Shown piece after piece: positions 1-54,299 of a stretch of DNA of 54,299 nt; the stretch's first letter is position 1; the number at the start of each line of letters is the position of its first letter. Both the position numbers and the translations under genes were made by a program. This DNA is from an uncultured bacterium (GTDB taxonomy: Bacteria; Verrucomicrobiota; Kiritimatiellia; RFP12; UBA1067): assembly GCA_902788415.1 (NCBI GenBank), contig CADAKF010000014.1, positions 1 through 54,299 on the forward strand, given 5' to 3'. Under the pieces are notes generated by a model. The model ran no database searches. It worked only from the letters and a program-made list of their open reading frames with translations, and was not told the origin of the DNA.

Positions 1-1
1 C

Positions 2-1246
2 TCGAAGGTCGTCTTCTACGACGTGACGAACTTCTTCTTCGAGATCCCGCGTCCCGATCCGGACGAGACGGACGCCGACGGGAACGTCATCGGGAAAGGA
101 CTCCGGAAGAACGGCGTCAGCAAGGAGAACCGCAAGCAGCCCATCGTCCAGCTCGGGCTCTTCCTCGACGACAACGGCATCCCGATCTCGTTCGGCATGT
201 TCCCCGGCAACACGCTCGATCATCATACGCTCAGGCCCTCAATGAAGGAGACGGTCGACACGCTCGGGCTGGAGCGGTTCGTCCTCGTCGCGGATCGCGG
301 CATGTACTCGGGGACGAACATGTGTCACGTCACGGATGCAGGCAACGGCTACATCGTCGCGAAAAGCCTGCGGAAAAGCACGAGGAAGGAGATCGACTGG
401 GCGATCAACCCGCAGGGATACGACTCCCCGGACGCGGACTTCCGCTGCAAGTCCAGGATCGTGGAGCGGACGGTGAAGCTTGTCGAAAAGGACAAGGACG
501 GGAAGGACGTCACGGTGACGCGGACGTTCAAGGAGAAGGTTGTCGTCTACTGGAGCAGGTCGTTCTACGAACGCGAACTGCGCGAGAACGCATCCTTCCT
601 CGCGTTCGTCGAGAAGCTCAAGGCCAATCCCGGCGGCTTCCGCATCACGGCGGCGCAGAGCCAGAGCCTGCGGCGGTTCCTGAAGACGGACGTCCTCGAC
701 AGGAAGACGGGAAACGTCCTCGACGGCACGAAGCTCGCGGCGATGATCGACGACGAGAAGCTCAGCGCGTTCAACGACCTCTTCGGCTACTACCAGATCG
801 TCACGTCGGAGCTCGACATGCCGGACCGCGAGGTCATCGACAAGTACCACGGCCTCACGCAGATCGAGGACCAGTTCCGCGAGATGAAATCGACGCTCGA
901 GACCCGTCCGATCTACGTCAGGACGCGCGAGCACATCGAGGCGCACCTCATGATCTGCTTCATCGCGCTGACGATGATGCGGCTCATCCAGCGCAAGACG
1001 AAGTCTGCGCTCGGAGCGGAATTCGGAAAGGACCTCGACTGGACGTACGGCCTTCCTGGCGCAAGGGTTGCCAAAGCGCTCGCGGACTGGCAGGTCGACG
1101 AGCTGCCAGGCGACTACTATCGGATGCAGAACGTCGACGGTGACGACATCGGTCTGCTGCTCAAGGCGTTCGGCCTCGAGATCCCGGCGAAGATCTACAC
1201 AAACGGAGACATCAGGAAGTTGAAGTCGTCAGTGAACCCGTTCTGA
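2..1246 (+). mobile_element. IS1634/IS4-superfamily DDE transposase gene, 5' end cut by window edge
   Basis: Frame open from window start to the stop at 1244-1246. 'VVFYDVTNFFFE', 'FVLVADRGMYS' and 'YHGLTQIEDQFREMKSTL' resemble IS1634-type DDE transposases. IS termini not identifiable. Confidence 0.7.
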
Positions 1247-1266
1247 GTAACCACATAATTATTATG

Positions 1267-1297
1267 AAGCCCGCAAGCGAAAAACGCATGCGGGCTT
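1267..1297 (+). terminator. Hairpin downstream of transposase (aagcccgcaagcg-aaaaa-cgcatgcgggctt)
   Basis: 13-bp stem with one mismatch and a 5-nt loop, 20 nt after the stop. No clear U-tract. Confidence 0.4.
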
Positions 1298-1380
1298 GGT
1301 CGAGAACACGATTTTGGAATTTTCAACTGGCAAACTCGGGATGCGGGATGGTGCATATTTTACCATAATAGCCGCGCCTG

Positions 1381-1389
1381 TGATATAAT
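1381..1389 (+). promoter_or_regulatory. Extended -10 box TGATATAAT, 6 nt upstream of ATG 1396 (leaderless candidate)
   Basis: Exact TGnTATAAT. Spacer to the start codon is only 6 nt and has no SD. Confidence 0.55.
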
Positions 1390-1395
1390 ACCCAC

Positions 1396-2391
1396 ATGGT
1401 TTACGACTGCTTTCCTTTTTTCAATGAACTGGACCTGCTGGAGATCCGGTTGAACGTCCTGAAGGACGTCGTGGACCGGTTCGTGATCGTCGAGGCGGGG
1501 GAGACCCACACCGGGAAGCCGAAGCCGTTCTACTTTGAGGAGAACCGCGGCAGATTCGCGGAGTTCCTGGATCGAATCGAGTACGTCAAGGTCGAGAAGT
1601 TCCCGGACGGATGCAAGACGGCCTGGTGGCGGGAGAACATCCAGCGCAATGCGATTGCAGAAGGACTGAAGGGAGCGAAGGACGACGACACGGTCATCAT
1701 CTCCGATTTGGATGAGATTCCGCGTCCCGAGAAGATCGCCGAGTGGGTCGGCACGCCCGGGGTCAAGCGGTTCCAGCAGGAGTATTACGCCTTTTACCTG
1801 AACTACCACAACGTTCGGTGGCGGCGCTGGAGCGGGACGCAGATGCTCAGCTACCGGGACTTCAAGTCGGCTTATGACGGGCTCAACTTCTACGAGAACG
1901 AGTTTCTCATTCCCGAACTGAACGAGGGCACGACGGCGTCGAAGATGGCGCGCGATCTGCCGCGGAGTCGTGGCGGGACGGTGACGGTGCCGAATGGCGG
2001 CTGGCACTTCACCTGCCTGGGCGGTGTGGAAGCGGTTGCGAGGAAGATGGCTTCGTTTGCTCACCAGGAGTACAACCCGGGCGACGGGAAGATCGACCTT
2101 GCGGAAATCAAGCGTGTGATCGAAAGTGGCGGCGGAGTGTTCTGGAAGATGAACTGCTTTGGCGAGCGGATCGGCGAAACGTTTCCGAAGTACATCCGCG
2201 AGAACCAGGCGAAGTATCCGCACTTGGTCTTTGCCGTCACGCCGGAGTATGAGCGGCGCGTGCGGTGGGCGCGCTTCGGGCGCACGCTGCAGGGACGGTG
2301 GATTCAGTTCACCCTCTGGCTCTGCCCGCCCGCGCTTCACAACTGGCTGCATCTCATCAAGATGCGGCTTCTGCGGGCTGATGGGCGATGA
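1396..2391 (+). CDS. Glycosyltransferase family 17 (GnT-III-like) protein
   Basis: 'CFPFFNELDLLEIRLNVLKDVVDRFVIVEAGETHTGKPKP' matches the Glyco_transf_17 N-terminal signature. 331 aa. Confidence 0.8.
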   Translation: MVYDCFPFFNELDLLEIRLNVLKDVVDRFVIVEAGETHTGKPKPFYFEENRGRFAEFLDRIEYVKVEKFPDGCKTAWWRENIQRNAIAEGLKGAKDDDTVIISDLDEIPRPEKIAEWVGTPGVKRFQQEYYAFYLNYHNVRWRRWSGTQMLSYRDFKSAYDGLNFYENEFLIPELNEGTTASKMARDLPRSRGGTVTVPNGGWHFTCLGGVEAVARKMASFAHQEYNPGDGKIDLAEIKRVIESGGGVFWKMNCFGERIGETFPKYIRENQAKYPHLVFAVTPEYERRVRWARFGRTLQGRWIQFTLWLCPPALHNWLHLIKMRLLRADGR

Positions 2392-2416
2392 AAATCACAA
2401 CAATGACATTTGCGTA

Positions 2417-3555
2417 ATGGATGGCGTGACGGAAAACGAGAAGGTCCTTCAGTGGCTGGAGAGGCGGAACCGCGAGGTTCACGTCCGCATTGACCGCGGA
2501 GGTTCACGTCCGCATTGACCGCGTGCCGTTCAGGGACCTGAAGGGCTGGCGGTTTGACACGGAGACGGGCGACCTGGTCCATCAGTCGGGACGCTTCTTC
2601 TCGGTCGTCGGGCTGAACGTCTATACGAACACGGGGACCGTTTCACGATGGACGCAGCCCATCATCAACCAGCCGGAGGTCGGCATACTGGGGATCCTGT
2701 GCAAGGACTTCGGTGGCGTTCCCCATTATCTCATGCAGGCCAAGATCGAGCCGGGCAACGTGAACTGCGTTCAGCTGTCCCCGACGGTGCAGGCGACGCG
2801 GTCGAACTACATGCAGGTCCACGGCGGCAAGCGTCCCGCCTATCTGGACTATTTTCTCAACGCCGCGTCCGGCCAGGTCATCCTGGACCAGCTCCAGAGC
2901 GAGCAGGGGGCGAGGTTCTACCGGAAGCGGAACCGCAACATGATCGTGCGCACGGAGGACGACGTCGCGTGCGGCGAGGACTTCAGGTGGCTGACGTTGC
3001 CGCAGATCAAAGCCCTGATGCGCCACGACAACACGGTAAATATGGACGCGCGGACGGTGTTCAGCGGTTTACGCGAGACGGGCGCCGACCGGTCGCTGGA
3101 CGGGCTTCTGTCGGTCGACGAGATCCTGCATCGGATCAGTCACCTGAAGGGCAAGTACGAGCTGACGGCGGACAGAATCGGGCTGCGTGACGTCGCGGAC
3201 TGGACAGTTGCGGAAGACGAGATCGTGCGGAAGGACCGCCGGTTCTTCCGCGTGATCGGCGTGGACGTGACGATTGAGAACCGCGAGGTCGCGCACTGGA
3301 GCCAGCCCCTTGTCGAGCCGATGCAGGAAGGGCTGTGCGTGCTCTTCGCCAAGCGGTTTGACGGCGTGATGCACTATCTGCTCCAGGCCAAGGTCGAGTG
3401 CGGCAACTTGCAACGTCGTCATCGAGCTCGACGAGTCCTTTGAAATCGACGAGTCGGAGAACTTCCTGTGGCTGACGCTGCCGCAGATCAAGGAGTTCCT
3501 CCGCTTCAACAACTACCTGAACATCCAGGTGAGAAGCCTGGTCTCGATGCTATGA
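2417..3555 (+). pseudogene. NDP-hexose 2,3-dehydratase (EvaA/TylX3-type), disrupted twice
   Basis: Two EvaA-like halves are present ('QPEVGILGIL..YLMQAKIEPGN' and 'QPLVEPMQEGLCVLF..YLLQAKVECGN'). The N-terminal 27 codons from ATG 2417, the body (ORF 2490-3443) and the C-terminal 'NVVIELDES..FLWLTLPQIKEFLRFNNYLNIQVRSLVSML*' lie in three different frames. Confidence 0.8.
2474..2523 (+). repeat. Perfect 25-bp tandem duplication (gaggttcacgtccgcattgaccgcg x2)
   Basis: Read directly at 2474-2498 and 2499-2523. It shifts the dehydratase frame by +1. Confidence 0.95.
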
Positions 3556-5351
3556 TTCGAGTCGGAATCCTGGGGTGCGCGAACATCGCGAAAAGGTCCC
3601 TGGCGCCGGCGTTTGCCGCGCACGGCGACTTCCGACTGGTCGCCGTCGCCAGCCGGACGGCTGAGAAGGCGACGGAGCTGGCGTCGGTCCACGGCGCACG
3701 CCCCTGCTCGTACGACGAGCTGATCGCCGCGGACGACGTCGACCTTGTCTACTGTCCGCTGCCAACAGGACTTCACTACGAATGGGTTCGGCGGGCGCTG
3801 GAGGCGGGAAAGCACGTGCTGTGCGAGAAGTCGCTTGGCTGTTCGTATCTTCAGGTGCGCACGCTCGTCGAGCTCGCCCGGAAAAACAGCCTTCTGCTGA
3901 TGGAGAGCTTCCAGTTCCGCTTCCATGCGCAGAACCTCTTCGTCCGGCGGCTGATTGACTCCGGGAAGATTGGAAGGATCGTCGGCGTGACGACGCGATT
4001 CAGCTTCCCGGCCATTGCGAACCCGAATGACATCCGCTATTCCCGGGAACTCGGCGGCGGAGGGCTTCTCGACACCGGGGCGTACGCAATCAAGTCATCG
4101 ACCTATCTTCTGGGAAAGGACCTGTCGCTGCGGTCGGCAAAGGTGTCGACGGCTTCGTCCTGGGCGGTCGACAAGGACGGCGAATTCGTGCTGGAAAGGT
4201 CCGACGGCGTCGTGTCGGAGGCGTCCTACAGCATGGATTCCGAATACCGTTGCGGCTATGTCGTCCGCGGTACGGAGGGAGAGATCTCGACGACGCGGGC
4301 GTTTACGGCGCGTGCCGATTTCGACGCGGAGGTTGTCGTCCGCATCGGCGGACAGACCGAACGGCGCACGTTCCGCGACGATCACTTCGCGCGACTGCTT
4401 GATGCGGTGAGCGCCAAGATAAGGGCGGCGGATTTCGAAGAGGAGTACCAGGAAGACCTGGTCCAGTCGCGCCTTTTGGACGCGATCGCCCGCCGGCTGG
4501 GATATGATCTGGTCGCGCGTTACGCGGTCTTCGGCAGCAGGGGATACCTCGGCGCCCAGCTGGTTTCGCATTTCCGGTCGAAGGGAATCGTCTGCGATGA
4601 GCTCGACCTGCCGGAGGCGGACGTGACGTCGCCGTCGTTCTGGAAGTCGTTTGATCCGACGAGGTATTCGGGCGTTCTCTTTTTCGCTGGGCTGACGGGG
4701 GCCGCCGCAAGCAATGCGAACCGCGAGCGGTATGTCGCCGTCAACGAGGGCGGGGTCCGGAATCTCATCGTGAAGCTGCGGCCGCTGGGAGAGCTGGCGC
4801 CAAAGGTGGTGTTTCCGTCGACGCGGCTTGTCTACAAGGGCGCCGAGCGTCCGCTGCCAGAGGACGCCGAGAAGGAGTGCAAGACCGTTTACGCCGAGAC
4901 GAAGCTGCGGGCGGAGGAGCTCCTGCGGGACGCGGGCGTTCCGTACGCGGTCATTCGCATTTGCGTCCCCTACGGCAGCATCGTCTCGCACGGCTATTCC
5001 TACGGGACGCTGGGTTTCATGATCCGGCAGGCGAAGGAAGGACGCATCACCCTGTTCGGCGACGGCGGCCAGCGCAGGACCTTCACGCACGTCCGGGATA
5101 TCTGCGAGGCGGTCGGGCGGCTTCTGGCGGATGACGCGACGGGTATCTTCAACGTGGGCGGAGTCGACCGCTCTCTGGCCGAGGCCGCGCACTTTGTCGC
5201 ATCCCGGCTTGGCGCGAAGGTCGATTTCGTCCCGTGGCCAAAGGAGGCGCTGGCCCTGGAGTCGGGATCGACGGTCTTTGATTCGTCGAAGCTGGACTCT
5301 CTGATGGGCCAGCACCGCTATCTGATTCTCGAGGACATGGAAATCTGCTGA
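3552..5351 (+). CDS. Fusion protein: Gfo/Idh/MocA oxidoreductase (sugar 3-ketoreductase-like) + SDR NAD-dependent epimerase/4-ketoreductase
   Basis: N-half 'MIRVGILGCANIAKRSL...CEKSL'. C-half 'AVFGSRGYLGAQLV' (GxxGxxG) and 'YAETK' (YxxxK). The ATGA at 3552-3555 overlaps the stop of the dehydratase remnant. Confidence 0.75.
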   Translation: MIRVGILGCANIAKRSLAPAFAAHGDFRLVAVASRTAEKATELASVHGARPCSYDELIAADDVDLVYCPLPTGLHYEWVRRALEAGKHVLCEKSLGCSYLQVRTLVELARKNSLLLMESFQFRFHAQNLFVRRLIDSGKIGRIVGVTTRFSFPAIANPNDIRYSRELGGGGLLDTGAYAIKSSTYLLGKDLSLRSAKVSTASSWAVDKDGEFVLERSDGVVSEASYSMDSEYRCGYVVRGTEGEISTTRAFTARADFDAEVVVRIGGQTERRTFRDDHFARLLDAVSAKIRAADFEEEYQEDLVQSRLLDAIARRLGYDLVARYAVFGSRGYLGAQLVSHFRSKGIVCDELDLPEADVTSPSFWKSFDPTRYSGVLFFAGLTGAAASNANRERYVAVNEGGVRNLIVKLRPLGELAPKVVFPSTRLVYKGAERPLPEDAEKECKTVYAETKLRAEELLRDAGVPYAVIRICVPYGSIVSHGYSYGTLGFMIRQAKEGRITLFGDGGQRRTFTHVRDICEAVGRLLADDATGIFNVGGVDRSLAEAAHFVASRLGAKVDFVPWPKEALALESGSTVFDSSKLDSLMGQHRYLILEDMEIC

Positions 5352-6310
5352 TGGACAATGTCGTCGAGATTGCGTTGCTGTCGGCCTGGAACTACTTCAG
5401 GGGAATGGCGGTTGCCTGCTGCAGCATTGCCAGGCGAGCGGATCCGGAGGCGTTCCTTCGCTTTCACATCCTGCAGAGCCAGTTCACGGAAGAGGGCATG
5501 CGCTGGCTGGAGGATCGAATCAAGTCGTTTCATGTGCATTCGGAAGTCGTGTTCCACGATGTCTCCGAAGTCGACCAGCTTGATTTGCCGGCCTATTCGG
5601 CGTCGAAGATGACCTATGCGCGGTTGCTCTTGCCGAAGCTGTTGCCCGAGGCCGAGGCGGTTGTCTATTCGGACGTCGACACGCTGTGGTTCGCAGACGT
5701 ATGTGAGCTCTGGAAGTTGCGCCACGAGGTTCCACTTGTCGGATGCTCACGAGAGCAGTCAGCCGGAACGTTGGCCATGGAACGCGCGTGGTTTGAGTCA
5801 AACGGCCTGCCATTCGACGAACGCCGGTATTTCTGCGCGGGAGTCGCCGTGTACAATCTTCGTGAAATCCGGCAGAGGGATGCGTTTGCGCCCGTTCTGG
5901 AGTTCGGCCGCACGCATCGGGGCTACAATTGTGCCGACCAGTCGATGATGTATGGGGCAATCGGCAATGAGGTGACGCTTCTCCCGGACAAGTGGCAGAC
6001 GTTTCCGCGCAATGGCATCAAAACGAAGCGCGGCGAACCGATCGTTCTCCATTACGCGGGCGAAGCGCCGTGGAAGGCGAGCCGCATCACCAAGATGCTG
6101 ACGGACACGCAGCTTTTGTGGTTTGACATGTGCGCCGAGGTGTTCGGCGAGACGAAGTGGCGCTCCCTGCGCAAGTTCTACAAGGTCTGGGAGATTGTCG
6201 CGTATCGCGCGGTGTTCTTGGCGATCTTCCGCATTCCGCCGCTACACGCGCTCTTTCGCGTGTGGCTGCGGCGAACGGGCCGCGGCCCGTTCGAGGAGTC
6301 GCTTCGCTAA
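5351..6310 (+). CDS. Glycosyltransferase family 8
   Basis: 'YARLLLPKLLP..VVYSDVDTLW' (DxD) and 'LHYAGEAPWK' are typical of GT8 LPS-type transferases. Confidence 0.75.
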   Translation: MDNVVEIALLSAWNYFRGMAVACCSIARRADPEAFLRFHILQSQFTEEGMRWLEDRIKSFHVHSEVVFHDVSEVDQLDLPAYSASKMTYARLLLPKLLPEAEAVVYSDVDTLWFADVCELWKLRHEVPLVGCSREQSAGTLAMERAWFESNGLPFDERRYFCAGVAVYNLREIRQRDAFAPVLEFGRTHRGYNCADQSMMYGAIGNEVTLLPDKWQTFPRNGIKTKRGEPIVLHYAGEAPWKASRITKMLTDTQLLWFDMCAEVFGETKWRSLRKFYKVWEIVAYRAVFLAIFRIPPLHALFRVWLRRTGRGPFEESLR

Positions 6311-7482
6311 ACCGCCGCGGAGTCGGCGGTGGCGATGGCGTTCCAGTCGTACTGGCTCGAGCAGATGCGGCCGAGGTTCTGGAGACGGGCGTATTCGGCC
6401 GGGTCGTTGAGGATTCGGGCGACCGCATGGGCGAACATCGCCTGGTCGAAGCAGGGGACCGCGGAATAGGCGCCGGGATAGATCTTGCGATAGGCGGGAA
6501 GGTCGTAGGCGACGACGGGGAGTCCCGCGGCCATCGCCTCGCAGACGGCGATGCCCCAGCCTTCCTCATGGCTCGGCGCAAAGAGGATCTTCGCCTCCTT
6601 GATCTTGGCATAGTAATCTGCCGCGGGGAGGAATCCGTTCGCGGGCTTGAAGACGGTGATCGGGAGCTTGAGCCGCTCAATCTCCTTTACGACTTCCGCT
6701 TCGCCGCTCATGCCGCCCATCAGGGTGAGGGTCGTGTCGGGACGCAGCTTCTGGACCATCTGCCAGATCGGGATGATGTCATGGAGGCCTTTGTTGGGAC
6801 GGACACCGATCATGACGGCGTCGGTGAGAGGGTGAGAGGGTGAGAGGGTGAGAGGGTGAGTCGCTTGGATTGTGGAGAGGTCAATGCCGTTTTGCATACG
6901 GCGGATGCGGGACTTGTCCATGCCGAGGGCGAGGAGCCGGCGCTCGATCTCGTCGCCAGCGAGCGTATCGTTGATCCAGGCGGCGTCCGCATGGGCTGCG
7001 ATGCGCTTGAAGCTCCAGCGCTGCATGCGGAAGGTGAGCTCATTGACGAGGCGGTTACCGGGACGCAGCTTCGGATCCGTTTCGCAGTGGTGAATCCAGG
7101 CGATCCACTTCGCGCCCGTGCGCTTCTTGAGGGCGAGCGCGGGGATGATGTCGCAAAAGTAGTCGCTCACAGTGACGAGGACATCCGTCCGCGGCAGTTT
7201 TGCCGCGTGGAAACGCCAGAGGATCGAGGTGACGAGATAGCTCCAGAAGCGGAAGGGACGGCACGGCTCGCTTTTGAGAAGAAACGACGCGGGGACGACG
7301 GTCATCGGGAGCTTGCAGCCGAGTGTCGTCTGCATGGTCTTGCCGCCGGGTGTCGTCAGGAGGTGCTGGACGCGTCCGTCCGCGGCAAACCGCTTCGAGA
7401 CCTCGTGGAAGCGGACAGGGGCGCCGGTGATGCCGCGTCCCTCGAGTCCGCATCCGTTCAGTATCCAGAGTATGGATTTCAT
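6307..7482 (-). CDS. Glycosyltransferase family 4 (GT-B)
   Basis: 'SHEEGWGIAVCEAMAAGLPVVAYD' is the GT4 C-terminal motif. 391 aa. Confidence 0.8.
   Translation of the reverse strand: MKSILWILNGCGLEGRGITGAPVRFHEVSKRFAADGRVQHLLTTPGGKTMQTTLGCKLPMTVVPASFLLKSEPCRPFRFWSYLVTSILWRFHAAKLPRTDVLVTVSDYFCDIIPALALKKRTGAKWIAWIHHCETDPKLRPGNRLVNELTFRMQRWSFKRIAAHADAAWINDTLAGDEIERRLLALGMDKSRIRRMQNGIDLSTIQATHPLTLSPSHPLTDAVMIGVRPNKGLHDIIPIWQMVQKLRPDTTLTLMGGMSGEAEVVKEIERLKLPITVFKPANGFLPAADYYAKIKEAKILFAPSHEEGWGIAVCEAMAAGLPVVAYDLPAYRKIYPGAYSAVPCFDQAMFAHAVARILNDPAEYARLQNLGRICSSQYDWNAIATADSAAV
6823..6862. repeat. 8-bp tandem repeat (GGTGAGAG x4 + GGTGAGTC) inside the GT4 CDS
   Basis: Read directly. Translated on the - strand as 'THPLTLSPSHPLT'. 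Confidence 0.95.
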
Positions 7483-7492
7483 TGAGACGAAA

Positions 7493-7501
7493 AGTATACC
7501 A
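7493..7501 (-). promoter_or_regulatory. Extended -10 TGGTATACT for the GT4 gene, 10 nt from its ATG
   Basis: Reverse complement of agtatacca. It sits in the 53-bp divergent intergenic region. Confidence 0.5.
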
Positions 7502-7519
7502 TAATTCGAAACGATGATA

Positions 7520-7528
7520 TGGTATAAT
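7520..7528 (+). promoter_or_regulatory. Extended -10 TGGTATAAT, 7 nt upstream of ATG 7536 (leaderless candidate)
   Basis: Exact TGnTATAAT with no SD. Confidence 0.55.
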
Positions 7529-7535
7529 ATTCCAA

Positions 7536-9149
7536 ATGAAAGCGAAACATTACTGGTTCCTCGGCTTTACCGCGGTGTTCGCGGCGCTCATCGGGTTCGT
7601 CTTCTGGGGGACGTGGTCGATGGACTTCGCGCCCGTGATGCCGGACTGTCCGTTCGTCTATGGGCCGGACTACGCGATCGGAACCTTGCGCGGCATGTTC
7701 GTAAGCGGCAAGTTCATACCCTCTGATGTCATCTTCAAGTTCTCGGGCTCGCCCTATTTCTGGCAGGAGCTGCAGTACGCCCTCGCGCTCTACTGCGCGG
7801 CGCTGGGGATGGTGTATTTCTGCCGCGGCCGCGGCCTGTCGCGGCTCGCGGCGTACGGCGCGGGGCTGCTGCTGGCGTTCAGCGGCTACTGGTGCACGCT
7901 CTTCTCGGCGGGGCATCTCGGCTGGTTCCAGTGGATGACCTACGGCGTCTTCGCGTTCGGCCTCGCCGACCGTGCGGTGCGGAAGGGCAAGCTGAGGCAC
8001 TGGCTGCTCCTTGGCGCGTGCGTTGCTTGGGGAAGCTGCCATCAGCCGGACCTCTGGCTTCTCTTCACGATTTTCACGGGCGCGTATTTCATCCGGTGTT
8101 GCGTCCGCGAGCGCAAGTTTCCCTGGAAGGGCGCGGTTCTTTCCGCGGCGGTCTTCTTCATCGTCGGCGCGCCGTACATCCGTAGCGCCTTCGTCAACGA
8201 CCTCGCGGGACGCGACAAGCAGATCGAGGAGGGACAGACGGTCTCCGAAAAGGATAAGGCGATGGTCGACGAGCGCGAGAAGCGCTGGATCTTCGTGACG
8301 AACTGGTCCCTGCCGCCGAGCGAGACGGCGGAGTTCTTCATTCCGCGCTTGAACGGCGACACGAGCTGTCCGATGACGCTCTCGCTCGGCGCGCGCTACG
8401 GGACAGGCGTCACGCAGTATACGGGCGCACTCGGGCGACCGAAGGACGCGCCCGCGGGCAACTACCGCCAGCATTCGCTGTATGTGGGGTTTATAACCTG
8501 CTTGTTGGCGCTTTGTGGAATCGTCGCTTTTTGCGCTTCGCTTAGAAGCGGAAAGGATGTTCTCTTTTTTGCGGTTGCAGCGGTTGTTTTCTGGCTCTGC
8601 TCGATGGGGCGTTACTGCGAGCCGGTCTACCGCGTCATCTTCTCACTGCCGTTCGGCGATTATTTGCGCGCGCCGGTCAAGTGGCACCACTTGACGGAAT
8701 TTTGCCTGGTGGTTCTGGCCGGGTACGGCATCGAGGCGCTCGTATCCCTCTTGTCTCGTGTTTCAAGTCTAAAGTCCTATGTTCTGCCGCTCGTCGGGGG
8801 CGTGGTGCTGATCGGGGTGTGTGATTTGGCGCGGGTCGACCGTCTCTACTGTGCGCCAGTTGATCTGCGTGAGGCGAAGCGGCAGAACGCGGGCATGCAG
8901 ATGACGTTCCTGAGAAGGACCGACTTCAACAATCCGCAGGTCGCGGCGATGGTGCAGGCGAAGAAGATTGTCTCGCTCGCCCAGCCGAATCCGGAAATGT
9001 ATCTGGTGGGAGTTCTTCAGCCGCGGGGACCGCAGACAAAGAAGCCCTGGCCGCCGATGGGGCTGGCGACATGGTTGGGATTGTTGTCCCTGGCGGCGTC
9101 CGGCGCGGTCGTGCTCTTGTCCGCGAAATGCCGCCGGAATTTGGTATAA
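7536..9149 (+). CDS. Polytopic membrane protein (possibly YfhO/GT-C-like glycosyltransferase)
   Basis: Many hydrophobic helices and a position in the glycan locus. Family assignment is a guess. Confidence 0.4.
   Translation: MKAKHYWFLGFTAVFAALIGFVFWGTWSMDFAPVMPDCPFVYGPDYAIGTLRGMFVSGKFIPSDVIFKFSGSPYFWQELQYALALYCAALGMVYFCRGRGLSRLAAYGAGLLLAFSGYWCTLFSAGHLGWFQWMTYGVFAFGLADRAVRKGKLRHWLLLGACVAWGSCHQPDLWLLFTIFTGAYFIRCCVRERKFPWKGAVLSAAVFFIVGAPYIRSAFVNDLAGRDKQIEEGQTVSEKDKAMVDEREKRWIFVTNWSLPPSETAEFFIPRLNGDTSCPMTLSLGARYGTGVTQYTGALGRPKDAPAGNYRQHSLYVGFITCLLALCGIVAFCASLRSGKDVLFFAVAAVVFWLCSMGRYCEPVYRVIFSLPFGDYLRAPVKWHHLTEFCLVVLAGYGIEALVSLLSRVSSLKSYVLPLVGGVVLIGVCDLARVDRLYCAPVDLREAKRQNAGMQMTFLRRTDFNNPQVAAMVQAKKIVSLAQPNPEMYLVGVLQPRGPQTKKPWPPMGLATWLGLLSLAASGAVVLLSAKCRRNLV
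8529..8558 (+). repeat. Truncated copy of the palindromic in-frame element (5' half only)
   Basis: ttttgcgcttcgcttagaagcggaaaggat; translated 'FCASLRSGKD'. Confidence 0.8.
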
Positions 9150-9150
9150 T
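9142..9150 (+). promoter_or_regulatory. Extended -10 TGGTATAAT, 9 nt upstream of ATG 9160; overlaps the upstream stop codon
   Basis: Exact motif. Confidence 0.5.
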
Positions 9151-9159
9151 ACACAGCCA

Positions 9160-9636
9160 ATGGCAAAGAAGGTCAAGGATCCGCGTCCGAGCTGGGACGA
9201 ATACTTCATGGACATCGCGGCGGTCGTCGCGAAAAGATCCAATTGCTCGCGTCGCTCGGTCGGCGCCGTGATCGAACGCAACCACCACATTCTCTCCGCT
9301 GGCTACAACGGCACTCCGAAGGGCGTGAAGAACTGCTTCGAGGGTGGCTGTCCGCGTTGTGCCGGGAAGGTGAAGAGCGGCACACATCTCGACGAGTGCC
9401 TCTGCACGCACGCCGAGCAGAACGCGATTTGCCAGGCCGCGTGCTACGGGTTGCCGATCGACGGCTCAACCATTTATGTCACAATCTCGCCGTGCCTTAC
9501 CTGTGCGAAGCTGATTATCAACGCGGGCATCAAGGAGGTCGTCTACGGCGGCGACTACGCCTTTCTCGACACGGTCAAGAAGATGTTCAAGGCGGCCGGC
9601 GTAAGACACCGGAAGTACAGAAGTTTGAAGGTTTGA
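9160..9636 (+). CDS. dCMP deaminase (ComEB-type)
   Basis: 'SWDEYFM', 'HAEQNA' and 'PCLTCAKLI' zinc-binding deaminase motifs. The stop lies inside the octamer array. Confidence 0.85.
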   Translation: MAKKVKDPRPSWDEYFMDIAAVVAKRSNCSRRSVGAVIERNHHILSAGYNGTPKGVKNCFEGGCPRCAGKVKSGTHLDECLCTHAEQNAICQAACYGLPIDGSTIYVTISPCLTCAKLIINAGIKEVVYGGDYAFLDTVKKMFKAAGVRHRKYRSLKV

Positions 9637-9706
9637 AAGTTTGAGAGTTTGAAAGTTTGAGAGTTTGAAAGTTTGAAGGTTTGAAAGTTTGAGAGTTTGA
9701 AAGTTC
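9623..9706 (+). repeat. 8-bp tandem array GTTTGARR x10.5
   Basis: Read directly. Spans the cdd stop and the cdd-tpiA spacer. Confidence 0.95.
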
Positions 9707-9728
9707 AATACAAGCAAAGGAAAACAAA

Positions 9729-10493
9729 ATGAGCAGGAAGAAAATCATTGCTGGTAACTGGAAGATGAACGTGAAGCCGTCCGAGACCGCGGCTCTCATC
9801 AAGGCCGTCGCCGAGGCGACGGCGCAGTTCGGCGACAAGGTCGAGATCGTGTGCTGCACGCCTGCGATCGACGTCCCGGCCGCCGTTGCGGCCGCCGCGG
9901 GCACGAAGGTCGGCGTCGGCACGGAGAACTGCCACTGGGAGGATCACGGCGCGTTCACCGGCGAGATCTCGACGGGCATGATCGTCGATGCGGGCGCGAA
10001 GTACGTCATCACCGGCCACAGCGAGCGTCGCCAGTACTTCGGCGAGACGGACGAGACGGTCAACAAGCGCACGCGCGCCGCGATCGCCGCGGGCCTCACC
10101 TGCATGATGTGCGTCGGCGAGACGCTCGACGAGCGCGAAGCCGGCAAGCTCAACGAGGTGATCGAGCGTCAGATGAACGTCGGCCTCAAGGACGTGACGG
10201 CGGCGGACTGCGCCAAGCTCGTCATCGCCTACGAGCCCGTGTGGGCCATCGGCACCGGCAAGACCGCGACGCCCGACCAGGCGCAGGAGGTCCACGCGCT
10301 CATCCGCGCGACTCTCGCGAAGCTCGTCGGCGCGGAGACGGCCGAGACCGTGCGCATCCAGTACGGTGGCTCCATGAAACCAGGCAACGCGGCGGAGCTC
10401 CTCGCGAAGAAGGACATTGATGGCGGCCTCATCGGTGGCGCGGCGCTCAAGGCCGAGGACTTCGCCGGAATCATCGCGGCGGCGGCCAAGTAA
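9729..10493 (+). CDS. tpiA: Triosephosphate isomerase
   Basis: 'AGNWKMN', 'GHSERR', 'AYEPVWAIGTGKTA', 'YGGS'. Confidence 0.95.
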   Translation: MSRKKIIAGNWKMNVKPSETAALIKAVAEATAQFGDKVEIVCCTPAIDVPAAVAAAAGTKVGVGTENCHWEDHGAFTGEISTGMIVDAGAKYVITGHSERRQYFGETDETVNKRTRAAIAAGLTCMMCVGETLDEREAGKLNEVIERQMNVGLKDVTAADCAKLVIAYEPVWAIGTGKTATPDQAQEVHALIRATLAKLVGAETAETVRIQYGGSMKPGNAAELLAKKDIDGGLIGGAALKAEDFAGIIAAAAK

Positions 10494-10530
10494 GCTGTTA
10501 GCTGTTAGCGGTTAGCTATTAGCGGTTGGC
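10494..10530 (+). repeat. 7-bp tandem array (GCTGTTA-type heptads x5), single arm
   Basis: gctgtta gctgtta gcggtta gctatta gcggttg, immediately after the tpiA stop. Confidence 0.9.
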
Positions 10531-10545
10531 GTGAAGAGGAGTTGT

Positions 10546-11178
10546 ATGCGATATTCGATTATTCGATTATTCGATTATTCGATTATTTCTCTCGCGCTTT
10601 GCGCGACGGGCTGCTTCAACGAGCCGGAGCCGGCGTACAAGTCGGTTCCGGCCGAGAACCGCGTCTATCTGAGTGACAAGGGACTAAAGGACCTTAAGTC
10701 TTGCGCTGCGCTTAGAAGCGGAAAGGATTCCGCTTCCCCCCTCGGGATGGATTACCTCAACCTCGACCGCAACCAGCTGACGAACGTCGATGCGGTTGCG
10801 AAGCTTGAGGGGCTCAAGTGGCTGCGGCTCAACGACAACAGGTTGTCCGCGCTGCCGGACCTGAAGGGACTCGTCAACCTCCGTCGCATCTACCTGAAGA
10901 ACAACGGCTTCAAGGCGGTGCCGGAGACGTTGAAGGACCTGCCGGCCCTGACCGACATCGACCTTTCGGGCAATCCGCTCAAGGAGGTGCCGGCGTGGCT
11001 CGCGGAGAAGAAGGGGCTCAAGAACCTTTCCTTCTCGCGGACGCAGGTCTCGAAGCTTCCGGAGAATCTTGAGGCGTGGAAGTCGCTCCAGTCGCTCCAG
11101 CTCGGGGACTTGAACATCTCCGCGGCGGAAATGGCGCGAATAAGAAAAGCGCTCCCAAATGTCGCAATCGTCTTCTAA
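10546..11178 (+). CDS. Leucine-rich-repeat lipoprotein
   Basis: Lipobox-like 'SLALCATGC' followed by repeated LxxLxLxxNxL units. GAGGAG lies upstream of ATG 10546. Confidence 0.7.
   Translation: MRYSIIRLFDYSIISLALCATGCFNEPEPAYKSVPAENRVYLSDKGLKDLKSCAALRSGKDSASPLGMDYLNLDRNQLTNVDAVAKLEGLKWLRLNDNRLSALPDLKGLVNLRRIYLKNNGFKAVPETLKDLPALTDIDLSGNPLKEVPAWLAEKKGLKNLSFSRTQVSKLPENLEAWKSLQSLQLGDLNISAAEMARIRKALPNVAIVF
10553..10588 (+). repeat. 8-bp tandem repeat ATTCGATT x4.5 inside the signal-peptide coding region
   Basis: Read directly; encodes 'YSIIRLFDYSII'. Confidence 0.95.
10699..10743 (+). repeat. Full copy of the palindromic in-frame element
   Basis: tcttgcgctgcgcttagaagcggaaaggattccgcttcccccctc; translated 'SCAALRSGKDSASPL'. 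Confidence 0.9.
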
Positions 11179-12562
11179 CAACCTCGAAGAGCTGGCGTCC
11201 GGTAAACTCGGACGCCTTCTTCTTAAGTACTCATGGCCGGCGCTCGTGGCGATGAGCCTCAATGCGCTCTATGCTGTCGTCGACCGGTTCTACATCGGAC
11301 AGGGCTGCGGCGAGGCGGCGATGGCGGGTCTCACGCTGACCTTTCCAGTCATGATGCTCTTCGGGGCGTTCGGCGTCTTCGTCGGCGCGGGGCATGCCTC
11401 GGTCCTCTCTATCAAGCTCGGTGAGAACGATTTCGTCAGCTGCGAGAGGATCGTGGGCGAGCTGATTGCGCTGAAGCTGCTTTTCTTCTTCGTCCTGCCG
11501 CCACTCGTCTTCTTCAACGTCGACACGGTGCTCAACTGGTGCGGCGGAGCGAAGGTCTCCGCCGAGGCGTTTGCCGCGGCGCGGGTGTACCTGAAGATCG
11601 TTGTCTTCTCGCACATCTTCTCGCATCTTGCGTTCGGGCTTTCGGCGCTGACGCGCGCGGAAGGGGGTGCGGTGAAGTCGATGATGTCGCTCGCCGTGGG
11701 CTTCGGCGTGAACCTCGTCCTCGATCCGATCTTCATCTTCGGGTTCGGGATGGGCATCGAGGGCGCGGCGTGGGCGACGGTCATCGCGATGGCGGCGAGC
11801 TTTCTCTGGGCGCTTCGCTACTATCTCAACGGCGGGACGGTGGTGTTGCTCCGCTGGTGGCGGATCGGCTTCTACCGCGATCTCCTGTGGCGGACGACGG
11901 CTATCGGCTTCGCGCCGTTCCTGCAGAATCTCCTCGGCGCGGCGATCAACGTCTCGCTTGCGACGGCGTTTGCGCACTGGGCGGCGGATGAGCAAACCGC
12001 GACGACGCAGATCGCGTCGCTTGGTGTCTTCCAGAGCGTAATGATCCTGACGATCATGCCCGTCATGGGCGCGCAACAGGGGCTGCAGCCGATCTTCGGG
12101 TACAACTGGGGGGCGCGGAACTACCGCCGCGTGAAGGATACGCTCGTCCTCGGCTATTGGGTGACGACGGCGCTTTGCGTTCTTGCCTGTGCGGTGCAGG
12201 TTGTTCCGCCGTTTCCGCGGCTTCTCGCGTCGATGTTCGTCGCCTCGGACAATCCGGCGCTCCTTGGCATTGCCGCGCACGACCTCACGGTCTCCAACTG
12301 CATGATCTGGATGATCGGCATCAACGTGGTGGCGACGACGTACTTCCAGTCCATCGGACATCCGCTCACGGCGGTCGTCCTGTCGACGCTACGGCAGGGC
12401 GTCATCCTCATTCCCTGTATCTGGATTCTGCCGCATTTCATGTCCGACAAGACGCTGGCGATTTGGCTCGCGCTGCCGATTTCGGACATTCTCTGCCAGC
12501 TGGCGACGATTCCGCCGTTTGTCCTTCATGCCCGTTTTCTCTCCCGTGTCCGCTCCCGCTGA
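11159..12562 (+). CDS. MATE family efflux transporter
   Basis: 467 aa, about 12 TM helices. N-terminus 'LLLKYSWPALVAMSLNALYAVVDRFYIGQ' is typical of MATE. Confidence 0.85.
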   Translation: MSQSSSNNLEELASGKLGRLLLKYSWPALVAMSLNALYAVVDRFYIGQGCGEAAMAGLTLTFPVMMLFGAFGVFVGAGHASVLSIKLGENDFVSCERIVGELIALKLLFFFVLPPLVFFNVDTVLNWCGGAKVSAEAFAAARVYLKIVVFSHIFSHLAFGLSALTRAEGGAVKSMMSLAVGFGVNLVLDPIFIFGFGMGIEGAAWATVIAMAASFLWALRYYLNGGTVVLLRWWRIGFYRDLLWRTTAIGFAPFLQNLLGAAINVSLATAFAHWAADEQTATTQIASLGVFQSVMILTIMPVMGAQQGLQPIFGYNWGARNYRRVKDTLVLGYWVTTALCVLACAVQVVPPFPRLLASMFVASDNPALLGIAAHDLTVSNCMIWMIGINVVATTYFQSIGHPLTAVVLSTLRQGVILIPCIWILPHFMSDKTLAIWLALPISDILCQLATIPPFVLHARFLSRVRSR

Positions 12563-12567
12563 AATTG

Positions 12568-12576
12568 TGATATAAT
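12568..12576 (+). promoter_or_regulatory. Extended -10 TGATATAAT upstream of panB
   Basis: Exact motif; short leader containing GGAG. Confidence 0.5.
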
Positions 12577-12599
12577 CTACGGCAATTGGAGTGGATGAG

Positions 12600-13373
12600 A
12601 TGAAGAAGTGGAATGTAGCGACGGTCAAGGCGGCGAAGGGCGTTCAGAAGCTCGGCTGCTGCACGGCGTATGACGCGTGTTTCGCGCGCCTGGCGGACGA
12701 GGCGGGCGTGCCGATTGTCCTCGTCGGCGATTCGCTCGGCATGAACACGCTCGGCTATGCGACGACCCTGCCCGTCAATATGTCCGACACGCTTGCGGCG
12801 GTCGGCGCAGTCGCGCGGTCCGTGAAGGATGCGATGGTCGTCGGCGACATGCCATTCGGCTCCTATCAGTGCGGCGACGACAAGGCTGTTGAGAATGCGG
12901 TCGCGATCCTCAAGGCGGGCGCGGACGCGGTGAAACTCGAAGGCGGCGCGTCCGTCTGCGGGCTCATCAGGCGCCTCACGTCGGCCGGCATTCCAGTCCT
13001 CGCCCACGTCGGCATGACGCCGCAGAGCGTCAACCAGTACGGCGGCTTCAAGAAGCAGGGCAAGACGCGCGAGCAGGCCGAGCAGGTGCTCTGCGACGCG
13101 AAGGCCGTCGAGGCGGCGGGTGCGTTCGCGGTGACGCTCGAGTGCGTACCATCCGAGCTGGCGGCGGAAATCACGGCGGCCCTCAAGATCGTGACGGTCG
13201 GCATCGGCGCCGGGCCGGTGTGCGACGCGCAGTGGCTCGTGATGCACGACCTCCTCGGACTCAACGAGAAGGTGCCGTCCTTCGTGAAGAAGTACGCCGA
13301 TCTCGCGAAGACGGTCCGCGGCGCATTTGCCGAATATGTGAAGGATGTCCAAACAGGAAAATTTCCCGACTGA
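12600..13373 (+). CDS. panB: 3-methyl-2-oxobutanoate hydroxymethyltransferase
   Basis: 'TAYD', 'VGDSLGM', 'VKLEGG'. The ATG 12600 start gives the canonical 'MKKW..'; the ORF track starts at GTG 12591. Confidence 0.9.
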   Translation: MKKWNVATVKAAKGVQKLGCCTAYDACFARLADEAGVPIVLVGDSLGMNTLGYATTLPVNMSDTLAAVGAVARSVKDAMVVGDMPFGSYQCGDDKAVENAVAILKAGADAVKLEGGASVCGLIRRLTSAGIPVLAHVGMTPQSVNQYGGFKKQGKTREQAEQVLCDAKAVEAAGAFAVTLECVPSELAAEITAALKIVTVGIGAGPVCDAQWLVMHDLLGLNEKVPSFVKKYADLAKTVRGAFAEYVKDVQTGKFPD

Positions 13374-13394
13374 AAAAACGAAAGGAATAAGATC

Positions 13395-13760
13395 ATGAAG
13401 AAACTCATTTGTGCGGCGCTTGTCGCCGGGTCGGTGTGTGCGATGGCCGACGAGGCCAAGTGCGAAAACGGCGTGTGTGCGCTGCCGGGCGTCGCGGCGG
13501 AGGGTAAGATCCAGAAGCCGGCGCGTCCCCAGATGACGCCCGAACAGCGCGCCGAGATAAAGGCGAAGCGCGAAAAGTTCATGGCCGAGCGCAAGGCGGC
13601 GATGGAGGCGAAGAAGCTTGAGATCGTCAAGAAGTACATCGCCGACGAGGAGCAGGCCAAGGCTCTCATCAAGGAGCTTCAGGAGCTCCAGGAGACCATG
13701 CGTCCCGGAATGCGCCGTCCGCCGATGCCGAAGGCCGCGAAGCCGGCGAAAGCCAAGTAA
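13395..13760 (+). CDS. Small secreted Lys/Glu-rich protein (possible Spy/CpxP-like LTxxQ family)
   Basis: Signal peptide 'MKKLICAALVAGSVCAMA', an 'MTPEQRAEI' LTxxQ-like motif and a helical charged body. Confidence 0.35.
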   Translation: MKKLICAALVAGSVCAMADEAKCENGVCALPGVAAEGKIQKPARPQMTPEQRAEIKAKREKFMAERKAAMEAKKLEIVKKYIADEEQAKALIKELQELQETMRPGMRRPPMPKAAKPAKAK

Positions 13761-13763
13761 CGG

Positions 13764-14954
13764 ATGAAGGCGAAGACGTTCATCGACCAGGTCGAGGTTC
13801 TCGTCCGCTCCGGCAAGGGCGGCGACGGATCCTGTTCCATGCGCCGCGAGGCCCTCGTCATCATGGGCGGGCCGGACGGCGGAGACGGCGGCCGGGGCGG
13901 TGACGTCGTCTTCAAGGCGTCGGAACACGTCAACTCGCTCCTTTCGCTCTACTACGACCCGAAGTGCTTCGCGCAGGACGGCGAGCCGGGCAAGGGGCAG
14001 AAGATGTTCGGCAAGCGCGGCAAGGATCTTGTCATCCCCGTGCCGCTCGGAACCGAGGTTTACGACGCCGACACGGACCTTCTCATTGCGGACATCACCG
14101 AGCCGGGCCAGTCGGCCGTCGTCGCGAAGGGCGGCGCCGGCGGGTTCGGCAATGTCCACTTCAAGAGCTCCGTCAACCAGGCGCCGACCGAGCACACGCC
14201 CGGCGGCCCCGCGGAGGAGAAGCGCGTCCGTCTGGAGCTGAAGACCATTGCGGACGCGGGTCTTCTCGGCTTTCCGAACGCAGGCAAAAGCTCGCTCCTG
14301 TCGGTCTTGTCGTCCGCGACGCCGAAGATCGCGTCCTATCCCTTTACGACGCTGAATCCCGTCGTCGGCACGATTGTCTACGACGACTACGCGAAGATTC
14401 GCATGGCGGACGTCCCGGGCATCATCGAGGGCGCCGCGAAGGGCGTCGGGCTCGGCCTTGCGTTTCTGAAGCACCTCGAACGTTCGAAAGTGCTCGTCTA
14501 CGTCATTGATATGGCGGGAACGGACAACCGCGAGCCGTGGACGGACTACGAGATCCTGAAGAAGGAGATCTCCGAGTATTCCGTCGAGCTCGCAGAACGT
14601 CCCCATCTCATTGTCGCCAACAAGATGGATACGCCGGAAGCGCAGGAAAACCTGCCGCGGTTTGTGAAAGAGACCGGAATACGGCCGATTGAGGTTTCTT
14701 GCGCTTCGCTTGCAAGCGGAAAGGATTCCGCTTCTCCACTGCGGGACGGCTTGGATGTATTCAAGGACGAACTTCGGAAGATCGTCCAGCCGAAGACGAA
14801 GTTCCACCATACGCATGCCGAGACGCCGGACCTGAAGGACATGCCGGACACGTCGGGGGACGAGCTGCCGCCGGGCGCGCTCAAGTTCGCGACTTTCCTC
14901 AAGCTCGAAAAGCCGAAGGAAAAGACCCATCCCTCCCGCGGAAACATCCACTAA
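13764..14954 (+). CDS. obg: GTPase Obg/CgtA
   Basis: 'GKGGDG', 'GGDGGRGG', 'GFPNAGKSSLL', 'DVPGIIEGA', 'NKMD'. Confidence 0.95.
   Translation: MKAKTFIDQVEVLVRSGKGGDGSCSMRREALVIMGGPDGGDGGRGGDVVFKASEHVNSLLSLYYDPKCFAQDGEPGKGQKMFGKRGKDLVIPVPLGTEVYDADTDLLIADITEPGQSAVVAKGGAGGFGNVHFKSSVNQAPTEHTPGGPAEEKRVRLELKTIADAGLLGFPNAGKSSLLSVLSSATPKIASYPFTTLNPVVGTIVYDDYAKIRMADVPGIIEGAAKGVGLGLAFLKHLERSKVLVYVIDMAGTDNREPWTDYEILKKEISEYSVELAERPHLIVANKMDTPEAQENLPRFVKETGIRPIEVSCASLASGKDSASPLRDGLDVFKDELRKIVQPKTKFHHTHAETPDLKDMPDTSGDELPPGALKFATFLKLEKPKEKTHPSRGNIH
14697..14740 (+). repeat. Full copy of the palindromic in-frame element (in obg)
   Basis: tcttgcgcttcgcttgcaagcggaaaggattccgcttctccact; translated 'SCASLASGKDSASPL'. 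Confidence 0.9.
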
Positions 14955-14985
14955 CCGAGGGCGGTTGCATTCGGGCCGTCGGTTA

Positions 14986-14994
14986 TGATATAAT
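14986..14994 (+). promoter_or_regulatory. Extended -10 TGATATAAT upstream of rpmE (leader of about 25 nt with SD)
   Basis: Exact motif. Confidence 0.5.
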
Positions 14995-15026
14995 ACGCAA
15001 ACAATTTCGAAAGGGAAAGAAGAATC

Positions 15027-15236
15027 ATGAAGAAGGACATCCATCCGAAGTACGAGGACGCGACCATCACCTGCGCGTGCGGCAACGTTATCCACACCCG
15101 TTCCACGAAGAAGGAGATGACGGTCAACAGCTGCTCCGCGTGCCATCCCTACTTCACCGGCGCCAAGACCATGGTCGACACCGAAGGCCGCGTCGACTCC
15201 TTCAAGAAGCGCTACGCGAAGTTTGCGAAGAAATAA
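15027..15236 (+). CDS. rpmE: 50S ribosomal protein L31
   Basis: 'MKKDIHPKY' and 'CSACHPYFTG'. Confidence 0.95.
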   Translation: MKKDIHPKYEDATITCACGNVIHTRSTKKEMTVNSCSACHPYFTGAKTMVDTEGRVDSFKKRYAKFAKK

Positions 15237-15239
15237 GCT

Positions 15240-16253
15240 TTGGTCGACAAAGACCAGATTGAGAACGTCCTGGGTCGCCTCTCCGCCGTCGAAGCGGAAC
15301 TCGGCGACCCGATTGTTTTGCAGAACCGCAAACGCTATCGCGCGGTTCTCGCCGACTACTCGTTTCTCAAGAAGCTCGACAGCGCATGGACGATGTACCA
15401 GCTTGCGGTGGACGACGGGCAGGATGAGGAGCTCATCAGGACAAGCGAGCGCGACGTCACCGCAGCGCTTTTGAAACCCGACCCCTTCGAATTGCGCAAT
15501 GCCGTCATGGAGATCCGCGCGGGGACGGGCGGCGAGGAGGCGGCGCTGTTCGCCGGCGATCTCTTCCGCATGTATTCGCGCTTCTGCGAGGCGAAGGGCT
15601 GGAGGATTTCGGTCATGCATTCGAATCCGACCTCGCTCGACGGCTACAAGGAGATCGTCTTCACGGTGGTCGGCGAAGGCGCCTACGGCACGTTCCGGTT
15701 CGAGTCGGGCGCCCATCGCGTCCAACGCGTTCCCGAGACCGAGGCGCAGGGGCGTATCCACACGTCCGCAGCGACGGTCATCGTCTTTCCCGAGGCGGAC
15801 GAGGATGACGAGCTCGAGATCCCCGAAAAGGACATCCGCATCGACCTCTTCTGCGCCGGCGGCGCGGGCGGGCAGCACGTCAACAAGACGGAGTCGGCTG
15901 TCCGCATGACGCACTTGCCAACTGGGCTTGTCGCCGTCTGCCAGGACGAGCGCAGCCAGATTCGCAACCGCGAGAAGTGCCTGGCGACCCTGAAGGCGCG
16001 CATCCTTGACTTCAAGCGCCGCGAGGAGGAGGCGAAGGTCGGGGCAGACCGCCTGACGCTGCGCGGCAGTGGCGACCGCTCGGAGAAGATTCGCACCTAC
16101 AACTTTCCGCAGAACCGCATGACGGACCACCGCATCGGCCTTACGCTCTATGCGCTTGACCGCATCGTCGACGGCGAGATGGGGCCGCTGCTCGACGCCC
16201 TCCGCACGCACGACCTCGATGAGCGCATCAAGTCTGCGCTCTCAGGCAAGTAA
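15240..16253 (+). CDS. prfA: Peptide chain release factor 1
   Basis: GGQ motif 'GGQHVNKTESAV' and the RF1-type P-x-T tripeptide ('PET'). TTG start. Confidence 0.9.
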   Translation: MVDKDQIENVLGRLSAVEAELGDPIVLQNRKRYRAVLADYSFLKKLDSAWTMYQLAVDDGQDEELIRTSERDVTAALLKPDPFELRNAVMEIRAGTGGEEAALFAGDLFRMYSRFCEAKGWRISVMHSNPTSLDGYKEIVFTVVGEGAYGTFRFESGAHRVQRVPETEAQGRIHTSAATVIVFPEADEDDELEIPEKDIRIDLFCAGGAGGQHVNKTESAVRMTHLPTGLVAVCQDERSQIRNREKCLATLKARILDFKRREEEAKVGADRLTLRGSGDRSEKIRTYNFPQNRMTDHRIGLTLYALDRIVDGEMGPLLDALRTHDLDERIKSALSGK

Positions 16254-18776
16254 TTCGCCCAGGTCCTGGGCGGTCAGCGACTCCATAACGGCGGCGTCGG
16301 TCGTGTCGACCGTCGCGGCGATGATCGCCTGCTTGCGGCGCTGGAGGGCGAGCACCTTCTCTTCAATCGTGTTCGAGGCGATCATCTTCATGACGTACAC
16401 GGTTTTCTTCTGCCCGATGCGGTGGGCGCGGTCCGTCGCCTGGTCCTCCACGGCGGGATTCCACCACGGATCGTAGTGCATCACCATGTCCGCGCCCGTG
16501 AGATTGAGGCCCGTGCCGCCAGCCATCAGCGAAATGAGGAAGACTGGAATCTTCGGGTCGCGGTTGAAGCGGTTGCATTCACCGAGGCGGTCCTTCGTCG
16601 AACCGTCGAGGTAGCAGCAGGGGATGTTGGACGAATGTAGCTCGTCCTTCAGGGCTTTCAGCTGGGTGACGAACTGGGAGAAGACGAGGATCTTGTGGCC
16701 GCCCTCGACTGCGGAGGCGAGCTGCTCGAGGAAGGCGTCCTTCTTGCCGCGGGAGGCAATCTGGCGGAGCTTCATCAGCATCGCGAGGATCTCGAACTTC
16801 GACTTGGCGAAGCCTTTCGCGCGGACGAGCCCGCCCGCGTCGCGCCGCGTCTTCTGGAGCGCGGCGAGATACTCGCGCTGGGCGTCGTCGGCGAGCGGAC
16901 AGTACGAGACCTTGACGATCTTGTCCGGAAGGTCCTTCGCGACGGACTTCTTGACGCGTCGCAGGATGAAGGGATGGATCTTCCGCTTCAGCTTCTGGAG
17001 CGTCTCCTCGCCTTGTCCGTCCTGGATCGGATCCTCGTAGTTGAGCTTGAACGTCTCGTAGTCGCCGAGATAGCCCGGCATCAGGAAGTCGAAGATCGAC
17101 CAGGCGTCCGCGACCGAATTCTCAATCGGCGTGCCCGTGAGCGCGAGGCGACGACGCGCGTTCACGGCCTTCACCGCCTTCGCGTTCTTCGTGTCGCGGT
17201 TCTTGATGTGCTGGGCCTCGTCGATGACGAGCGCGGAAAACTCCTTGTCGTAGTAGGCGGCCTCGAAGTCGCGCTGGAGAAGGGCGTAGGAGGTGATGAC
17301 GACGTCGGCGGCGGGAATCGCATCGAAACTTTTTGCGCGTTCGGGGCCGGAGACGACGAGCACCTTGAGCCACGGCGCGAACTTCTGCGCCTCCGCCTCC
17401 CAGTTGCGAACAAGCGAGGTCGGGCAGACAATGAGGGCGGGTTTCGTCCCGCCCCCGCATCTTGGCAAGCTGAGCCAAGTTAATGTCTGCAAGGTCTTGC
17501 CGAGGCCCATTTCGTCCGCGAGGAGTCCACAGAGGCCGGCCTCCTCGAGGAAGCGCATCCAGTAAACGCCCTGCTTTTGGTAGGGTCGAAGCGTCTTGTC
17601 CAGCGGTCCGAGCGCGACCGGCTCGAATTTGGCGTCGGGATTGCGGTCGTTGCGGCGCTCGGCCTCTTCGCGCCAGTGCGCGGCGGCCGTATCGTCCAGG
17701 TCAATGCAGTCGAGAAGGTCGAGGGACGACTTCACGTACGAGCCGTAGACGCCGCGGTAGCGCACCCAGCCTGCGGGCGCCTCCGACTTTGCGAGCGCGC
17801 AGTCGCTGAAGACGCTCCACATGGCGCCGATCGCGGTGTTGTCGAGGAGGATGACGGCACCGTCCTTCATGATGTAGCCGTCGCCGCGGTTGACGGCCGC
17901 CTGGACCTCGACCGGGGAGATTTCGTGGCCCATGGCATCGAAGGAGATCTTCACGTCGAAGTCGCCGTTTGCCGCGTCCCTCACCTGGACAACGGGGACG
18001 AGCGACGGCATCGTGTCCGTGAGGGCCATCAGCCGTTCCGAGAGATCGACGCGCCAGCCCTTGCGGCGAAGGGCGGGGAGGCCCGCACCGAGGAAGTCGA
18101 GCACCTTCTGCGGATCGGTGAGGTAGACCTTGAAGTCGCCTTCCTTGTAACCGGGCGTGAAGCCGAACTTCTCAAGGAACTTGACGGCGTCGCGTTCCGT
18201 CTTCATCGAGCGGACGCGACGGACGAGATCGTCGTCAGGATCCTCGAGGTAGATGACTTTCTCGGGCTGGATTGAGCAGACCGGGAAGTCGATGTCGCCG
18301 TACCAGGCGTCGAGTTCGATCGAAAGCGCCGCGCGCGAGCCGGAGACGAGGGCGTAGAATCTCGGGGAGATCGGCACCTCGATGAAGTTAGTTTCCTTTT
18401 CTTCACGTCTTCCGTCTTCCGTCTCGTGTCCTTCGCCGTCGAGGACTTGAGACGGGAGACGGGAGACTCCAGGCTCGTCGAGTTCCATAATGGAAAGCGC
18501 CAGTCCGATGGCGACGACATGCGGACAGACCTGGCTGTAGCGCTGGTTCGTTTCGCAGGGGCAGTTCGAGTGGATGCGGCCGCCGGCCTCGAGCTTGAAG
18601 GACACCGGCATGGCCCAGCCGCTCGGCTGCTCGATCTTTCCGGAGACGGTGAGCGTGTCGTCGTCATACCGGACATCCGTGACATCGCCGGAATTGCAGA
18701 GGGTGAGCGCCTGGTTGAAGACCTCGGGACCTCCCCAGCCGATCAGCTCTTCGCGTGTGATGCCGCTCTTGACCAT
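16242..18776 (-). CDS. SNF2-family helicase with N-terminal SWIM zinc finger
   Basis: SWIM 'CPCETNQRYSQVCPHV'. Helicase motifs 'LADEMGLGKT', 'IDEAQHIKN' and 'DPWWNPAVEDQATDRAHRIGQ'. Confidence 0.9.
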   Translation of the reverse strand: MVKSGITREELIGWGGPEVFNQALTLCNSGDVTDVRYDDDTLTVSGKIEQPSGWAMPVSFKLEAGGRIHSNCPCETNQRYSQVCPHVVAIGLALSIMELDEPGVSRLPSQVLDGEGHETEDGRREEKETNFIEVPISPRFYALVSGSRAALSIELDAWYGDIDFPVCSIQPEKVIYLEDPDDDLVRRVRSMKTERDAVKFLEKFGFTPGYKEGDFKVYLTDPQKVLDFLGAGLPALRRKGWRVDLSERLMALTDTMPSLVPVVQVRDAANGDFDVKISFDAMGHEISPVEVQAAVNRGDGYIMKDGAVILLDNTAIGAMWSVFSDCALAKSEAPAGWVRYRGVYGSYVKSSLDLLDCIDLDDTAAAHWREEAERRNDRNPDAKFEPVALGPLDKTLRPYQKQGVYWMRFLEEAGLCGLLADEMGLGKTLQTLTWLSLPRCGGGTKPALIVCPTSLVRNWEAEAQKFAPWLKVLVVSGPERAKSFDAIPAADVVITSYALLQRDFEAAYYDKEFSALVIDEAQHIKNRDTKNAKAVKAVNARRRLALTGTPIENSVADAWSIFDFLMPGYLGDYETFKLNYEDPIQDGQGEETLQKLKRKIHPFILRRVKKSVAKDLPDKIVKVSYCPLADDAQREYLAALQKTRRDAGGLVRAKGFAKSKFEILAMLMKLRQIASRGKKDAFLEQLASAVEGGHKILVFSQFVTQLKALKDELHSSNIPCCYLDGSTKDRLGECNRFNRDPKIPVFLISLMAGGTGLNLTGADMVMHYDPWWNPAVEDQATDRAHRIGQKKTVYVMKMIASNTIEEKVLALQRRKQAIIAATVDTTDAAVMESLTAQDLGELLA
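18404..18470. repeat. Inverted repeat of CGTCTTC / GAGACGG heptads inside the SNF2 CDS
   Basis: Arms at 18404-18431 and 18443-18470 give 21 Watson-Crick plus 3 G-T pairs on the + strand. Confidence 0.85.
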
Positions 18777-18779
18777 GGA

Positions 18780-19091
18780 CTAAAGAGAACGAATGGATTT
18801 GATGAGAAATGCGGTATGGCGGATGGAGAGGATGTCGCAGAAATCCCGGCGGACCTTATAGATGATGCGGAAATGACCATCAATGATTAGCTCACGGATT
18901 TCGTGGCGACCGATTTCTGGGACGATTCGTCCTGAGAGGGGGAATTTGTCAAGTTTGCGCGTCGCATCTATAACTCGGCGGCCCCATTCAAGGGCAACTT
19001 CGTGGCAATTGTCGTTTGTGATGTAGTCTTGTTGCTCGCGAAAGCGTTTTTGTCCGCGTTTTGTCCATTTTATTTGTCGGACGGCAGTCAC
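18780..19091 (-). CDS. Type II toxin, ParE/RelE family
   Basis: 103 aa, 4-nt overlap with the upstream antitoxin. C-terminal 'HFRIIYKV..ILSIRH' has a ParE/RelE-like pattern. Confidence 0.7.
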   Translation of the reverse strand: MTAVRQIKWTKRGQKRFREQQDYITNDNCHEVALEWGRRVIDATRKLDKFPLSGRIVPEIGRHEIRELIIDGHFRIIYKVRRDFCDILSIRHTAFLIKSIRSL

Positions 19092-19390
19092 AAACGTCCC
19101 TCCGCAAGCAATTCGCGTTCAAACTCGTTTTGAGAGATTTCCTCGCCGCGTTCAATCTCTTCCTCGGCGGCGCGGACATCATCAATGAGTTCGATTGTTT
19201 CGCGCATCTTCTGGAAGTCGGCGACGTCAATGACGACCGAGGCGGAGCGTCCGTTCTGCGTGACCAAGATCGGACGATGCGTCCGTCGTGTACGGGCGAA
19301 GCAGTCCGCAATCGTGCTGCGGAACTCAGAAAGCGGCATCACATCCTTAATGAGGTCAATGGATCGAATCGGCAGTTTTCTCGTACGCAT
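19088..19390 (-). CDS. Type II antitoxin, Phd/YefM family
   Basis: 'PILVTQNGRSASVVIDVADFQKM' is a typical Phd/YefM core. AGGAGG lies 6 nt upstream of ATG 19390. The longer ORF-track extension is rejected. Confidence 0.75.
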   Translation of the reverse strand: MRTRKLPIRSIDLIKDVMPLSEFRSTIADCFARTRRTHRPILVTQNGRSASVVIDVADFQKMRETIELIDDVRAAEEEIERGEEISQNEFERELLAEGRL

Positions 19391-19414
19391 GTTAGTCCTC
19401 CTTGATCGATGCGC

Positions 19415-19428
19415 ATATTGTACAATAT
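19415..19428. promoter_or_regulatory. Perfect 14-bp palindrome ATATTGTACAATAT upstream of the TA operon (candidate operator overlapping a TACAAT -10)
   Basis: Read directly, 25 nt upstream of the antitoxin start. Confidence 0.5.
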
Positions 19429-19765
19429 TCTGTATGCAACGGTCAATGAGCACTCGTTGAAACGATTTTGTGCTATAATACTCTTGTCCTGTGAAAGTCG
19501 GGATGATCCGAAGTCGGCTCTCACCACCTCCAAGCGGGACAAAGAACGCGTAACCACGCGGACTTGATCGTTCTGATGAAACGTCCAAACTTCTGAAACG
19601 AGCGACATGTCCTGCGAGGGGCGCGCATGGCTGAACAATCAGCCGGGCGTGTCTCTTTGCACCCATGTTTTCGTTTCGGGCTTTGGACGGCCTCATCAGA
19701 GATCACGGGTGAAGGAGGCACGCCCGCTCTATTTGTCTCTGTGCGAGTATGGTGTGGAGGTGTCG

Positions 19766-22204
19766 ATGAAGATTAAATGCAAGAAATGCGGCGAGGTGAT
19801 TGTCGTAGCGGACGATATTGTCCCAGGGCAGCACGTTCGTTGCCCGTATTGCGACGAAAAGTTTGCATATGATGTTGAAAAGGTCGGGATATCTGGCGAA
19901 GATTTACGTACGGCGCTTGCAGAATGTCGCAAGGATAAGGAACTCAACGCTTATTACAAAAATGCGCCGCTGGGAGCGCGTCTGTATATTGCGCTCGTGT
20001 TTTACGGTAAGGTTTTCCGAGATGCGCTTGACAAGGATGCGTACGTAAAGGCGTTTGCGGAAATTGGCGGAGAGCTTAAGGAGCGGGATTTGCGGTATCT
20101 TCTGCAACACGAGGATGATGAGTCCATGCGCGAGTACCTCTCTGACAGGTTGGCAGCATCGGTTGGCAGAAGTGATGACCCCATTAGGGCCGGAGATGCC
20201 AAGGGACGCTCCAGGTTCGGGATAATTCGACCATCTGTGCCAAAGCATGCCGATGTCAATCCCGAAGTTGAAAGAAGGATGGCGATTCAAGAGCGGAGTG
20301 AGAAAACCCGTGTGCAAGCAGAAGAATGCGAATGGCGCAGGAAGATAATCGGCTCGGCCGTGAACGGCGTGATCATTTGCGCTGTCCTAATTGTCGGATG
20401 GATTGTTTACTTGGCATGGCACGACAGGCAGGTACAGGCGCGGCGAGAACGTCTTGAGGCGGTCCAAGCCGAGAAAGAACGCGAGGAGAAAGAGAAGCAG
20501 GAGCGTGACAGGCAGGAGGCGGAAGAGCGTGCCAGACAGGACCGTGAACGGGCTGAACGTCTTGAGCGTGAACAGAAGGAGCGCGTGGAGCGCCGTCGGA
20601 TTGCGGCGGAAGACGAAGAACGGCGAAAGAAAATCGACGAGGAGAACCGGATCCGTGAGGAGGCGGAGAAACGGCAGGAAGAGTATCGTGACATCGTTGT
20701 TTCATTGAGCGACCGTGAACTTCTTCGCGAGGTGACTTTGCCTGAGAAAATGCGCCCTGGAAGGGCTGTACGCAAGTTCCTTTGCATGTTGCCCGTAGAT
20801 CAGGATGAATTTGTACTTTACGAAGTCGAGACTGATGCCGAGGGGAAAACGGTGGCAGTGGCGCTCTCTGGGGAGAAAGGTCGCGAACAGGTTGATTTTC
20901 AAGAATTGAAGAAACGGATCGAAAAAACAGGATGCATTTTCTGTGATAACGAAAAGGCCTATTTTCGCCCGAGGAAGGCGAAGAGACCCAATGAGTTCCA
21001 AATGCCTGTGGATTCACAGGTCTTTGAGCCGTGGAATGCCATGTTTGGAGAGATGTTGCCTGTCATCAAGAAATTCAACTTCAGATGCAACGTCTTTGCG
21101 CTCGATGTGTTTATGCTGCAAAAGGGTGAAGATGCCGTGAAGGTCACCCGACTCGAGCCATTTGATGCTGTCGCGCTGTCGCAATTCAAGGATATCGTAC
21201 GCCAGGATCTGCTTGAAAGGAAGGGCGCCGCAGCAATGAAGCGCCCGATTAAGATCAAGAGGCCCGTGATAACTGTCAAATTGTACGATGGGGATATTGT
21301 CAAGAAGGATGCGCGGGGCAACACATATGTTCCGCGCGAGTTCCCACAGCCGAAAGGATATTCCAATTTCAGGCCGCATAACTACTATGATGGACGGATC
21401 TGCAATTGCGGTTTGTGCAAAAAATACCGTTCGTGGGAGGATTTGCGCGACGAAGCCGTCAAGCAAGAGAGAGCTGTGGCCGAGTACGAGGTGGAAATAG
21501 AAAACGCCAGGGAGAGGAGGCGGAACGCGGTGAGAGTTTCCGACGACGAAGTTGACGCTATACTCAAAAAATTACGTGTACGAGTTGTCTATGCCAAGGA
21601 GCAGATTGATGATGCGAACGAAGAAGAGGGCTTTGGGGCGATAACTCCGCAAGTAAAGTCGCCGGAGGTTGGATGTGCGAGTGGAAGCGTGACGGACGAG
21701 TTGTCAGCGGTGGGAATTGCGCGGCTCAATGCCCGGCTTAAGTACAGGAGCTTCTGCGGGATTGAGTTCGGGATGGTGGAAGAGCGTATTGATCCGTGCA
21801 ATGGACGAGGCGGCGATTTGCCGACGGCATTCAGGCATTTCAAATCCTATTCAAAGTACGGCTCAAAGGTTTTTCATCGTGTTGCGAAAATTGATTTAAA
21901 CGGGAAGATAACAAATGCGAGTATTGACAGCTTCAAGAAGGAAATTCGGCAGACGGTTGCCGTCCTTTCAAAGAAATATGGCATGACCTTTGACGTTGTC
22001 AAAGAGTCGGACGAACGTTTTGCGATGGGATTCGAAGATCAATATGTCAATGTTGTAGTCGGTGGATATTATTCCAATGGCGAGGCGTCGTTCTACATCG
22101 GATTCACCAATAAGCAAGTTGACGAGCAAAATGACGCAATCTGGTCGCGGCATCCTGGCAAGGATATCAGTATGCCGAGTAATGCTGGGCTTGATGTGTT
22201 GTAA
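19766..22204 (+). CDS. Orphan 812-aa protein: MJ0042-type zinc ribbon + single TM helix + ER/K-rich coiled coil + uncharacterised C-terminal domains
   Basis: 'MKIKCKKCGEVI..VRCPYCDEKF', TM 'IIGSAVNGVIICAVLIVGWIVYLAW', about 110 aa of E/R/K repeats. GGAGG precedes ATG 19766. Confidence 0.6.
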   Translation: MKIKCKKCGEVIVVADDIVPGQHVRCPYCDEKFAYDVEKVGISGEDLRTALAECRKDKELNAYYKNAPLGARLYIALVFYGKVFRDALDKDAYVKAFAEIGGELKERDLRYLLQHEDDESMREYLSDRLAASVGRSDDPIRAGDAKGRSRFGIIRPSVPKHADVNPEVERRMAIQERSEKTRVQAEECEWRRKIIGSAVNGVIICAVLIVGWIVYLAWHDRQVQARRERLEAVQAEKEREEKEKQERDRQEAEERARQDRERAERLEREQKERVERRRIAAEDEERRKKIDEENRIREEAEKRQEEYRDIVVSLSDRELLREVTLPEKMRPGRAVRKFLCMLPVDQDEFVLYEVETDAEGKTVAVALSGEKGREQVDFQELKKRIEKTGCIFCDNEKAYFRPRKAKRPNEFQMPVDSQVFEPWNAMFGEMLPVIKKFNFRCNVFALDVFMLQKGEDAVKVTRLEPFDAVALSQFKDIVRQDLLERKGAAAMKRPIKIKRPVITVKLYDGDIVKKDARGNTYVPREFPQPKGYSNFRPHNYYDGRICNCGLCKKYRSWEDLRDEAVKQERAVAEYEVEIENARERRRNAVRVSDDEVDAILKKLRVRVVYAKEQIDDANEEEGFGAITPQVKSPEVGCASGSVTDELSAVGIARLNARLKYRSFCGIEFGMVEERIDPCNGRGGDLPTAFRHFKSYSKYGSKVFHRVAKIDLNGKITNASIDSFKKEIRQTVAVLSKKYGMTFDVVKESDERFAMGFEDQYVNVVVGGYYSNGEASFYIGFTNKQVDEQNDAIWSRHPGKDISMPSNAGLDVL

Positions 22205-22276
22205 GAGCTTCAGTGCGAGAAGATGAGAGTCGCAGTCTGATGTGCGGCTATAGCGTTGCGAGGTGTTAGTAATCGG

Positions 22277-23302
22277 CTAATTGCCCAAGTGTCGCAACCT
22301 CAGCTGTCCGCAGGCGGCGTTGGCGTCCTTGCCGCGGGAGCGGCGGAGCATGGTTTGCACGCGGTTCTTCATAAGGACGTCAAGGAACATGAGCATCGTC
22401 TCGTCGCTCGGCGTCTTGAAGTCGGGACGGTGATCGACCGGCGAAAGGGGGATGAGGTTCACCTTCGCCATCGGGACGCGGCGGACCTGCCGCGCGAGCT
22501 CTTCCGCGCAAGCACGCGAGTCGTTGACGCCTTTGATGACGGTGTACTCGAAGGTGATGATGCGCTTCGTGGTGTTGGTGTAGTCCGCGCACGCCGCGAG
22601 AAGCTCGTCGATCGGCCACTTTTTGTTGACCGGCATCAGCTCGGAGCGGAGCTCGTCGTTCGGCGCGTGGAGCGAGACGGAGAGCTCGAACTGGATGCCT
22701 TCGGCGGCGAGCTTCTTGAAGCCGGGGACGACGCCGCAGGTTGAAAGGGTGATGTGCCGCGCGCCGAGGTTCGGGCCCTTGCCGGCATTGATGAGCTTCA
22801 GCGCCCTCAGGGTCTCGTCGTAGTTCGCGAAGGGTTCGCCCATGCCCATCACGACGATGTTGGTGATCTCGCCGAAGGTGCGTCCCGCCAGGTACTCGGC
22901 GACGATCTCGTCCGCCGTCAGGGAGCGGACGACGCCGCGCGAGCCGGAGGCGCAAAAGGCGCAGCCCATCGCGCAGCCGACCTGGGTCGAGATGCACTGG
23001 GTGAAGCGTCCGGTCGCGGGGATGAGGACCGTTTCGACGGAATTGCCGTCTTCGAATCCGATCAAGAGCTTCTTTGTGCCGTCCGCGGATTCGGAGACGT
23101 CGAGAATCTCATACTTGGTGAGGGGGAACTCGGCCTTCAGTGTTTCGCGGAAGTCCTTTGGAAGCGTGGTCGCGGCGTCCCAGTCGGCGATGTAGTCGCG
23201 GTAGAGCGCTTGCAGGATCTGGTCCGCACGAAACGGACGGAGCCCCCGGTCCTTCAAGATCGGCTTCCATTCGTCCGGCAAGATACTCCAGGCTTTTGTC
23301 AT
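22277..23302 (-). CDS. rlmN: 23S rRNA/tRNA (adenine-C2)-methyltransferase RlmN (radical SAM)
   Basis: 'CAMGCAFCASG' and 'VVMGMGEP'. Confidence 0.9.
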   Translation of the reverse strand: MTKAWSILPDEWKPILKDRGLRPFRADQILQALYRDYIADWDAATTLPKDFRETLKAEFPLTKYEILDVSESADGTKKLLIGFEDGNSVETVLIPATGRFTQCISTQVGCAMGCAFCASGSRGVVRSLTADEIVAEYLAGRTFGEITNIVVMGMGEPFANYDETLRALKLINAGKGPNLGARHITLSTCGVVPGFKKLAAEGIQFELSVSLHAPNDELRSELMPVNKKWPIDELLAACADYTNTTKRIITFEYTVIKGVNDSRACAEELARQVRRVPMAKVNLIPLSPVDHRPDFKTPSDETMLMFLDVLMKNRVQTMLRRSRGKDANAACGQLRLRHLGN

Positions 23303-23310
23303 TGCCGCCT

Positions 23311-23319
23311 ATTATACCA
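23311..23319 (-). promoter_or_regulatory. Extended -10 TGGTATAAT for rlmN, 8 nt from its ATG (leaderless candidate)
   Basis: Reverse complement of attatacca. Confidence 0.55.
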
Positions 23320-23326
23320 ATTTTTA

Positions 23327-23335
23327 TGGTATAAT
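23327..23335 (+). promoter_or_regulatory. Extended -10 TGGTATAAT for prs
   Basis: Exact motif; leader of about 17 nt containing GAAAGGA. Confidence 0.55.
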
Positions 23336-23358
23336 AGAGGACACGAAAGGACATTTCG

Positions 23359-24324
23359 ATGAGCGCAAACGATGATTTCATGGTATTTTCGGGTACGGCC
23401 AATCTTCCGCTGGCGGAAAAGGTCGCGGACTATCTCGGACGCCCCCTCAATAAGATCAACATTCCGCATTTTCCCGACGGGGAGACGTTCTGTCAGGTGA
23501 TTGACGGCGTCCGCGGCAAGGACGTGTTCGTGATCCAGTCCGGCTCGCCGATGCCGAACGAGGCGTACATGGAGCTCTTCATCATCATCGACGCGCTGAA
23601 GCGCGGGAGCGCCGCGCGCATCACGGCCGTCCTCCCGTACTACGGCTACGCCCGCCAGGACCGCAAGGACCAGCCGCGCGTGCCGATCACGGCGCGACTC
23701 ATTGCGAATCTCCTCGAGGCGGCCGGCGCCGACCGCGTCATGACGCTCGACCTGCACGCGAACCAGATCCAGGGGTTCTTCAACATCCCGCTCGACCATC
23801 TCAAGGCCGAGCCGATCATCCTCAAGTACATCCGCGACCAGCACTGGGCGAATCCGATTGTCGTCGCGCCCGACACGGGCGGGGCGAAGACGGCCTACGG
23901 CTACAGCCGCAAGCTCAGCTGCGGGCTCGCGATCGTCGCGAAGCAGCGCACGGGCGGCGAGACGGTCGACGCATTCTCGGTCGTCGGCGACGTGAAGGGC
24001 TGCGATGTCATCATGATCGACGACATGACGGCGACGGGCGGCACCTTGTCCGCCGCGGCGAAGATGTGCCGCGACAACGGCGCGAAGTCCGTCCACGCGT
24101 TTGTCTCGCACTTTCCGCTCACTACGAAGGGCATGGAGCGCCTGATGGGCGAGGCCCAGCTTGACGAGCTCGTCGTGACGGATTCGATTCCGCTGCGCGA
24201 GGGTTTCGATCCGTCGAAGCTTCCGTTCAAGCTCACTCAGCTTTCGGTCGCGCCGCTGATCGGCGAGGCGATCAAGCGCACGCACAACAACGAATCGATC
24301 AACGATCTGTTCAATCACGAATGA
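23359..24324 (+). CDS. prs: Ribose-phosphate pyrophosphokinase
   Basis: 'DLHANQIQGFF', 'VVAPDTGG', 'IMIDDMTATGGTL'. Confidence 0.95.
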   Translation: MSANDDFMVFSGTANLPLAEKVADYLGRPLNKINIPHFPDGETFCQVIDGVRGKDVFVIQSGSPMPNEAYMELFIIIDALKRGSAARITAVLPYYGYARQDRKDQPRVPITARLIANLLEAAGADRVMTLDLHANQIQGFFNIPLDHLKAEPIILKYIRDQHWANPIVVAPDTGGAKTAYGYSRKLSCGLAIVAKQRTGGETVDAFSVVGDVKGCDVIMIDDMTATGGTLSAAAKMCRDNGAKSVHAFVSHFPLTTKGMERLMGEAQLDELVVTDSIPLREGFDPSKLPFKLTQLSVAPLIGEAIKRTHNNESINDLFNHE

Positions 24325-24327
24325 GCA

Positions 24328-24394
24328 GCTTTTAGCGGTTAGCTGTTAGCTATTGGCTTTGGACACTAACCGCTAACCGCTAACAGCTAACCGC
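24328..24394. terminator. Inverted repeat built from AGCTGTT/AACAGCT-type heptads (prs-pth spacer)
   Basis: Left arm gctttta gcggtta gctgtta gctattg; right arm ctaaccg ctaaccg ctaacag ctaaccg; 8-nt loop. Confidence 0.6.
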
Positions 24395-24398
24395 GACA

Positions 24399-24971
24399 AT
24401 GAGAATCATCGTCGGACTGGGGAATCCTGGAGCCCAATACGCCAATACTCCGCACTCGGTTGGTTTTGAGGCGGTCGATGCAATCGCTTCGGAGATTGGC
24501 GCGAGTTGGGAGGAGAAGCGTCAGTTCAAGTGCCTGTGGGCGAAGGGGAATTTCGCCGGACAGTCCGTCATCCTTGCAAAGCCCCAGACCTACATGAACC
24601 TCTCCGGCGAGTCGGTCGCCCCGCTCGTTAGGTATTCGAACGCGACCGCAGCAGATCTCCTTGTCATTCAAGACGACATCGACCTGCCGGTCGGGCGGAT
24701 GCGCGTCAGGAAGAACGGCTCCTGCGGCGGACACAACGGCATCCGCAACATCATCGAGCGTCTCGGCACGCAGGATTTTGCGCGTCTTAAGCTCGGGGTC
24801 GGCAAGGACAAGAGCGATGTCATCGCGCATGTCCTCGGCAAGTTTGACCCGGCGACGCGCCAGACGATGGACCGGGTGGTGGCCGAGGCGGTCAAGGCCG
24901 CTGCGGCGATTCTCCGCGACGGTCCCGACCGCGCGATGAACGCCTACAACGGATGGAGTACGGATGGCTGA
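24399..24971 (+). CDS. pth: Peptidyl-tRNA hydrolase
   Basis: 'GLGNPG', 'TPHSVGF', 'GGHNGIRNI'. Confidence 0.95.
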   Translation: MRIIVGLGNPGAQYANTPHSVGFEAVDAIASEIGASWEEKRQFKCLWAKGNFAGQSVILAKPQTYMNLSGESVAPLVRYSNATAADLLVIQDDIDLPVGRMRVRKNGSCGGHNGIRNIIERLGTQDFARLKLGVGKDKSDVIAHVLGKFDPATRQTMDRVVAEAVKAAAAILRDGPDRAMNAYNGWSTDG

Positions 24972-26011
24972 ACTCAATGAGACACCGCGGGGAAACCGCA
25001 TCCATATCGCGTTCTTCGGGCTGAGGAACGCGGGCAAGTCAACGCTTGTCAATGCGTTTACGGGACAGCAGATCGCCATCGTGAGCGACGTTCCGGGAAC
25101 TGCGCGTCGAGCAGTCGCTCAAGGTGCTGGAGACGACGGATATTGCGGTCTGGGTGGACGGCGACGCGTCTTCATTGAAGCGGAAAGGATTCCGCTTCTC
25201 CACTTTTGAGGATGAGTGCAAGAAACGGAATGTGATTCTGCTCGAATATCGGCGAGGCGACTCGGTTGAGGCGCTGAAGCGGAAGATCGCCGCTGTGAAG
25301 CTCGACGAGACGCCGCCGGAGCTGCTGGACGGGCTGGTGCAGGCCGGCGACCGAGTTGTTTGCGTCGTTCCGATCGACGAGTCCGCCCCCAAGTCGCGGC
25401 TGATCCTGCCGCAGCAGCAGGTCATCCGTGAATGCCTGGACCGGCACTTGTCCTGTCTCGTCTGCCAGCCTGAGGAGCTGGAGCCGACATTGGCGATGGC
25501 GGCGAAGGCGGCGGGCGGGGAGACGCTGGTCGTGACCGACTCCCAGGCCTTTGGCGCCGTCGGCCGGGTGGTCGCGGGGTTTCGCGAGGCGAGCGGGCGA
25601 AGCGTCCGGCTGACCTCCTTCTCAATCCTCTTTGCTCGACAGAAGGGCGACATCGCCGCCTACTTGGAGGGTCTGAAGGCGATTCTGGCGCTGAAGGACG
25701 GCGACGCGGTGCTGATCGCCGAGGGCTGCACGCACCATCGCCAGTGCAACGACATCGGTTCGGTGAAGATTCCGCGGGCCCTTGCGAAGATGACTGGGAA
25801 GAGCCTGAAGTTCGAGTTCTCCAGCGGGACGGCGTTCCCCCTGCCCATGGGTCGCTTCTCGCTCGTCGTCCAGTGCGGCGGCTGCATGCTGACCCGGCGC
25901 GAGGTCCTGCGGCGCATCGGCGCGGCGCGGGAGGCCGGCGTGCCGATTGTCAACTACGGCATGCTGCTGGCGGCGGCGAACGGAATGAGGGTCGAAGACG
26001 TGCTCGCATGA
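24964..26011 (+). pseudogene. hydF: [FeFe]-hydrogenase maturation GTPase HydF, internal deletion plus frameshift
   Basis: N-terminus 'IAFFGLRNAGKSTLVNAFTGQQIAIVSDVPGT' (G1) stops matching at about 25097. The next frame resumes 'ELRVEQSLKVLETTDIAVWV' and runs to the C-terminal 'CTHH..CGGC' cluster-binding domain. The G2/G3 region is missing. Confidence 0.75.
25168..25204 (+). repeat. Copy of the palindromic element lacking part of the 5' half, read in a different frame
   Basis: tcttcattgaagcggaaaggattccgcttctccact; translated 'SSLKRKGFRFST'. Confidence 0.85.
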
Positions 26012-26832
26012 AGACGAACTACCATACGCACACGACGTGGTGTGACGGCAAGGACACGCCGCGGAAGGTGATTCAGGCGGCGGTCGCCAAGGGGTTTGAG
26101 GCAATCGGATTTTCGTCGCATGCGATGCTGCCGCTTGAGAAGGCCGAGTGGGGTATGGATGCGGATGTCCTGCCGCGCTATGCGCGCGAGGTACGGCGGC
26201 TGGCGGACGAGTTTAAGGACCAGATTCTCGTCCTCTGCGGTGTCGAAGCCGATTACGTTCCTGGGCGGTCGAATCCAGACCGCGCGACCTACGCGGCAGT
26301 CGCGCCGAACTACATCATCGGGTCCGTCCACTTCGTCGTCGCTCCGGACGGCGCGCTCGTTCCGGTGGACTGTTCTCCGGAAGACCTGCAGGCGGGAATC
26401 CGCGATCATTTCGGCGGCGATGCGGAGCGGTATGTGCGCGCCTACTTCGCACAGGTGCGCGAGATGGTGACGAACTATGACTTTGATGTTGTCGGACATC
26501 TCGACCTCGTGCGAAAGTTCAATGTCAAGAACCCCTCTTTCGACGAGAAGTCCGACTGGTACCGCGAGGAGATCGGCAAGACCGCCGCGGCGGTGGCGAA
26601 GAGCGGGAAGATCGCGGAAGTCAACACCGGGGCGATTGCACGCGGCTGGCTGGACGACGCCTATCCGTCCGAGGAGTTCCGCAGGATGCTGCGCGAGAAG
26701 GGCGTGAAGTTTATCCTCTCGTCCGATGCGCACACGGCGAACGGGATTGATTGCGCATTTGATCGGTTTGAGAAGGCCGAGGAGTATGTTGATTTCCGCG
26801 TTTCTTCCTCCTGTCTTTCGTCTCCCGTCTAA
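26008..26832 (+). CDS. Histidinol-phosphatase, PHP (HisJ) family
   Basis: 'NYHTHTTWCDG', 'GFSSHA'. ATGA overlap with the hydF stop. Confidence 0.75.
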   Translation: MKTNYHTHTTWCDGKDTPRKVIQAAVAKGFEAIGFSSHAMLPLEKAEWGMDADVLPRYAREVRRLADEFKDQILVLCGVEADYVPGRSNPDRATYAAVAPNYIIGSVHFVVAPDGALVPVDCSPEDLQAGIRDHFGGDAERYVRAYFAQVREMVTNYDFDVVGHLDLVRKFNVKNPSFDEKSDWYREEIGKTAAAVAKSGKIAEVNTGAIARGWLDDAYPSEEFRRMLREKGVKFILSSDAHTANGIDCAFDRFEKAEEYVDFRVSSSCLSSPV

Positions 26833-26845
26833 GGTCCTAAAGTCT
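26799..26845 (+). repeat. Pyrimidine-rich CGTCTYC-type tract plus a CTAARGTC x2 tail at the 3' end of the PHP gene
   Basis: cgtttcttcctcctgtctttcgtctcccgtct aaggtcctaaagtc; encodes the C-terminal 'VSSSCLSSPV'. Confidence 0.7.
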
Positions 26846-26847
26846 TG

Positions 26848-27615
26848 ATGCCCATGAAGCCAATTGAAACACTTGTAGAAGAAGTCAAATCCCGGATCGC
26901 CGCGGCGTGTCAGCGCGCGGGACGCAATCCGGACGACGTTGAGATCATCGCCGTTACAAAGACGCATGGCGCGGAGGTCGTGAAGGAGGCATGGGACGCG
27001 GGACTGCGGATCGTCGGCGAGAACAAGGTGCAGGAGGCGGCCTGGAAGAAACCCGCGAGCGTAACGGGGCCGATGTGGCACCTGATCGGACACCTCCAGT
27101 CCAACAAGGTCCGCAAGGCGCTGGAGCTCTTCGACTTTTTCCACAGCGTGGACACGGTGGCGCTTGCCGACCGCATGAACGCGATCGCCGCGGACATGGG
27201 GGCGTCGCCGCACATTCTTCTCGAGGTCAACGTCTCGGGTGAGAAGTCGAAGAGCGGGATGAAGCCCAAGGAGGTCGAGCCGACCGTGCGACATATTATG
27301 GAGAGCTGCCCTCGCCTGACGGTCGAGGGACTGATGACGATGGCGCCGTTCAGCGAGAATCCCGAGGACGCGCGTCCGTACTTCCGGCGGCTGCGCGAGC
27401 TGCGCGATGCAGTTGAGACATCGCTTGGGGTGGGGCTTCCGCGCCTCTCGATGGGTATGAGCGGCGACTACGAAGTTGCAGTTGAGGAGGGCGCGACGTG
27501 GGTCAGGCTCGGGACGGTCCTCTTCGGGGAGAGACCGAAGGTGAGGGCGGGAATTCCCTCTGGCGGGCTCGATTCGTATTCCGGCGAGGGGCCGACGGTC
27601 CGCGTGCTTGACTGA
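26848..27615 (+). CDS. YggS-family pyridoxal-phosphate homeostasis protein
   Basis: 'AVTKTH', 'GENKVQEA', 'WHLIGHLQSNK', 'LSMGMSGDY'. Confidence 0.85.
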   Translation: MPMKPIETLVEEVKSRIAAACQRAGRNPDDVEIIAVTKTHGAEVVKEAWDAGLRIVGENKVQEAAWKKPASVTGPMWHLIGHLQSNKVRKALELFDFFHSVDTVALADRMNAIAADMGASPHILLEVNVSGEKSKSGMKPKEVEPTVRHIMESCPRLTVEGLMTMAPFSENPEDARPYFRRLRELRDAVETSLGVGLPRLSMGMSGDYEVAVEEGATWVRLGTVLFGERPKVRAGIPSGGLDSYSGEGPTVRVLD

Positions 27616-27627
27616 GGCGAATGTCTC

Positions 27628-30114
27628 ATGTCGAGAGACCTGATGCCATTTCCCGTTGAGGAGAAGATCGACGAGGTTGCCGCGGCGCTCGCGAAGAATC
27701 GCGACGTGGTGCTGACGGCGCCGCCCGGCAGCGGCAAGACGACGTGCGTGCCGCCGGCGCTCCTCGACGCGCCGTGGCTCAAGGGCAAGAAGATTGTGAT
27801 GCTCGAGCCGCGGCGGCTCGCGGCACGGAACTGTGCGGCGTATATCGCAAAGAGGCGCGGCGAAGCGATTGGCGAGACGGTTGGGTTTTCCGTCCGGCTC
27901 GAGCGCAAGGTCTCTGCAAAGACGCGGCTCGAGGTCGTGACGGAGGGGCTCCTGACAAACCGGATTCTCGGCGACCCCGAGCTGAAGGACGTTGGACTTG
28001 TGATCTTCGACGAGTTTCACGAGCGGTCGCTTCAGTGTGACCTGGCGTTTGCGCTGGCGCTGGAGGTGCGACGGGCGCTCAGGCCCGATTTGAGAATTCT
28101 CGTCATGTCCGCGACCTTGGACGCCGACGAGGTGGCGGCGCATCTCGGCGATGCGGACATCGTGCGTGCCGAGGGTCGGATGTTTCCGGTGGAGACCGTG
28201 TATCTCGGCGACTTGCCGATGTCCGCGGCGATTTCAAAGGCGCTGAAGGAGACGGAGGGGGATATTCTGTGCTTTTTACCGGGGGAGTCCGAAATAAGGA
28301 GGGTGAGAGAATCTTGCGCTTCGCTTACAAGCGGAAAGGATTCCGCTTCCCCACTCTTTTTGCCGCTCTACGGCAGCTTGCCGAAGGAAGAGCAAGACAA
28401 GGTGTTTTCCGCTGTTCAACCTTCAACCTGCAGCCTTCAACCTGCACCACGAAGAGTGGTGCTGGCGACGTCGATTGCGGAGACGTCGGTGACAATTGAG
28501 GGGATTACGTGCGTCATCGATTCGGGACTGATGCGGGTGCCGCGGTTCTCGCCGTCGACGGGGATGTCGGGACTGGTGACGCTTCCGCTGACACAGGACC
28601 GCGCGGAGCAACGGCGGGGCCGTGCGGGACGCGTGAGGGCGGGTGTCTGCTATCGTCTTTGGACCGAAGGACAGCAGCAGTCCCGTCCGAAGCGGATGAT
28701 GCCGGAGATCCTCGAGACGGACCTTTGCTCGCTCGTCTTGACAAGCGCGGCGTGGGGGGCGCTTGGGCGTGAGGACTTGCCGTGGATGACACCTCCGGCT
28801 GTGAGCCTGTGGGATCAAGCGGTCGGGCTTCTGAAGATGCTGGGCGCCTTGGACAAGGACGGACGACTGACGGCGAAGGGCGAGAAGATGGCGAAGCTCC
28901 CGATGCATCCGCGGCTGGCAAACATGCTTCTCGCCGCGGGCGCGAACCATGAATCGGAGAAAAGAGGTGGAGGTGGAGAACGCGGCGTGGCCGTTCTGGC
29001 TGCAATCATTGAGGAGGGCTCAAAAAGCCGCGAGACCGATATTCGGTATGTTCCCGTCACCCCTCGAGTCAAAGAACTGTCTAAGAGATTTGCGTTCCAT
29101 TGCTCACCTACACCTCACACCTTCACCTTGAGCGCCGGAGGCGCTCTTGCTCTCGCGTATCCCGACAGAATTGCCAAGAACAGGGGGAACGGGACGTTCC
29201 GGATGGTGAACGGGCGGGGCGCGTTCCTGCCGGAGGACGATCCGATGGCGAAGGAGCCGTACATTGTCTGCTGCGAACTCGACGACCGGGCGGGAGATGC
29301 GAAGGTCTTTCTCGGGTGTCCGATCGCGGAAGAGGAGATAGTGGAGCTGTTCGGGGACGAGATCGCCGAGGAGCCGTACTGTGCCTGGGATCGGCAGAAC
29401 GAGCGGGTGAAGTGCGTCGTACGGCGCAAGCTCGGCGAAATGACGCTGGGGGAGCGGATTTTAAACACAGAGACGCAGAGACACAGAGAAGGGATTGAAA
29501 AAGCGTTGTTGGAGGGAATCAGAGTCAAAGGCGTCGAGAATCTCCCGTGCTGGACGAAAGACACGCTGCAGCTCAAGTCTCGAATCAATTTTCTTTCCAA
29601 ATCCTCTGTGTCTCAGTGTCTCTGTGTTGAAAATCCATGGCCGAAAATTGACGCTGCGACGTTGCTGCCGGCGATGGAGGGGTTTGTCGGGGGAATGGCG
29701 AAGTGGCGGGACCTGGAAAAGCTGGATATTGCCGCGGTGATGGACTTCATCTTGTCCGAGGCGGGGCATGACCGGCGGGAGCTTGACCGGCTGGCGCCGA
29801 CGCGGATGGAGGTGCCGAGCGGGAGTCACATGACGATTCACTACGAGGGTGACGAGCCGACGGTGAAAGTGCGGCTGCAGGAGTGCTTTGGACTGATGGA
29901 GACGCCGAAGGTAGCGGGCGGAAAGGTGCCGATCGTGATGACGCTTCTGAGCCCGGCGCAACGTCCAATCCAGATCACCAAGGATCTGGCTGGATTCTGG
30001 AAGGGGGCGTATCAGCTGGTCCGCAAGGACATGCGCGGACGCTATCCGAAGCATTACTGGCCGGAGGATCCGTTTGCTGCCGTCGCGACCCGGCGAGTTC
30101 GTCCCAAGGTATAG
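27628..30114 (+). CDS. hrpB: ATP-dependent RNA helicase HrpB
   Basis: 'APPGSGKTT', 'DEFHERS', 'SATLD', 'TSIAETSVTIEGI', 'QRRGRAGR' and the HrpB C-terminal domain. Confidence 0.9.
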   Translation: MSRDLMPFPVEEKIDEVAAALAKNRDVVLTAPPGSGKTTCVPPALLDAPWLKGKKIVMLEPRRLAARNCAAYIAKRRGEAIGETVGFSVRLERKVSAKTRLEVVTEGLLTNRILGDPELKDVGLVIFDEFHERSLQCDLAFALALEVRRALRPDLRILVMSATLDADEVAAHLGDADIVRAEGRMFPVETVYLGDLPMSAAISKALKETEGDILCFLPGESEIRRVRESCASLTSGKDSASPLFLPLYGSLPKEEQDKVFSAVQPSTCSLQPAPRRVVLATSIAETSVTIEGITCVIDSGLMRVPRFSPSTGMSGLVTLPLTQDRAEQRRGRAGRVRAGVCYRLWTEGQQQSRPKRMMPEILETDLCSLVLTSAAWGALGREDLPWMTPPAVSLWDQAVGLLKMLGALDKDGRLTAKGEKMAKLPMHPRLANMLLAAGANHESEKRGGGGERGVAVLAAIIEEGSKSRETDIRYVPVTPRVKELSKRFAFHCSPTPHTFTLSAGGALALAYPDRIAKNRGNGTFRMVNGRGAFLPEDDPMAKEPYIVCCELDDRAGDAKVFLGCPIAEEEIVELFGDEIAEEPYCAWDRQNERVKCVVRRKLGEMTLGERILNTETQRHREGIEKALLEGIRVKGVENLPCWTKDTLQLKSRINFLSKSSVSQCLCVENPWPKIDAATLLPAMEGFVGGMAKWRDLEKLDIAAVMDFILSEAGHDRRELDRLAPTRMEVPSGSHMTIHYEGDEPTVKVRLQECFGLMETPKVAGGKVPIVMTLLSPAQRPIQITKDLAGFWKGAYQLVRKDMRGRYPKHYWPEDPFAAVATRRVRPKV
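28312..28356 (+). repeat. Full copy of the palindromic in-frame element (in hrpB)
   Basis: tcttgcgcttcgcttacaagcggaaaggattccgcttccccactc; translated 'SCASLTSGKDSASPL'. Confidence 0.9.
28414..28448 (+). repeat. Heptad array gttcaac cttcaac ctgcagc cttcaac ctgcacc in hrpB
   Basis: Read directly; encodes 'VQPSTCSLQPAP'. Confidence 0.85.
29103..29130 (+). repeat. CACCT-rich low-complexity tract in hrpB (complement of the GGTGARG family)
   Basis: ctcacctacacctcacaccttcaccttg; encodes 'SPTPHTFTL'. Confidence 0.7.
29464..29628. repeat. Inverted pair of CACAGAGA-type arrays flanking about 110 nt of native hrpB coding sequence
   Basis: Left aacacagagacgcagagacacagagaagg (29464-29492); right cctctgtgtctcagtgtctctgtgtt (29603-29628). 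Confidence 0.85.
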
Positions 30115-30143
30115 TATTTTTCGGCACAAAGCGACCGGATATA

Positions 30144-30152
30144 TGGTATAAT
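30144..30152 (+). promoter_or_regulatory. Extended -10 TGGTATAAT, 6 nt upstream of tyrS ATG (leaderless candidate)
   Basis: Exact motif with no SD. Confidence 0.55.
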
Positions 30153-30158
30153 AGCACC

Positions 30159-31400
30159 ATGAAACTGATTGAAGAGTTGAAGGCGCGTGGGTTGGTCGAG
30201 GCCCTGACGGATCCGGAAATCGAAAAGGCACTTGAAAAGCCGATGACCGTTTATTGCGGGTTTGACCCTTCCGCGCGGTCGCTTCAGGCTGGAAATCTCG
30301 TATCCATCATTGTTTTGAAGCGTTTTCAGCAGGCGGGACACAAGGTGATTGCGCTTGTCGGCGGGGCAACGGGATTGATCGGCGATCCGTCTGGAAAGTC
30401 GGCCGAGCGCAACATGCTGACGGAGAGTCAGGTCGAGGAGAACAAGAAGGGCATTCGCGAAAACCTCTCGCGCATTCTCGACTTCGACGGTCCGAACGCC
30501 GCGGTGATGGTCGACAACTACGACTGGTACAAGGGGACGAGTGCCATCGAGTTTCTGCGTGACATCGCGATCAACTTCCGCGTGCCGCAGATGCTGGCGA
30601 AGGAGTCGGTGAAGAAGCGTCTGGAGGCTTCGGAAGGAGCGCTGACCTTCACGGAGTTCTCCTATCAGATCCTGCAGGGCAATGACTTCCTGCATCTCTA
30701 CGACAACTTTGGCTGCCAGATGGAGGTTGGCGGGGCGGACCAGTGGGGCAACATCACGGCTGGGACGGACCTCGTCCACCGCATGCGCGGCAAGACGGCC
30801 TATGGACTCACATTCCCCTTGCTTCTAGACTCGACAGGCAAGAAGTTCGGCAAGAGCGAGGGCAACGCGCTTTTCCTCAACAGCGAGATGACGCCGGTCT
30901 TCGACTGGTACCAGTACTTCCTCCGGGCGGCGGACGCGGATGTGATTCGCTATCTCAAGGTCTTTTCGATGAAGTCGCTAGAGGAGATTGCCGCGCTCGA
31001 GGCCGAGATGAAGGCGCATCCTGAGGCGCGCATTCCGCAGAAGGCGCTCGCGGATGAGCTGACGCGTCTCGTGCACGGCGAAGAGGGGCTCAAGAAGGCG
31101 CAGGAGGCGACCGAGGCCCTGTACGCGAAGAAGTCCGCCGCCGACGTTGCGAAGGCCGAGAACGTGCCGAGCGCGAAAGTCGCGCTCGCGGATTGCGTCG
31201 GCAAACCCGTCTTCGCGGTCGCGGCGGCGGCCGGGATGTTCAAGTCCAACGGCGAGGCGCGCCGGATGGCGCAGCAGGGCGGGCTTTCGCTCAATGACGC
31301 GAAGGTCGACGACAAGCGCCTGTTCGCGGCGGAAGACGTCCGGGACGGTGTTGCGGTCCTTCGCAGCGGGAAGAAGAACTATTTCGTGCTGAAGTTTTGA
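30159..31400 (+). CDS. tyrS: Tyrosine--tRNA ligase
   Basis: 'VYCGFDPSARSLQAGN', 'KFGKSEGNA' (KMSKS) and a C-terminal S4-like domain. Confidence 0.95.
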   Translation: MKLIEELKARGLVEALTDPEIEKALEKPMTVYCGFDPSARSLQAGNLVSIIVLKRFQQAGHKVIALVGGATGLIGDPSGKSAERNMLTESQVEENKKGIRENLSRILDFDGPNAAVMVDNYDWYKGTSAIEFLRDIAINFRVPQMLAKESVKKRLEASEGALTFTEFSYQILQGNDFLHLYDNFGCQMEVGGADQWGNITAGTDLVHRMRGKTAYGLTFPLLLDSTGKKFGKSEGNALFLNSEMTPVFDWYQYFLRAADADVIRYLKVFSMKSLEEIAALEAEMKAHPEARIPQKALADELTRLVHGEEGLKKAQEATEALYAKKSAADVAKAENVPSAKVALADCVGKPVFAVAAAAGMFKSNGEARRMAQQGGLSLNDAKVDDKRLFAAEDVRDGVAVLRSGKKNYFVLKF

Positions 31401-32512
31401 AGATCATCGAGAGATACGTCTTTGGATCTTTCCTGTCGAGCTTCCTGCTCGCGTTCGTGATGCTCAGCTTCGTGCTGACGATCGGGCTCCTCGTGCAGAT
31501 TGTCGAGTTCGTCATGGACGGCGTGCCGATGGCGCTCGTCGGCGACTTCTGCGTCGTCTCGATTCCCGAGACGCTGCAGTGGTCGATGCCGCTCGCGCTG
31601 CTCGTCAGCTCCATCCTCGTCTTCTCGCGGATGTCGGCAGACAGCGAGATCGCCGCCATGCGGGCCTGCGGCATCCATCTCCTGTCGGTGATGAAGTGGC
31701 CAATTCTCTTCGCCTGCCTTTGCACACTGCTCGGCTTCTGGGTAAACAACGAGATCGTGCCGCGGGGGCACGAGATCCGTCGCACGCTCAAGTCGAAGGT
31801 CTCCGTCCAGACGGGCCTGAGCGTTCTCGAACCCGGCCGCGTCATTGATGAGTTCCCCAAGGTGAAGCTCTACTTCGGCCGCAAGGAGGGAAACTGGCTC
31901 TACGATCTCGTCGTTCTCGACTATTCGACGAAGGTCGACCGGATGATTACGGCCGACAAGGCGCTCGTCACGCAGAACGGATCGAACGTCGACTTCGAGC
32001 TTTACCACATGACGGTCGATCCGGTGGACGAGAACCACCTGACGATGGCGCGCGCCAACCGCTTCGTCTACACGCTTGAGAACGTCGTCAAGAGAGCGCG
32101 CTACTCGCGCCGCGCGAAGGACTTTCGCTTTTTCGAAATGGTCCGCCGTATCCGTGCGCAGGAGGCGGAGATCGCGGCGATCAGCGGCGCGGACAAGGTC
32201 GCCGAGAAGTCGCGTCATCTGGCGCGACGGGGCCTGAGCTATGACAAGGTCGAACTTTCGAAGCGCTTTGTCTTCGCGATGGCCTCGGTCTGCTTCGTTC
32301 TGATCGGCATTCCGCTCGGCATCCGCTCCCAGCGCAAGGAGTCGTCCGTCGGCATGGCAATCTCCCTTGCCGTTTCGCTCGGCTACTATCTTTTGGTCAT
32401 TCTCATGCTCTCGTGCGAGAAGATGTACGCGATTCGTCCGGAGCTCCTCATCTGGACTCCGGTGCTCGTCTGTCTCGCGCTCGCGTTCAAGCTAATTAGG
32501 AGGCATCTCTGA
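31397..32512 (+). CDS. LptF/LptG (YjgP/YjgQ) family LPS export permease
   Basis: 'MKIIERYVFGSFLSSFLLAF' N-terminus and a 6-TM layout with a large periplasmic loop. TTG start overlaps the tyrS stop. Confidence 0.8.
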   Translation: MKIIERYVFGSFLSSFLLAFVMLSFVLTIGLLVQIVEFVMDGVPMALVGDFCVVSIPETLQWSMPLALLVSSILVFSRMSADSEIAAMRACGIHLLSVMKWPILFACLCTLLGFWVNNEIVPRGHEIRRTLKSKVSVQTGLSVLEPGRVIDEFPKVKLYFGRKEGNWLYDLVVLDYSTKVDRMITADKALVTQNGSNVDFELYHMTVDPVDENHLTMARANRFVYTLENVVKRARYSRRAKDFRFFEMVRRIRAQEAEIAAISGADKVAEKSRHLARRGLSYDKVELSKRFVFAMASVCFVLIGIPLGIRSQRKESSVGMAISLAVSLGYYLLVILMLSCEKMYAIRPELLIWTPVLVCLALAFKLIRRHL

Positions 32513-33288
32513 TGAAAATCCATCCGACGGCCGTTGTGGAAGATGGCGCCAAGCTCGGGGCAGACGTCGAAATCGGACCCTATGCGCATATCGGCAAGGA
32601 TGTCGTCCTTGGCGACGGCACGGTTGTCCGCCAGGGCGCGATTGTCGACGGCCACACGACGGTCGGTTCGTGCTGCGAGATATTTCCCTATGCCTGCATC
32701 GGCATGAAGACGCAGGACCTCAAGTACAAGGAAGGTTCGGTCTCCTATGTCGAAATCGGCGACCGCACGGTCATCCGCGAGTTCGCAACCGTCCACCTTG
32801 GCACGGCAGACGGCGAGAAGACCGTGATCGGCTCGGACTGTCTCTTCATGTGCTATTGCCATGCCGCGCACGGTGTCGTGATGGGCAATCATGTAATCTG
32901 CTCGAATTCTGTCCAGCTTGCGGGCGACGTCCATCTCGAGGACTGGGCGATTGTCGGCGGTTGCTCGGCGGCGCACCAGTTCTGCACGGTCGGACGGCAC
33001 GCGATGGTCGGTGGCATGTCGAAGATACGTCAGGACGTGCCGCCGTTCATGCTCTGCGACATGCAAAATTCGGATCTCCGGGCGATTGGCGTCAACGTCG
33101 TCGGGCTCACGCGTCGCGAATTCCCCAAGGAGACGATCCATGCGCTGAAGGAGGCCCATCGCATCATCTACCGAAACGGGCTCAACCGCTCTCAGGCCCT
33201 GGAGCTCGTGGAACGCGATGTCGAGCCGATTGACGAGGTAAAGGAGCTTGTCCGCTTCTACCGGAATTCGGAGAGGGGTGTCGTCTGA
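32512..33288 (+). CDS. lpxA: Acyl-ACP--UDP-N-acetylglucosamine O-acyltransferase
   Basis: Hexapeptide repeats, 'IHPTAVVEDGAKLG' and the C-terminal helical domain 'GLNRSQALE'. Confidence 0.9.
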   Translation: MKIHPTAVVEDGAKLGADVEIGPYAHIGKDVVLGDGTVVRQGAIVDGHTTVGSCCEIFPYACIGMKTQDLKYKEGSVSYVEIGDRTVIREFATVHLGTADGEKTVIGSDCLFMCYCHAAHGVVMGNHVICSNSVQLAGDVHLEDWAIVGGCSAAHQFCTVGRHAMVGGMSKIRQDVPPFMLCDMQNSDLRAIGVNVVGLTRREFPKETIHALKEAHRIIYRNGLNRSQALELVERDVEPIDEVKELVRFYRNSERGVV

Positions 33289-34320
33289 TGCGTTGGACGT
33301 TCGATTCGCGCGAGGTGAAGCCGGGCATGGGCTTCGTCGCCCTGAAGGGCGAGAAGGCGGACGGACACGCCTTCATTCCGAAGGCCCTCGCGGCCGGTGC
33401 GACGGACGTCATCGACGGGCTTGAGGAGCTTCAGCGCCGTGCGCGCGACTACCGGCGGACGCTGAAGGCGACCGTGATCGGCGTCACGGGTTCGGCCGGC
33501 AAGACGACGACAAAGGAGCTTCTGAAGGCGTTTCTCTCAACAGTGGGGAAGACGCATGCGACGGAGGAAGGCCCTCTGCGACATCGCCGAGCCGGATGCC
33601 GGGCTCATCACCAACGTCGGCACGGCCCACCTCGAGTTCTTCAGGACGCAGGACGGAATCGCCGCGGAAAAGGGCGTTCTCGGGGCAATGGCGCGGTCGT
33701 TCTTCGTCATCGGATCGGACAACGTCCGTCTTGACGCGCTGAAGGCGATGTGCCGCGGCGAGGCCGTGGTCGCAGACGTTGCGCAGCCGTGGATGCGCGA
33801 AGCGCTGGAGGGCGTCCTGCCCGGTGCGCACAACGTGGCGAACGCCTGCATCGCCTATGCGGTTGCCGAGCGTTTTGGCGTCACGCGCGAACGGGCTGCA
33901 GCCGCCTTGCGCGACTTCGCGCTGCCCGGCGCGCGGTGGCGCAAGGTCGAGAGGTGGGGGGCGACATTCATCGACGACACCTACAACGCCAATCCGGACT
34001 CGATGATCGCCGCCTTGGACGCCTTTGCCGCGACGCCGTGCGACGGCAGGCGCATTGCGGTTCTCGGGGACATGTTCGAGCTTGGTGCGGACGCCCTCGC
34101 GCTTCACCGCAGGGTCTTCGACCATGCGATGGCGCTCGGCATCCCGCTCGTGATCGGAGTCGGGGAGCTCTCCTCGCAGTGTCTTTGCAACCTGGCCTAC
34201 AAGAGCCTGGCGTCCCTGAAGAAGAAGTTCAGGGTCGACGTCTCCGCCGGTGACCTCGTTCTGCTGAAGGCCTCGCATTCGATGCGCCTCGGCGATCTCC
34301 TGAAGGAGGACGCAACGTGA
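33288..34320 (+). pseudogene. murF: UDP-N-acetylmuramoyl-tripeptide--D-alanyl-D-alanine ligase MurF, internal deletion plus frameshift
   Basis: 'VIGVTGSAGKTTTKE..GKTHATE' then loss of frame at about 33566. The next frame resumes 'KALCDIAEPDAGLITNVGTAHLEFF' and runs to the normal C-terminus. The expected 'GNLNN..IGVP..E.G....GEI' block is absent. Confidence 0.75.
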
Positions 34321-35024
34321 TCGAGATCCGCAATCTTCGCTTTTCCTACGGCGCGCGGCAGATTCTGAGGGATGTTTCCTTCGTCGCCTCGCCGGGCGAA
34401 GTCGTTTCCGTCGTCGGCGCGAACGGTGCGGGCAAGACGACGCTTCTCCGGATTCTGGCGACGCTGGCCGTGCCGGATTCCGGCACGGTGATGATGGACG
34501 GTCAGGATGCCCTGGCGCGTCCCCTTAAGTATCGACGTCAGATCGGCTATCTGCCCGAACGTGTCGCGCTTTACGATGACATGACGGTGAGGGACTATCT
34601 CCATTACCGCGCGCAACTGAAGGGCGAGCCGGCGAAGCGCGTGCGCCGGCGCGTTGCGGAGGCGACGGAGCTCTGTCAGGTCGGCAATCTCTTGCGTGCG
34701 CCCATTCGGATTCTGTCGGCCGGTCAGGCGAAGCGCGTCGCGCTCGCCGATGCGCTTCTTCTCCGGCCCCGGCTTCTCCTGTTGGACGACTTTCTCGCCG
34801 GACTCGACAAGGGCCTACGCGAGGCGGCGGGGTCGATCCTGTCGAACGCCGCGGCGTTCTCAAGTGTCATCGTGACGGGGCATGAGCTCGGCGACTTCGC
34901 CAGGTGGACGACGAGGTTCCTTGTCCTTCGCAACGGCGTCATTTCCGCTACCGTCGACACGGCGGGGCTTGACGGGGCTACGCTGGACGAACGTCTGGAC
35001 GCCGCCCTGAAAGGAGAGTCCTGA
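34317..35024 (+). CDS. ABC transporter ATP-binding protein (GldA-like)
   Basis: Walker A 'GANGAGKTT', signature 'LSAGQAKRV', Walker B 'LLLLDD'. Confidence 0.85.
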   Translation: MIEIRNLRFSYGARQILRDVSFVASPGEVVSVVGANGAGKTTLLRILATLAVPDSGTVMMDGQDALARPLKYRRQIGYLPERVALYDDMTVRDYLHYRAQLKGEPAKRVRRRVAEATELCQVGNLLRAPIRILSAGQAKRVALADALLLRPRLLLLDDFLAGLDKGLREAAGSILSNAAAFSSVIVTGHELGDFARWTTRFLVLRNGVISATVDTAGLDGATLDERLDAALKGES

Positions 35025-37087
35025 TGGGTCCGGTGAGGGCAACGTTCTTCAGGACCCTCGGACGGGCGATCGGGCTTCCGCAGACAGCGTTCGCGGCAGC
35101 GGCCTTCCTGTCCGTTTCCGCCGTCGTCTTCTTTCATGTCCTCGATGCGGCCGAAGGGGGGATGCTTTCCGCGCCGGTTCTCTGGGCGACGTCGCTCGCT
35201 CCGGTCTTCCCCGTCCTTGTCGCGCTTTTCGGCATGGACGTCTGGAGCGGCGAACGCGCGTCCGGAAGAGTCGACCTGCTGCTGACGGTTGCCGTCCGCG
35301 AACGCGACTACGTGTTTGGCAAGTTCCTCGCTGTCTTCTTCCTCTCCCTGATGGCGGTTCTTCTCTCTCTCGTGTCGACTCTGACGGTGCTCCGTCTTTT
35401 CGCGCCGACGGCACTGACGAACGTCCGGCTCCTGTCGTTTCTGCCGGCCGTGCTCGCGCTGGCCGTGCAAGGCACGCTCTGGTCGGCCGTTGCCGTCATG
35501 ACGAGCTCTCTGTTCCGCTCTGCGGCGACGGCTGCCGCCGCCGCAGTCGTCTTGCTGGTCGTTTTGCCGCGCGGACTTTGGAGCGGGCTGATGGCCTGCT
35601 CGCCTGCCGGACGGACGGCGTTCGGCGAGTTGCCGCTTGACGCACATGTCGTCGACATCGCCTCAGGCCTTGTTCCGCTGGGGACGACGGCGTCTTATGT
35701 CATTCTGGCGGTTCTAGCGCTTTTCATCTCGGCCATGTGCGTGGCGGCTCTTCGGCTTGTCGGACGAGGAGCTCGCGTCCTTCGTGCGTCGACTGCCGTC
35801 GCGGTCTTTCTGGCGGTTCTGCTCGGCTTTCTTTCGACGGCGATGTTCGCCCGCGTGAATCCGACGGCCGAGGTTCTCGTTTCCGGGCGGTCTGATGAAC
35901 TCTCGCTCCGCACGCAAAGCGTGCTTGCCGAAACGTCCGGAACGATTTCCATTACGGCCTTCTTCTCTCGGACGGACGCGGCGATGCGGCCAGTGTCCCG
36001 GCTGCTGAGGTCCCTAAAGCGTCTGTCCGAATCCGTCGGCGGCGCGCGCATCGACCTTCGATTTGTCGATCCCCGGTGGGACATCGGGGCGGCCGAACGG
36101 CTCGTCCGCCGCGGCGCCGTTGAGCAAAGCGTCGTCATCGAAAAGGGCCGGCGTCTTGTGTCTTTGCCCGTCGGGAACGGCGTTTCCGAACGGCTGTGCG
36201 CCTCAACCATTCGCCGCGTCTGCACGCCGCAGCGGCGCCATGCGGTCTACTGGACGGTCGGACACGGCGAAAGTCTCTTTGACGACTACGGAAGCTTCGG
36301 CATGAGCGAGATTGCGCGGGATCTCTTCCGGGAGGGATTCAGCAACAAGACGATTGATCTCGCCGCGGACGCTGCCATTCCGGCGGACTGCGCTCTCATT
36401 CTCGTTTCCGGCGCCCAGGATGACTTCTCCAGACCGGAAGCTGACCGTCTGAACGCCTATCTCCGGGAAGGCGGGCGCCTCTTGGTCCTCCTTGGATCCG
36501 CCCGGGCGGGTGGCATCGTCTCTCTGCTGCCCACATGGGGACTGCGGCCCGCCGAGCGTCCGATTGAAAACGTGCGGACGCTTTCTGGAAGCGATGTCCT
36601 CGTCTCGGATTTCACTGACCATGCGATTACGGCGACGCTCGGGGCGTCGCGCATCGTCCTTGATCGTCCAGTCTCCTTCGAGCCATCCGCCGCCGCAGAC
36701 AGCGGAACCGGAGCTGACCGAATCAGCTATACGTCCGTTGCGTCAGCCGGATCGGTCGCCGTCGTCTCTGCCACCGAACGGGGGGTTGGAGCCGGCGAAG
36801 ATCTCGCGCTGAGGCCGACGCGCGTCGTCGCCATCGGAGACTCCTCTTTCGTTATGAACGGACAGCTTTCCGCGCGTGCGAGCGCAAACCGGGACTTCTT
36901 CCTCAACTGCGTCGCCTGGCTGTCCGGCGAAGATGCTGTCGGTTCGGGCGAGTCGGAAGGCGTCTTCAGCTCCGGCATGGACCGCACAAGCCGCACCCGA
37001 GGAATCCTTCTTTCGGCCGTGGGTGTTCCGGCGGCCGTCTTTCTCATCCTTTCGGCCGTTGCATGGAGAAGGAGGCGTCGCTCATGA
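35024..37087 (+). CDS. Fusion of ABC-2 permease (GldF-like) and GldG-like auxiliary domain
   Basis: N-terminal 6-TM ABC-2 region. C-terminal 'HAVYWTVGHGE..CALILVSGAQDDFSRPEADRLNAYLREGGRLLVLL' is typical of GldG-type domains. Terminal TM. Confidence 0.7.
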   Translation: MGPVRATFFRTLGRAIGLPQTAFAAAAFLSVSAVVFFHVLDAAEGGMLSAPVLWATSLAPVFPVLVALFGMDVWSGERASGRVDLLLTVAVRERDYVFGKFLAVFFLSLMAVLLSLVSTLTVLRLFAPTALTNVRLLSFLPAVLALAVQGTLWSAVAVMTSSLFRSAATAAAAAVVLLVVLPRGLWSGLMACSPAGRTAFGELPLDAHVVDIASGLVPLGTTASYVILAVLALFISAMCVAALRLVGRGARVLRASTAVAVFLAVLLGFLSTAMFARVNPTAEVLVSGRSDELSLRTQSVLAETSGTISITAFFSRTDAAMRPVSRLLRSLKRLSESVGGARIDLRFVDPRWDIGAAERLVRRGAVEQSVVIEKGRRLVSLPVGNGVSERLCASTIRRVCTPQRRHAVYWTVGHGESLFDDYGSFGMSEIARDLFREGFSNKTIDLAADAAIPADCALILVSGAQDDFSRPEADRLNAYLREGGRLLVLLGSARAGGIVSLLPTWGLRPAERPIENVRTLSGSDVLVSDFTDHAITATLGASRIVLDRPVSFEPSAAADSGTGADRISYTSVASAGSVAVVSATERGVGAGEDLALRPTRVVAIGDSSFVMNGQLSARASANRDFFLNCVAWLSGEDAVGSGESEGVFSSGMDRTSRTRGILLSAVGVPAAVFLILSAVAWRRRRRS

Positions 37088-38760
37088 GAAACGCGAAGGC
37101 CATCTTTTTTCTTCTGGTTCTCGTCCTGGCCGCGGCCGTCGCGAACCTCTACCTTTACGTCTTGGGCGGCGCCCCGTCCTCCGCCGGTCGTCAGTCGTTT
37201 GTCGACCTGTCTGCGGATGCGGCGAAGATTCGGCTTGAGCGGAGGGGAGAACCGGTCGTCGCTCTGGAGTCGCATGACGGGGTCTGGTCCCTGACGGAGC
37301 CGTTCTCGGGAAGTGCCGATCAGAGGGTCGTTATGCGACTCTTGGACGCCGTCACCCAGGCGTCCGTTGTCGACGTCCTCTCGGAGTCTGAACTGCTGAG
37401 CCTTGGCGGGTCGCGTACGGACTTTGCGCTCGAACCGGCGGCGCTTGTCTTGGAGCTGACGGACGCGAACGGCGTCCAGACCGTCTGCTCGTTCGGATCT
37501 CCGACGCCAACTTCACACGGCGTCTATGCATCCGTCGACGGCGCTGACGCTGTCTTCGTCATCGCCTCGAACGTCCTGGCCGCCGTTGACGTGTCCGCGG
37601 ACCGGTTCCGCCGGCGCTCGCTCTTCACCGCGGACATCAAGTCCGCTTCGTCGTTCTCCATCCGCCGCGAAGGCGGTTCTCCCTGCGAGTTCGTCCGTTC
37701 GGAGACCGGATGGACGATGGACGGGAAGACGGCTGCACCGTCTGTTGCGGCGTTCGTCTCGCGGCTTGCGGCAGCCGACGCCGTCGACTTTGTCTGGCCC
37801 GTCGGAGGTAGCAATGAATCGGACCGCGTCTCGGCTGACATCCTGGCCGGATACGGACTTGACGCCGAAAGCTCCGTCGTCGTCTCCCTGAACTCGTCCA
37901 ACGGAACCGGCGGGCGTGTTGTTTTTGGGAAGCCCGTTGGAGGAGGGCTGATCTACGCCCTTGTCCAGAACGGCGGGGCTATCGTTACCATTTCGGCGGA
38001 CCTCGGCGATTTCGTCCGCCAGGATCCGATCATGTTCGTCGACTCGCGCATCTTTCCCGAAAACGCCCGAAACGTCTCCCGATTCTCGATTGCCGCCGGC
38101 GGAGGCCTTTATACGTTGTCCCGCGGCTCCGATTCTGTCTGGCGTCTCGAATCGCCGGTTGTCGCGATCGCGGACCAGACCTTCGCCGGCGAAGTCCTTT
38201 CCCGAATCCTCGCGCTTCTGCCGTCGGATGTCGTGAAAGAGGGCGGGGTCTCCGTTTCGGTCGGAACAAATGCCGTCAAGGTGTCTGTTGCGCAGACCGG
38301 CGTCCTTGGGAACTCCACCTTCGAGAACCTGCGTTCCCGCGAGATGCTGAAGGTCGATCCCTCGCTCGTCCGCCGTCTTGTTTCAACGCCGAAGGGGGGG
38401 AAGTCGTCTTCCGTCGTCTACGACCGCGACCTCCGTCAGTGGAATGCCGAAACCGGCGACGAGAAGTCCAAGGTCGTCCCAAAGGGGGTTGACCGCGTCC
38501 TCGCGGCACTTTCGCCGCTGATGGCCGTTCGCGTCGAAAAGCTCAATGTTTCCGCGTCGGATCTTGACGACTACGGACTGGACGCCCCGCAGCTCGTGCT
38601 GGCCGTCGACCAGAATGCGGATGAAGCGGTCCGGCGCAACATCCTCGTTGGCAAGAAGGCTAAAGACGGGTTTTACGCAACGATCGGGTCGTCGGACGCC
38701 GTCTTCGTCATTTCCGAGGCGATTGTCGAGAACCTGTCATCTTTAATTGTTCTGCCATGA
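37084..38760 (+). CDS. DUF4340-like protein (usual partner of GldG-type systems)
   Basis: N-terminal TM, repetitive beta-rich body, and ATGA coupling to the upstream gene. Confidence 0.55.
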   Translation: MRNAKAIFFLLVLVLAAAVANLYLYVLGGAPSSAGRQSFVDLSADAAKIRLERRGEPVVALESHDGVWSLTEPFSGSADQRVVMRLLDAVTQASVVDVLSESELLSLGGSRTDFALEPAALVLELTDANGVQTVCSFGSPTPTSHGVYASVDGADAVFVIASNVLAAVDVSADRFRRRSLFTADIKSASSFSIRREGGSPCEFVRSETGWTMDGKTAAPSVAAFVSRLAAADAVDFVWPVGGSNESDRVSADILAGYGLDAESSVVVSLNSSNGTGGRVVFGKPVGGGLIYALVQNGGAIVTISADLGDFVRQDPIMFVDSRIFPENARNVSRFSIAAGGGLYTLSRGSDSVWRLESPVVAIADQTFAGEVLSRILALLPSDVVKEGGVSVSVGTNAVKVSVAQTGVLGNSTFENLRSREMLKVDPSLVRRLVSTPKGGKSSSVVYDRDLRQWNAETGDEKSKVVPKGVDRVLAALSPLMAVRVEKLNVSASDLDDYGLDAPQLVLAVDQNADEAVRRNILVGKKAKDGFYATIGSSDAVFVISEAIVENLSSLIVLP

Positions 38761-39845
38761 TGCGCCGCTTCACATTTCCAGGCTTTGTCGATGTCCACGT
38801 CCATTTCCGGGACCCGGGCATGACGGACGCCGAGACGGCGGCGTCCGGTCTCGCCGCCGCCGCGCACGGCGGCTTTGCCGCGGTCGTCACGATGCCGAAC
38901 ACGACGCCTGCCGGCGATTCGATTGAATGGATCGAACGACAGATGGTGGCCAAAGGTAGAGGCGAACAAAAGACGATCATCATTCCTTCTGCGTGCATTA
39001 CAAAAGGGAGAGCGGGCGCGGAGGTTGCAGACCTGGAGGCTCTGGCGGAGGCGGGCGCGGCGTTTTTTACGGATGACGGAAGCTATGTCGCCGACGACAG
39101 GGTAATGGAGGAGGCGATGAACCGGGTCGCTGCGCTCAACGGGGTCGTCTGCCAACATGCGATGGATCCTGTCGAGCTGAAGGGCGGCGTGATCCGCGAC
39201 TGTGCGCTGGCGCGGAAACTGGGGCTTCCAATCGTCTCTGTCGAAACCGAGACGAAGGCGATCAGCCGCGACCTGTCGCTTTGCCGCGAGACGGGCTGCC
39301 GGCTCCATGTCCAGCACATCTCCACGGCGGAGGGCATCGAACTCGTCCGCAGCGCCCAGAAGGAGGGCCTTCCCGTGACGGCCGAGGCAACGCCGCACCA
39401 TCTGCTCTTGAGCTGCGACGATCTGGCGGCGGACGATGCGAACTTCAAGATGGCACCGCCCCTGGGCAACCGCGAGGACCGCGCGGAACTTCGCAAGGCG
39501 GTGAAGGACGGCGTCCTCATGTTCGCGACCGACCATGCGCCGCATCCTGCGGCGAAAAAGTCTCAGGGATTCCAGAAGAGCGCAAACGGCATCATCGGAC
39601 TTGAGACCGCGATTCCGATCACCTATGCCGTGATGGTCGAGGAGGAGGGGATGTCTGTCGACGACTGGGCGAAGGCCTGGTACGAGAAGCCGCGCGACAT
39701 CGTCGCCGGAATGAAGGACCGTTCGCTTCGCGATACGGTTGTCGAGATCGGTCCTTCGCGCGCCGTCGACGTCGCGTCCTTCAAATCGCTTTCCCGCAAC
39801 TGCCCCTACAATGGGCTTAAATTCACCTGTTGGCCATGCAACTGA
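38757..39845 (+). CDS. pyrC: Dihydroorotase (short form)
   Basis: 'FVDVHVHFRDPG', 'TMPNTTP', 'ATDHAPH'. Confidence 0.8.
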   Translation: MMRRFTFPGFVDVHVHFRDPGMTDAETAASGLAAAAHGGFAAVVTMPNTTPAGDSIEWIERQMVAKGRGEQKTIIIPSACITKGRAGAEVADLEALAEAGAAFFTDDGSYVADDRVMEEAMNRVAALNGVVCQHAMDPVELKGGVIRDCALARKLGLPIVSVETETKAISRDLSLCRETGCRLHVQHISTAEGIELVRSAQKEGLPVTAEATPHHLLLSCDDLAADDANFKMAPPLGNREDRAELRKAVKDGVLMFATDHAPHPAAKKSQGFQKSANGIIGLETAIPITYAVMVEEEGMSVDDWAKAWYEKPRDIVAGMKDRSLRDTVVEIGPSRAVDVASFKSLSRNCPYNGLKFTCWPCN

Positions 39846-40654
39846 ACTCGTTTGACGCTGCAGCCGGCTACTTGCCGGACGAATGTTTCAAGGCTCCGCC
39901 GGACCTCGGCATCCTCTTGGGGAGCGGCTGGGGATCGGCCCTGGAAATGGATGAGGTTGTCTTCCGCGCGAACTATGCGGACATCCCCGGGCTCGGAGCC
40001 TCGACCGTCAAGGGCCATAGCGGCGAATTCGTCCTCTATCGCCGCAAGGGCCGGCTGATCGCTGCCTGGTGCGGACGCCGTCACTTCTACGAAGGCGCGG
40101 GCTGGGAGCCCGTTGTCCTGCCCGTGGAGATTTTGCGGCGGATGGGCTGTCAGACGCTCTTTCTTACGAACGCCTCGGGCGGAATCAATCCTGCGCTTCG
40201 GCCGGGCGATTTCGTCATCCTTCGCGACCACATCAACCTCATGGGGGTCAATCCGCTCATCGGTCCGCATGTCGAGGAGTGGGGTGAGCGCTTTCCCGAC
40301 ATGACCGAGGTCTATACGAAGCGTCTTGCCGAAATTCTCCATGCAAGCGCCAACCGGCTTGGGCTCCGGGCGATGGACGGCGTCTACGCCTACACGTCCG
40401 GTCCCTGCTACGAGACGCCGGCGGAAATCCAGGCCTACAAGGCGCAGGGCGCGGACGTCGTCGGCATGTCGACGGTCCCCGAGGCGGTCTTCGCGAAGGC
40501 TTGCGGCATGAGGATTGCGGGACTTTCCCTTGTCTCCAATCTTGCCGCCGGCATCTCGCGCAGGTCCCTCAACCACGAGGAGGTCATGGCCGCGGGCGAA
40601 GTCGCCCGTTCGAAGATGTCTGCGCTCATCGGAGATTTCCTTGATCGTCTCTGA
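39830..40654 (+). CDS. Purine nucleoside phosphorylase (PunA/PNP family)
   Basis: 'LGSGWG', 'GHSGEFV', 'GRRHFYEG', 'TNASGG', 'VGMSTVPE'. The start may be ATG 39836. Confidence 0.85.
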   Translation: MAMQLNSFDAAAGYLPDECFKAPPDLGILLGSGWGSALEMDEVVFRANYADIPGLGASTVKGHSGEFVLYRRKGRLIAAWCGRRHFYEGAGWEPVVLPVEILRRMGCQTLFLTNASGGINPALRPGDFVILRDHINLMGVNPLIGPHVEEWGERFPDMTEVYTKRLAEILHASANRLGLRAMDGVYAYTSGPCYETPAEIQAYKAQGADVVGMSTVPEAVFAKACGMRIAGLSLVSNLAAGISRRSLNHEEVMAAGEVARSKMSALIGDFLDRL

Positions 40655-41534
40655 CATCGAGACGTTCCTCTCGCTTCTTTTGCTCGAGCGGGGCTTGAGC
40701 CGCAACACCGGCACGGGGTACGGACAGGACCTCCGCCGCTTTGCGGAATTTCTCAAGGGGCGCGGCAAGACCGAGTCGTCTGCGGTCGTCCGCGACGACA
40801 TCGTCGATTTCCTCGCGGAGGAACGCACCGCCGGCATGCGGGGTTCGACGCGTTCGCGCCGGACGGCGGCGATCCGGACCTTCTTTCGCTCGCTGAAGGA
40901 ACGACATCTCGTTTCGTCCGATCCTTCGGCGCTTCTCGACGCGCCGAAGAAGGCGAAAGTCCTGCCGCGCGTCCTCTCCGAAGAGGAGGTGGCCCAAATG
41001 CTGGAGGAGACGAAGGGTGAGGATCCGATCTCCCTGCGCGACCGTGCGATGCTGGAGACAATGTACGGCTGCGGACTGCGCGTGAGCGAGCTCTGCGCGC
41101 TCAAGAGGGAGGACGTCGTCGGCGAAGGGGAGCTCCTTCGAATCTTCGGAAAGGGGTCGAAGGAGCGGATCGTTCCGATCGGCTCCGCCGCCGGTCGCGC
41201 GCTTGCAGCGTACCTAGAGGGGTCGCGCGAGTCCTTTGCGCGCGGCAATCTCGGCGAGACGCATGTCTTCCTGACGCGGCTCGGCCGTCCTTTCACGCGC
41301 CAGGGCGTCTTTAAGATCGTCCGCGACCGCGCCGCCGCCGTCGGCATCGCCGCGGACCGCATCTCGCCGCACGTCCTCCGCCATTGCTTTGCCTCGCATA
41401 TGCTCGCCCATGGGGCGGACATCCGCGCGATCCAGGAGCTTCTCGGCCACGCCGACATTGGCACGACCCAGGTCTACACGCATGTCGACACGGCACGATT
41501 CTCGGAGATCCACAAGCTCCATCCTCGTCATTAA
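40641..41534 (+). CDS. xerD: Site-specific tyrosine recombinase XerD/XerC
   Basis: 'HVLRHCFASHMLAHGADIRAIQELLGHADIGTTQVYTHV' (R..HxxR..Y). The start (TTG 40641) is inferred; the upstream ORF extension overlaps the PNP gene. Confidence 0.8.
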   Translation: MIVSDIETFLSLLLLERGLSRNTGTGYGQDLRRFAEFLKGRGKTESSAVVRDDIVDFLAEERTAGMRGSTRSRRTAAIRTFFRSLKERHLVSSDPSALLDAPKKAKVLPRVLSEEEVAQMLEETKGEDPISLRDRAMLETMYGCGLRVSELCALKREDVVGEGELLRIFGKGSKERIVPIGSAAGRALAAYLEGSRESFARGNLGETHVFLTRLGRPFTRQGVFKIVRDRAAAVGIAADRISPHVLRHCFASHMLAHGADIRAIQELLGHADIGTTQVYTHVDTARFSEIHKLHPRH

Positions 41535-41536
41535 TT

Positions 41537-41545
41537 TGATATAAT
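41537..41545 (+). promoter_or_regulatory. Extended -10 TGATATAAT, 6 nt upstream of tmk ATG (leaderless candidate)
   Basis: Exact motif with no SD. Confidence 0.55.
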
Positions 41546-41551
41546 TGCTAC

Positions 41552-42187
41552 ATGGCACGGGGAACGTTCATCACCTTTGAAGGCGGGGAGGGCTGCGGAA
41601 AGTCCACCCAGGTCCGTCGGCTCAAGGAGGCGCTGGAGCGCGAAGGCCACGAAGTCGTCCTCACGCGCGAGCCGGGCGGCACTTGGCTTGCCGAGGAAAT
41701 CCGCCGGCTGATCAAGGATCAGGAGTCGGACGCGCCCTGCGACCGCAGCGAGCTCCTCCTTTTTCTCGCCGCGCGAGCGCAGCTCGTGAAGAACGTGATC
41801 CGTCCCGCGCTTGATGCGGGAAAGTGGGTCGTCTCCGACCGGTTCAGCGACTCGACGCTCGCCTATCAGGGATATGGGCGCGGACTGCCGCTTGGGATTC
41901 TCAAGGAGATGAACGCCTTTGCGTGCGAGAACTTGAAGCCGGATCTCACGATCCTGCTGGATGTCTCGCCCGAGACGTCGCAGGCGCGGCTGCACGCGCG
42001 CGAAGCGGCGACGCATACGGTGGCCGACCGCATCGAACAGGCCGGCGATGAGTTTCATGCGCGTCTCCGGGCGGGATTTGCGGAGCTCGCGAAGGCCGAG
42101 CCGGAGAGGATCGTCACGATTGACGCGAACGGCGGCCCGAACGAGGTGTGGGAGGACGTATGGAAATCGACGAGGCGTTTTCGCTGA
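41552..42187 (+). CDS. tmk: dTMP kinase
   Basis: 'FITFEGGEGCGKSTQ' and 'DRFSDSTLAYQG'. Confidence 0.95.
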   Translation: MARGTFITFEGGEGCGKSTQVRRLKEALEREGHEVVLTREPGGTWLAEEIRRLIKDQESDAPCDRSELLLFLAARAQLVKNVIRPALDAGKWVVSDRFSDSTLAYQGYGRGLPLGILKEMNAFACENLKPDLTILLDVSPETSQARLHAREAATHTVADRIEQAGDEFHARLRAGFAELAKAEPERIVTIDANGGPNEVWEDVWKSTRRFR

Positions 42188-42927
42188 TTTCCCGTGCCAT
42201 TGACGCGGGTCGCGCCGCACACGGCTATCTCGTCGTCGGCGATCTGAAGGGCGGATGCGATGTCCTGACGGACCGCATTCTCAGAAAGCTTTTCCCAGAG
42301 GAGGTCGCGCAGGTTGAGGCGAAGTCGCACCCGGACATCGCCTGGCTTGAGCCGGAGGGCGCGAAGCGCATCATCAAAGTGGAGTCCATGCGCGAGCGGA
42401 TCGTTGAGCCGATGTCGCTCGCGGCGTTCTCCGGCGGATGGAAGGTCGGTGTGATCGTCGGCGCGGATCGGATGGAGGCGCCGAGCGCGAACGCCTTCCT
42501 CAAGTCCCTCGAGGAACCGACGCCGAAGACGCTCTACCTGATGCTGACGGATCAGCCCGATGCGATCCTGCCGACGATCGTCTCGCGCTCCCAGCGCATC
42601 GACCTGCCGCTTTCCGAAGGCCTTCTCGAAGGCGAGGACTACAACGCCGTCTCGGAGCTTTTCGCGGCAAAAGACGCCGCGGGGCTCGCCGCAAAGCTTG
42701 CCGAGCTGAAGGACGGCGCAGACGACGCGGACGCGCAGCTTGCCCGCAAGCGGTTTTTCAAGACGCTCATGAGCTTCGTCCGCCAGCTGATGCTGTCGGA
42801 GAAGATCCCGCGTCACCAGGCCTTCCGCAATGTCGAGGCGGTCGAGGACGCCTACCGCCAGTCCGAGCGCTCGATGAACGACGAGGCTGTCCTCTCCTTC
42901 CTTCTGGACAGGATTCGGTTCTCATGA
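42160..42927 (+). CDS. holB: DNA polymerase III subunit delta'
   Basis: 'HGYLVVG', 'ANAFLKSLEEP' and 'TIVSRSQ' motifs. GGAGG precedes ATG 42160. Confidence 0.75.
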   Translation: MEIDEAFSLISRAIDAGRAAHGYLVVGDLKGGCDVLTDRILRKLFPEEVAQVEAKSHPDIAWLEPEGAKRIIKVESMRERIVEPMSLAAFSGGWKVGVIVGADRMEAPSANAFLKSLEEPTPKTLYLMLTDQPDAILPTIVSRSQRIDLPLSEGLLEGEDYNAVSELFAAKDAAGLAAKLAELKDGADDADAQLARKRFFKTLMSFVRQLMLSEKIPRHQAFRNVEAVEDAYRQSERSMNDEAVLSFLLDRIRFS

Positions 42928-43808
42928 AGTTCTCCCTGTCCACGAACTGGTGCAACCGGCGAATCGAGTCCGGACGCGAAATCGCCGAGAAGGCGAGGGA
43001 GCTCGGTTTTGACGAACTTGAGCTCGGTTTCCACACGACGGCCGTGCAGGCGAAGGAAATCGCTGCACTCCGCGATGCGATTCCCGTTGGCAGCATTCAC
43101 GCGTTCTGCCCCGTGCCGATCAGCGCGCCGCAGGGCTATCCCGAGCTCTATCTTCTTGCGGACTTTGACGACGAAACGCGCAAGATGGCGCAGATCCACG
43201 TCCGTCGGAACATTTTCTTTGCCGCGGAAACAGGGGCGGACACGGTCGTGCTGCACGCGGGGCGGGTGATGTGCCGAGGCTTCCTGCGCCGGTGGGATAT
43301 GAAACGCCGCGTCAGCCGTGGGCGGAAGATGCTCGACGTCTTCAAGAAGGAGCTTGCTGCCCTCGTTCCCGTTCTCGAACAGACGAAGGTTACGCTCGCT
43401 CTCGAGAACCTTCCCTACCTCGAGGGCTTTCCGGCGGAATGGGAGATCGGCGAACTGGTCGGAGACTGGGTGAAGCCGTGGCTCGACACGGGGCATGACT
43501 TCGTGAGACGGGCGAATCGGTGGACTGTTCCGTTTTTAACGAGCGGAAAGGATTCCGCTTCTCCGCTCTTACAGCCCGTTGGCCTGCACATCAGCGATTC
43601 GCTTGGTGAAGACGACCATCTTGCGCCGGGCGCGGGAAAGGTCGACTTCGCCGCCCTCGGGGACATGGCGCGGCAGGCGCGGCATCTTGTCTTCGAACCG
43701 AACCCCGGCGTGACCGAAGAGGAACTCAAGAAGGGCCTGGCCTTTATCCGGGAGCTTTGGTCGCCCCAGAAGGCCACGCCGGACTCCGATCGCCAAACGC
43801 TCAGCTAA
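42924..43808 (+). CDS. Sugar phosphate isomerase/epimerase (xylose-isomerase-like TIM barrel)
   Basis: 'GFDELELG', 'VVLHAG', 'LALENLP'. ATGA overlap with the holB stop. Confidence 0.65.
   Translation: MKFSLSTNWCNRRIESGREIAEKARELGFDELELGFHTTAVQAKEIAALRDAIPVGSIHAFCPVPISAPQGYPELYLLADFDDETRKMAQIHVRRNIFFAAETGADTVVLHAGRVMCRGFLRRWDMKRRVSRGRKMLDVFKKELAALVPVLEQTKVTLALENLPYLEGFPAEWEIGELVGDWVKPWLDTGHDFVRRANRWTVPFLTSGKDSASPLLQPVGLHISDSLGEDDHLAPGAGKVDFAALGDMARQARHLVFEPNPGVTEEELKKGLAFIRELWSPQKATPDSDRQTLS
43541..43568 (+). repeat. Core copy of the palindromic in-frame element
   Basis: gagcggaaaggattccgcttctccgctc; translated 'TSGKDSASPL'. Confidence 0.85.
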
Positions 43809-43820
43809 CCACTAACAGCT
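43803..43820 (+). repeat. Short AACAGCT-family heptad tract (single arm)
   Basis: agctaaccactaacagct, spanning the stop codon and the spacer. Confidence 0.6.
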
Positions 43821-43824
43821 TTCC

Positions 43825-46800
43825 ATGACGCAGATTCCAAAAACAGAAGACTTTCTCCTCAAGTGGCGCGGCGACACGCTGACCGTGACACTGAAGCTCG
43901 ACGCGCCGCGCAAGGGTCGCGCCGCATTTCGCACCAACATCGGGCACGCGTCGATCCGCCGCCGCGAGATCATCGATGAGACCGAGAAGGGCCTGACGCC
44001 GCTCGCGAAGGCGTGGACGGACATTCCGCTCAAGGAAGTGTCGCCGGGGCTTTTCAGGGCGGACATCCGCCTGGATGAAGTCGGCGTCTTCTCCGGCAAG
44101 GCCTGTTTCTTTCCCGAGGGGTCGCATGTGCCCGAGTGGCCCGAGGGCCGCAACACGCACATCAAGGTCGAGAGCGGCGAGACACGCGCGGGTAACTCGA
44201 TCTACTGCGTCTTTCCGCGGCAGTTCGGCTCGTTTCGCGAGGTCATCCGGCGGCTCCCGCTCATCATGGACACGATGGGCTTCCGGATCGTCCAGACGCT
44301 GCCGCCGTTCCCCGTGCCGACGACCTACGCGGTGATGGGCGAATACGGCTGTCCGTTCGCGGCGACCGACTTCCTTTCCGTCGATCCGGCCATGGCCGAG
44401 TTCGACGAGCGTGCGACGCCGCTTGACCAGTTCAAGGAGCTGATCGGCGCCGTTCACGCGCGGAACGGGCTCATGCTGATCGACCTCCCCGCAAACCACA
44501 CGGGCTGGGCGTCGACGCTGCAAACGCATCATCCGGAGTGGTTTCACCGTCGGGACGACGGCAGGTTCGTGAGTCCCGGCGCCTGGGGCGTCACCTGGGC
44601 GGATCTCGTCGAGCTCGACTATTCGAATCCCGAACTGCGGACCTACATGGCGGACGTCTTCCTCTTCTGGTGCCGCCTTGGCGTGGACGGCTTCCGGTGC
44701 GACGCCGGCTACATGATTTCCGCCGAGACATGGGAGTACATTGTCGCCAAGGTGCGCGAGGAGTATCCCGACACGATCTTCATGCTCGAGGGCCTCGGCG
44801 GCAGCCTCGAGACGACGGACCGCCTGCTCGCCGAATCCAATCTTGACTGGGCCTATTCCGAGGTCTTCCAGACCTACGACCGCGGACAGTTCGAGTGGTA
44901 TCTGCCGAATGCGATTGCGCGCGCGGAAAAATACGGCGCGCTCGTCCACTTTGCCGAGACGCACGATAACGACCGTCTCGCGAAGGGCGGCGAGACCTAT
45001 GCGAAGCTGCGCGTCCAGCTTGCGGCGCTCCTTTCGTGGCAGGGCGCCTGGGGCATCGCCAATGGCGTCGAGTGGTTCTGCACGGAAAAGATCGATGTGC
45101 ATGGCAAGAACGGGCTCAATTGGGGTGCGGACCGGAATATGGTCGGACTCATCGCCAGGCTCAACGGGATCCTACGCACGCATCCGTCATTCACCGGACC
45201 TGGACGGCTCGAAGTCGTCACGCGCGGCGACGGCAACACACTCGCCGTTGTCCGCCATGCCGACAACATCTGCGATTCGCTGCTCGTTCTCGCCAATCTC
45301 GACTGCTGCCATCCTGCGCAAATCGACTGGGCGCGTCCAAAATACGATCATTCAGAGACATTTGACGTCCTGAGCGGACGCAAGGTCTGCGCTGCCGGTC
45401 CTGTCGAGCTCGGGCCGGGAGAGGTCCTTTGCTTGCGCACGGCGGAAAGTCCAGACGCCCGCGCAGTCCGACCGGAGATTCCGAAGCCGGCCCGAGAGCC
45501 GCTTTTCCACATCGTCATGCCGCGCGATGCAAAACGCGATGTCGTCGTTCCGGAAGGGCAGCTGGTCGAAGTGTCTGCACCGACCCGTTTCCGCGTGCGG
45601 CTCGTCGATCCCGAGACCGGCAAGACGGTCCGCGTTCGGCGTTCGGACGATGCCAACCGCGCCATCTTCGACGCGCCACACTACCACGGCGATGGCGGGC
45701 GGTGTCGCGCCCTGCACCTGGACGTGGCCATCTATCGGGACGGTCGGGCCGAGCAGATGCGCTCGCGCTTTCTTGTGCCGCCGCCGGCGCGCAAGGCGAA
45801 GATGCGACTGTCTCTCTCCGGCGAGGAGGTCCGTTGCGCACCGAACGGCCGGACGGTCCTCTCCAACGGCGCAGGCGCCGCGGCGCAGGTGCGCGTCGGC
45901 TGGGGCGAGATCCGCTCGCAGTACGACGCCTTCCTCGCGGCAAACCCGAATCCGTCCGTGCCATCCGACCGCCTGAACCTCTGGGCGCGCACACGCTGCT
46001 GGTTGCAACGCGAGGGTTATACGCGCGAGCTGGACAAGAAGTGTGTGACGCGCTTCACGGCCGATCCGGCGGGACGTTTCGCTCGCTGGGAGTTCGCGGT
46101 TCCCTGCGGCATGGGCAAGGAGACAGCCTTTGTCTTCACCCTGTCTCTCGCGGAAAAGGCGAACGCGGCGACGCTTGCGGTCGAACGTGTCGCCGCAGTG
46201 GCGCGCGACGTCGGCGACCAGGTGCGTCTCGTGTTTCGTCCCGACATCGAGTGGCGCAGCTTCCACGCGACAACCAAGGCCTACCGTGGACCCGACTCGC
46301 TCTTTCCGAAGAGCTCCGTGCCGACGACCGGCGGATTTGCCTTCTCTCCCTACGGCGAGACGTTCACCATGTCCGTCGATGGCGGCGAATATCACCACGA
46401 GCCGCAATGGTGTTACAACGTCGGACATCCCGAGGAGGCGGCGCGCGGCCAAGACGGCTCGGGCGACCTCTTTTCGCCCGGATGGATCTCGGCAGACCTC
46501 AAGGTCGGCGAGACCTGCAAGATTGTCGCCTCTCTTGGTGAATCCCCGTCTCCCACGTCTTCCGTCTCAAGTTCTAAAACGCCTCCCGCGCAGGACTCTC
46601 GACGAGAGACGAAAGACGTGATCGGTTTTGCCGATTCACTTCGCCGCTCGCTTGAGCTCTACATTGTCCGCCGCGATGACCTGAAGACCGTCATCGCGGG
46701 CTATCCCTGGTTCCTTGACTGGGGACGCGACACGTTTATCTTCATGCGGGGCATGATCGCCGCCGGGATGACGGACGACGCGCTCAAGATCTTGCAGGCA

Positions 46801-47742
46801 TTTGCCGCGTTCGAGGAGAACGGGACACTTCCGAACATCATCTACGGCAAGACCGCCGGCAACCGCGACACGACTGACGCGCAGCTCTGGTTCGTCCGCT
46901 GCGTACAAGAAATGTTTGAAAGTTTGAACGTTTCAAGGTTTGAAGGTTCGGGGGATAAACTCTCAAACTCTCAAACCCTCAAACATTCAAACCTTTTCAA
47001 AACCTGCGAATCAATTGTCGACAACTACATCAAGGGGACTCCGAACGGAATCCACATGGATCCTGAGTCTGGCCTCGTCTGGTCGCCGTCGCATTTCACC
47101 TGGATGGACACGAACTATCCGGCCTGCACGCCGCGCGTCGGCTACCCCGTCGAAATCCAGGCGCTCTGGATCAGTGCGCTCAGGTTCCTTGGCCGCGACG
47201 AACTTGCGGCAAAGGCGCAGGTCTCGCTCGAAAGGCTCTTCAAGTGGGAGTTTGGCTATCGCGACTGCCTGGCGGCGCCGCACGGAGAGCCGGCAGCACA
47301 GGCGATGCCGGAGGATACGATCCGTCCGAACCAGCTCTTCCTCATCACGTTGGGCGTCCTAAAAGACAAGTCGATCCTGCGCGCGACGGAAGAGCTGCTC
47401 GTGCCGGGCGGTGTCCGCTCCCTGAACGCGCTGCATCCGCTTTACCGCGGCATTTATGCGGGCGACGAGAATACGGCGAGAAAACCCGCCTATCACAACG
47501 GCACGGTCTGGGCGTGGCCGTTTCCGCTCTATGCGGAGGCGCTTGTCGCGGCCGGGGCCTGCACGAAGGACGTCGCGCTCTCGCTGCTCGCCGGTGCGGT
47601 CGAAAACCTGAACACGGGCTGCCTCTGTCATTTGAGCGAAAACGCTGACGGCGATGCGCCGCACGCGCAGAAGGGTTGCACGGCCCAGGCCTGGAGCGAC
47701 TCGGAGCTTCTACGCGTCTGGTTGAAGCTCGGTGGCAAGTAA
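43825..47742 (+). CDS. 1305-aa fusion: GH13 alpha-amylase-family catalytic domain + amylo-alpha-1,6-glucosidase (GDE C-terminal) domain
   Basis: GH13 regions 'DLPANH', 'GFRCDAGYM', 'FMLEGLGG', 'FAETHDN'. C-half 'GYPWFLDWGRDTFI' and 'WMDT' are typical of glycogen debranching enzymes. Confidence 0.8.
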   Translation: MTQIPKTEDFLLKWRGDTLTVTLKLDAPRKGRAAFRTNIGHASIRRREIIDETEKGLTPLAKAWTDIPLKEVSPGLFRADIRLDEVGVFSGKACFFPEGSHVPEWPEGRNTHIKVESGETRAGNSIYCVFPRQFGSFREVIRRLPLIMDTMGFRIVQTLPPFPVPTTYAVMGEYGCPFAATDFLSVDPAMAEFDERATPLDQFKELIGAVHARNGLMLIDLPANHTGWASTLQTHHPEWFHRRDDGRFVSPGAWGVTWADLVELDYSNPELRTYMADVFLFWCRLGVDGFRCDAGYMISAETWEYIVAKVREEYPDTIFMLEGLGGSLETTDRLLAESNLDWAYSEVFQTYDRGQFEWYLPNAIARAEKYGALVHFAETHDNDRLAKGGETYAKLRVQLAALLSWQGAWGIANGVEWFCTEKIDVHGKNGLNWGADRNMVGLIARLNGILRTHPSFTGPGRLEVVTRGDGNTLAVVRHADNICDSLLVLANLDCCHPAQIDWARPKYDHSETFDVLSGRKVCAAGPVELGPGEVLCLRTAESPDARAVRPEIPKPAREPLFHIVMPRDAKRDVVVPEGQLVEVSAPTRFRVRLVDPETGKTVRVRRSDDANRAIFDAPHYHGDGGRCRALHLDVAIYRDGRAEQMRSRFLVPPPARKAKMRLSLSGEEVRCAPNGRTVLSNGAGAAAQVRVGWGEIRSQYDAFLAANPNPSVPSDRLNLWARTRCWLQREGYTRELDKKCVTRFTADPAGRFARWEFAVPCGMGKETAFVFTLSLAEKANAATLAVERVAAVARDVGDQVRLVFRPDIEWRSFHATTKAYRGPDSLFPKSSVPTTGGFAFSPYGETFTMSVDGGEYHHEPQWCYNVGHPEEAARGQDGSGDLFSPGWISADLKVGETCKIVASLGESPSPTSSVSSSKTPPAQDSRRETKDVIGFADSLRRSLELYIVRRDDLKTVIAGYPWFLDWGRDTFIFMRGMIAAGMTDDALKILQAFAAFEENGTLPNIIYGKTAGNRDTTDAQLWFVRCVQEMFESLNVSRFEGSGDKLSNSQTLKHSNLFKTCESIVDNYIKGTPNGIHMDPESGLVWSPSHFTWMDTNYPACTPRVGYPVEIQALWISALRFLGRDELAAKAQVSLERLFKWEFGYRDCLAAPHGEPAAQAMPEDTIRPNQLFLITLGVLKDKSILRATEELLVPGGVRSLNALHPLYRGIYAGDENTARKPAYHNGTVWAWPFPLYAEALVAAGACTKDVALSLLAGAVENLNTGCLCHLSENADGDAPHAQKGCTAQAWSDSELLRVWLKLGGK
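46545..46620. repeat. In-frame hairpin module of the CGTCTYC/GRGACG family in the GDE gene
   Basis: cacgtcttccgtctc (46554-46568) pairs 14/15 with gagacgaaagacgtg (46606-46620). Encodes 'SPSPTSSVSSSKTPPAQDSRRETKDV'. Confidence 0.8.
46914..47004. repeat. In-frame inverted repeat of GTTTGARR octamers in the GDE gene
   Basis: Left arm gtttgaaa gtttgaac gtttcaag gtttgaag. Right arm is the complement (ctcaaac units). Encodes 'FESLNVSRFEGSGDKLSNSQTLKHSNLFKT'. Confidence 0.9.
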
Positions 47743-47751
47743 TGGTATAAT
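47743..47751 (+). promoter_or_regulatory. Extended -10 TGGTATAAT upstream of nusB
   Basis: Exact motif immediately after the GDE stop; leader of about 21 nt. Confidence 0.5.
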
Positions 47752-47779
47752 ACACGGCAGCTAGCCAAGGATCTTTGAC

Positions 47780-48220
47780 ATGCAAGCGACACGCAGAACG
47801 GCCCGCGAATGGGCGATACAGATGCTGACTGCGGCGGATTTGAATCCGCCGGACGATGTGACGGCCTTCGTGGCCTCCTATTGGAACCAGGTTTCGGACC
47901 TTGATGACGAGGACGGGGGCCCGTCGGAGGCGAAGGGCAAGCTGAAGCTGTTTGCCGAAGAGCGTGTCGCTGGCGTCCTGAACTCCGTCAAGGAACTTGA
48001 CGACGTTCTTGTGCCGCTTCTGGACCATTGGGACCTTTCTCGCCTCGGCACGGTCGAGCGCGCAGTTCTCCGCATGGGCATCTGGGAAATGAAGAACACC
48101 GACGTGCCAAAGCCGGTTGTCATCAACGAGGCGATCGACCTCGCCAACTGGTTTTCCAGCCCAAAGAGCCGTACGCTCGTCAATGGCGTTCTTGATAAGT
48201 TCGCGAAGAGAATGGCGTAA
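47780..48220 (+). CDS. nusB: Transcription antitermination factor NusB
   Basis: 'AREWAIQML', 'VERAVLRMGIWEM', 'INEAIDLA'. Confidence 0.9.
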   Translation: MQATRRTAREWAIQMLTAADLNPPDDVTAFVASYWNQVSDLDDEDGGPSEAKGKLKLFAEERVAGVLNSVKELDDVLVPLLDHWDLSRLGTVERAVLRMGIWEMKNTDVPKPVVINEAIDLANWFSSPKSRTLVNGVLDKFAKRMA

Positions 48221-48244
48221 TTTCGGCATAACAGTTGTGGAGCG

Positions 48245-49339
48245 ATGTTGACGAAAGCTGACACCGATTTTCTGTGGCGGGCGCTGGAGCTCGCCAAGAA
48301 GGGCGAAGGACATACGCGCCCGAATCCGCCCGTCGGCGCGGTCGTCGTCAAGGGCGGCAAGATCATCGGCGAGGGCTGGCACAAGCGCTGTGGCGGTGAT
48401 CACGCCGAAGTCGCCGCGATCAAGGACGCGCTCCGCAAGCTCAAAAAAAACGACATTCAAGACCTCAGAACCTGCATCCTCTACGTCACGCTGGAGCCGT
48501 GCTCGAAGCCAGGACGCGTCGGCGCGTGCACAGACGCCATCATTGCCGCAGGCGTCAAGCGTGTCGTCTACGCCGTCGCCGATCCAAACCCGAAGAACCG
48601 CGGCAAGGCGAAGCGGACATTGGCAAGACACGGGATTGTGTGCGAACGGGCGGACGCGAAGCAGAACGTCGTGCATCAGTGCGACGAACTGATCCGCGCC
48701 TTCAGAAAGCACATGACGACGGGGCTGCCGTTTGTCACGGTGAAACTGGCGATGTCTCTTGACGGAAAAATCTGCGACAATTGGGGTCGCGCACGCTGGA
48801 TCTCCTGCGAGGCGTCGAGAAAGCTCACCGGGCGCCTGCGCGAGACGGTCGACGCAATCATGGTTGGCGCAGAAACCGTCCGCAAGGACAACCCGTCACT
48901 CCTTTCGCACGGCACGCGCAATGACGATCTCATCCGCGTCGTGGTGACGCGTTCCGGAAGACTGCCGAAGAACGCACAGATATTCACCGACGGCGCGCCA
49001 AATAAGACTCTGGTCTTTGTCGTTGGAAAAGAGTCCAGAGACCTCAAGGACGTCTTGCGCCAGCTCGGGAAGGCGGGTGTGATGCAGGTCCTCTGTGAGG
49101 GTGGATTGGAGTTGGCGACATCGCTTGCCGAGGCGGGTCTGGTGGACGAATGGATTACGGTTCTTGCTCCTCTCGTCATCGGAAACGGCAAGATCGAAAG
49201 GGCGGTACGGGGATTTGCTCCGACATTCACGACATGGCCCGGCCTGACGGACAATCTTTGCATTTTTGAAAAAGGTTACGATTGGCGGAAGAACAAGCGC
49301 TGGTTAAGCAAAGGAGGACCGTTGTGTTTACCGGATTGA
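48245..49339 (+). CDS. ribD: Bifunctional riboflavin biosynthesis deaminase/reductase RibD
   Basis: 'HAEVAA', 'TLEPCSKPGRVGAC', and reductase half 'TVKLAMSLDGK'. Confidence 0.9.
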   Translation: MLTKADTDFLWRALELAKKGEGHTRPNPPVGAVVVKGGKIIGEGWHKRCGGDHAEVAAIKDALRKLKKNDIQDLRTCILYVTLEPCSKPGRVGACTDAIIAAGVKRVVYAVADPNPKNRGKAKRTLARHGIVCERADAKQNVVHQCDELIRAFRKHMTTGLPFVTVKLAMSLDGKICDNWGRARWISCEASRKLTGRLRETVDAIMVGAETVRKDNPSLLSHGTRNDDLIRVVVTRSGRLPKNAQIFTDGAPNKTLVFVVGKESRDLKDVLRQLGKAGVMQVLCEGGLELATSLAEAGLVDEWITVLAPLVIGNGKIERAVRGFAPTFTTWPGLTDNLCIFEKGYDWRKNKRWLSKGGPLCLPD

Positions 49340-49953
49340 TCCAAAAGATCGGGACGGTGAAGCGGGTGAGCCGCGGCGAGGGGCTGGTCGTTGAGATCGA
49401 GTTCGAGCCTTGGGCAAAGCCGTTGGAGGAAGGCGAGTCCGTTGCGGTGAACGGCGTGTGCCTGACGGTCGCGAAATTCAACGCAACGCGGTTCACGGCG
49501 GACGTCCTCGAGGAGACCGTTTCGCGTACGGGCATTGGCGACCTCATCCCCGGCGAGAAGGTTAATCTCGAGCGGGCGCTCCGGGCGGGCGACTCGATGG
49601 GCGGACACATCGTGCAGGGGCATGTGGACTGCCGCGGCATGGTCAGGGCGAAGCTGCCGAAGGGACGCGACTTCCAGTTGCAAATCCGGTGCGGACGAGT
49701 GCTCGCCGCGCAATCGGTCCTGAAAGGTTCGATTGCGGTTGACGGCGTGTCGCTTACGATCAGCGCAATCGGCGACGACTGGATTGGCGTCGATCTCATC
49801 CCCACGACCGCGGCGGAGACGATCCTCGGCGTGAAGAAGGTTGGAGACAAGGTCAATCTCGAGGGTGACATCGTCGGCAAGTACATCGCGAAGAACGCGA
49901 CGAAAACGAGTGGACTCACCGAGAAAGCCCTGCAGGACGCCGGCTTTATTTGA
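49324..49953 (+). CDS. ribE: Riboflavin synthase
   Basis: GTG start giving 'MFTGLIQKIG'; 'VNGVCLTV' and 'VDGVSLTI'. AAAGGAGG upstream. Confidence 0.9.
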   Translation: MFTGLIQKIGTVKRVSRGEGLVVEIEFEPWAKPLEEGESVAVNGVCLTVAKFNATRFTADVLEETVSRTGIGDLIPGEKVNLERALRAGDSMGGHIVQGHVDCRGMVRAKLPKGRDFQLQIRCGRVLAAQSVLKGSIAVDGVSLTISAIGDDWIGVDLIPTTAAETILGVKKVGDKVNLEGDIVGKYIAKNATKTSGLTEKALQDAGFI

Positions 49954-49959
49954 TATAAT
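49951..49959 (+). promoter_or_regulatory. Extended -10 TGATATAAT, 7 nt upstream of hisB ATG (leaderless candidate); overlaps the ribE stop
   Basis: Exact motif. Confidence 0.55.
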
Positions 49960-49966
49960 ATCTGTC

Positions 49967-50551
49967 ATGAGAAAAGCCAAAATCGCGCGGAATACGAAGG
50001 AAACGCAAATTAAGCTCGAGTTGAACCTGGACGGATCCGGCAAGGGCTCAATCGACACCGGTATTGGGTTCTTTGACCACATGCTGGAGCTCCTGAAGAA
50101 GCATGCGCTCATCGACTTGACGGTCAAGGCCAAGGGGGATCTCAAGGTCGATTACCACCACACGGTTGAGGACGTGGGACTCGTCTTCGGGCAAGCCCTC
50201 GACAAGGCGCTCGGGGACCGCAAGGGGCTGACGCGCTACGGCTTCGCCTCGATCCCGATGGACGAGGCCCTGTGCGAGACCTCGCTCGATCTCGGGGGGC
50301 GTCCGTTCCTCGTGATGCAGTGCGCGATGAAGCACATGATGGTGAAGGATTTTGAGGTAAAACTCGTGGAAGAGTTTTTCCGCGCGGTCTCCGTCGAGAG
50401 CCGGTCGAACATCCATCTCCGCCAGATTTATGGCGACGAGGCGCATCACGTTTGCGAAGGGCTCTTCAAGAGCTTTGCGCGCGCGCTCCGTGCGGCGAAA
50501 GCCATCGATCCGAAAGAAAAGGGGATTCCAAGTTCAAAGGGGGTCATTTAG
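49967..50551 (+). CDS. hisB: Imidazoleglycerol-phosphate dehydratase
   Basis: 'RNTKETQI', 'GIGFFDHML' and 'HH..E' motifs. Confidence 0.95.
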   Translation: MRKAKIARNTKETQIKLELNLDGSGKGSIDTGIGFFDHMLELLKKHALIDLTVKAKGDLKVDYHHTVEDVGLVFGQALDKALGDRKGLTRYGFASIPMDEALCETSLDLGGRPFLVMQCAMKHMMVKDFEVKLVEEFFRAVSVESRSNIHLRQIYGDEAHHVCEGLFKSFARALRAAKAIDPKEKGIPSSKGVI

Positions 50552-50647
50552 CTGTTAGCTCTTGGCCGTTAGCTGTTAGCGCAAGAGGACAAGGAAACAA
50601 ATGCCAACAGCTAACAGCTAACAGCTAATCGCTAAAAGCTAAAAGCT
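50551..50647. terminator. Long inverted repeat of AGCTGTT/AACAGCT heptads (hisB-hisA spacer)
   Basis: Left arm 50551-50582, 20-nt spacer, right arm 50603-50647 (gccaaca gctaaca gctaaca gctaatc gctaaaa gctaaaa). Confidence 0.6.
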
Positions 50648-51373
50648 ATGATAATTCTACCAGCGATTGATTTGAAAGACGGGAAGTGCGTGCGCTTGAG
50701 GCAGGGACGCGCCGAGGATGTCACGGTCTACGGGGACGATCCCGCGGCGCAGGCGAAGGACTGGGCCGACCAGGGTGGCAAGGAGCTGCATGTCGTCGAT
50801 CTGGACGGGGCGTTTGCGGGCTCACCGAAGCACGCCGAGGTCATTCGGCGCATCATCCAGGCGTTCGGGGGCCCCGTGGAGGTTGGCGGCGGGTTGCGGA
50901 CGCCGGAGGCCCTGGCGGCGGTCATCGAGGCAGGCGCGGCGCGCGCCATCATCGGCAGTGCTGCACTGGACGATCCGGAGTTTCTTTCGCAGGCGGTCGA
51001 GCTTTACGGCGACAAGATTGCGGTCGGCATCGATGCGCGCAACGGCTATGTGCAGACGAAGGGCTGGGTTGAGACGACGAAGACGCTGGCGACGGAGCTT
51101 GCCACGGCGGTTGCGAAGGCCGGCGTGAAGACGATCATCTACACGGACACGGCGACGGACGGCATGTTGGGAGGTCCAAACCTCACCCAGATGGCGGCGA
51201 TTTGCGATGCGGCGCCGACATGCCATATCACGGCTTCGGGCGGCGTCAGTTCGCCGTTTGACCTCGAAAACCTCAAGGCCCTGGAGCGACCGAACCTCCG
51301 GGCTGCGATTGTCGGCAAGGCGCTGTATGACGGGCGGACGACTCTGAAGGAAATGAATGTCGCCGCATTATAG
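50648..51373 (+). CDS. hisA: ProFAR isomerase HisA
   Basis: 'ILPAIDLKDGKCVRL', 'VVDLDGA', 'GGGLR'. Confidence 0.95.
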   Translation: MIILPAIDLKDGKCVRLRQGRAEDVTVYGDDPAAQAKDWADQGGKELHVVDLDGAFAGSPKHAEVIRRIIQAFGGPVEVGGGLRTPEALAAVIEAGAARAIIGSAALDDPEFLSQAVELYGDKIAVGIDARNGYVQTKGWVETTKTLATELATAVAKAGVKTIIYTDTATDGMLGGPNLTQMAAICDAAPTCHITASGGVSSPFDLENLKALERPNLRAAIVGKALYDGRTTLKEMNVAAL

Positions 51374-51379
51374 CAATAG

Positions 51380-51446
51380 GCGATTGGCTTTTAGCGGTTA
51401 GCGAAAACGTCAACTGCTAAAAGTTAACTGCTAACAGCTAAAAGCT
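51380..51446. terminator. Inverted repeat of AGCTGTT/AACAGCT heptads (hisA-peptidase spacer)
   Basis: Left gcgattg gctttta gcggtta gcg; right ctgctaaaagttaactgctaacagctaaaagct. Confidence 0.55.
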
Positions 51447-51447
51447 T

Positions 51448-52710
51448 ATGCCGAGTGTTGTTCAGTTTAATAATGGATTGAGAGCCTTGTTCGTTCCGTG
51501 CGAGGCTGAGTCTGTCGCGGTCGGGCTTTTCATTGCGTCCGGATCGCGCCACGAGACCGCGAAGACCGCCGGTATCTCCCATTTCATCGAGCACATGCTT
51601 TTCAAGGGCACGCCGACGCGCAAGCCCGTGGACATCACGCGTGCGATCGAGGGACGCGGCGGCAACTTTAACGCCTGCACGGGCGAGGAGGCGACGTGCT
51701 ATTTCGCGCATCTCCCCTGTGAGTATCTCGCCGAGGCGGTGGACATCCTGTCCGACATGTATCTCCGGGCGACGATTCCGTCCGACGAGTTCGCCCGCGA
51801 GAAGCAGGTGATTCTCGAGGAGATTCGCATGTACGCGGACGAGCCGGACTCCGTTGCAATGGAGAACCTGCAGCGCGCGCTCTTCCCGACGTCCACGCTC
51901 GGCGCACCTGTCGCCGGTACGCCGGAATCGCTGAGGCCGATGAAGCCCGTCGACCTGAAGCGCTACATCAAGTCGCACTATCTTCCGTCCAACACCGTCG
52001 TCGTCATCGTCGGCAATTTCGATGAGGCGAGGGCCGTGAATCTGGCGGAAAAGTCCTTTGGGAGAGAAGCGAAATCCCTTCCGCATCAGAAGAAGGACGG
52101 TTCGCTCTTCTCTCGAAGCGGAAAGGATTCCGCTTCCCCCCTCTTGGGGAAGCCGATTTCCCGTGTCTCGGCTTCCAAGGAAATCGCCCAGACCCAGCTC
52201 GCGCTCGGCTACCGCACGTTCGGCATCTGTGACAACCGCAAGTACGCGGCGACGGTGATGGATGCAATCCTCGGGCGGGGCATGTCGAGCCGGCTCTTCC
52301 AGGAGGTGCGAGAGAAGCGCGGTCTCAGCTACGACATCTCGTCGCGGATGCAATTCTTCCAGGACGCTGGGATGTTCACGGTCACGGCAGGACTGGATCC
52401 GTCGAAGGCGAAGGACGCGCTTGATACGATTGACCGCGAGCTTAGGCGCATCCGCGAGAAGTCGATCTCCGCAGCGGAACTGAAGCGCACGAAGGAGTTC
52501 CTGATCGGCAACTTCCGCCTCTCACATGAGAAGGTGACGTCGAAGCTTTTTTTCTACGGACAGACGATGTTGTCGTTCGGACGCCTCGTTTCGCCGCAAG
52601 AGCAGGTCGAGGGCATCCGCGCCGTCACTGCGGCGGACGTGAAGGCCGTCGCCAACGCCATTTTGAAACAGTCAAACAGAAGCATCAGCTGGGTGGTGCC
52701 GCGAAGTTAG
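51448..52710 (+). CDS. M16-family zinc metallopeptidase (insulinase-like)
   Basis: 'HFIEHMLFKGT' HxxEH motif; 420 aa. Confidence 0.85.
   Translation: MPSVVQFNNGLRALFVPCEAESVAVGLFIASGSRHETAKTAGISHFIEHMLFKGTPTRKPVDITRAIEGRGGNFNACTGEEATCYFAHLPCEYLAEAVDILSDMYLRATIPSDEFAREKQVILEEIRMYADEPDSVAMENLQRALFPTSTLGAPVAGTPESLRPMKPVDLKRYIKSHYLPSNTVVVIVGNFDEARAVNLAEKSFGREAKSLPHQKKDGSLFSRSGKDSASPLLGKPISRVSASKEIAQTQLALGYRTFGICDNRKYAATVMDAILGRGMSSRLFQEVREKRGLSYDISSRMQFFQDAGMFTVTAGLDPSKAKDALDTIDRELRRIREKSISAAELKRTKEFLIGNFRLSHEKVTSKLFFYGQTMLSFGRLVSPQEQVEGIRAVTAADVKAVANAILKQSNRSISWVVPRS
52101..52143 (+). repeat. Copy of the palindromic in-frame element with a degenerate 5' half
   Basis: ttcgctcttctctcgaagcggaaaggattccgcttcccccctc; translated 'SRSGKDSASPL'. 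Confidence 0.85.
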
Positions 52711-52740
52711 GTGAAGGTCAAAGGTGAAGGTGAACAAAGG
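52710..52740 (+). repeat. GGTGAAGG-type short tandem tract upstream of the aconitase gene
   Basis: ggtgaaggtcaaaggtgaaggtgaacaaagg. Confidence 0.7.
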
Positions 52741-52752
52741 AAGTTTAAAATC

Positions 52753-54299
52753 ATGAAGAAGATGAACGTCGTACAGAAGATTCTCTCCAAGCACCTCGTC
52801 GAAGGCGACCCCGCGGTCGATTCCGAGATCGGCATCCGCATCGACCAGACCCTGACGCAGGATGCGACGGGGACGATGGCGTACCTGCAGTTTGAGTCGA
52901 TGGGCGTGAGGCACGTCAAGAACGACCTCGCCGTCAGCTACGTCGACCACAACACCGTGCAGATTGGCTTTGAAAACGCCGACGACCACGACTTCCTCGC
53001 CTCAATTGCCAAGAAGTACGGCATCGTCTACTCCAAGGCCGGCAACGGCATCTGCCACCAGCTCCACCTCGAACGCTTCGGCAAGCCGGGAACGACGTTG
53101 CTCGGGTCTGACTCGCATACGCCGACGGGCGGCGGCATCGGACAGATCGCCATTGGCGCAGGTGGTATCGACATTGCGGTCGCCATGGCGGGCGGCGCAT
53201 TCCACATCCCGACGCCGAAGGTGCGGGCGATCGTCCTCAAGGGCAAGCTCCGCAAGGGTGTGAGCGCAAAGGACGTGATCCTGAAGGTGCTGGAGAAGTT
53301 CGGCACGAAGGGCAACGTGGGCTGGATCTTTGAGTACACGGGTCCGGGCGTCGCGACGCTGGACGTTCCCTCGCGCGCGACGATCACCAACATGGGCGCG
53401 GAACTGGGCGTCACGACGAGCGTGTTCCCGTCCGACAAGGTGACGAAGCAGTTCCTCGCGGCACAGGGTCGCGCGAAGGACTTTACCGAGATTGTCGCCG
53501 ACAAGGGCGCAACCTATGACGATACGTTCGTAGTCGACCTCGCGAAGCTCGAGCCGCTTGCCGCTGCGCCGCATTCGCCGGGCAACATCGTGACGGTGAA
53601 GTCGATGAAGGGCACGAAAGTCAATCAGATCATGATTGGCTCATGCACGAACTCGTCCTACCGCGACATCCGCACGGTGGCGCAGATCCTGAAGGGAAAG
53701 CACGTCGCCGAAGACGTCGAGGTCGGCATCGCGTGCGGTTCCCGCCAGGTCGTCAACATGCTGGCGGCGGACGGGTCGCTCGCGATTCTCATCAAGGCGG
53801 GCTGCCGCATCCTCGAGAACGCGTGCGGCTTCTGCATTGGCGCGCACATGTCCCCATCCACAAACGCCGTGTCGCTCCGCACCAACAACCGCAATTTCGA
53901 GGGCCGCAGCGGCACCAAGTCCGCCCAGGTCTATCTCGTCTCGCCGGAGACGGCGGCGGCCTCGGCGCTGACCGGTACTTTTTCCTCAGCACAAACAGCT
54001 AACAGCCAACAGCTAAAAGCCGTGCGCCCTCCGGCGCACTTCCCGATCGACGATGGTTCCTCTACCGCAGGACGGCGGGCAAGGGCGTTGCAGGCACGAA
54101 GATCGTCCGCGGTCCGAACATCGCTACGGTGCCGAAAGGTGTGCCGCTCGCGAAGGACCTGAAGGGCGCATGCGCGATCAAGGTCGGGGACAAGATCACG
54201 ACGGACCACATCATGCCGGCCGGCGCGCGGCTCAAATTTCGCTCCAACGTGCCGCAGTACGCGAAGTTCGTCTTCGAGCCGTGCAATCCGAAGTTCCAC
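52753..54299 (+). pseudogene. acn: Aconitate hydratase, apparent 1-nt frameshift near 54055; 3' end beyond window
   Basis: 'GSDSHTPTGGG', 'IGSCTNSS' and 'NRNFEGRSG' in the frame of 52753. After '..FPIDDG' the conserved continuation 'GTKIVRGPNIATVPKG..GDKITTDHIMPAG' is in another frame. Confidence 0.75.
53991..54021 (+). repeat. AACAGCT-family heptad array translated inside the aconitase gene
   Basis: acaaaca gctaaca gccaaca gctaaaa gcc; encodes 'AQTANSQQLKA'. Confidence 0.85.

Follow-up and report, generated by a model that had tools for sequence, protein, structure and literature searches.

Heptad-array hairpins between operon genes of an uncultured Kiritimatiellia bacterium: probable gene-less derivatives of PF05635 cassettes

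Three intergenic hairpins in a 54,299-nucleotide stretch of DNA from an uncultured bacterium of the Kiritimatiellia (the window) consist of inverted tandem arrays of a heptad with the core GCTAA. We posit, with a probability of roughly 0.6, that they are gene-less ("empty") derivatives of small selfish cassettes that carry a gene of the PF05635 (S23p/Avd-like; "23S rRNA intervening-sequence protein") four-helix-bundle family. Solo arms are then half-cassettes, and the hairpins retain both arms in cassette polarity. The GCTAA family has multiplied to approximately 74 arrays in this species, and persisting copies are found where they do little harm, at operon gene junctions and, for families whose units leave a reading frame open, also within protein loops, where they are read in frame. 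The window corresponds to contig C14 of a MAG of 1.9 Mb (147 contigs, 61.6% G+C, 83% complete), and the relatives of its Prs protein are MAGs of Kiritimatiellia from gut and rumen.

The three hairpins share a general layout, in which three to seven tandem NNTTAGC heptads lead through a loop into GCTAANN heptads, and TRF reports all of them as period-7 arrays. Hairpin 1, between prs and pth (24328..24394, no strand assigned), is apparent from the sequence, TRF, RNA folding and a pairing scan; it has four left units at 24330-24357 (TTTTAGC GGTTAGC TGTTAGC TATTGGC), the loop tttggac and four right units at 24365-24392 (ACTAACC GCTAACC GCTAACA GCTAACC). Hairpin 2, between hisB and hisA (50546..50651, likewise unstranded), has five left units, a 22-nt loop and seven right units; hisB terminates within the first heptad, at its TAG, and the start codon (ATG) of hisA adjoins the last heptad. 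Hairpin 3, between hisA and an M16 gene (51382..51450, unstranded), has three left units, a 13-nt loop and five right units. Predicted RNA folds of hairpins 1, 2 and 3 have energies of -35.7, -42.0 and -31.6 kcal/mol, with z scores of -7.1, -5.7 and -5.3 relative to dinucleotide shuffles, 0/200 of which equalled them, and the opposite strands fold about as stably. A preliminary description of this DNA had reported three spacers made almost entirely of heptads in inverted order, the absence of a U-tract and the names of the neighboring genes. Sequence, TRF and folding agree with it on the first two points, and Pfam on every name (Prs, Pth, IGPD/HisB, HisA, M16, TIM and an aconitase-family protein). 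Its figure of 25-45 bp holds as an arm length and fails as a measure of continuous pairing, since the stems are imperfect and their longest perfect runs span just 13-16 bp. Rfam 15 returned no match at gathering score in the window.

Alignment with relatives shows that the three hairpins are recent, lineage-specific insertions into junctions at which the genes formerly overlapped or nearly overlapped. In most of 80 relatives, prs and pth overlap or are separated by 0-10 nt; relative to genomes in which the prs stop and the pth start overlap, hairpin 1 corresponds to an insert of ~79 nt, with AATGAG on either side. A target-site duplication comparable to AATGAG was seen at neither of the two his sites, and none is consistent across sites. 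The hisB and hisA genes overlap (ATGA/TGATG) or lie no more than 12 nt apart in 26/26 congeners, and hisA and the M16 gene are separated by 0-20 nt, also in 26/26; the nearest congener (L168) reads TAGcttATG at the latter junction, where in the window 71 nt are inserted after TAG and before CTTATG. Inside hrpB, an arm of TTCAACC units constitutes a 30-nt in-frame insert that is missing from aligned same-genus orthologues. A unit-like seed is present at two empty sites, TTTAGCT at hisA|M16 and CCTTC in hrpB; such seeds would also fit microhomology-seeded copying or local expansion/slippage. The prs|pth junction is occupied in some other lineages: in the relative L019 by the GCTAA family, with the heptad structure kept and the loop and flanks different, and in five relatives by other 7/8-mer arrays, with different unit families in L014, L036 and L073. 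A four-unit GCTAA pattern has 88 matches in the present genome, 0-1 in each of 12 congeners and 59-68 in three genomes of another family-level lineage.

Termination, the role implied when the hairpins were first called terminator-like, is not supported. They have no U-tract, a terminator scan found no terminator-like site at hairpins 1-3, they sit inside operons ahead of housekeeping genes (pth, hisA), and the two his sites are empty in the 26 congeners, as is the prs|pth site in most relatives. Metatranscriptome contigs from three bovine samples span hairpins 2 and 3 with no break or joint; these are assembled contigs, in which DNA carry-over is possible. Transcription runs on through the hairpins, which form part of the operon RNA, and we reject a rho-independent terminator. 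A broader version of the functional reading, in which the hairpins are host-selected RNA elements (U-tract-less terminators or attenuators, 3′-end stabilizers or RNase III sites) that tune the neighboring cistrons, strikes us as improbable. It would account for the strong stems, their exact placement between cistrons, the presence of an RNase III gene in the genome, the constancy of hairpin 1, unchanged apart from substitutions in strains of four studies, and the retention of heptads in the L019 prs|pth hairpin despite a different loop and flanks. However, the empty junctions of 26/26 congeners imply that these operons work without hairpins, RNA contigs read through, the hairpins have no U-tract and no promoter-like site 3′ of them on the coding strand, and the same units recur as solo arms and within genes.

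The arrays also appear stable in length. Hairpin 1 and the solo arm after tpiA differ by substitutions only in DNA contigs from four bovine-gut studies, and no indel or change in unit number was seen at hairpins 1-3 or the tpiA arm in contigs of the four DNA studies and three RNA samples; in such a comparison rare variants can stay hidden, and long octamer arrays act as contig break points. The between-strain comparison of array length that the preliminary description had suggested thus showed no difference in these contigs. A phase-variable contingency repeat is rejected, given the imperfect units, the housekeeping neighbors and the lack of observed length variation. In one run (X2), the 79-nt prs|pth spacer (window 24325-24405) is replaced by 76 differing letters in a second strain whose flanks are ~95% identical.

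The hairpins belong to a large population of short-unit arrays. With a threshold of at least three copies, TRF found 220 period-7 and 162 period-8 arrays in the 1.9-Mb genome, whereas two order-3 Markov genomes used as controls yielded 10 and 14 arrays at period 7, and 8 and 6 at period 8. This excess, ~20-fold above chance, is specific to periods 7 and 8; periods 5, 10 and 11 showed no elevation over the Markov genomes. Merging leaves 371 arrays, which fall into ~130 unit families and have a median length of 4.3 copies (interquartile range, 3.7-4.9); heptamer arrays of at least three copies are dispersed over many loci. The genome-wide heptad scan proposed earlier identified 74 GCTAA-type arrays (variants AACAGCT, AACCGCT, AATCGCT and AAAAGCT), which form 14 hairpins. 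Every one of these close inverted pairs follows the order [NNTTAGC]n-loop-[GCTAANN]n, with no instance of the reverse (14 RF versus 0 FR), a fixed orientation that goes together with the preference for ~4 units, and their loops, 0-49 nt long, are mutually unrelated. Polarity is likewise fixed in the GAAAGTTT family (5/5) and in the AATAATCG family (4/4, including this genome's own cassette, described below). Variant units are mixed within arrays, unit order recurs between loci, and several families possess a conserved non-repeat head at one end, e.g., TCCGCYG or TTAAA.

GCTAA elements typically occupy the whole spacer, with edges -6 to +20 nt from both genes, and present TAG or TAA every 7 nt, so that stops occur in three frames on both strands. 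As many as 51 of the 52 intergenic elements lie in co-directional junctions. The anticipated enrichment between co-directional genes is nevertheless not borne out, because 93% of junctions genome-wide are co-directional by our own rough gene calls. By the same calls, 28% of co-directional adjacent pairs overlap, an unusually operon-like and compact layout. Arrays that block all frames on both strands number 65 and are all intergenic, which follows from the definition of blocking every frame; ~160 arrays are internal to ORFs, and open-frame families are often found inside genes. As the gene caller is crude, these genome-wide counts inside and outside genes are approximate, and the Pfam check covers the window examples only. 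One hairpin elsewhere (C51:2879-3004) has two GCTAA arms between which the opposite strand carries a classical intrinsic terminator, GGCACCCCGG...TTTTTTG.

The link to PF05635 comes from a survey of genes of this family, first in seven genomes and subsequently across 101 genomes of the order, with control windows taken from other parts of those loci. Inverted tandem arrays of 6-8-nt units stand on both sides of 25/36 PF05635 genes and form the same bracket in 1/398 control windows; at seven further PF05635 loci an array is present on one side only, and contig ends truncate several of these loci. A full cassette measures ~0.45-0.6 kb and comprises a gene of ~120 aa between arms of 3 to >20 copies of a 6-8-nt unit. 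At a locus in genome G090 (L124), (NNTTAGC)x4, a 121-aa ORF and (GCTAANN)x5 follow one another with the unit and polarity of the window hairpins; an IMG/VR contig (L264) contains a second, independent GCTAA-armed cassette, whose protein is 37% identical to that of G090. GCTAA arms in hairpin polarity around a PF05635 gene therefore exist at two loci. Among 53 close GCTAA pairs in viral contigs, 42 have the RF and 11 the FR order, and a cassette in genome G128 (L128) carries AGCTAAC units in the opposite order. PF05635 proteins that are at least 69% identical have mostly the same arm units. Four loci (L123, L124, L125 and L130) with differing arm units (AGCGGAC, TTAGCGG, CGATAGA) have in common an inverted motif, GCGTTCCGCGAC...GTCGCGGAACGC, immediately internal to the arms. 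A metagenome scan for an arm plus the inner motif (TTAGCNNGCGTTCCGCGAC) gave 30 matches, 29 attributable to chance and one a real arm on a truncated contig.

The present genome has PF05635 loci of its own on contigs C36, C47 and C2 (three hits, one weak), and they adjoin its three longest arrays. The cassette at C36:18404-19087 (L133) has arms of the AATAATCG/TATTCGAT family, which also occurs at window positions 10552-10587 and in three hairpins, so that a cognate full cassette is present in the same genome for AATAATCG units. Its upstream arm contains 26 AATAATCG units with a higher-order repeat of ~45-55 nt (aataatcg x3 + aaacgggggaagtgagaaat), and its downstream arm 4.4 units. At C2:50624-51100, an internally deleted four-helix-bundle pseudogene lies between arms and is an intermediate towards a hairpin. 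The AGCATCTG-family arms that enclose it (C2:50560-51160) are themselves within a further 45-nt inverted repeat. A similar pair at C30:20498-20980 has a 413-nt gap with no recognizable gene and no family match. At C47:171-560 (L127), the downstream arm includes a run of N and the four-helix-bundle ORF is seemingly fused to the next gene, which shows that the arrays break or blur the assembly. A GCTAA-armed cassette was found neither in this 83%-complete MAG nor in the GCTAA-rich genomes G114 and G134, which argues that arrays persist without a cognate gene; the genome holds ~130 unit families and just 3-4 cassettes. No remnant of a cassette interior was recognized in the hairpin loops. These findings weaken the cassette reading, as do the opposite order in L128 and in 11 of the 53 viral-contig pairs, the inconsistent target-site duplications, the seeds at two empty sites and the lack of a known catalytic activity of S23p.

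The principal rival to descent from cassettes is that the arrays are ordinary long simple-sequence repeats (LSSRs) of the heptanucleotide type described by Mrazek, grown by local slippage from unit-like seeds, with hairpins and cassette flanks as by-products and no mobile element involved. Heptamers are the commonest class of bacterial LSSRs according to the summary of Mrazek 2007 given in PMC4679880, and slippage would also fit the seeds at two empty sites, the differing families at prs|pth in L014, L036 and L073 and the lack of any transposase, RT or Y1 gene that tracks array richness. Even so, we regard it as unlikely. Against slippage stand arrays that are imperfect and mix variant units in an order shared across loci, conserved non-repeat heads (TCCGCYG, TTAAA), a 14:0 hairpin polarity and a family that is abundant here and in three genomes from a separate family-level lineage yet absent from 12 congeners, along with the absence of observed unit-number changes in strains from four studies and the tight association with PF05635 (25/36 versus 1/398).

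Mobilization by a different gene appears very improbable, whether the arrays are regarded as REP/REPIN-like elements moved by a Y1 (RAYT-type) transposase or as arms of GxxExxY (PDDEXK_3) nuclease cassettes. The genome does have four Y1_Tnp matches, and GxxExxY genes of relatives are bracketed by inverted CACAAAGAA x3 arms, yet no array adjoins any Y1 gene, Y1 presence bears no relation to GCTAA richness (G090, a rich genome, has no Y1), the genome lacks a PDDEXK_3 gene, and the GxxExxY arms observed belong to another unit family. We accordingly assign the hairpins neither to REP/BIME-RAYT elements, as the Y1 genes neither are flanked by nor co-occur with the repeats, nor to GxxExxY cassettes. 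Loci of the latter kind with inverted CACAAAGAA x3 arms (L115, L116, L118, L121 and L122) show a parallel cassette architecture built around another gene. Retro-mobilization of the RT/Avd type is also rejected: three RVT_1 genes are present here and none in three other GCTAA-rich genomes.

If the hairpins derive from PF05635 cassettes, they could be (i) deletion derivatives or (ii) elements mobilized by cassettes. Their tolerance within operons might be explained as follows. With stops in three frames in both arm orientations, the upstream gene is closed at once, and hisB indeed stops within the first heptad, at its TAG. The stem would loop out the insert and place the stop codon at its 5′ base beside a start codon 2-5 nt past its 3′ base; the terminating ribosome could melt the base of the stem and free the start region. 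Translational coupling would thereby be kept, making the insertion near neutral. Judging from S23p intervening sequences, the stem may well be cleaved by RNase III. The four-helix-bundle protein of this genome matches PDB 2GSC (pentameric Xanthomonas XCC0516) and, weakly, bAvd. We know of no catalytic activity for S23p proteins; speculatively, the pentamer may read ~4-5 tandem units, one per subunit.

The hairpins extend a known, if poorly understood, kind of repeat to a new phylum and a new unit. The closest parallels are the GGGAATC repeats of Xanthomonas, 70-75 convergent inverted pairs of heptamer arrays to which no gene was linked (Rehm 2015, PMC4692102), and the cyanobacterial STRR and TAACTGA repeats (MacGregor 2015, PMC4679880). 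All are dispersed heptamers, mostly of ~4 units, between aligned ORFs; the Xanthomonas pairs are fixed in orientation and transcribed, as here, and forward TAACTGA repeats (PMC4679880) supply three-frame stops and abut start codons, as do GCTAA arms. The preliminary description rightly set the layout apart from classical REP/BIME elements and rho-independent terminators, but inverted heptamer pairs have this precedent (PMC4692102). The present repeats differ in phylum and in their unit, GCTAANN, which is not G-rich and hence forms no G-quadruplex, as well as in the dozens of 7-/8-nt families, many in frame in genes, within one 1.9-Mb genome. Neither of the two papers (PMC4692102, PMC4679880) ties the arrays to a gene cassette. 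We find that the accB-accC junction of a Xanthomonas contains a gene for a homologue that shares 86% identity with 2GSC, with the arrays known from PMC4692102, (GGGAATC)x4 and inverted (NATTCCC)x4, on its two sides.

The intervening sequences (IVS) of 23S rRNA in Coxiella, Leptospira and Salmonella (PMC4990558) likewise have a terminal inverted-repeat stem around a PF05635 gene or around nothing, and are considered selfish elements that the host tolerates since their stem keeps the flanks together. In Coxiella, the 28-bp terminal stem is cut by RNase III and has tandem GACAGAT heptamers, whose number varies between strains (PMC4990558). IVS differ in residing in helices 25/45 of 23S rRNA and in being excised by RNase III, whereas the arrays described here occupy mRNA junctions and coding loops and show no excision; membership in the strict 23S rRNA IVS class is rejected because of this location and the absence of joints in RNA contigs. 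REP/REPIN-RAYT systems offer another likeness, as dispersed intergenic palindromes in solo and paired forms whose full form flanks one small gene. However, REP arms are 20-40-nt imperfect palindromes with a GTAG head instead of tandem short units, and the RAYT gene encodes a Y1 transposase, in contrast to the four-helix bundle bracketed here, to whose arrays the Y1 genes are unlinked. Rickettsia RPE and intragenic REPs of Opitutus are selfish in-frame repeats in housekeeping genes that are read as extra surface loops, comparable to the insertions in the GT4, HrpB, GDE and aconitase-family genes (below), but they are unique palindromes of 100-150 nt as opposed to tandem arrays of 28-40 nt, and the GCTAA family, unlike them, is nearly excluded from genes by its stop codons. 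Foldback (FB) transposons of Drosophila have long inverted termini made of tandem short repeats, and most copies are gene-less; they are eukaryotic, of kilobase scale and dependent on a different enzyme.

A wider proposal, to which we give rather less than even odds, is that PF05635 genes with tandem arms form one undescribed class of selfish cassettes across phyla, and that empty hairpins and solo arms are the unexplained heptamer/octamer repeats of bacteria. If true, it would unite cyanobacterial STRR, Xanthomonas GGGAATC, Beggiatoaceae TAACTGA and the IVS of 23S rRNA. To our knowledge, tandem repeats of 7-8 nt have been catalogued in bacteria since 1990 with no origin given, and S23p proteins and rRNA intervening sequences have been without a function for equally long. 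In the literature searched, we did not find S23p cassettes suggested as the source of bacterial heptamer repeats, a question that becomes testable in a culturable organism (Xanthomonas). For annotation, many of the "linker" peptides and spacers of genomes like this one are inserted repeats, and hairpins of this type do not warrant annotation as terminators.

Within the window, the solo arms reported earlier after tpiA, near 43803 and inside the aconitase gene are all present, with 5, ~2.5 and 4 units, respectively. The first, of NNTTAGC-type units (10489..10530, plus strand), directly follows the tpiA stop and fills the junction to the next gene. The second, a short arm of GCTAANN units (43803..43822, plus strand), extends from the stop of a xylose-isomerase-like TIM-barrel gene to the start of an amylase/debranching-enzyme gene. 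The third (53994..54021, plus strand) is in frame past the aconitase domain, near the C-terminus of the aconitase-family protein; its in-frame unit junction reads CAA, not TAA.

Arrays of other families were confirmed within window genes by Pfam and translation, as was the aconitase-family arm. A (CTCTCACC) x4.8 array (6823..6860, minus strand) contributes THPLTLSPSHPLT, in frame, to the interdomain linker of a two-domain GT4 glycosyltransferase. HrpB accommodates three arms: the (TTCAACC)n arm with a TCCGCTG head (28415..28446, plus strand, in frame) and, as seen by TRF and translation, two arms of the CTCTGTGT family at 29465-29489 and 29604-29627. An octamer-array hairpin, GAAAGTTT x4.9 / AAACTCTC x4.5 (46909..46992, plus strand), is in frame in the GDE_C domain of the amylase/glycogen-debranching gene. 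Elsewhere in the window (19607-22204), an 865-aa ORF has a low coding score and no Pfam match. The octamer arm TATTCGAT x4.5 (10552..10587, plus strand), of the family that forms the arms of the C36:18404-19087 cassette, falls within the 5′ end of an ORF for an LRR protein (window 10531-10600) and would encode MRYSIIRLFDYSII; this peptide immediately precedes a lipobox-like LALCATGC, and the repeat may thus form the n-region of a signal peptide. In four bovine-gut metagenomes, the summed contig depth at 9621-9705 and 10552-10587 reaches 400-1400x, as against ~10-25x in the flanks, so these octamer arrays are common to many rumen loci or organisms.

Follow-up and report, generated by a model that had tools for sequence, protein, structure and literature searches.

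An in-frame hairpin repeat, probably of REP/REPIN type, in unrelated genes of gut Kiritimatiellia

Hairpins that colonise genes and keep the reading frame have been described before, in Rickettsia and in Opitutus terrae, a related verrucomicrobium. The Rickettsia palindromic elements (RPEs) are in-frame palindromic repeats found in unrelated genes (Ogata et al. 2000, as reviewed in PMC10969869), and in-frame REPs have been catalogued in O. terrae and other species (PMC3733652). The intragenic REPs of O. terrae make up families GTAG-17 to GTAG-20 (Di Nocera et al. 2013, PMC3733652); about 70 ORFs contain them, as single units or dimers that each have a fixed reading, and GTGG is reported as the majority tag of GTAG-20 (PMC3733652). 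Two inverted REP units form a REPIN, which folds into a longer hairpin (Bertels and Rainey 2011, PMC3116915). RPEs are therefore not the only comparable precedent for the repeat described here, as a first-pass annotation had held.

The window that we analysed is a stretch of 54,299 nucleotides from an uncultured gut bacterium of the Kiritimatiellia (contig CADAKF010000014.1). The core GAAGCGGAAAGGATTCCGCTTC matches it seven times with at most 3 mismatches, against 0.00 expected from 100 shuffles, and a 30-nt 5' fragment lies at 8529-8558, so that the recurring module reported by the first-pass annotation is real. The 22-nt palindrome GAAGCGGAA-AGGA-TTCCGCTTC, for which chance predicts no occurrence, is present six times on the + strand (core starts at 10715, 14713, 25177, 28328, 43540 and 52115), and the 5' leader TYTTGCGCTTCGCTT stands at 8529, 10699, 14697 and 28312. 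A degenerate core in reverse orientation at 52066-52087 had been overlooked. Across about 63 kb of this one species, there are eight loci of the hairpin unit.

All loci in the window are given for the + strand. Type-A units, which consist of leader, hairpin and tail, are found at 10699-10743 in an LRR lipoprotein gene (10546-11178; read as SCAALRSGKDSASPL), at 14697-14741 in the gene for Obg (13764-14954; SCASLASGKDSASPL) and at 28312-28356 in that for HrpB (27628-30114; SCASLTSGKDSASPL), the last being the copy that the annotation named. A truncated type-A unit at 8529-8558, with the leader TTTTGCGCTTCGCTTAG, the 5' arm and the AGGA loop but neither 3' arm nor tail, lies in the gene for a 537-aa membrane protein (7536-9149), where it reads FCASLRSGKD and has a hydrophobic stretch on either side; among those listed or read, 40 of 40 cluster members at 90% identity or more are of about equal length. 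Type-C units, composed of a pyrimidine-rich lead-in, hairpin and tail, lie at 25167-25206 in a HydF-like gene (24964-26011; KRKGFRFST) and at 43530-43569 in an AP_endonuc_2/xylose-isomerase-like TIM-barrel gene (42924-43808; TSGKDSASPL). The + strand copies listed earlier all stand, except that the one in the M16 peptidase gene (51448-52710) is not a single unit: it belongs to an inverted, REPIN-like doublet at 52057-52145, in which a degenerate reverse unit (52057-52087; REAKSLPHQ) and a forward unit (52115-52145; SGKDSASPL) flank a 27-nt spacer. As RNA, this doublet folds at -40.9 kcal/mol (z -3.4), and it has an orthologous doublet in L006 (MAG256). The membrane protein, LRR, Obg, HrpB, AP_endonuc_2 TIM-barrel and M16 hosts are all ORFs with Pfam-supported or conserved products. 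An assembly artefact is ruled out, since dozens of assemblies made independently (ENA, Logan, NCBI) contain the same copies.

Alignment of 36 copies from about 15 contigs defines the unit. On the sense strand of the gene, it runs from a pyrimidine-rich lead-in through a 9-bp stem (GAAGCGGnn/nnCCGCTTC) with an RGGA loop to a YCCNYT tail; on the opposite strand, this is a GTGG tag (loosely RNGG), one base, the 9-bp stem and a TCCT loop. The unit takes three forms, namely single, single with an extra 17-nt leader, and inverted doublet. The 45-bp module first reported is the second of these; its hairpin and tail hold up as the mobile core, often present as an inverted doublet, and its 5' segment does not, being a leader confined to some copies. 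Doublets are about 85-90 nt long, fold as one long hairpin and have short spacers (2-31 nt); those with outward tails occur in the M16 gene (window, L006), the glycogen-debranching-enzyme (GDE) gene (L020-22), PFL (L018), L002, L004 and L011. Doublets have terminal inverted repeats of at least 14 nt (AAGTGGAGAAGCGG...), which single units lack; MITEs combine terminal inverted repeats with a target-site duplication. Stem cells are paired in 95% of cases, and the two apical pairs carry 9 and 11 double-sided changes (AA/TT, TC/GA, AC/GT, CG/CG, TG/CA) with full compensation, giving a stem covariation score of 0.222 versus 0.053 for shuffled alignments, a value reached by 0 of 500 shuffles. The RGGA loop and TCYCCNYT tail are constant across the 36 copies, and the variable tail positions (41, 44 and 47) coincide with the third codon positions of Ser-Pro-Leu, which indicates that conservation acts partly at the protein level. 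At the position equivalent to the tag, we found GTGG (12 copies), ATGG (6), ACGG (5), GCGG (5), GGGG (3) and other tetranucleotides (5), with neither GTAG nor CGTC in any of the 36. No constant flanking sequence was seen beside the units.

Reading frame and strand are biased. As the annotation had noted, six of the seven window copies use one frame, SGKD(SASPL) (p ~0.02), the seventh being the KRKGFRFST copy of the HydF-like gene. When all genomes are taken together, this frame is used at about 12 of 16 distinct sites (p ~8e-4). Core and tail are free of stops in all six frames, and the type-A leader contributes one antisense stop and none in a sense frame, which agrees with the earlier statement that no sense frame is interrupted. 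That every copy lies sense-oriented within a CDS holds for the window, where it is not significant alone (~0.9^7) since about 87-90% of the window is coding and its genes are mostly on the + strand. It fails elsewhere: a Ser/Thr kinase gene of another genome carries an antisense unit, doublets in other genomes contain reversed units, and non-coding copies probably exist. Alternative frames are used in real genes of other genomes, including RibF (KRKGFRFS) and SBP_bac_5 (EAERIPLL). Sense orientation and a single frame are biases, not rules. Even so, copies that were mostly intergenic and random in strand and frame, a pattern the annotation had named as one that would speak against it, are not what we found. 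Of 12 single-unit sites, 11 are sense-oriented.

Comparison of orthologous sites shows the module to be an inserted nucleotide element and not an ancestral peptide. In Obg, the unit sits just after the native "SC" of the G5 region. Orthologues at 86-88% identity have an empty site, the empty form (385 aa) reading SC-ESRE-GL; filled forms have 394-397 aa, the net gain in the window is 11 aa, and each of 50 bootstrap NJ trees requires at least 7 state changes at this site. With a mean pLDDT of 39 and low confidence over residues 313-325, an AlphaFold model of the protein is too poor to place the insert. In HrpB, the unit occupies a RecA2 loop between EIRR and LPLYG that is hypervariable among orthologues. 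The annotation's term "inserted" is justified by the empty and filled sites, although the insertion is not always clean: two native codons of Obg are replaced by the unit, and the HrpB loop is filled by different sequences in other lineages. In this strain, the window's HydF-like gene has a frameshift and an upstream deletion; the intact orthologue of L025 has a copy at the window's site in the same frame. In other lineages, the site at 25167-25206 holds other palindromes, and L013 carries a true GTAG REP (GTAG-GGCGGCGAG-tcct-CTCGCCGCC), with the same layout as our unit, in frame at the same HydF site. A C-terminal HydF site is filled in L012, L024 and L025 and empty in the window and L013. 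Within the module, the window and L012 agree at 93% of third codon positions, compared with 65% gene-wide. With the empty Obg sites and the differences between species and strains, this conservation above the synonymous background upholds the earlier description of an RPE-like in-frame module in unrelated genes. An intein, intron or translational bypass was set aside: the reading continues in frame without a stop, and excision would cost Obg and HrpB residues that they need.

The element also varies within the species. At 45260-45499 (+ strand) in the GDE gene (43825-47742), three other assemblies of the same species (L020-22), 97.6-99% identical to the window in nucleotide sequence, carry a perfect 85-nt doublet (-61 kcal/mol, z -13), and the window has unrelated sequence. 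A divergent patch of about 240 bp, between genomes that are elsewhere 98-99% identical, ends exactly at the right edge of the doublet, and the ends of the gene show no other change. Regarding the window allele as a decayed doublet was rejected, as the similarity is not significant (192 of 1000 shuffles score as well).

An exact 20-mer of the element is restricted to Kiritimatiellia/Verrucomicrobia MAGs, plus two chance matches, with only 1-3 copies per related MAG; a metagenome collection gave 2 matches, of which one fell by chance in a FliD motif. In a representative library holding one protein per 50% cluster, the peptide appears in only 9 cluster representatives, at least one of which is an unrelated low-complexity sequence. 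With such counts, the annotation's figure of hundreds of copies per genome is an extrapolation. The repeats break assemblies, and their matches cluster at contig ends.

We consider it probable that the unit is a REP/REPIN-type family of small non-autonomous hairpins specific to a clade of gut Kiritimatiellia, copied by a putative RAYT and tolerated in protein loops. As proposed for REPs, a genome-encoded HUH tyrosine transposase of RAYT or IS200-IS605 type would copy the unit from single-stranded hairpin DNA, and homologous recombination would carry copies between strains as well. Because the unit has no stops in any frame and encodes a small polar peptide (SGKDSASPL) in its commonest frame, insertions in surface loops could be tolerated, translated and inherited; copies that disrupt a protein would be purged, which would explain the bias in frame and orientation. 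In REP systems, the RAYT gene is typically flanked by REPs. A tblastn search of 285 kb with six RAYT/TIRYT proteins (PMC3733652) returned no RAYT or other Y1 transposase at E <0.2, a result that says little because such genes are single-copy.

A dedicated transposase may not be needed. Microhomology-primed template switching or ectopic gene conversion at hairpin-stalled forks, followed by recombination between strains and species, is the most credible alternative, if a clearly less probable one. In support of it, the left junctions in Obg and HrpB abut a native Ser-Cys whose codons, TCYTGC, match the leader's first bases exactly, and comparison of the junctions with empty sites reveals no target-site duplication. 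The replacement of native codons next to "SC" fits microhomology-guided copying as well as it fits transposition, and the GDE patch that stops exactly at the doublet in otherwise near-identical genomes is consistent with such an exchange. The HydF, HrpB and GH2 copies of L024 all share a TC/GA apex and the leader variant GCTACGC, whereas orthologous copies elsewhere have AA/TT, suggesting homogenisation. That homogenisation is incomplete, however, as two apex variants occur inside one protein (P0317, P0323), and the microhomology is present at only two sites. Moreover, a conserved asymmetric tail and tag and REPIN-like doublets are expected of an element recognised by a protein.

It is also conceivable, though we think it unlikely, that the hairpin is a selected RNA or DNA signal in mRNAs and has spread by function, not by selfish copying; a CsrA-like site with a GGA loop, an RNase target or stabiliser and a translational pause site are candidates that share this low standing. 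An invariant RGGA loop on a stem whose top two pairs covary is what such a signal might look like, as are the prevailing sense orientation of single units and nucleotide conservation above the synonymous background in genes that differ by 17-20%. Yet an Rfam search gave no family matching the hairpin, a doublet brings the complementary UCCU loop into the same mRNA, one copy is antisense and others are probably non-coding, the host genes are functionally unrelated and their orthologues work without the element, and the GDE doublet is present or absent between strains with no other change at the ends of the gene. Finally, it is very improbable, and already contradicted, that (S)CASLxSGKDSASPL is a protein motif, either ancestral or selected convergently (for instance a modification or recognition site), to which DNA similarity is secondary. 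The favoured frame and the tail's variable third positions fit such a motif. Against it, the site is empty in close orthologues; AGC, AAG, TCC and GCT keep their third positions unchanged in all 36 copies; the peptide varies (GKDS, GQET, GGDA, GEDA) at precisely the stem positions that covary; real genes read this DNA in two other frames and also antisense; and our searches found no distant taxa that carry the peptide at these positions with divergent DNA, as the annotation's own contrary case would have had it.

Beyond the REP/REPIN reading itself, hairpin sites that already exist may be subject to active replacement in situ or to homing, or the copies may co-evolve with a hairpin-binding protein that reads RGGA. 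We regard this as a speculative extension with little probability, prompted by the switch of the C-terminal HydF and HrpB copies from AA/TT to TC/GA, leader included, in one lineage, and by the re-occupation of the same protein loops by different palindromes in different lineages. If true, a replicator with a role at the level of the host would have a maintained habitat in the loops of coding sequences, and the hairpins would not be mere passengers.

These findings add gut Kiritimatiellia to the bacteria in which REP-type hairpins have colonised conserved genes in frame. The many metagenome assemblies, in which an orthologous site may be filled, empty or filled differently, form an unusually clean natural data set for studying how these elements select their sites, how a protein accommodates 10-30 added residues and whether copies are homogenised within a genome. 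In practical terms, the length-variable "hot-spot" loops that these repeats create can mislead alignment and annotation.

The known systems closest to our unit are the intragenic REPs of O. terrae and the RPEs. RPEs share with it in-frame insertion into unrelated ORFs whose orthologues lack the insert, peptide segments compatible with the protein fold, and presence that varies between species. The unit does not belong to any RPE family by sequence; as the annotation stated, there is no similarity. RPE-1 is about 100-150 bp long, compared with 30-45 bp for our unit (85-90 bp for doublets), the short RPE-4 and RPE-6 forms have a CGTC tag that our unit lacks, and the RPE host is a reduced intracellular alphaproteobacterium, whereas ours is a free-living gut bacterium. 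The REPs of O. terrae resemble the unit in several respects: both hosts belong to the PVC group; a stem-loop of 20-40 nt ends in a tetranucleotide tag on one side; dozens of unrelated housekeeping ORFs, a DEAH helicase among them, contain single units or inverted dimers in frame; and each family mostly uses one frame, yielding a small peptide rich in Gly, Ser, Pro and Ala (e.g. VAGVADPGPGSASPA). They differ in stem and loop sequences and are mostly intergenic, whereas all copies in the roughly 63 kb sampled from our species are intragenic. As a short, dispersed stem-loop that forms inverted dimers and whose stem length lies in the 6-9 bp range of REPs, the unit fits the REP layout but fails the strict GTAG/CGTC tag, with GTGG in only a third of copies and GTAG in none. 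REPINs are described as extragenic, and our doublets differ from them in their short spacers; like the REPIN-RAYT system, the element forms a within-genome population of sequences with a dominant "master" that differs between lineages and has persisted vertically for a long time.

The palindrome GAAGCGGAAAGGATTCCGCTTC has seven matches in the window against 0.00 expected (up to three mismatches), so the repeat described in the first-pass annotation is real. Pattern matching places six of them on the + strand, starting at 10715, 14713, 25177, 28328, 43540 and 52115. The seventh, a degenerate − strand match at 52066-52087, 27 nt upstream of the last + copy, was missing from that annotation, which had counted seven + strand copies by including 8529-8558, a fragment made up of the 5' leader, 5' arm and loop and nothing more. 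The leader itself, TYTTGCGCTTCGCTT, was found by sequence match at 8529, 10699, 14697 and 28312. Pfam and protein-cluster look-ups identified the hosts as a conserved 537-aa membrane protein, an LRR protein, Obg, a HydF-like protein, HrpB, an AP_endonuc_2 TIM-barrel and an M16 peptidase. Six copies in these unrelated genes are indeed read in one frame, ..SGKD(SASPL).., with KRKGFRFST in HydF, and the frame bias is significant. That every copy lies in a coding sequence also holds in the window, but is not significant alone, since coding sequence makes up ~87-90% of the window and the + strand carries most genes. In this strain the HydF-like gene (24964-26011) has lost ~34 GTPase-domain codons, including the G2/G3 region, with a frameshift upstream, near 25100, relative to intact orthologues of 387-391 aa; it is probably a pseudogene or encodes a truncated protein. 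The orthologue on the related contig L025 is intact and reads the corresponding copy in the identical frame.

From 36 copies in the window and ~15 related contigs, we defined the sense-strand unit as a pyrimidine-rich lead-in, a stem GAAGCGGnn/nnCCGCTTC, a loop (AGGA in 31 of 36, GGGA in five) and a tail YCCNYT. Variation at the two apical pairs is fully compensated (AA/TT 25 copies, TC/GA 5, AC/GT 2, CG/CG 2, TG/CA 1, TT/GA 1); 95% of stem cells are paired, and the covariation score of 0.222 was matched by 0 of 500 shuffles. The absence of stops reported for the sense frames extends to all six frames across core and tail. The unit occurs bare, with a 17-nt leader (the 45-bp form originally described) or as inverted doublets with tails outward and spacers of 2-31 nt. 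Doublets reside in the M16 gene (window and L006), a glycogen-debranching-enzyme (GDE) gene (L020-22) and a PFL-like gene (L018), and also in L002, L004 and L011; the reverse unit always reads GEAxSxPLQ and the forward unit SGxxxASPL/F. The GDE doublet is a near-perfect ~35-bp hairpin (predicted fold -61 kcal/mol, z -13). In a composite form, the module is interrupted by a second 45-nt palindrome; because this form recurs in two unrelated genes, the nested form was itself copied. These composites, at ~5640-5700 of L025 (HrpB) and residues ~880-910 of protein P0315, have the palindrome splitting the 3' arm region and encode SGKDSPRIAPASQLASLGGYASPL. P0315, P0317 and P0323, large BspA/LRR-type surface proteins of the clade, contain two to four module copies each, with mixed apex variants possible within one protein.

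Length is kept in nearly all listed 90%-cluster members of six host proteins checked (the few exceptions being truncated or slightly longer), so those copies are fixed in the species and an assembly artefact is ruled out as the source of the repeat. Nor is the module an old peptide; it is an inserted nucleotide element, as had been proposed. Obg orthologues at 86-88% identity have empty sites (385 aa, ISC-ESRE-GLE), and filled forms of 394-397 aa read, for example, SC-ASLASGKDSASPL-RD-GL or SC-GSSGSGQETASPF-GL. The filled or empty state changes at least seven times on 50 of 50 bootstrap NJ trees, compared with ~24 for shuffled states, which means repeated gain, loss or exchange at this site. 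A copy near the HydF C-terminus is present in L012, L024 and L025 and absent from the window and L013. In the GDE gene, a perfect 85-nt doublet is found in three further assemblies of the window's species (97.6-99% nucleotide identity). The window shows unrelated sequence at this position, with a ~240-bp divergent patch that stops exactly at the doublet. Between the window and L012, third codon positions are 93% identical within the module and 65% for HrpB. In other genomes this DNA is read KRKGFRFS in RibF and EAERIPLL in a family-5 solute-binding protein and runs antisense in a Ser/Thr kinase, and some copies sit in probably non-coding sequence; sense orientation in a single frame thus describes the six window copies, but not the family at large.

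Insertion sites can be hot spots. The HrpB loop EIRR...LPLYG is filled differently among orthologues (70-83% identity), by the module, tandem 7-8-mers, other hairpins or almost nothing. Since the sequence of the E. coli HrpB structure is just 4 residues shorter at this point, the module occupies a variable loop, and the predicted 10-15 extra residues are not a clean addition. In L013, HrpB carries in this loop (10628-10730) a hairpin, GCAGAGTGC-AGACA-GCACTCTGC, then (ATCAGGG)x5, all in frame; peptides suggest that other orthologues carry tandem octamers there too, e.g. (AATGTTNG)n. At the HydF N-terminal site the filler depends on the genome: the module for the window and L025, a different palindrome for L012 and, for L013, a doublet of true GTAG-tagged REPs. 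In L024, the TC/GA apex is common to the HydF, HrpB and GH2 copies and is also found in the Obg copy of that sample (L019), and the leader-bearing HydF and HrpB copies share the variant GCTACGC; orthologous HydF and HrpB copies in L012 and L025, and the window HrpB copy, have AA/TT. From these sequences, the L024 pattern looks like homogenisation, or refilling of sites by the lineage's dominant variant, though not absolute, given two apex variants within single proteins.

A second, separate kind of repeat consists of tandem 7-8-mer intergenic arrays (10491-10532, 24327-24394, 50547-50648, 51372-51448 and 53994-54028; 9605-9721 and 46904-46995; 6828-6871), with units (AGCTGTT/TTAGCGG)n, (GTTTGARA)n and (GAGGGTGA)n, present in either orientation and pairing to form long hairpins. 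Within HrpB, a 33-nt in-frame inverted repeat of CACAGAGA-like octamers (29456-29488 and 29604-29636; 91% complementary, 115 nt apart) forms 3- and 6-aa insertions relative to E. coli HrpB. An 865-aa ORF at 19607-22204 is clearly lower in GC (52-55%, GC3 0.57 vs ~0.8 elsewhere), has no Pfam match and, by composition, may be foreign DNA.

How units spread has two candidate answers. By analogy, a transposase would copy them; no gene for a REP-associated tyrosine transposase (RAYT) was found in the 285 kb of DNA searched, though such a negative is uninformative when the gene is single-copy. The main rival, a microhomology or recombination route, is suggested by native TCYTGC at two left junctions, replacement of native codons by the module, the divergent patch in the GDE gene and the absence of any target duplication. 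Each related MAG has only one to three exact 20-mers, frequently at the ends of contigs, and only 9 cluster representatives among 1.8 billion proteins searched carry the peptide. In L002, L003, L004, L007 and L009 the repeat tends to sit no more than a few hundred bases from a contig end, which suggests that it breaks short-read assemblies and that MAG copy counts will be underestimates.

The module matches no Rfam family, and we found no mention of its sequence or peptide in the literature. The first-pass observation is confirmed, and its interpretation as in-frame insertion akin to the Rickettsia RPEs, the classic case, is essentially right. RPEs are not the only precedent, since Di Nocera et al. 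(PMC3733652), who described GTAG- and CGTC-tagged REPs and noted a GTGG tag variant, reported in-frame REPs, single or dimeric, in ~70 Opitutus terrae ORFs, with a characteristic reading per family and hosts including a DEAH helicase. True GTAG REPs also occur in relatives, as the in-frame HydF doublet at 7491-7570 of L013 (peptide RAASPLAAAARPESAPYR) and directly after the HrpB stop codon, a classic REP position, at 7415-7445 of L025. The module resembles REPs in stem-loop, dispersion and dimers, but carries the tag GTGG in a third of the 36 copies and GTAG in none. Its antisense strand, GTGG|g|GAAGCGGAA|tcct|TTCCGCTTC, has the layout of the L013 HydF REP, GTAG|GGCGGCGAG|tcct|CTCGCCGCC, and the module is best classed as a new REP/REPIN-like family that resides within genes.

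What the first reader, a model, noticed from the sequence alone, without database searches (positions are those of the whole stretch)
46914..47004. A 91-bp octamer-array hairpin translated in-frame inside the glycogen debranching enzyme
Four GTTTGAAN units, a short loop, then about five complementary units (NNCTCAAAC) are read through as FESLNVSRFEGSGDKLSNSQTLKHSNLFKT. The flanking sequence (..LWFVRCVQEM / CESIVDNYIKG..) looks like native GDE sequence. This is a hairpin-forming simple-sequence insertion that preserves the frame, giving a second element class behaving like the SGKDSASPL module.
Basis: partly seen in the sequence, partly recalled or inferred. Interest (0 to 1): 0.62.

Follow-up and report, generated by a model that had tools for sequence, protein, structure and literature searches.

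The report
In-frame octamer-array hairpin in debranching enzyme
An 85-base hairpin made of mirror-image runs of an 8-base repeat has replaced a surface loop of a glycogen-debranching enzyme in a cattle-gut Kiritimatiellae bacterium and is read through as protein; it is a gene-less copy of a dispersed repeat family that, in sister species, encloses a small four-helix-bundle gene.

Summary
Window 46914-46998 holds four GTTTGAAN units, a short loop and about five complementary units. It folds at -31.7 kcal/mol (z -3.7) and lies in frame in an intact 1305-aa GH13 + GDE_N + GDE_C gene.

It is not an assembly artefact. Contigs from 8 DNA runs of 8 studies carry it with no insertions or deletions, and two metatranscriptome contigs span it unspliced.

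Forty-odd congeners show that the normal loop is 11-16 residues. Here that loop has been replaced by 29 repeat-derived residues, a net gain of about 15.

The one unit that would read GTT-TGA carries C at 46934 (GTT-TCA). This keeps the frame open at the cost of a stem pair.

The unit family has about 27 loci in this genome and is nearly absent from 108 of 116 congeners. In two congeners, inverted GTTTGARN arrays flank a PF05635 (23S-rRNA-intervening-sequence protein) gene. Across the genus, 19 of 30 such genes have inverted tandem-repeat arms, against 0 of 553 control genes.

My best reading is a gene-less foldback of this cassette family, tolerated as a passenger at the far tip of a helix pair. 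How it disperses is unknown, and there is no target-site duplication.

The same loop holds different repeat families in other species, including the sister species.

Novelty is moderate: a new variant of known in-frame palindromic repeats.

The parts
43825..47742 (+). Host gene: 1305-aa GH13 (alpha-amylase) + GDE_N + GDE_C glycogen-debranching-type enzyme. It is intact and full length relative to its orthologues.
   Evidence: Orthologues in 41 of 41 relatives and in 111 of 117 genus genomes.
46914..46998 (+). Repeat-derived stretch (85 nt; residues M1030-F1058) that replaces the native loop. It is a foldback of inverted GTTTGARN octamer arrays.
   Evidence: Boundaries come from comparison with the sister species G053: shared prefix ...gaa at and shared suffix aaa acc tgc gaa tc. 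Fold, repeats.
46914..46953 (+). Sense arm: GTTTGAAA, GTTTGAAC, GTTTCAAG, GTTTGAAG, GTTCGGGG. Read as FESLNVSRFEGSG.
46933..46935 (+). Codon TCA in the one unit whose phase would read GTT-TGA. The C at 46934 replaces the consensus G. It removes an in-frame stop and creates a C.C mismatch with the partner unit CCCTCAAAC.
   Evidence: Read. The same stop-avoiding change (GTT-CGA) is seen in the two other in-frame sense arms of this genome, at C19:767-801 and C33:1591-1622.
46954..46958 (+). Apical loop (GAUAA/AUAAA) of the predicted hairpin.
46959..46998 (+). Antisense arm: 4 NYTCAAAC units plus a degenerate CTTTTC. Read as KLSNSQTLKHSNLF. This is the same stop-free reading found in at least 5 other genes.
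46548..46622 (+). A second, unrelated in-frame inverted pair in the same gene, in the GDE_N/GDE_C linker. It is made of the module GTCTYYC-GTCTYYC-GTCTMAAGTYCT and its complement, and reads ESPSPTSSVSSSKTPPAQDSRRETKDV.
   Evidence: 46 copies of the module in the genome. The fold is weak, z -1.1.
9621..9705 (+). Solo array of the same family: 10.6 GTTTGARN units that fill an intergenic spacer just upstream of a start codon.

Best explanation
The stretch is a gene-less foldback copy of a dispersed repeat family specific to this lineage. The family consists of inverted arrays of the octamer GTTTGARN. In congeners, its gene-bearing form is a cassette of the 23S-rRNA-intervening-sequence type: array, then a PF05635 four-helix-bundle gene, then the inverted array.

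In this species a foldback of that family came to occupy, and replaced, the short variable loop at the far tip of a helix-loop-helix in the GDE_C (alpha/alpha)6 barrel. That tip lies opposite the conserved loops.

The copy survives for two reasons. The site tolerates extra residues. And the copy is stop-free: the antisense arm has no stops in any phase, and the one sense-arm unit in the dangerous phase carries C instead of G (TCA rather than TGA).

The stretch is transcribed within the mRNA. By inference it is translated as a disordered loop of about 29 residues. It is most likely a neutral or slightly costly passenger rather than a functional module.

Shown here: the anatomy, frame preservation, family membership by unit, the link to the cargo gene in congeners, absence from relatives, fixation in the species, and presence in RNA.

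Inferred: translation, the structural position, and neutrality. How the family disperses (transposition, templated replacement, or array growth plus strand switching) is not known.
For: Family and distribution:
- There are 32 arms at about 27 loci with unrelated flanks in the 1.9-Mb genome.
- Only 8 of 116 congeners have any array of 4 or more units.

Link to the cargo gene:
- In G062 (L074) and G072 (L061), inverted GTTTGA(R/A)N arrays flank 129-aa and 134-aa genes. These match PF05635 at 1.4e-36 and 1.1e-21, and TIGR02436.
- 19 of 30 PF05635 loci in the genus, and 10 of 27 across the phylum, have inverted flanks scoring 40 or more, built of tandem 6-9-mers. None of 553 ordinary genes do.
- Two such cassettes lie in this genome itself.

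Recent origin and stability:
- GDE loops in more than 40 congeners are 11-16 aa in most. The sister species G053 (support 99/91) lacks the octamers.
- Identical sequence without indels is found in contigs of 8 DNA runs from 8 studies.
- RNA contigs of X25 and X27 span it with no joint.

Frame preservation:
- The stop-avoiding substitution is seen in all three in-frame sense arms.
- All in-frame solo arms have the TCAAAC strand as the coding strand.

Structure (AF2 model, pLDDT 65, pTM 0.71):
- The insert lies between helices 161-175 and 190-212, with pLDDT below 50 at 182-194.
- Both helices abut invariant loops at their other ends.

Literature: rRNA intervening sequences are stem-loops bordered by complementary sequences. 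They carry an S23p (PF05635) ORF and were proposed to be mobile (PMC4990558).
Against: - No cargo-bearing GTTTGARN cassette is present in this genome, which is 83% complete. The derivation of hairpin from cassette therefore rests on congeners.
- Hairpins of the family in this genome share arms but not loop sequences. A simple master-copy MITE model does not predict this.
- There is no target-site duplication at this site or at the Nif3-like gene site, where 11 of 11 relatives are empty.
- No mobilising enzyme has been identified.
- The two arms use different unit variants (GAA type and GAG type), so they are not a fresh perfect palindrome.
- Translation has not been observed directly.
- The structural model has only moderate confidence, and I could not measure distances to catalytic residues.
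Confidence: 0.7

Rival explanations
1. Local origin. A stop-free antisense array (NYTCAAAC) first arose or landed in the loop. The opposite arm was then generated in place by strand-switch (quasi-palindrome) replication and slippage. On this reading the hairpin never moved as a unit.
For: - Most loci of the family are solo arrays, not hairpins.
- Hairpins of the family do not share loop sequences.
- Unit numbers differ widely between loci, from 3 to 10.
- Composite arrays of different unit families lie side by side at C9:22399, C55:2734 and C33:8909.
- No target-site duplication is present.
Against: - A newly copied sense arm of 3 or more units would at once create an in-frame TGA in an otherwise conserved gene.
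- The arms differ systematically (GAA against GAG units) rather than being complementary unit by unit.
- There is no unit-number variation in 8 independent metagenomes.
- The same inverted architecture surrounds PF05635 genes genus-wide.
Confidence: 0.17
2. Selected function. The mRNA hairpin would act as a regulatory site, either an RNase III target like the stems of rRNA intervening sequences or a ribosome pause between two halves of the barrel. Alternatively, the extra loop would serve the enzyme itself.
For: - The fold is significantly more stable than shuffles.
- It is fixed and invariant in 8 metagenomes.
- In one RNA run the contigs end at 46909 and restart at 46955, at the arms.
- Intervening-sequence stems are RNase III substrates (PMC4990558).
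Against: - It is absent from the sister species and from almost the whole genus. The same loop carries unrelated sequences elsewhere.
- The stop-avoiding change is not compensated in the partner unit, so the stem is not being maintained.
- The antisense strand folds better than the mRNA strand, -36.2 against about -32 kcal/mol.
- Contig breaks at repeated 31-mers are expected from assembly alone, and two other RNA contigs span the hairpin.
Confidence: 0.08
3. Assembly or binning artefact. A repeat would have been stitched into a GDE gene by the assembler.
For: Short repeated k-mers attract many foreign short contigs to the arms. This shows as depth spikes at 46912-46989.
Against: Single long contigs from independent assemblies cross the whole region with 0-2 differences and no gaps. 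Examples are the 6,629-nt contig in X9, the 46,122-nt contig in X8 and the 6,593-nt contig in X12. RNA contigs do the same.
Confidence: 0.01

Closest known systems
Rickettsia palindromic elements (RPE) and intragenic REP elements of Opitutus terrae
   Same: All are short, dispersed, hairpin-forming repeats inserted in frame in conserved protein genes. They are read through as extra surface peptide and tolerated without loss of the host gene.
   Different: Here the arms are tandem arrays of an 8-nt unit rather than a unique palindrome. The copies share units but not an overall sequence or loop. There is no GTAG-type head, and no link to a RAYT has been shown.
ORF-bearing 23S rRNA intervening sequences (Coxiella burnetii, Leptospira; PMC4990558)
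   Same: The family's gene-bearing form has the same layout: complementary arms forming a long stem around a PF05635/S23p four-helix-bundle ORF. It sits inside a transcribed region and is regarded as selfish and possibly mobile.
   Different: This copy has no ORF. It lies in a protein-coding frame, not in rRNA. It stays in the transcript in two RNA contigs. Cutting by RNase III is untested.
Dispersed tandem heptamer and octamer repeats: GGGAATC in Xanthomonas and Nostoc (PMC4692102); 4x heptamer and paired 4x octamer sites in Geobacter metallireducens (PMC2700814)
   Same: These are genome-wide arrays of 7-8-nt units, preferring about 4 units and often occurring as convergent (inverted) pairs. 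Some lie inside genes (Geobacter).
   Different: Those arrays were interpreted as G-quadruplex formers or regulator-binding sites, and were reported as under-represented in coding regions. In this genome about 40% of arrays lie in open frames, and the link to PF05635 cargo is explicit.
Slipped-strand simple-sequence repeats / VNTRs
   Same: Both have head-to-tail units, and unit number differs between loci.
   Different: No copy-number polymorphism is seen at this locus in 8 metagenomes. The same unit occurs at about 27 unrelated loci, and the arrangement is inverted.
MITEs and eukaryotic Foldback elements
   Same: Both are non-autonomous inverted-repeat elements without their own gene. Foldback arms are also built of short tandem repeats.
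   Different: There are no target-site duplications, no related transposase, and no conserved termini.

Membership tests
GDE-type glycogen debranching enzyme (host gene) | GDE_C (PF06202) and GDE_N (PF12439) domains over the curated cut-off | tested here: met
   220.6 bits (cut-off 21) and 72.9 bits (cut-off 27). Weak sequence matches to solved eukaryotic GDE structures.
In-frame palindromic repeat (RPE-like behaviour) | Dispersed multi-copy family in the same genome | tested here: met
   About 27 loci and 32 arms.
In-frame palindromic repeat (RPE-like behaviour) | Forms a hairpin and is inserted in frame in a conserved gene that remains intact | tested here: met
In-frame palindromic repeat (RPE-like behaviour) | Sequence homology to the RPE families of Rickettsia | not tested
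   No RPE sequence was compared. The lineage and unit structure differ, so only 'works like' is claimed.
REP/REPIN-RAYT system | Imperfect palindrome with a conserved GTAG-type head, flanking or associated with a Y1 (RAYT) transposase gene | tested here: not met
   The unit has no GTAG head. The genome has 3-4 weak Y1_Tnp matches, on C141, C77, C96 and C63. None of these contigs carries a GTTTGARN array.
MITE | Terminal inverted repeats with target-site duplication | tested here: not met
   There is no duplication at the GDE junctions. There is none at the Nif3-like gene junctions either, where 11 of 11 relatives are empty.
IVS-type PF05635 cassette (gene-less derivative) | Inverted arms built of tandem 6-9-nt units | tested here: met
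   The same architecture is seen at 19 of 30 genus loci, against 0 of 553 controls.
IVS-type PF05635 cassette (gene-less derivative) | PF05635 gene between the arms | tested here: not met
   Only 5-9 nt lie between the arms here. Cargo with the same unit is present in G062 and G072. This locus is therefore at most a derivative, not a full member.
IVS-type PF05635 cassette (gene-less derivative) | Stem cleaved by RNase III in the transcript | not testable with these tools
   RNA contigs are ambiguous: two span the hairpin, and one run breaks at the arms.
Slipped-strand SSR / VNTR | Unit-number polymorphism among strains | tested here: not met
   No indels in contigs of 8 runs from 8 studies. 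Contigs can hide rare variants.

The most novel reading that the evidence does not exclude
The array foldbacks may not be ordinary insertions. They may instead be written over existing sequence at preferred sites by a templated replacement process.

Observations that point this way:
- The same GDE loop is occupied by at least five different repeat families in different congeners.
- The sister species G053 carries, between the very same nucleotide boundaries, a different dispersed module. That module has 46 copies in this genome and also sits 400 nt upstream in this same gene.
- In each case the native loop is gone rather than displaced, and there is no target duplication.

If true, PF05635 (Avd-like) proteins and their cognate arrays would define a site-renewing genetic system. 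It would remodel transcribed loops, spacers and rRNA helices.
Probability: 0.12. Interest if true: 0.8.

Novelty: new variant of a known kind. Interest (0 to 1): 0.45.

Why it matters
This is a clean, checkable case in which a structured repeat sits inside a conserved enzyme and the frame is kept open by a single identifiable base. It ties the puzzling 7-9-nt tandem arrays of this lineage to the equally puzzling four-helix-bundle cassettes of the rRNA intervening-sequence type.

Annotators should expect low-complexity loops such as SNSQTLK, FESLKV and DQGSGIR in real proteins of these genomes, and should not treat them as errors.

The recurrence of different families in one loop gives a natural experiment on where such elements can live. 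It may also bear on how they are placed.

Tried and rejected
- **PDDEXK_3 / GxxExxY cargo** (an earlier scan note): no match in this genome.
- **Rfam:** only sub-threshold miRNA-like hairpin matches, best 24 bits against a cut-off of 67.5.
- **Raw-read runs X21-X23:** no reads of this organism, so minor-allele unit variation could not be assessed.
- **Target-site duplications:** none at the GDE or Nif3-like junctions.
- **G009 as a relic or proto-form.** G009's loop (RFEGMGNGDKKL) resembles the centre of the hairpin (RFEGSGDKL). However, G009 is not sister to this genome in the GDE tree, so the resemblance is unexplained or convergent.
- **Intron- or intein-like excision:** no joints in RNA or DNA.
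- **Weakened hairpin in coding sequence.** I asked whether the coding-region hairpin is much weaker than intergenic ones. It lies at the weak end (-0.41 kcal/mol per nt; range -0.38 to -0.81), but it is not an outlier.
- **Literature:** searches for Kiritimatiellae repeats, and for S23p combined with tandem repeats, found nothing specific.
- **Y1 transposase and reverse-transcriptase genes:** both exist in the genome, but none lies next to these arrays or to PF05635 genes.
Full report
**1. Observation**

- Four octamers come first: GTTTGAAA, GTTTGAAC, GTTTCAAG and GTTTGAAG, followed by a degenerate GTTCGGGG.
- A loop of about 5 nt follows.
- The complementary units come next: TCTCAAAC, TCTCAAAC, CCTCAAAC and ATTCAAAC, then a degenerate CTTTTCAAAAC.

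The repeat finder reports 39-nt arms that are 77% complementary and 9 nt apart. As RNA the region folds at -31.7 kcal/mol, against -20.7 +/- 3.0 for 200 dinucleotide shuffles (z -3.69, none as good). The two-unit pattern occurs 16 times in the window against 0.16 expected.

The stretch is in frame in ORF 43825-47742 (1305 aa). That ORF carries Alpha-amylase, GDE_N and GDE_C domains.

**2. It is real, fixed and transcribed**

Single contigs from eight public DNA runs of eight different studies cross the whole region with 0-2 substitutions and no insertion or deletion. These are cattle gut and rumen metagenomes from 2017-2025. They include contigs of 6.6 kb and 46 kb. This excludes an assembly artefact. 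It also shows no unit-number variation at the level that contigs can reveal.

Two metatranscriptome contigs (X25 46606-47020; X27 46778-47046) span the hairpin without a joint. In a third run the contigs stop at 46909 and restart at 46955. That break is what repeated 31-mers do to an assembler. It cannot be read as RNA cleavage. Three raw-read runs held no reads of the organism.

**3. Comparison with orthologues**

The gene is present in every relative searched (41 of 41; 111 of 117 genomes of the genus).

Between the invariant RCVQE and TCESIV blocks, most congeners have 11-16 residues, for example LDGKIGANFAPLK or AEALGVDVTVLK. That is 84-99 nt between my markers, against 138 nt here.

A maximum-likelihood tree of the flanking protein sequence places this genome as sister to G053 (support 99/91).

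Nucleotide comparison with G053 fixes the boundaries. The two share ...caR gaa at on the left and aaa acc tgc gaa tc on the right. Everything between them (46914-46998, 85 nt) is repeat here, and nothing recognisable of a native loop remains. The event is therefore a replacement with a net gain of about 15 residues, not a clean 30-residue insertion.

**4. How the frame stays open**

The period is 8 nt, so successive units pass through all three codon phases. In one phase GTTTGA reads GTT-TGA. Any sense-oriented arm of three or more consensus units must therefore contain a stop.

In this arm the only unit with a changed core is the third one, GTTTCAAG. It is exactly the unit in the dangerous phase: gtt tca at 46930-46935, with C at 46934. 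Its partner in the other arm (CCCTCAAAC) is not compensated. The change costs a base pair, and the fold leaves that position open.

The two other in-frame sense arms of this family in the genome show the same thing, with GTT-CGA in the dangerous phase. They lie in a Nif3-like gene (C19:767-801) and in dnaG (C33:1591-1622).

The complementary orientation NYTCAAAC has no stops in any phase. All in-frame solo arrays of the family use that strand as the coding strand, giving peptides such as SNSQTLKLSNSQTLK or FKPSNLQTF.

An intergenic hairpin of the family (C68:6307) already contains a GTTTCAAA unit. The stop-free variant may therefore have existed before arrival rather than arising afterwards.

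**5. The family**

The 1.9-Mb draft genome (147 contigs, 83% complete) holds 32 arms of three or more GTTTGA-type units at about 27 loci with unrelated flanks. These comprise:
- solo arrays filling spacers just upstream of start codons (for example window 9621-9705, C98 and C55);
- an intergenic tight hairpin (C68);
- three in-frame inverted pairs (this one, C19 and C33).

More broadly, Tandem Repeats Finder gives about 300 arrays of period 7-9 in the genome. By a crude test, 114 of 285 testable arrays lie in an open frame with coding-like sequence on both sides. That figure is approximate.

Arrays of four or more GTTTGARN units occur in only 8 of the 116 other species of the genus, usually at one or two loci. 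The family has therefore expanded in this lineage.

**6. Link to a gene-bearing cassette**

- In G062 (L074), a run of GTTTGARN-type units is followed by a 129-aa ORF and then about 13 NYTCAAAC units.
- In G072 (L061), GTTTGAAT arrays and their complement enclose a 134-aa ORF.
- Both ORFs match PF05635 (23S rRNA-intervening sequence protein; 1.4e-36 and 1.1e-21) and TIGR02436 (four helix bundle protein).
- This genome has two such genes between inverted arrays of other units. C47:183-494 lies between GGGGTTC-type arrays and their complement. C36:18698-18985 lies between AATAATCG arrays and their complement.
- Of 30 PF05635 loci sampled across the genus, 19 have an inverted-repeat score of 40 or more between their flanks. 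Almost all of these are built of tandem 6-9-mers with the reverse-complement unit downstream.
- The same test on 553 ordinary genes of this genome gives none at 40 or more.
- A sample across the phylum gives 10 of 27.

After I had found this, the scan's notebook showed that other agents had reported the same cassette architecture in many phyla. One of those reports concerned GTTTGAGAG arms. A later check there recorded no enzyme, no target duplication and no observed movement. Those notes are leads, not evidence. The counts above are my own.

In print, rRNA intervening sequences are described as stem-loops bordered by complementary sequences, carrying an S23p ORF, cut out by RNase III and possibly mobile (PMC4990558). 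PF05635 is related to the Avd protein of diversity-generating retroelements (PMC10053308).

Inverted pairs of tandem heptamer arrays without a gene have been described in Xanthomonas (PMC4692102). Intragenic 4x heptamers and paired 4x octamers have been described in Geobacter metallireducens (PMC2700814).

**7. Where it sits in the protein**

I built an AlphaFold2 model of residues 859-1305 from 19 aligned sequences (mean pLDDT 65, pTM 0.71).
- It places the insert between a helix ending ...RCVQEMFES (fragment 161-175) and a helix beginning ...TLKHSNLFKTCESIV (190-212). Confidence is low at 182-194.
- The first helix begins at the invariant NRDTTDA loop, and the second ends at the invariant GTPNGI loop.
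- By inference, the insert lies at the far tip of a helix pair, on the face opposite the conserved loops.

I could not measure distances. Sequence matches to solved eukaryotic GDE structures stop at this very helix and resume after a longer variable segment. This agrees with a length-tolerant position.

**8. A hot spot**

The same loop holds other repeat-derived sequences in other species:
- a GGTTCAAN/TTGAACNN hairpin in G132;
- direct GTGGAARA arrays in G005, G109, G091 and G106;
- a long unique palindrome in G112;
- a non-repeat QLSFDF insert in one clade.

The sister species G053 carries, between the same boundaries, the module GTCTCC-CGTCTTC-CGTCTCAAGTCCT. That module has 46 copies in this genome. 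It also forms a second in-frame inverted pair 400 nt upstream in this same gene (46548-46622). That pair's fold is not significant (z -1.1).

In the Nif3-like gene, the 45-residue GTTTGARN hairpin is absent from all 11 relatives examined. It again stands in place of a short variable loop, without a duplication.

**9. Interpretation**

The evidence best fits a gene-less foldback of an IVS-type cassette family that occupies a permissive loop and is kept only because it is stop-free.

I found no sign that the hairpin itself is under selection:
- it is absent from the sister species;
- the mismatch is uncompensated;
- the antisense strand folds better than the mRNA strand (-36.2 against about -32 kcal/mol).

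The dispersal mechanism remains open. Hairpins of the family share units but not loops, the arms use different unit variants, and there are no duplications. A local origin by array growth and strand switching therefore cannot be excluded. Nor can a templated replacement process. Y1 transposase-like and reverse-transcriptase genes exist in the genome but are not adjacent to these elements.

**10. Verdict**

This is a new variant of a known kind: in-frame palindromic repeats combined with dispersed tandem-array repeats. Interest is moderate. The most interesting open points are the recurrent and varied occupation of one loop and the link to PF05635 cassettes.

Noticed in passing
window 46548-46622: A second in-frame inverted pair lies in the same gene, in the GDE_N/GDE_C linker. 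It is built from the module GTCTYYC-GTCTYYC-GTCTMAAGTYCT, which has 46 copies in the genome. The region is no longer than in the orthologues, so it looks overwritten rather than inserted. The fold is not significant (z -1.1).
   Followed up: partly
L027 (G053), the GDE loop homologous to window 46914-46998: The sister species carries the GTCTYYC...GTCTCAAGTCCT module between the same nucleotide boundaries where this genome has the GTTTGAAN hairpin. Two different dispersed repeats therefore occupy one site in sister species.
   Followed up: partly
L037 (G132), L020 (G005), L025 (G109), L038 (G112): the same GDE loop: Other congeners carry other in-frame repeats in this loop: a GGTTCAAN/TTGAACNN hairpin, direct GTGGAARA arrays, and a long unique palindrome (cccggcgtgacctcacgccg...cggcgtgaggtcacgccggg). 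The loop is a recurrent landing or remodelling site.
   Followed up: partly
window 9621-9705: 10.6 GTTTGARN units fill the whole spacer between a gene end and the start codon of a triosephosphate-isomerase-like gene (MSRKKIIAGNWKMN).
   Followed up: no
genome contig C47:100-580 and C36:18400-19090 (outside the window): Two PF05635 four-helix-bundle genes lie between inverted arrays: GGGGTTC/GGGATTC with GAACCCC, and AATAATCG with CGATTATT. The upstream arm on C36 is itself a higher-order repeat of (AATAATCG)3-4 plus aaacgggggaagtgagaa.
   Followed up: partly
genome contig C64:5440-6830 and C19:52841-53059 (outside the window): Inverted arrays (GAGAAGGG with CCTCTCAC, and AATAATCG with its complement) lie in frame on either side of native coding segments of a flavoprotein and an amidohydrolase-like gene. 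The arms are therefore not always adjacent.
   Followed up: no
genome contigs C19:672-801, C33:1493-1622, C30:2369-2531 (outside the window): The same octamer family sits in frame in a Nif3-like gene (45 extra residues, absent in 11 of 11 relatives), in dnaG (arms either side of an acidic linker) and in a MurE-like ligase. The ligase also carries a DQGSGIG heptamer array.
   Followed up: partly
window 46909 / 46955 in RNA run X26: Metatranscriptome contigs end and restart exactly at the hairpin arms, while two other runs span it. This is probably an assembly effect of repeated k-mers, but RNA cleavage is not excluded.
   Followed up: no
L010 (G009), the same GDE loop: The loop reads LGERFEGMGNGDKKLLL, which resembles the centre of this hairpin (SRFEGSGDKL) at both nucleotide and protein level. 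Yet G009 is not sister to this genome in the GDE tree. The resemblance is unexplained.
   Followed up: partly
genome contigs C109, C114, C88 (reverse transcriptases) and C141, C77, C96 (Y1_Tnp-like): There are three RVT_1 genes and three to four weak Y1-transposase-like genes in a 1.9-Mb genome that is dense in repeats. None lies next to the arrays examined.
   Followed up: no
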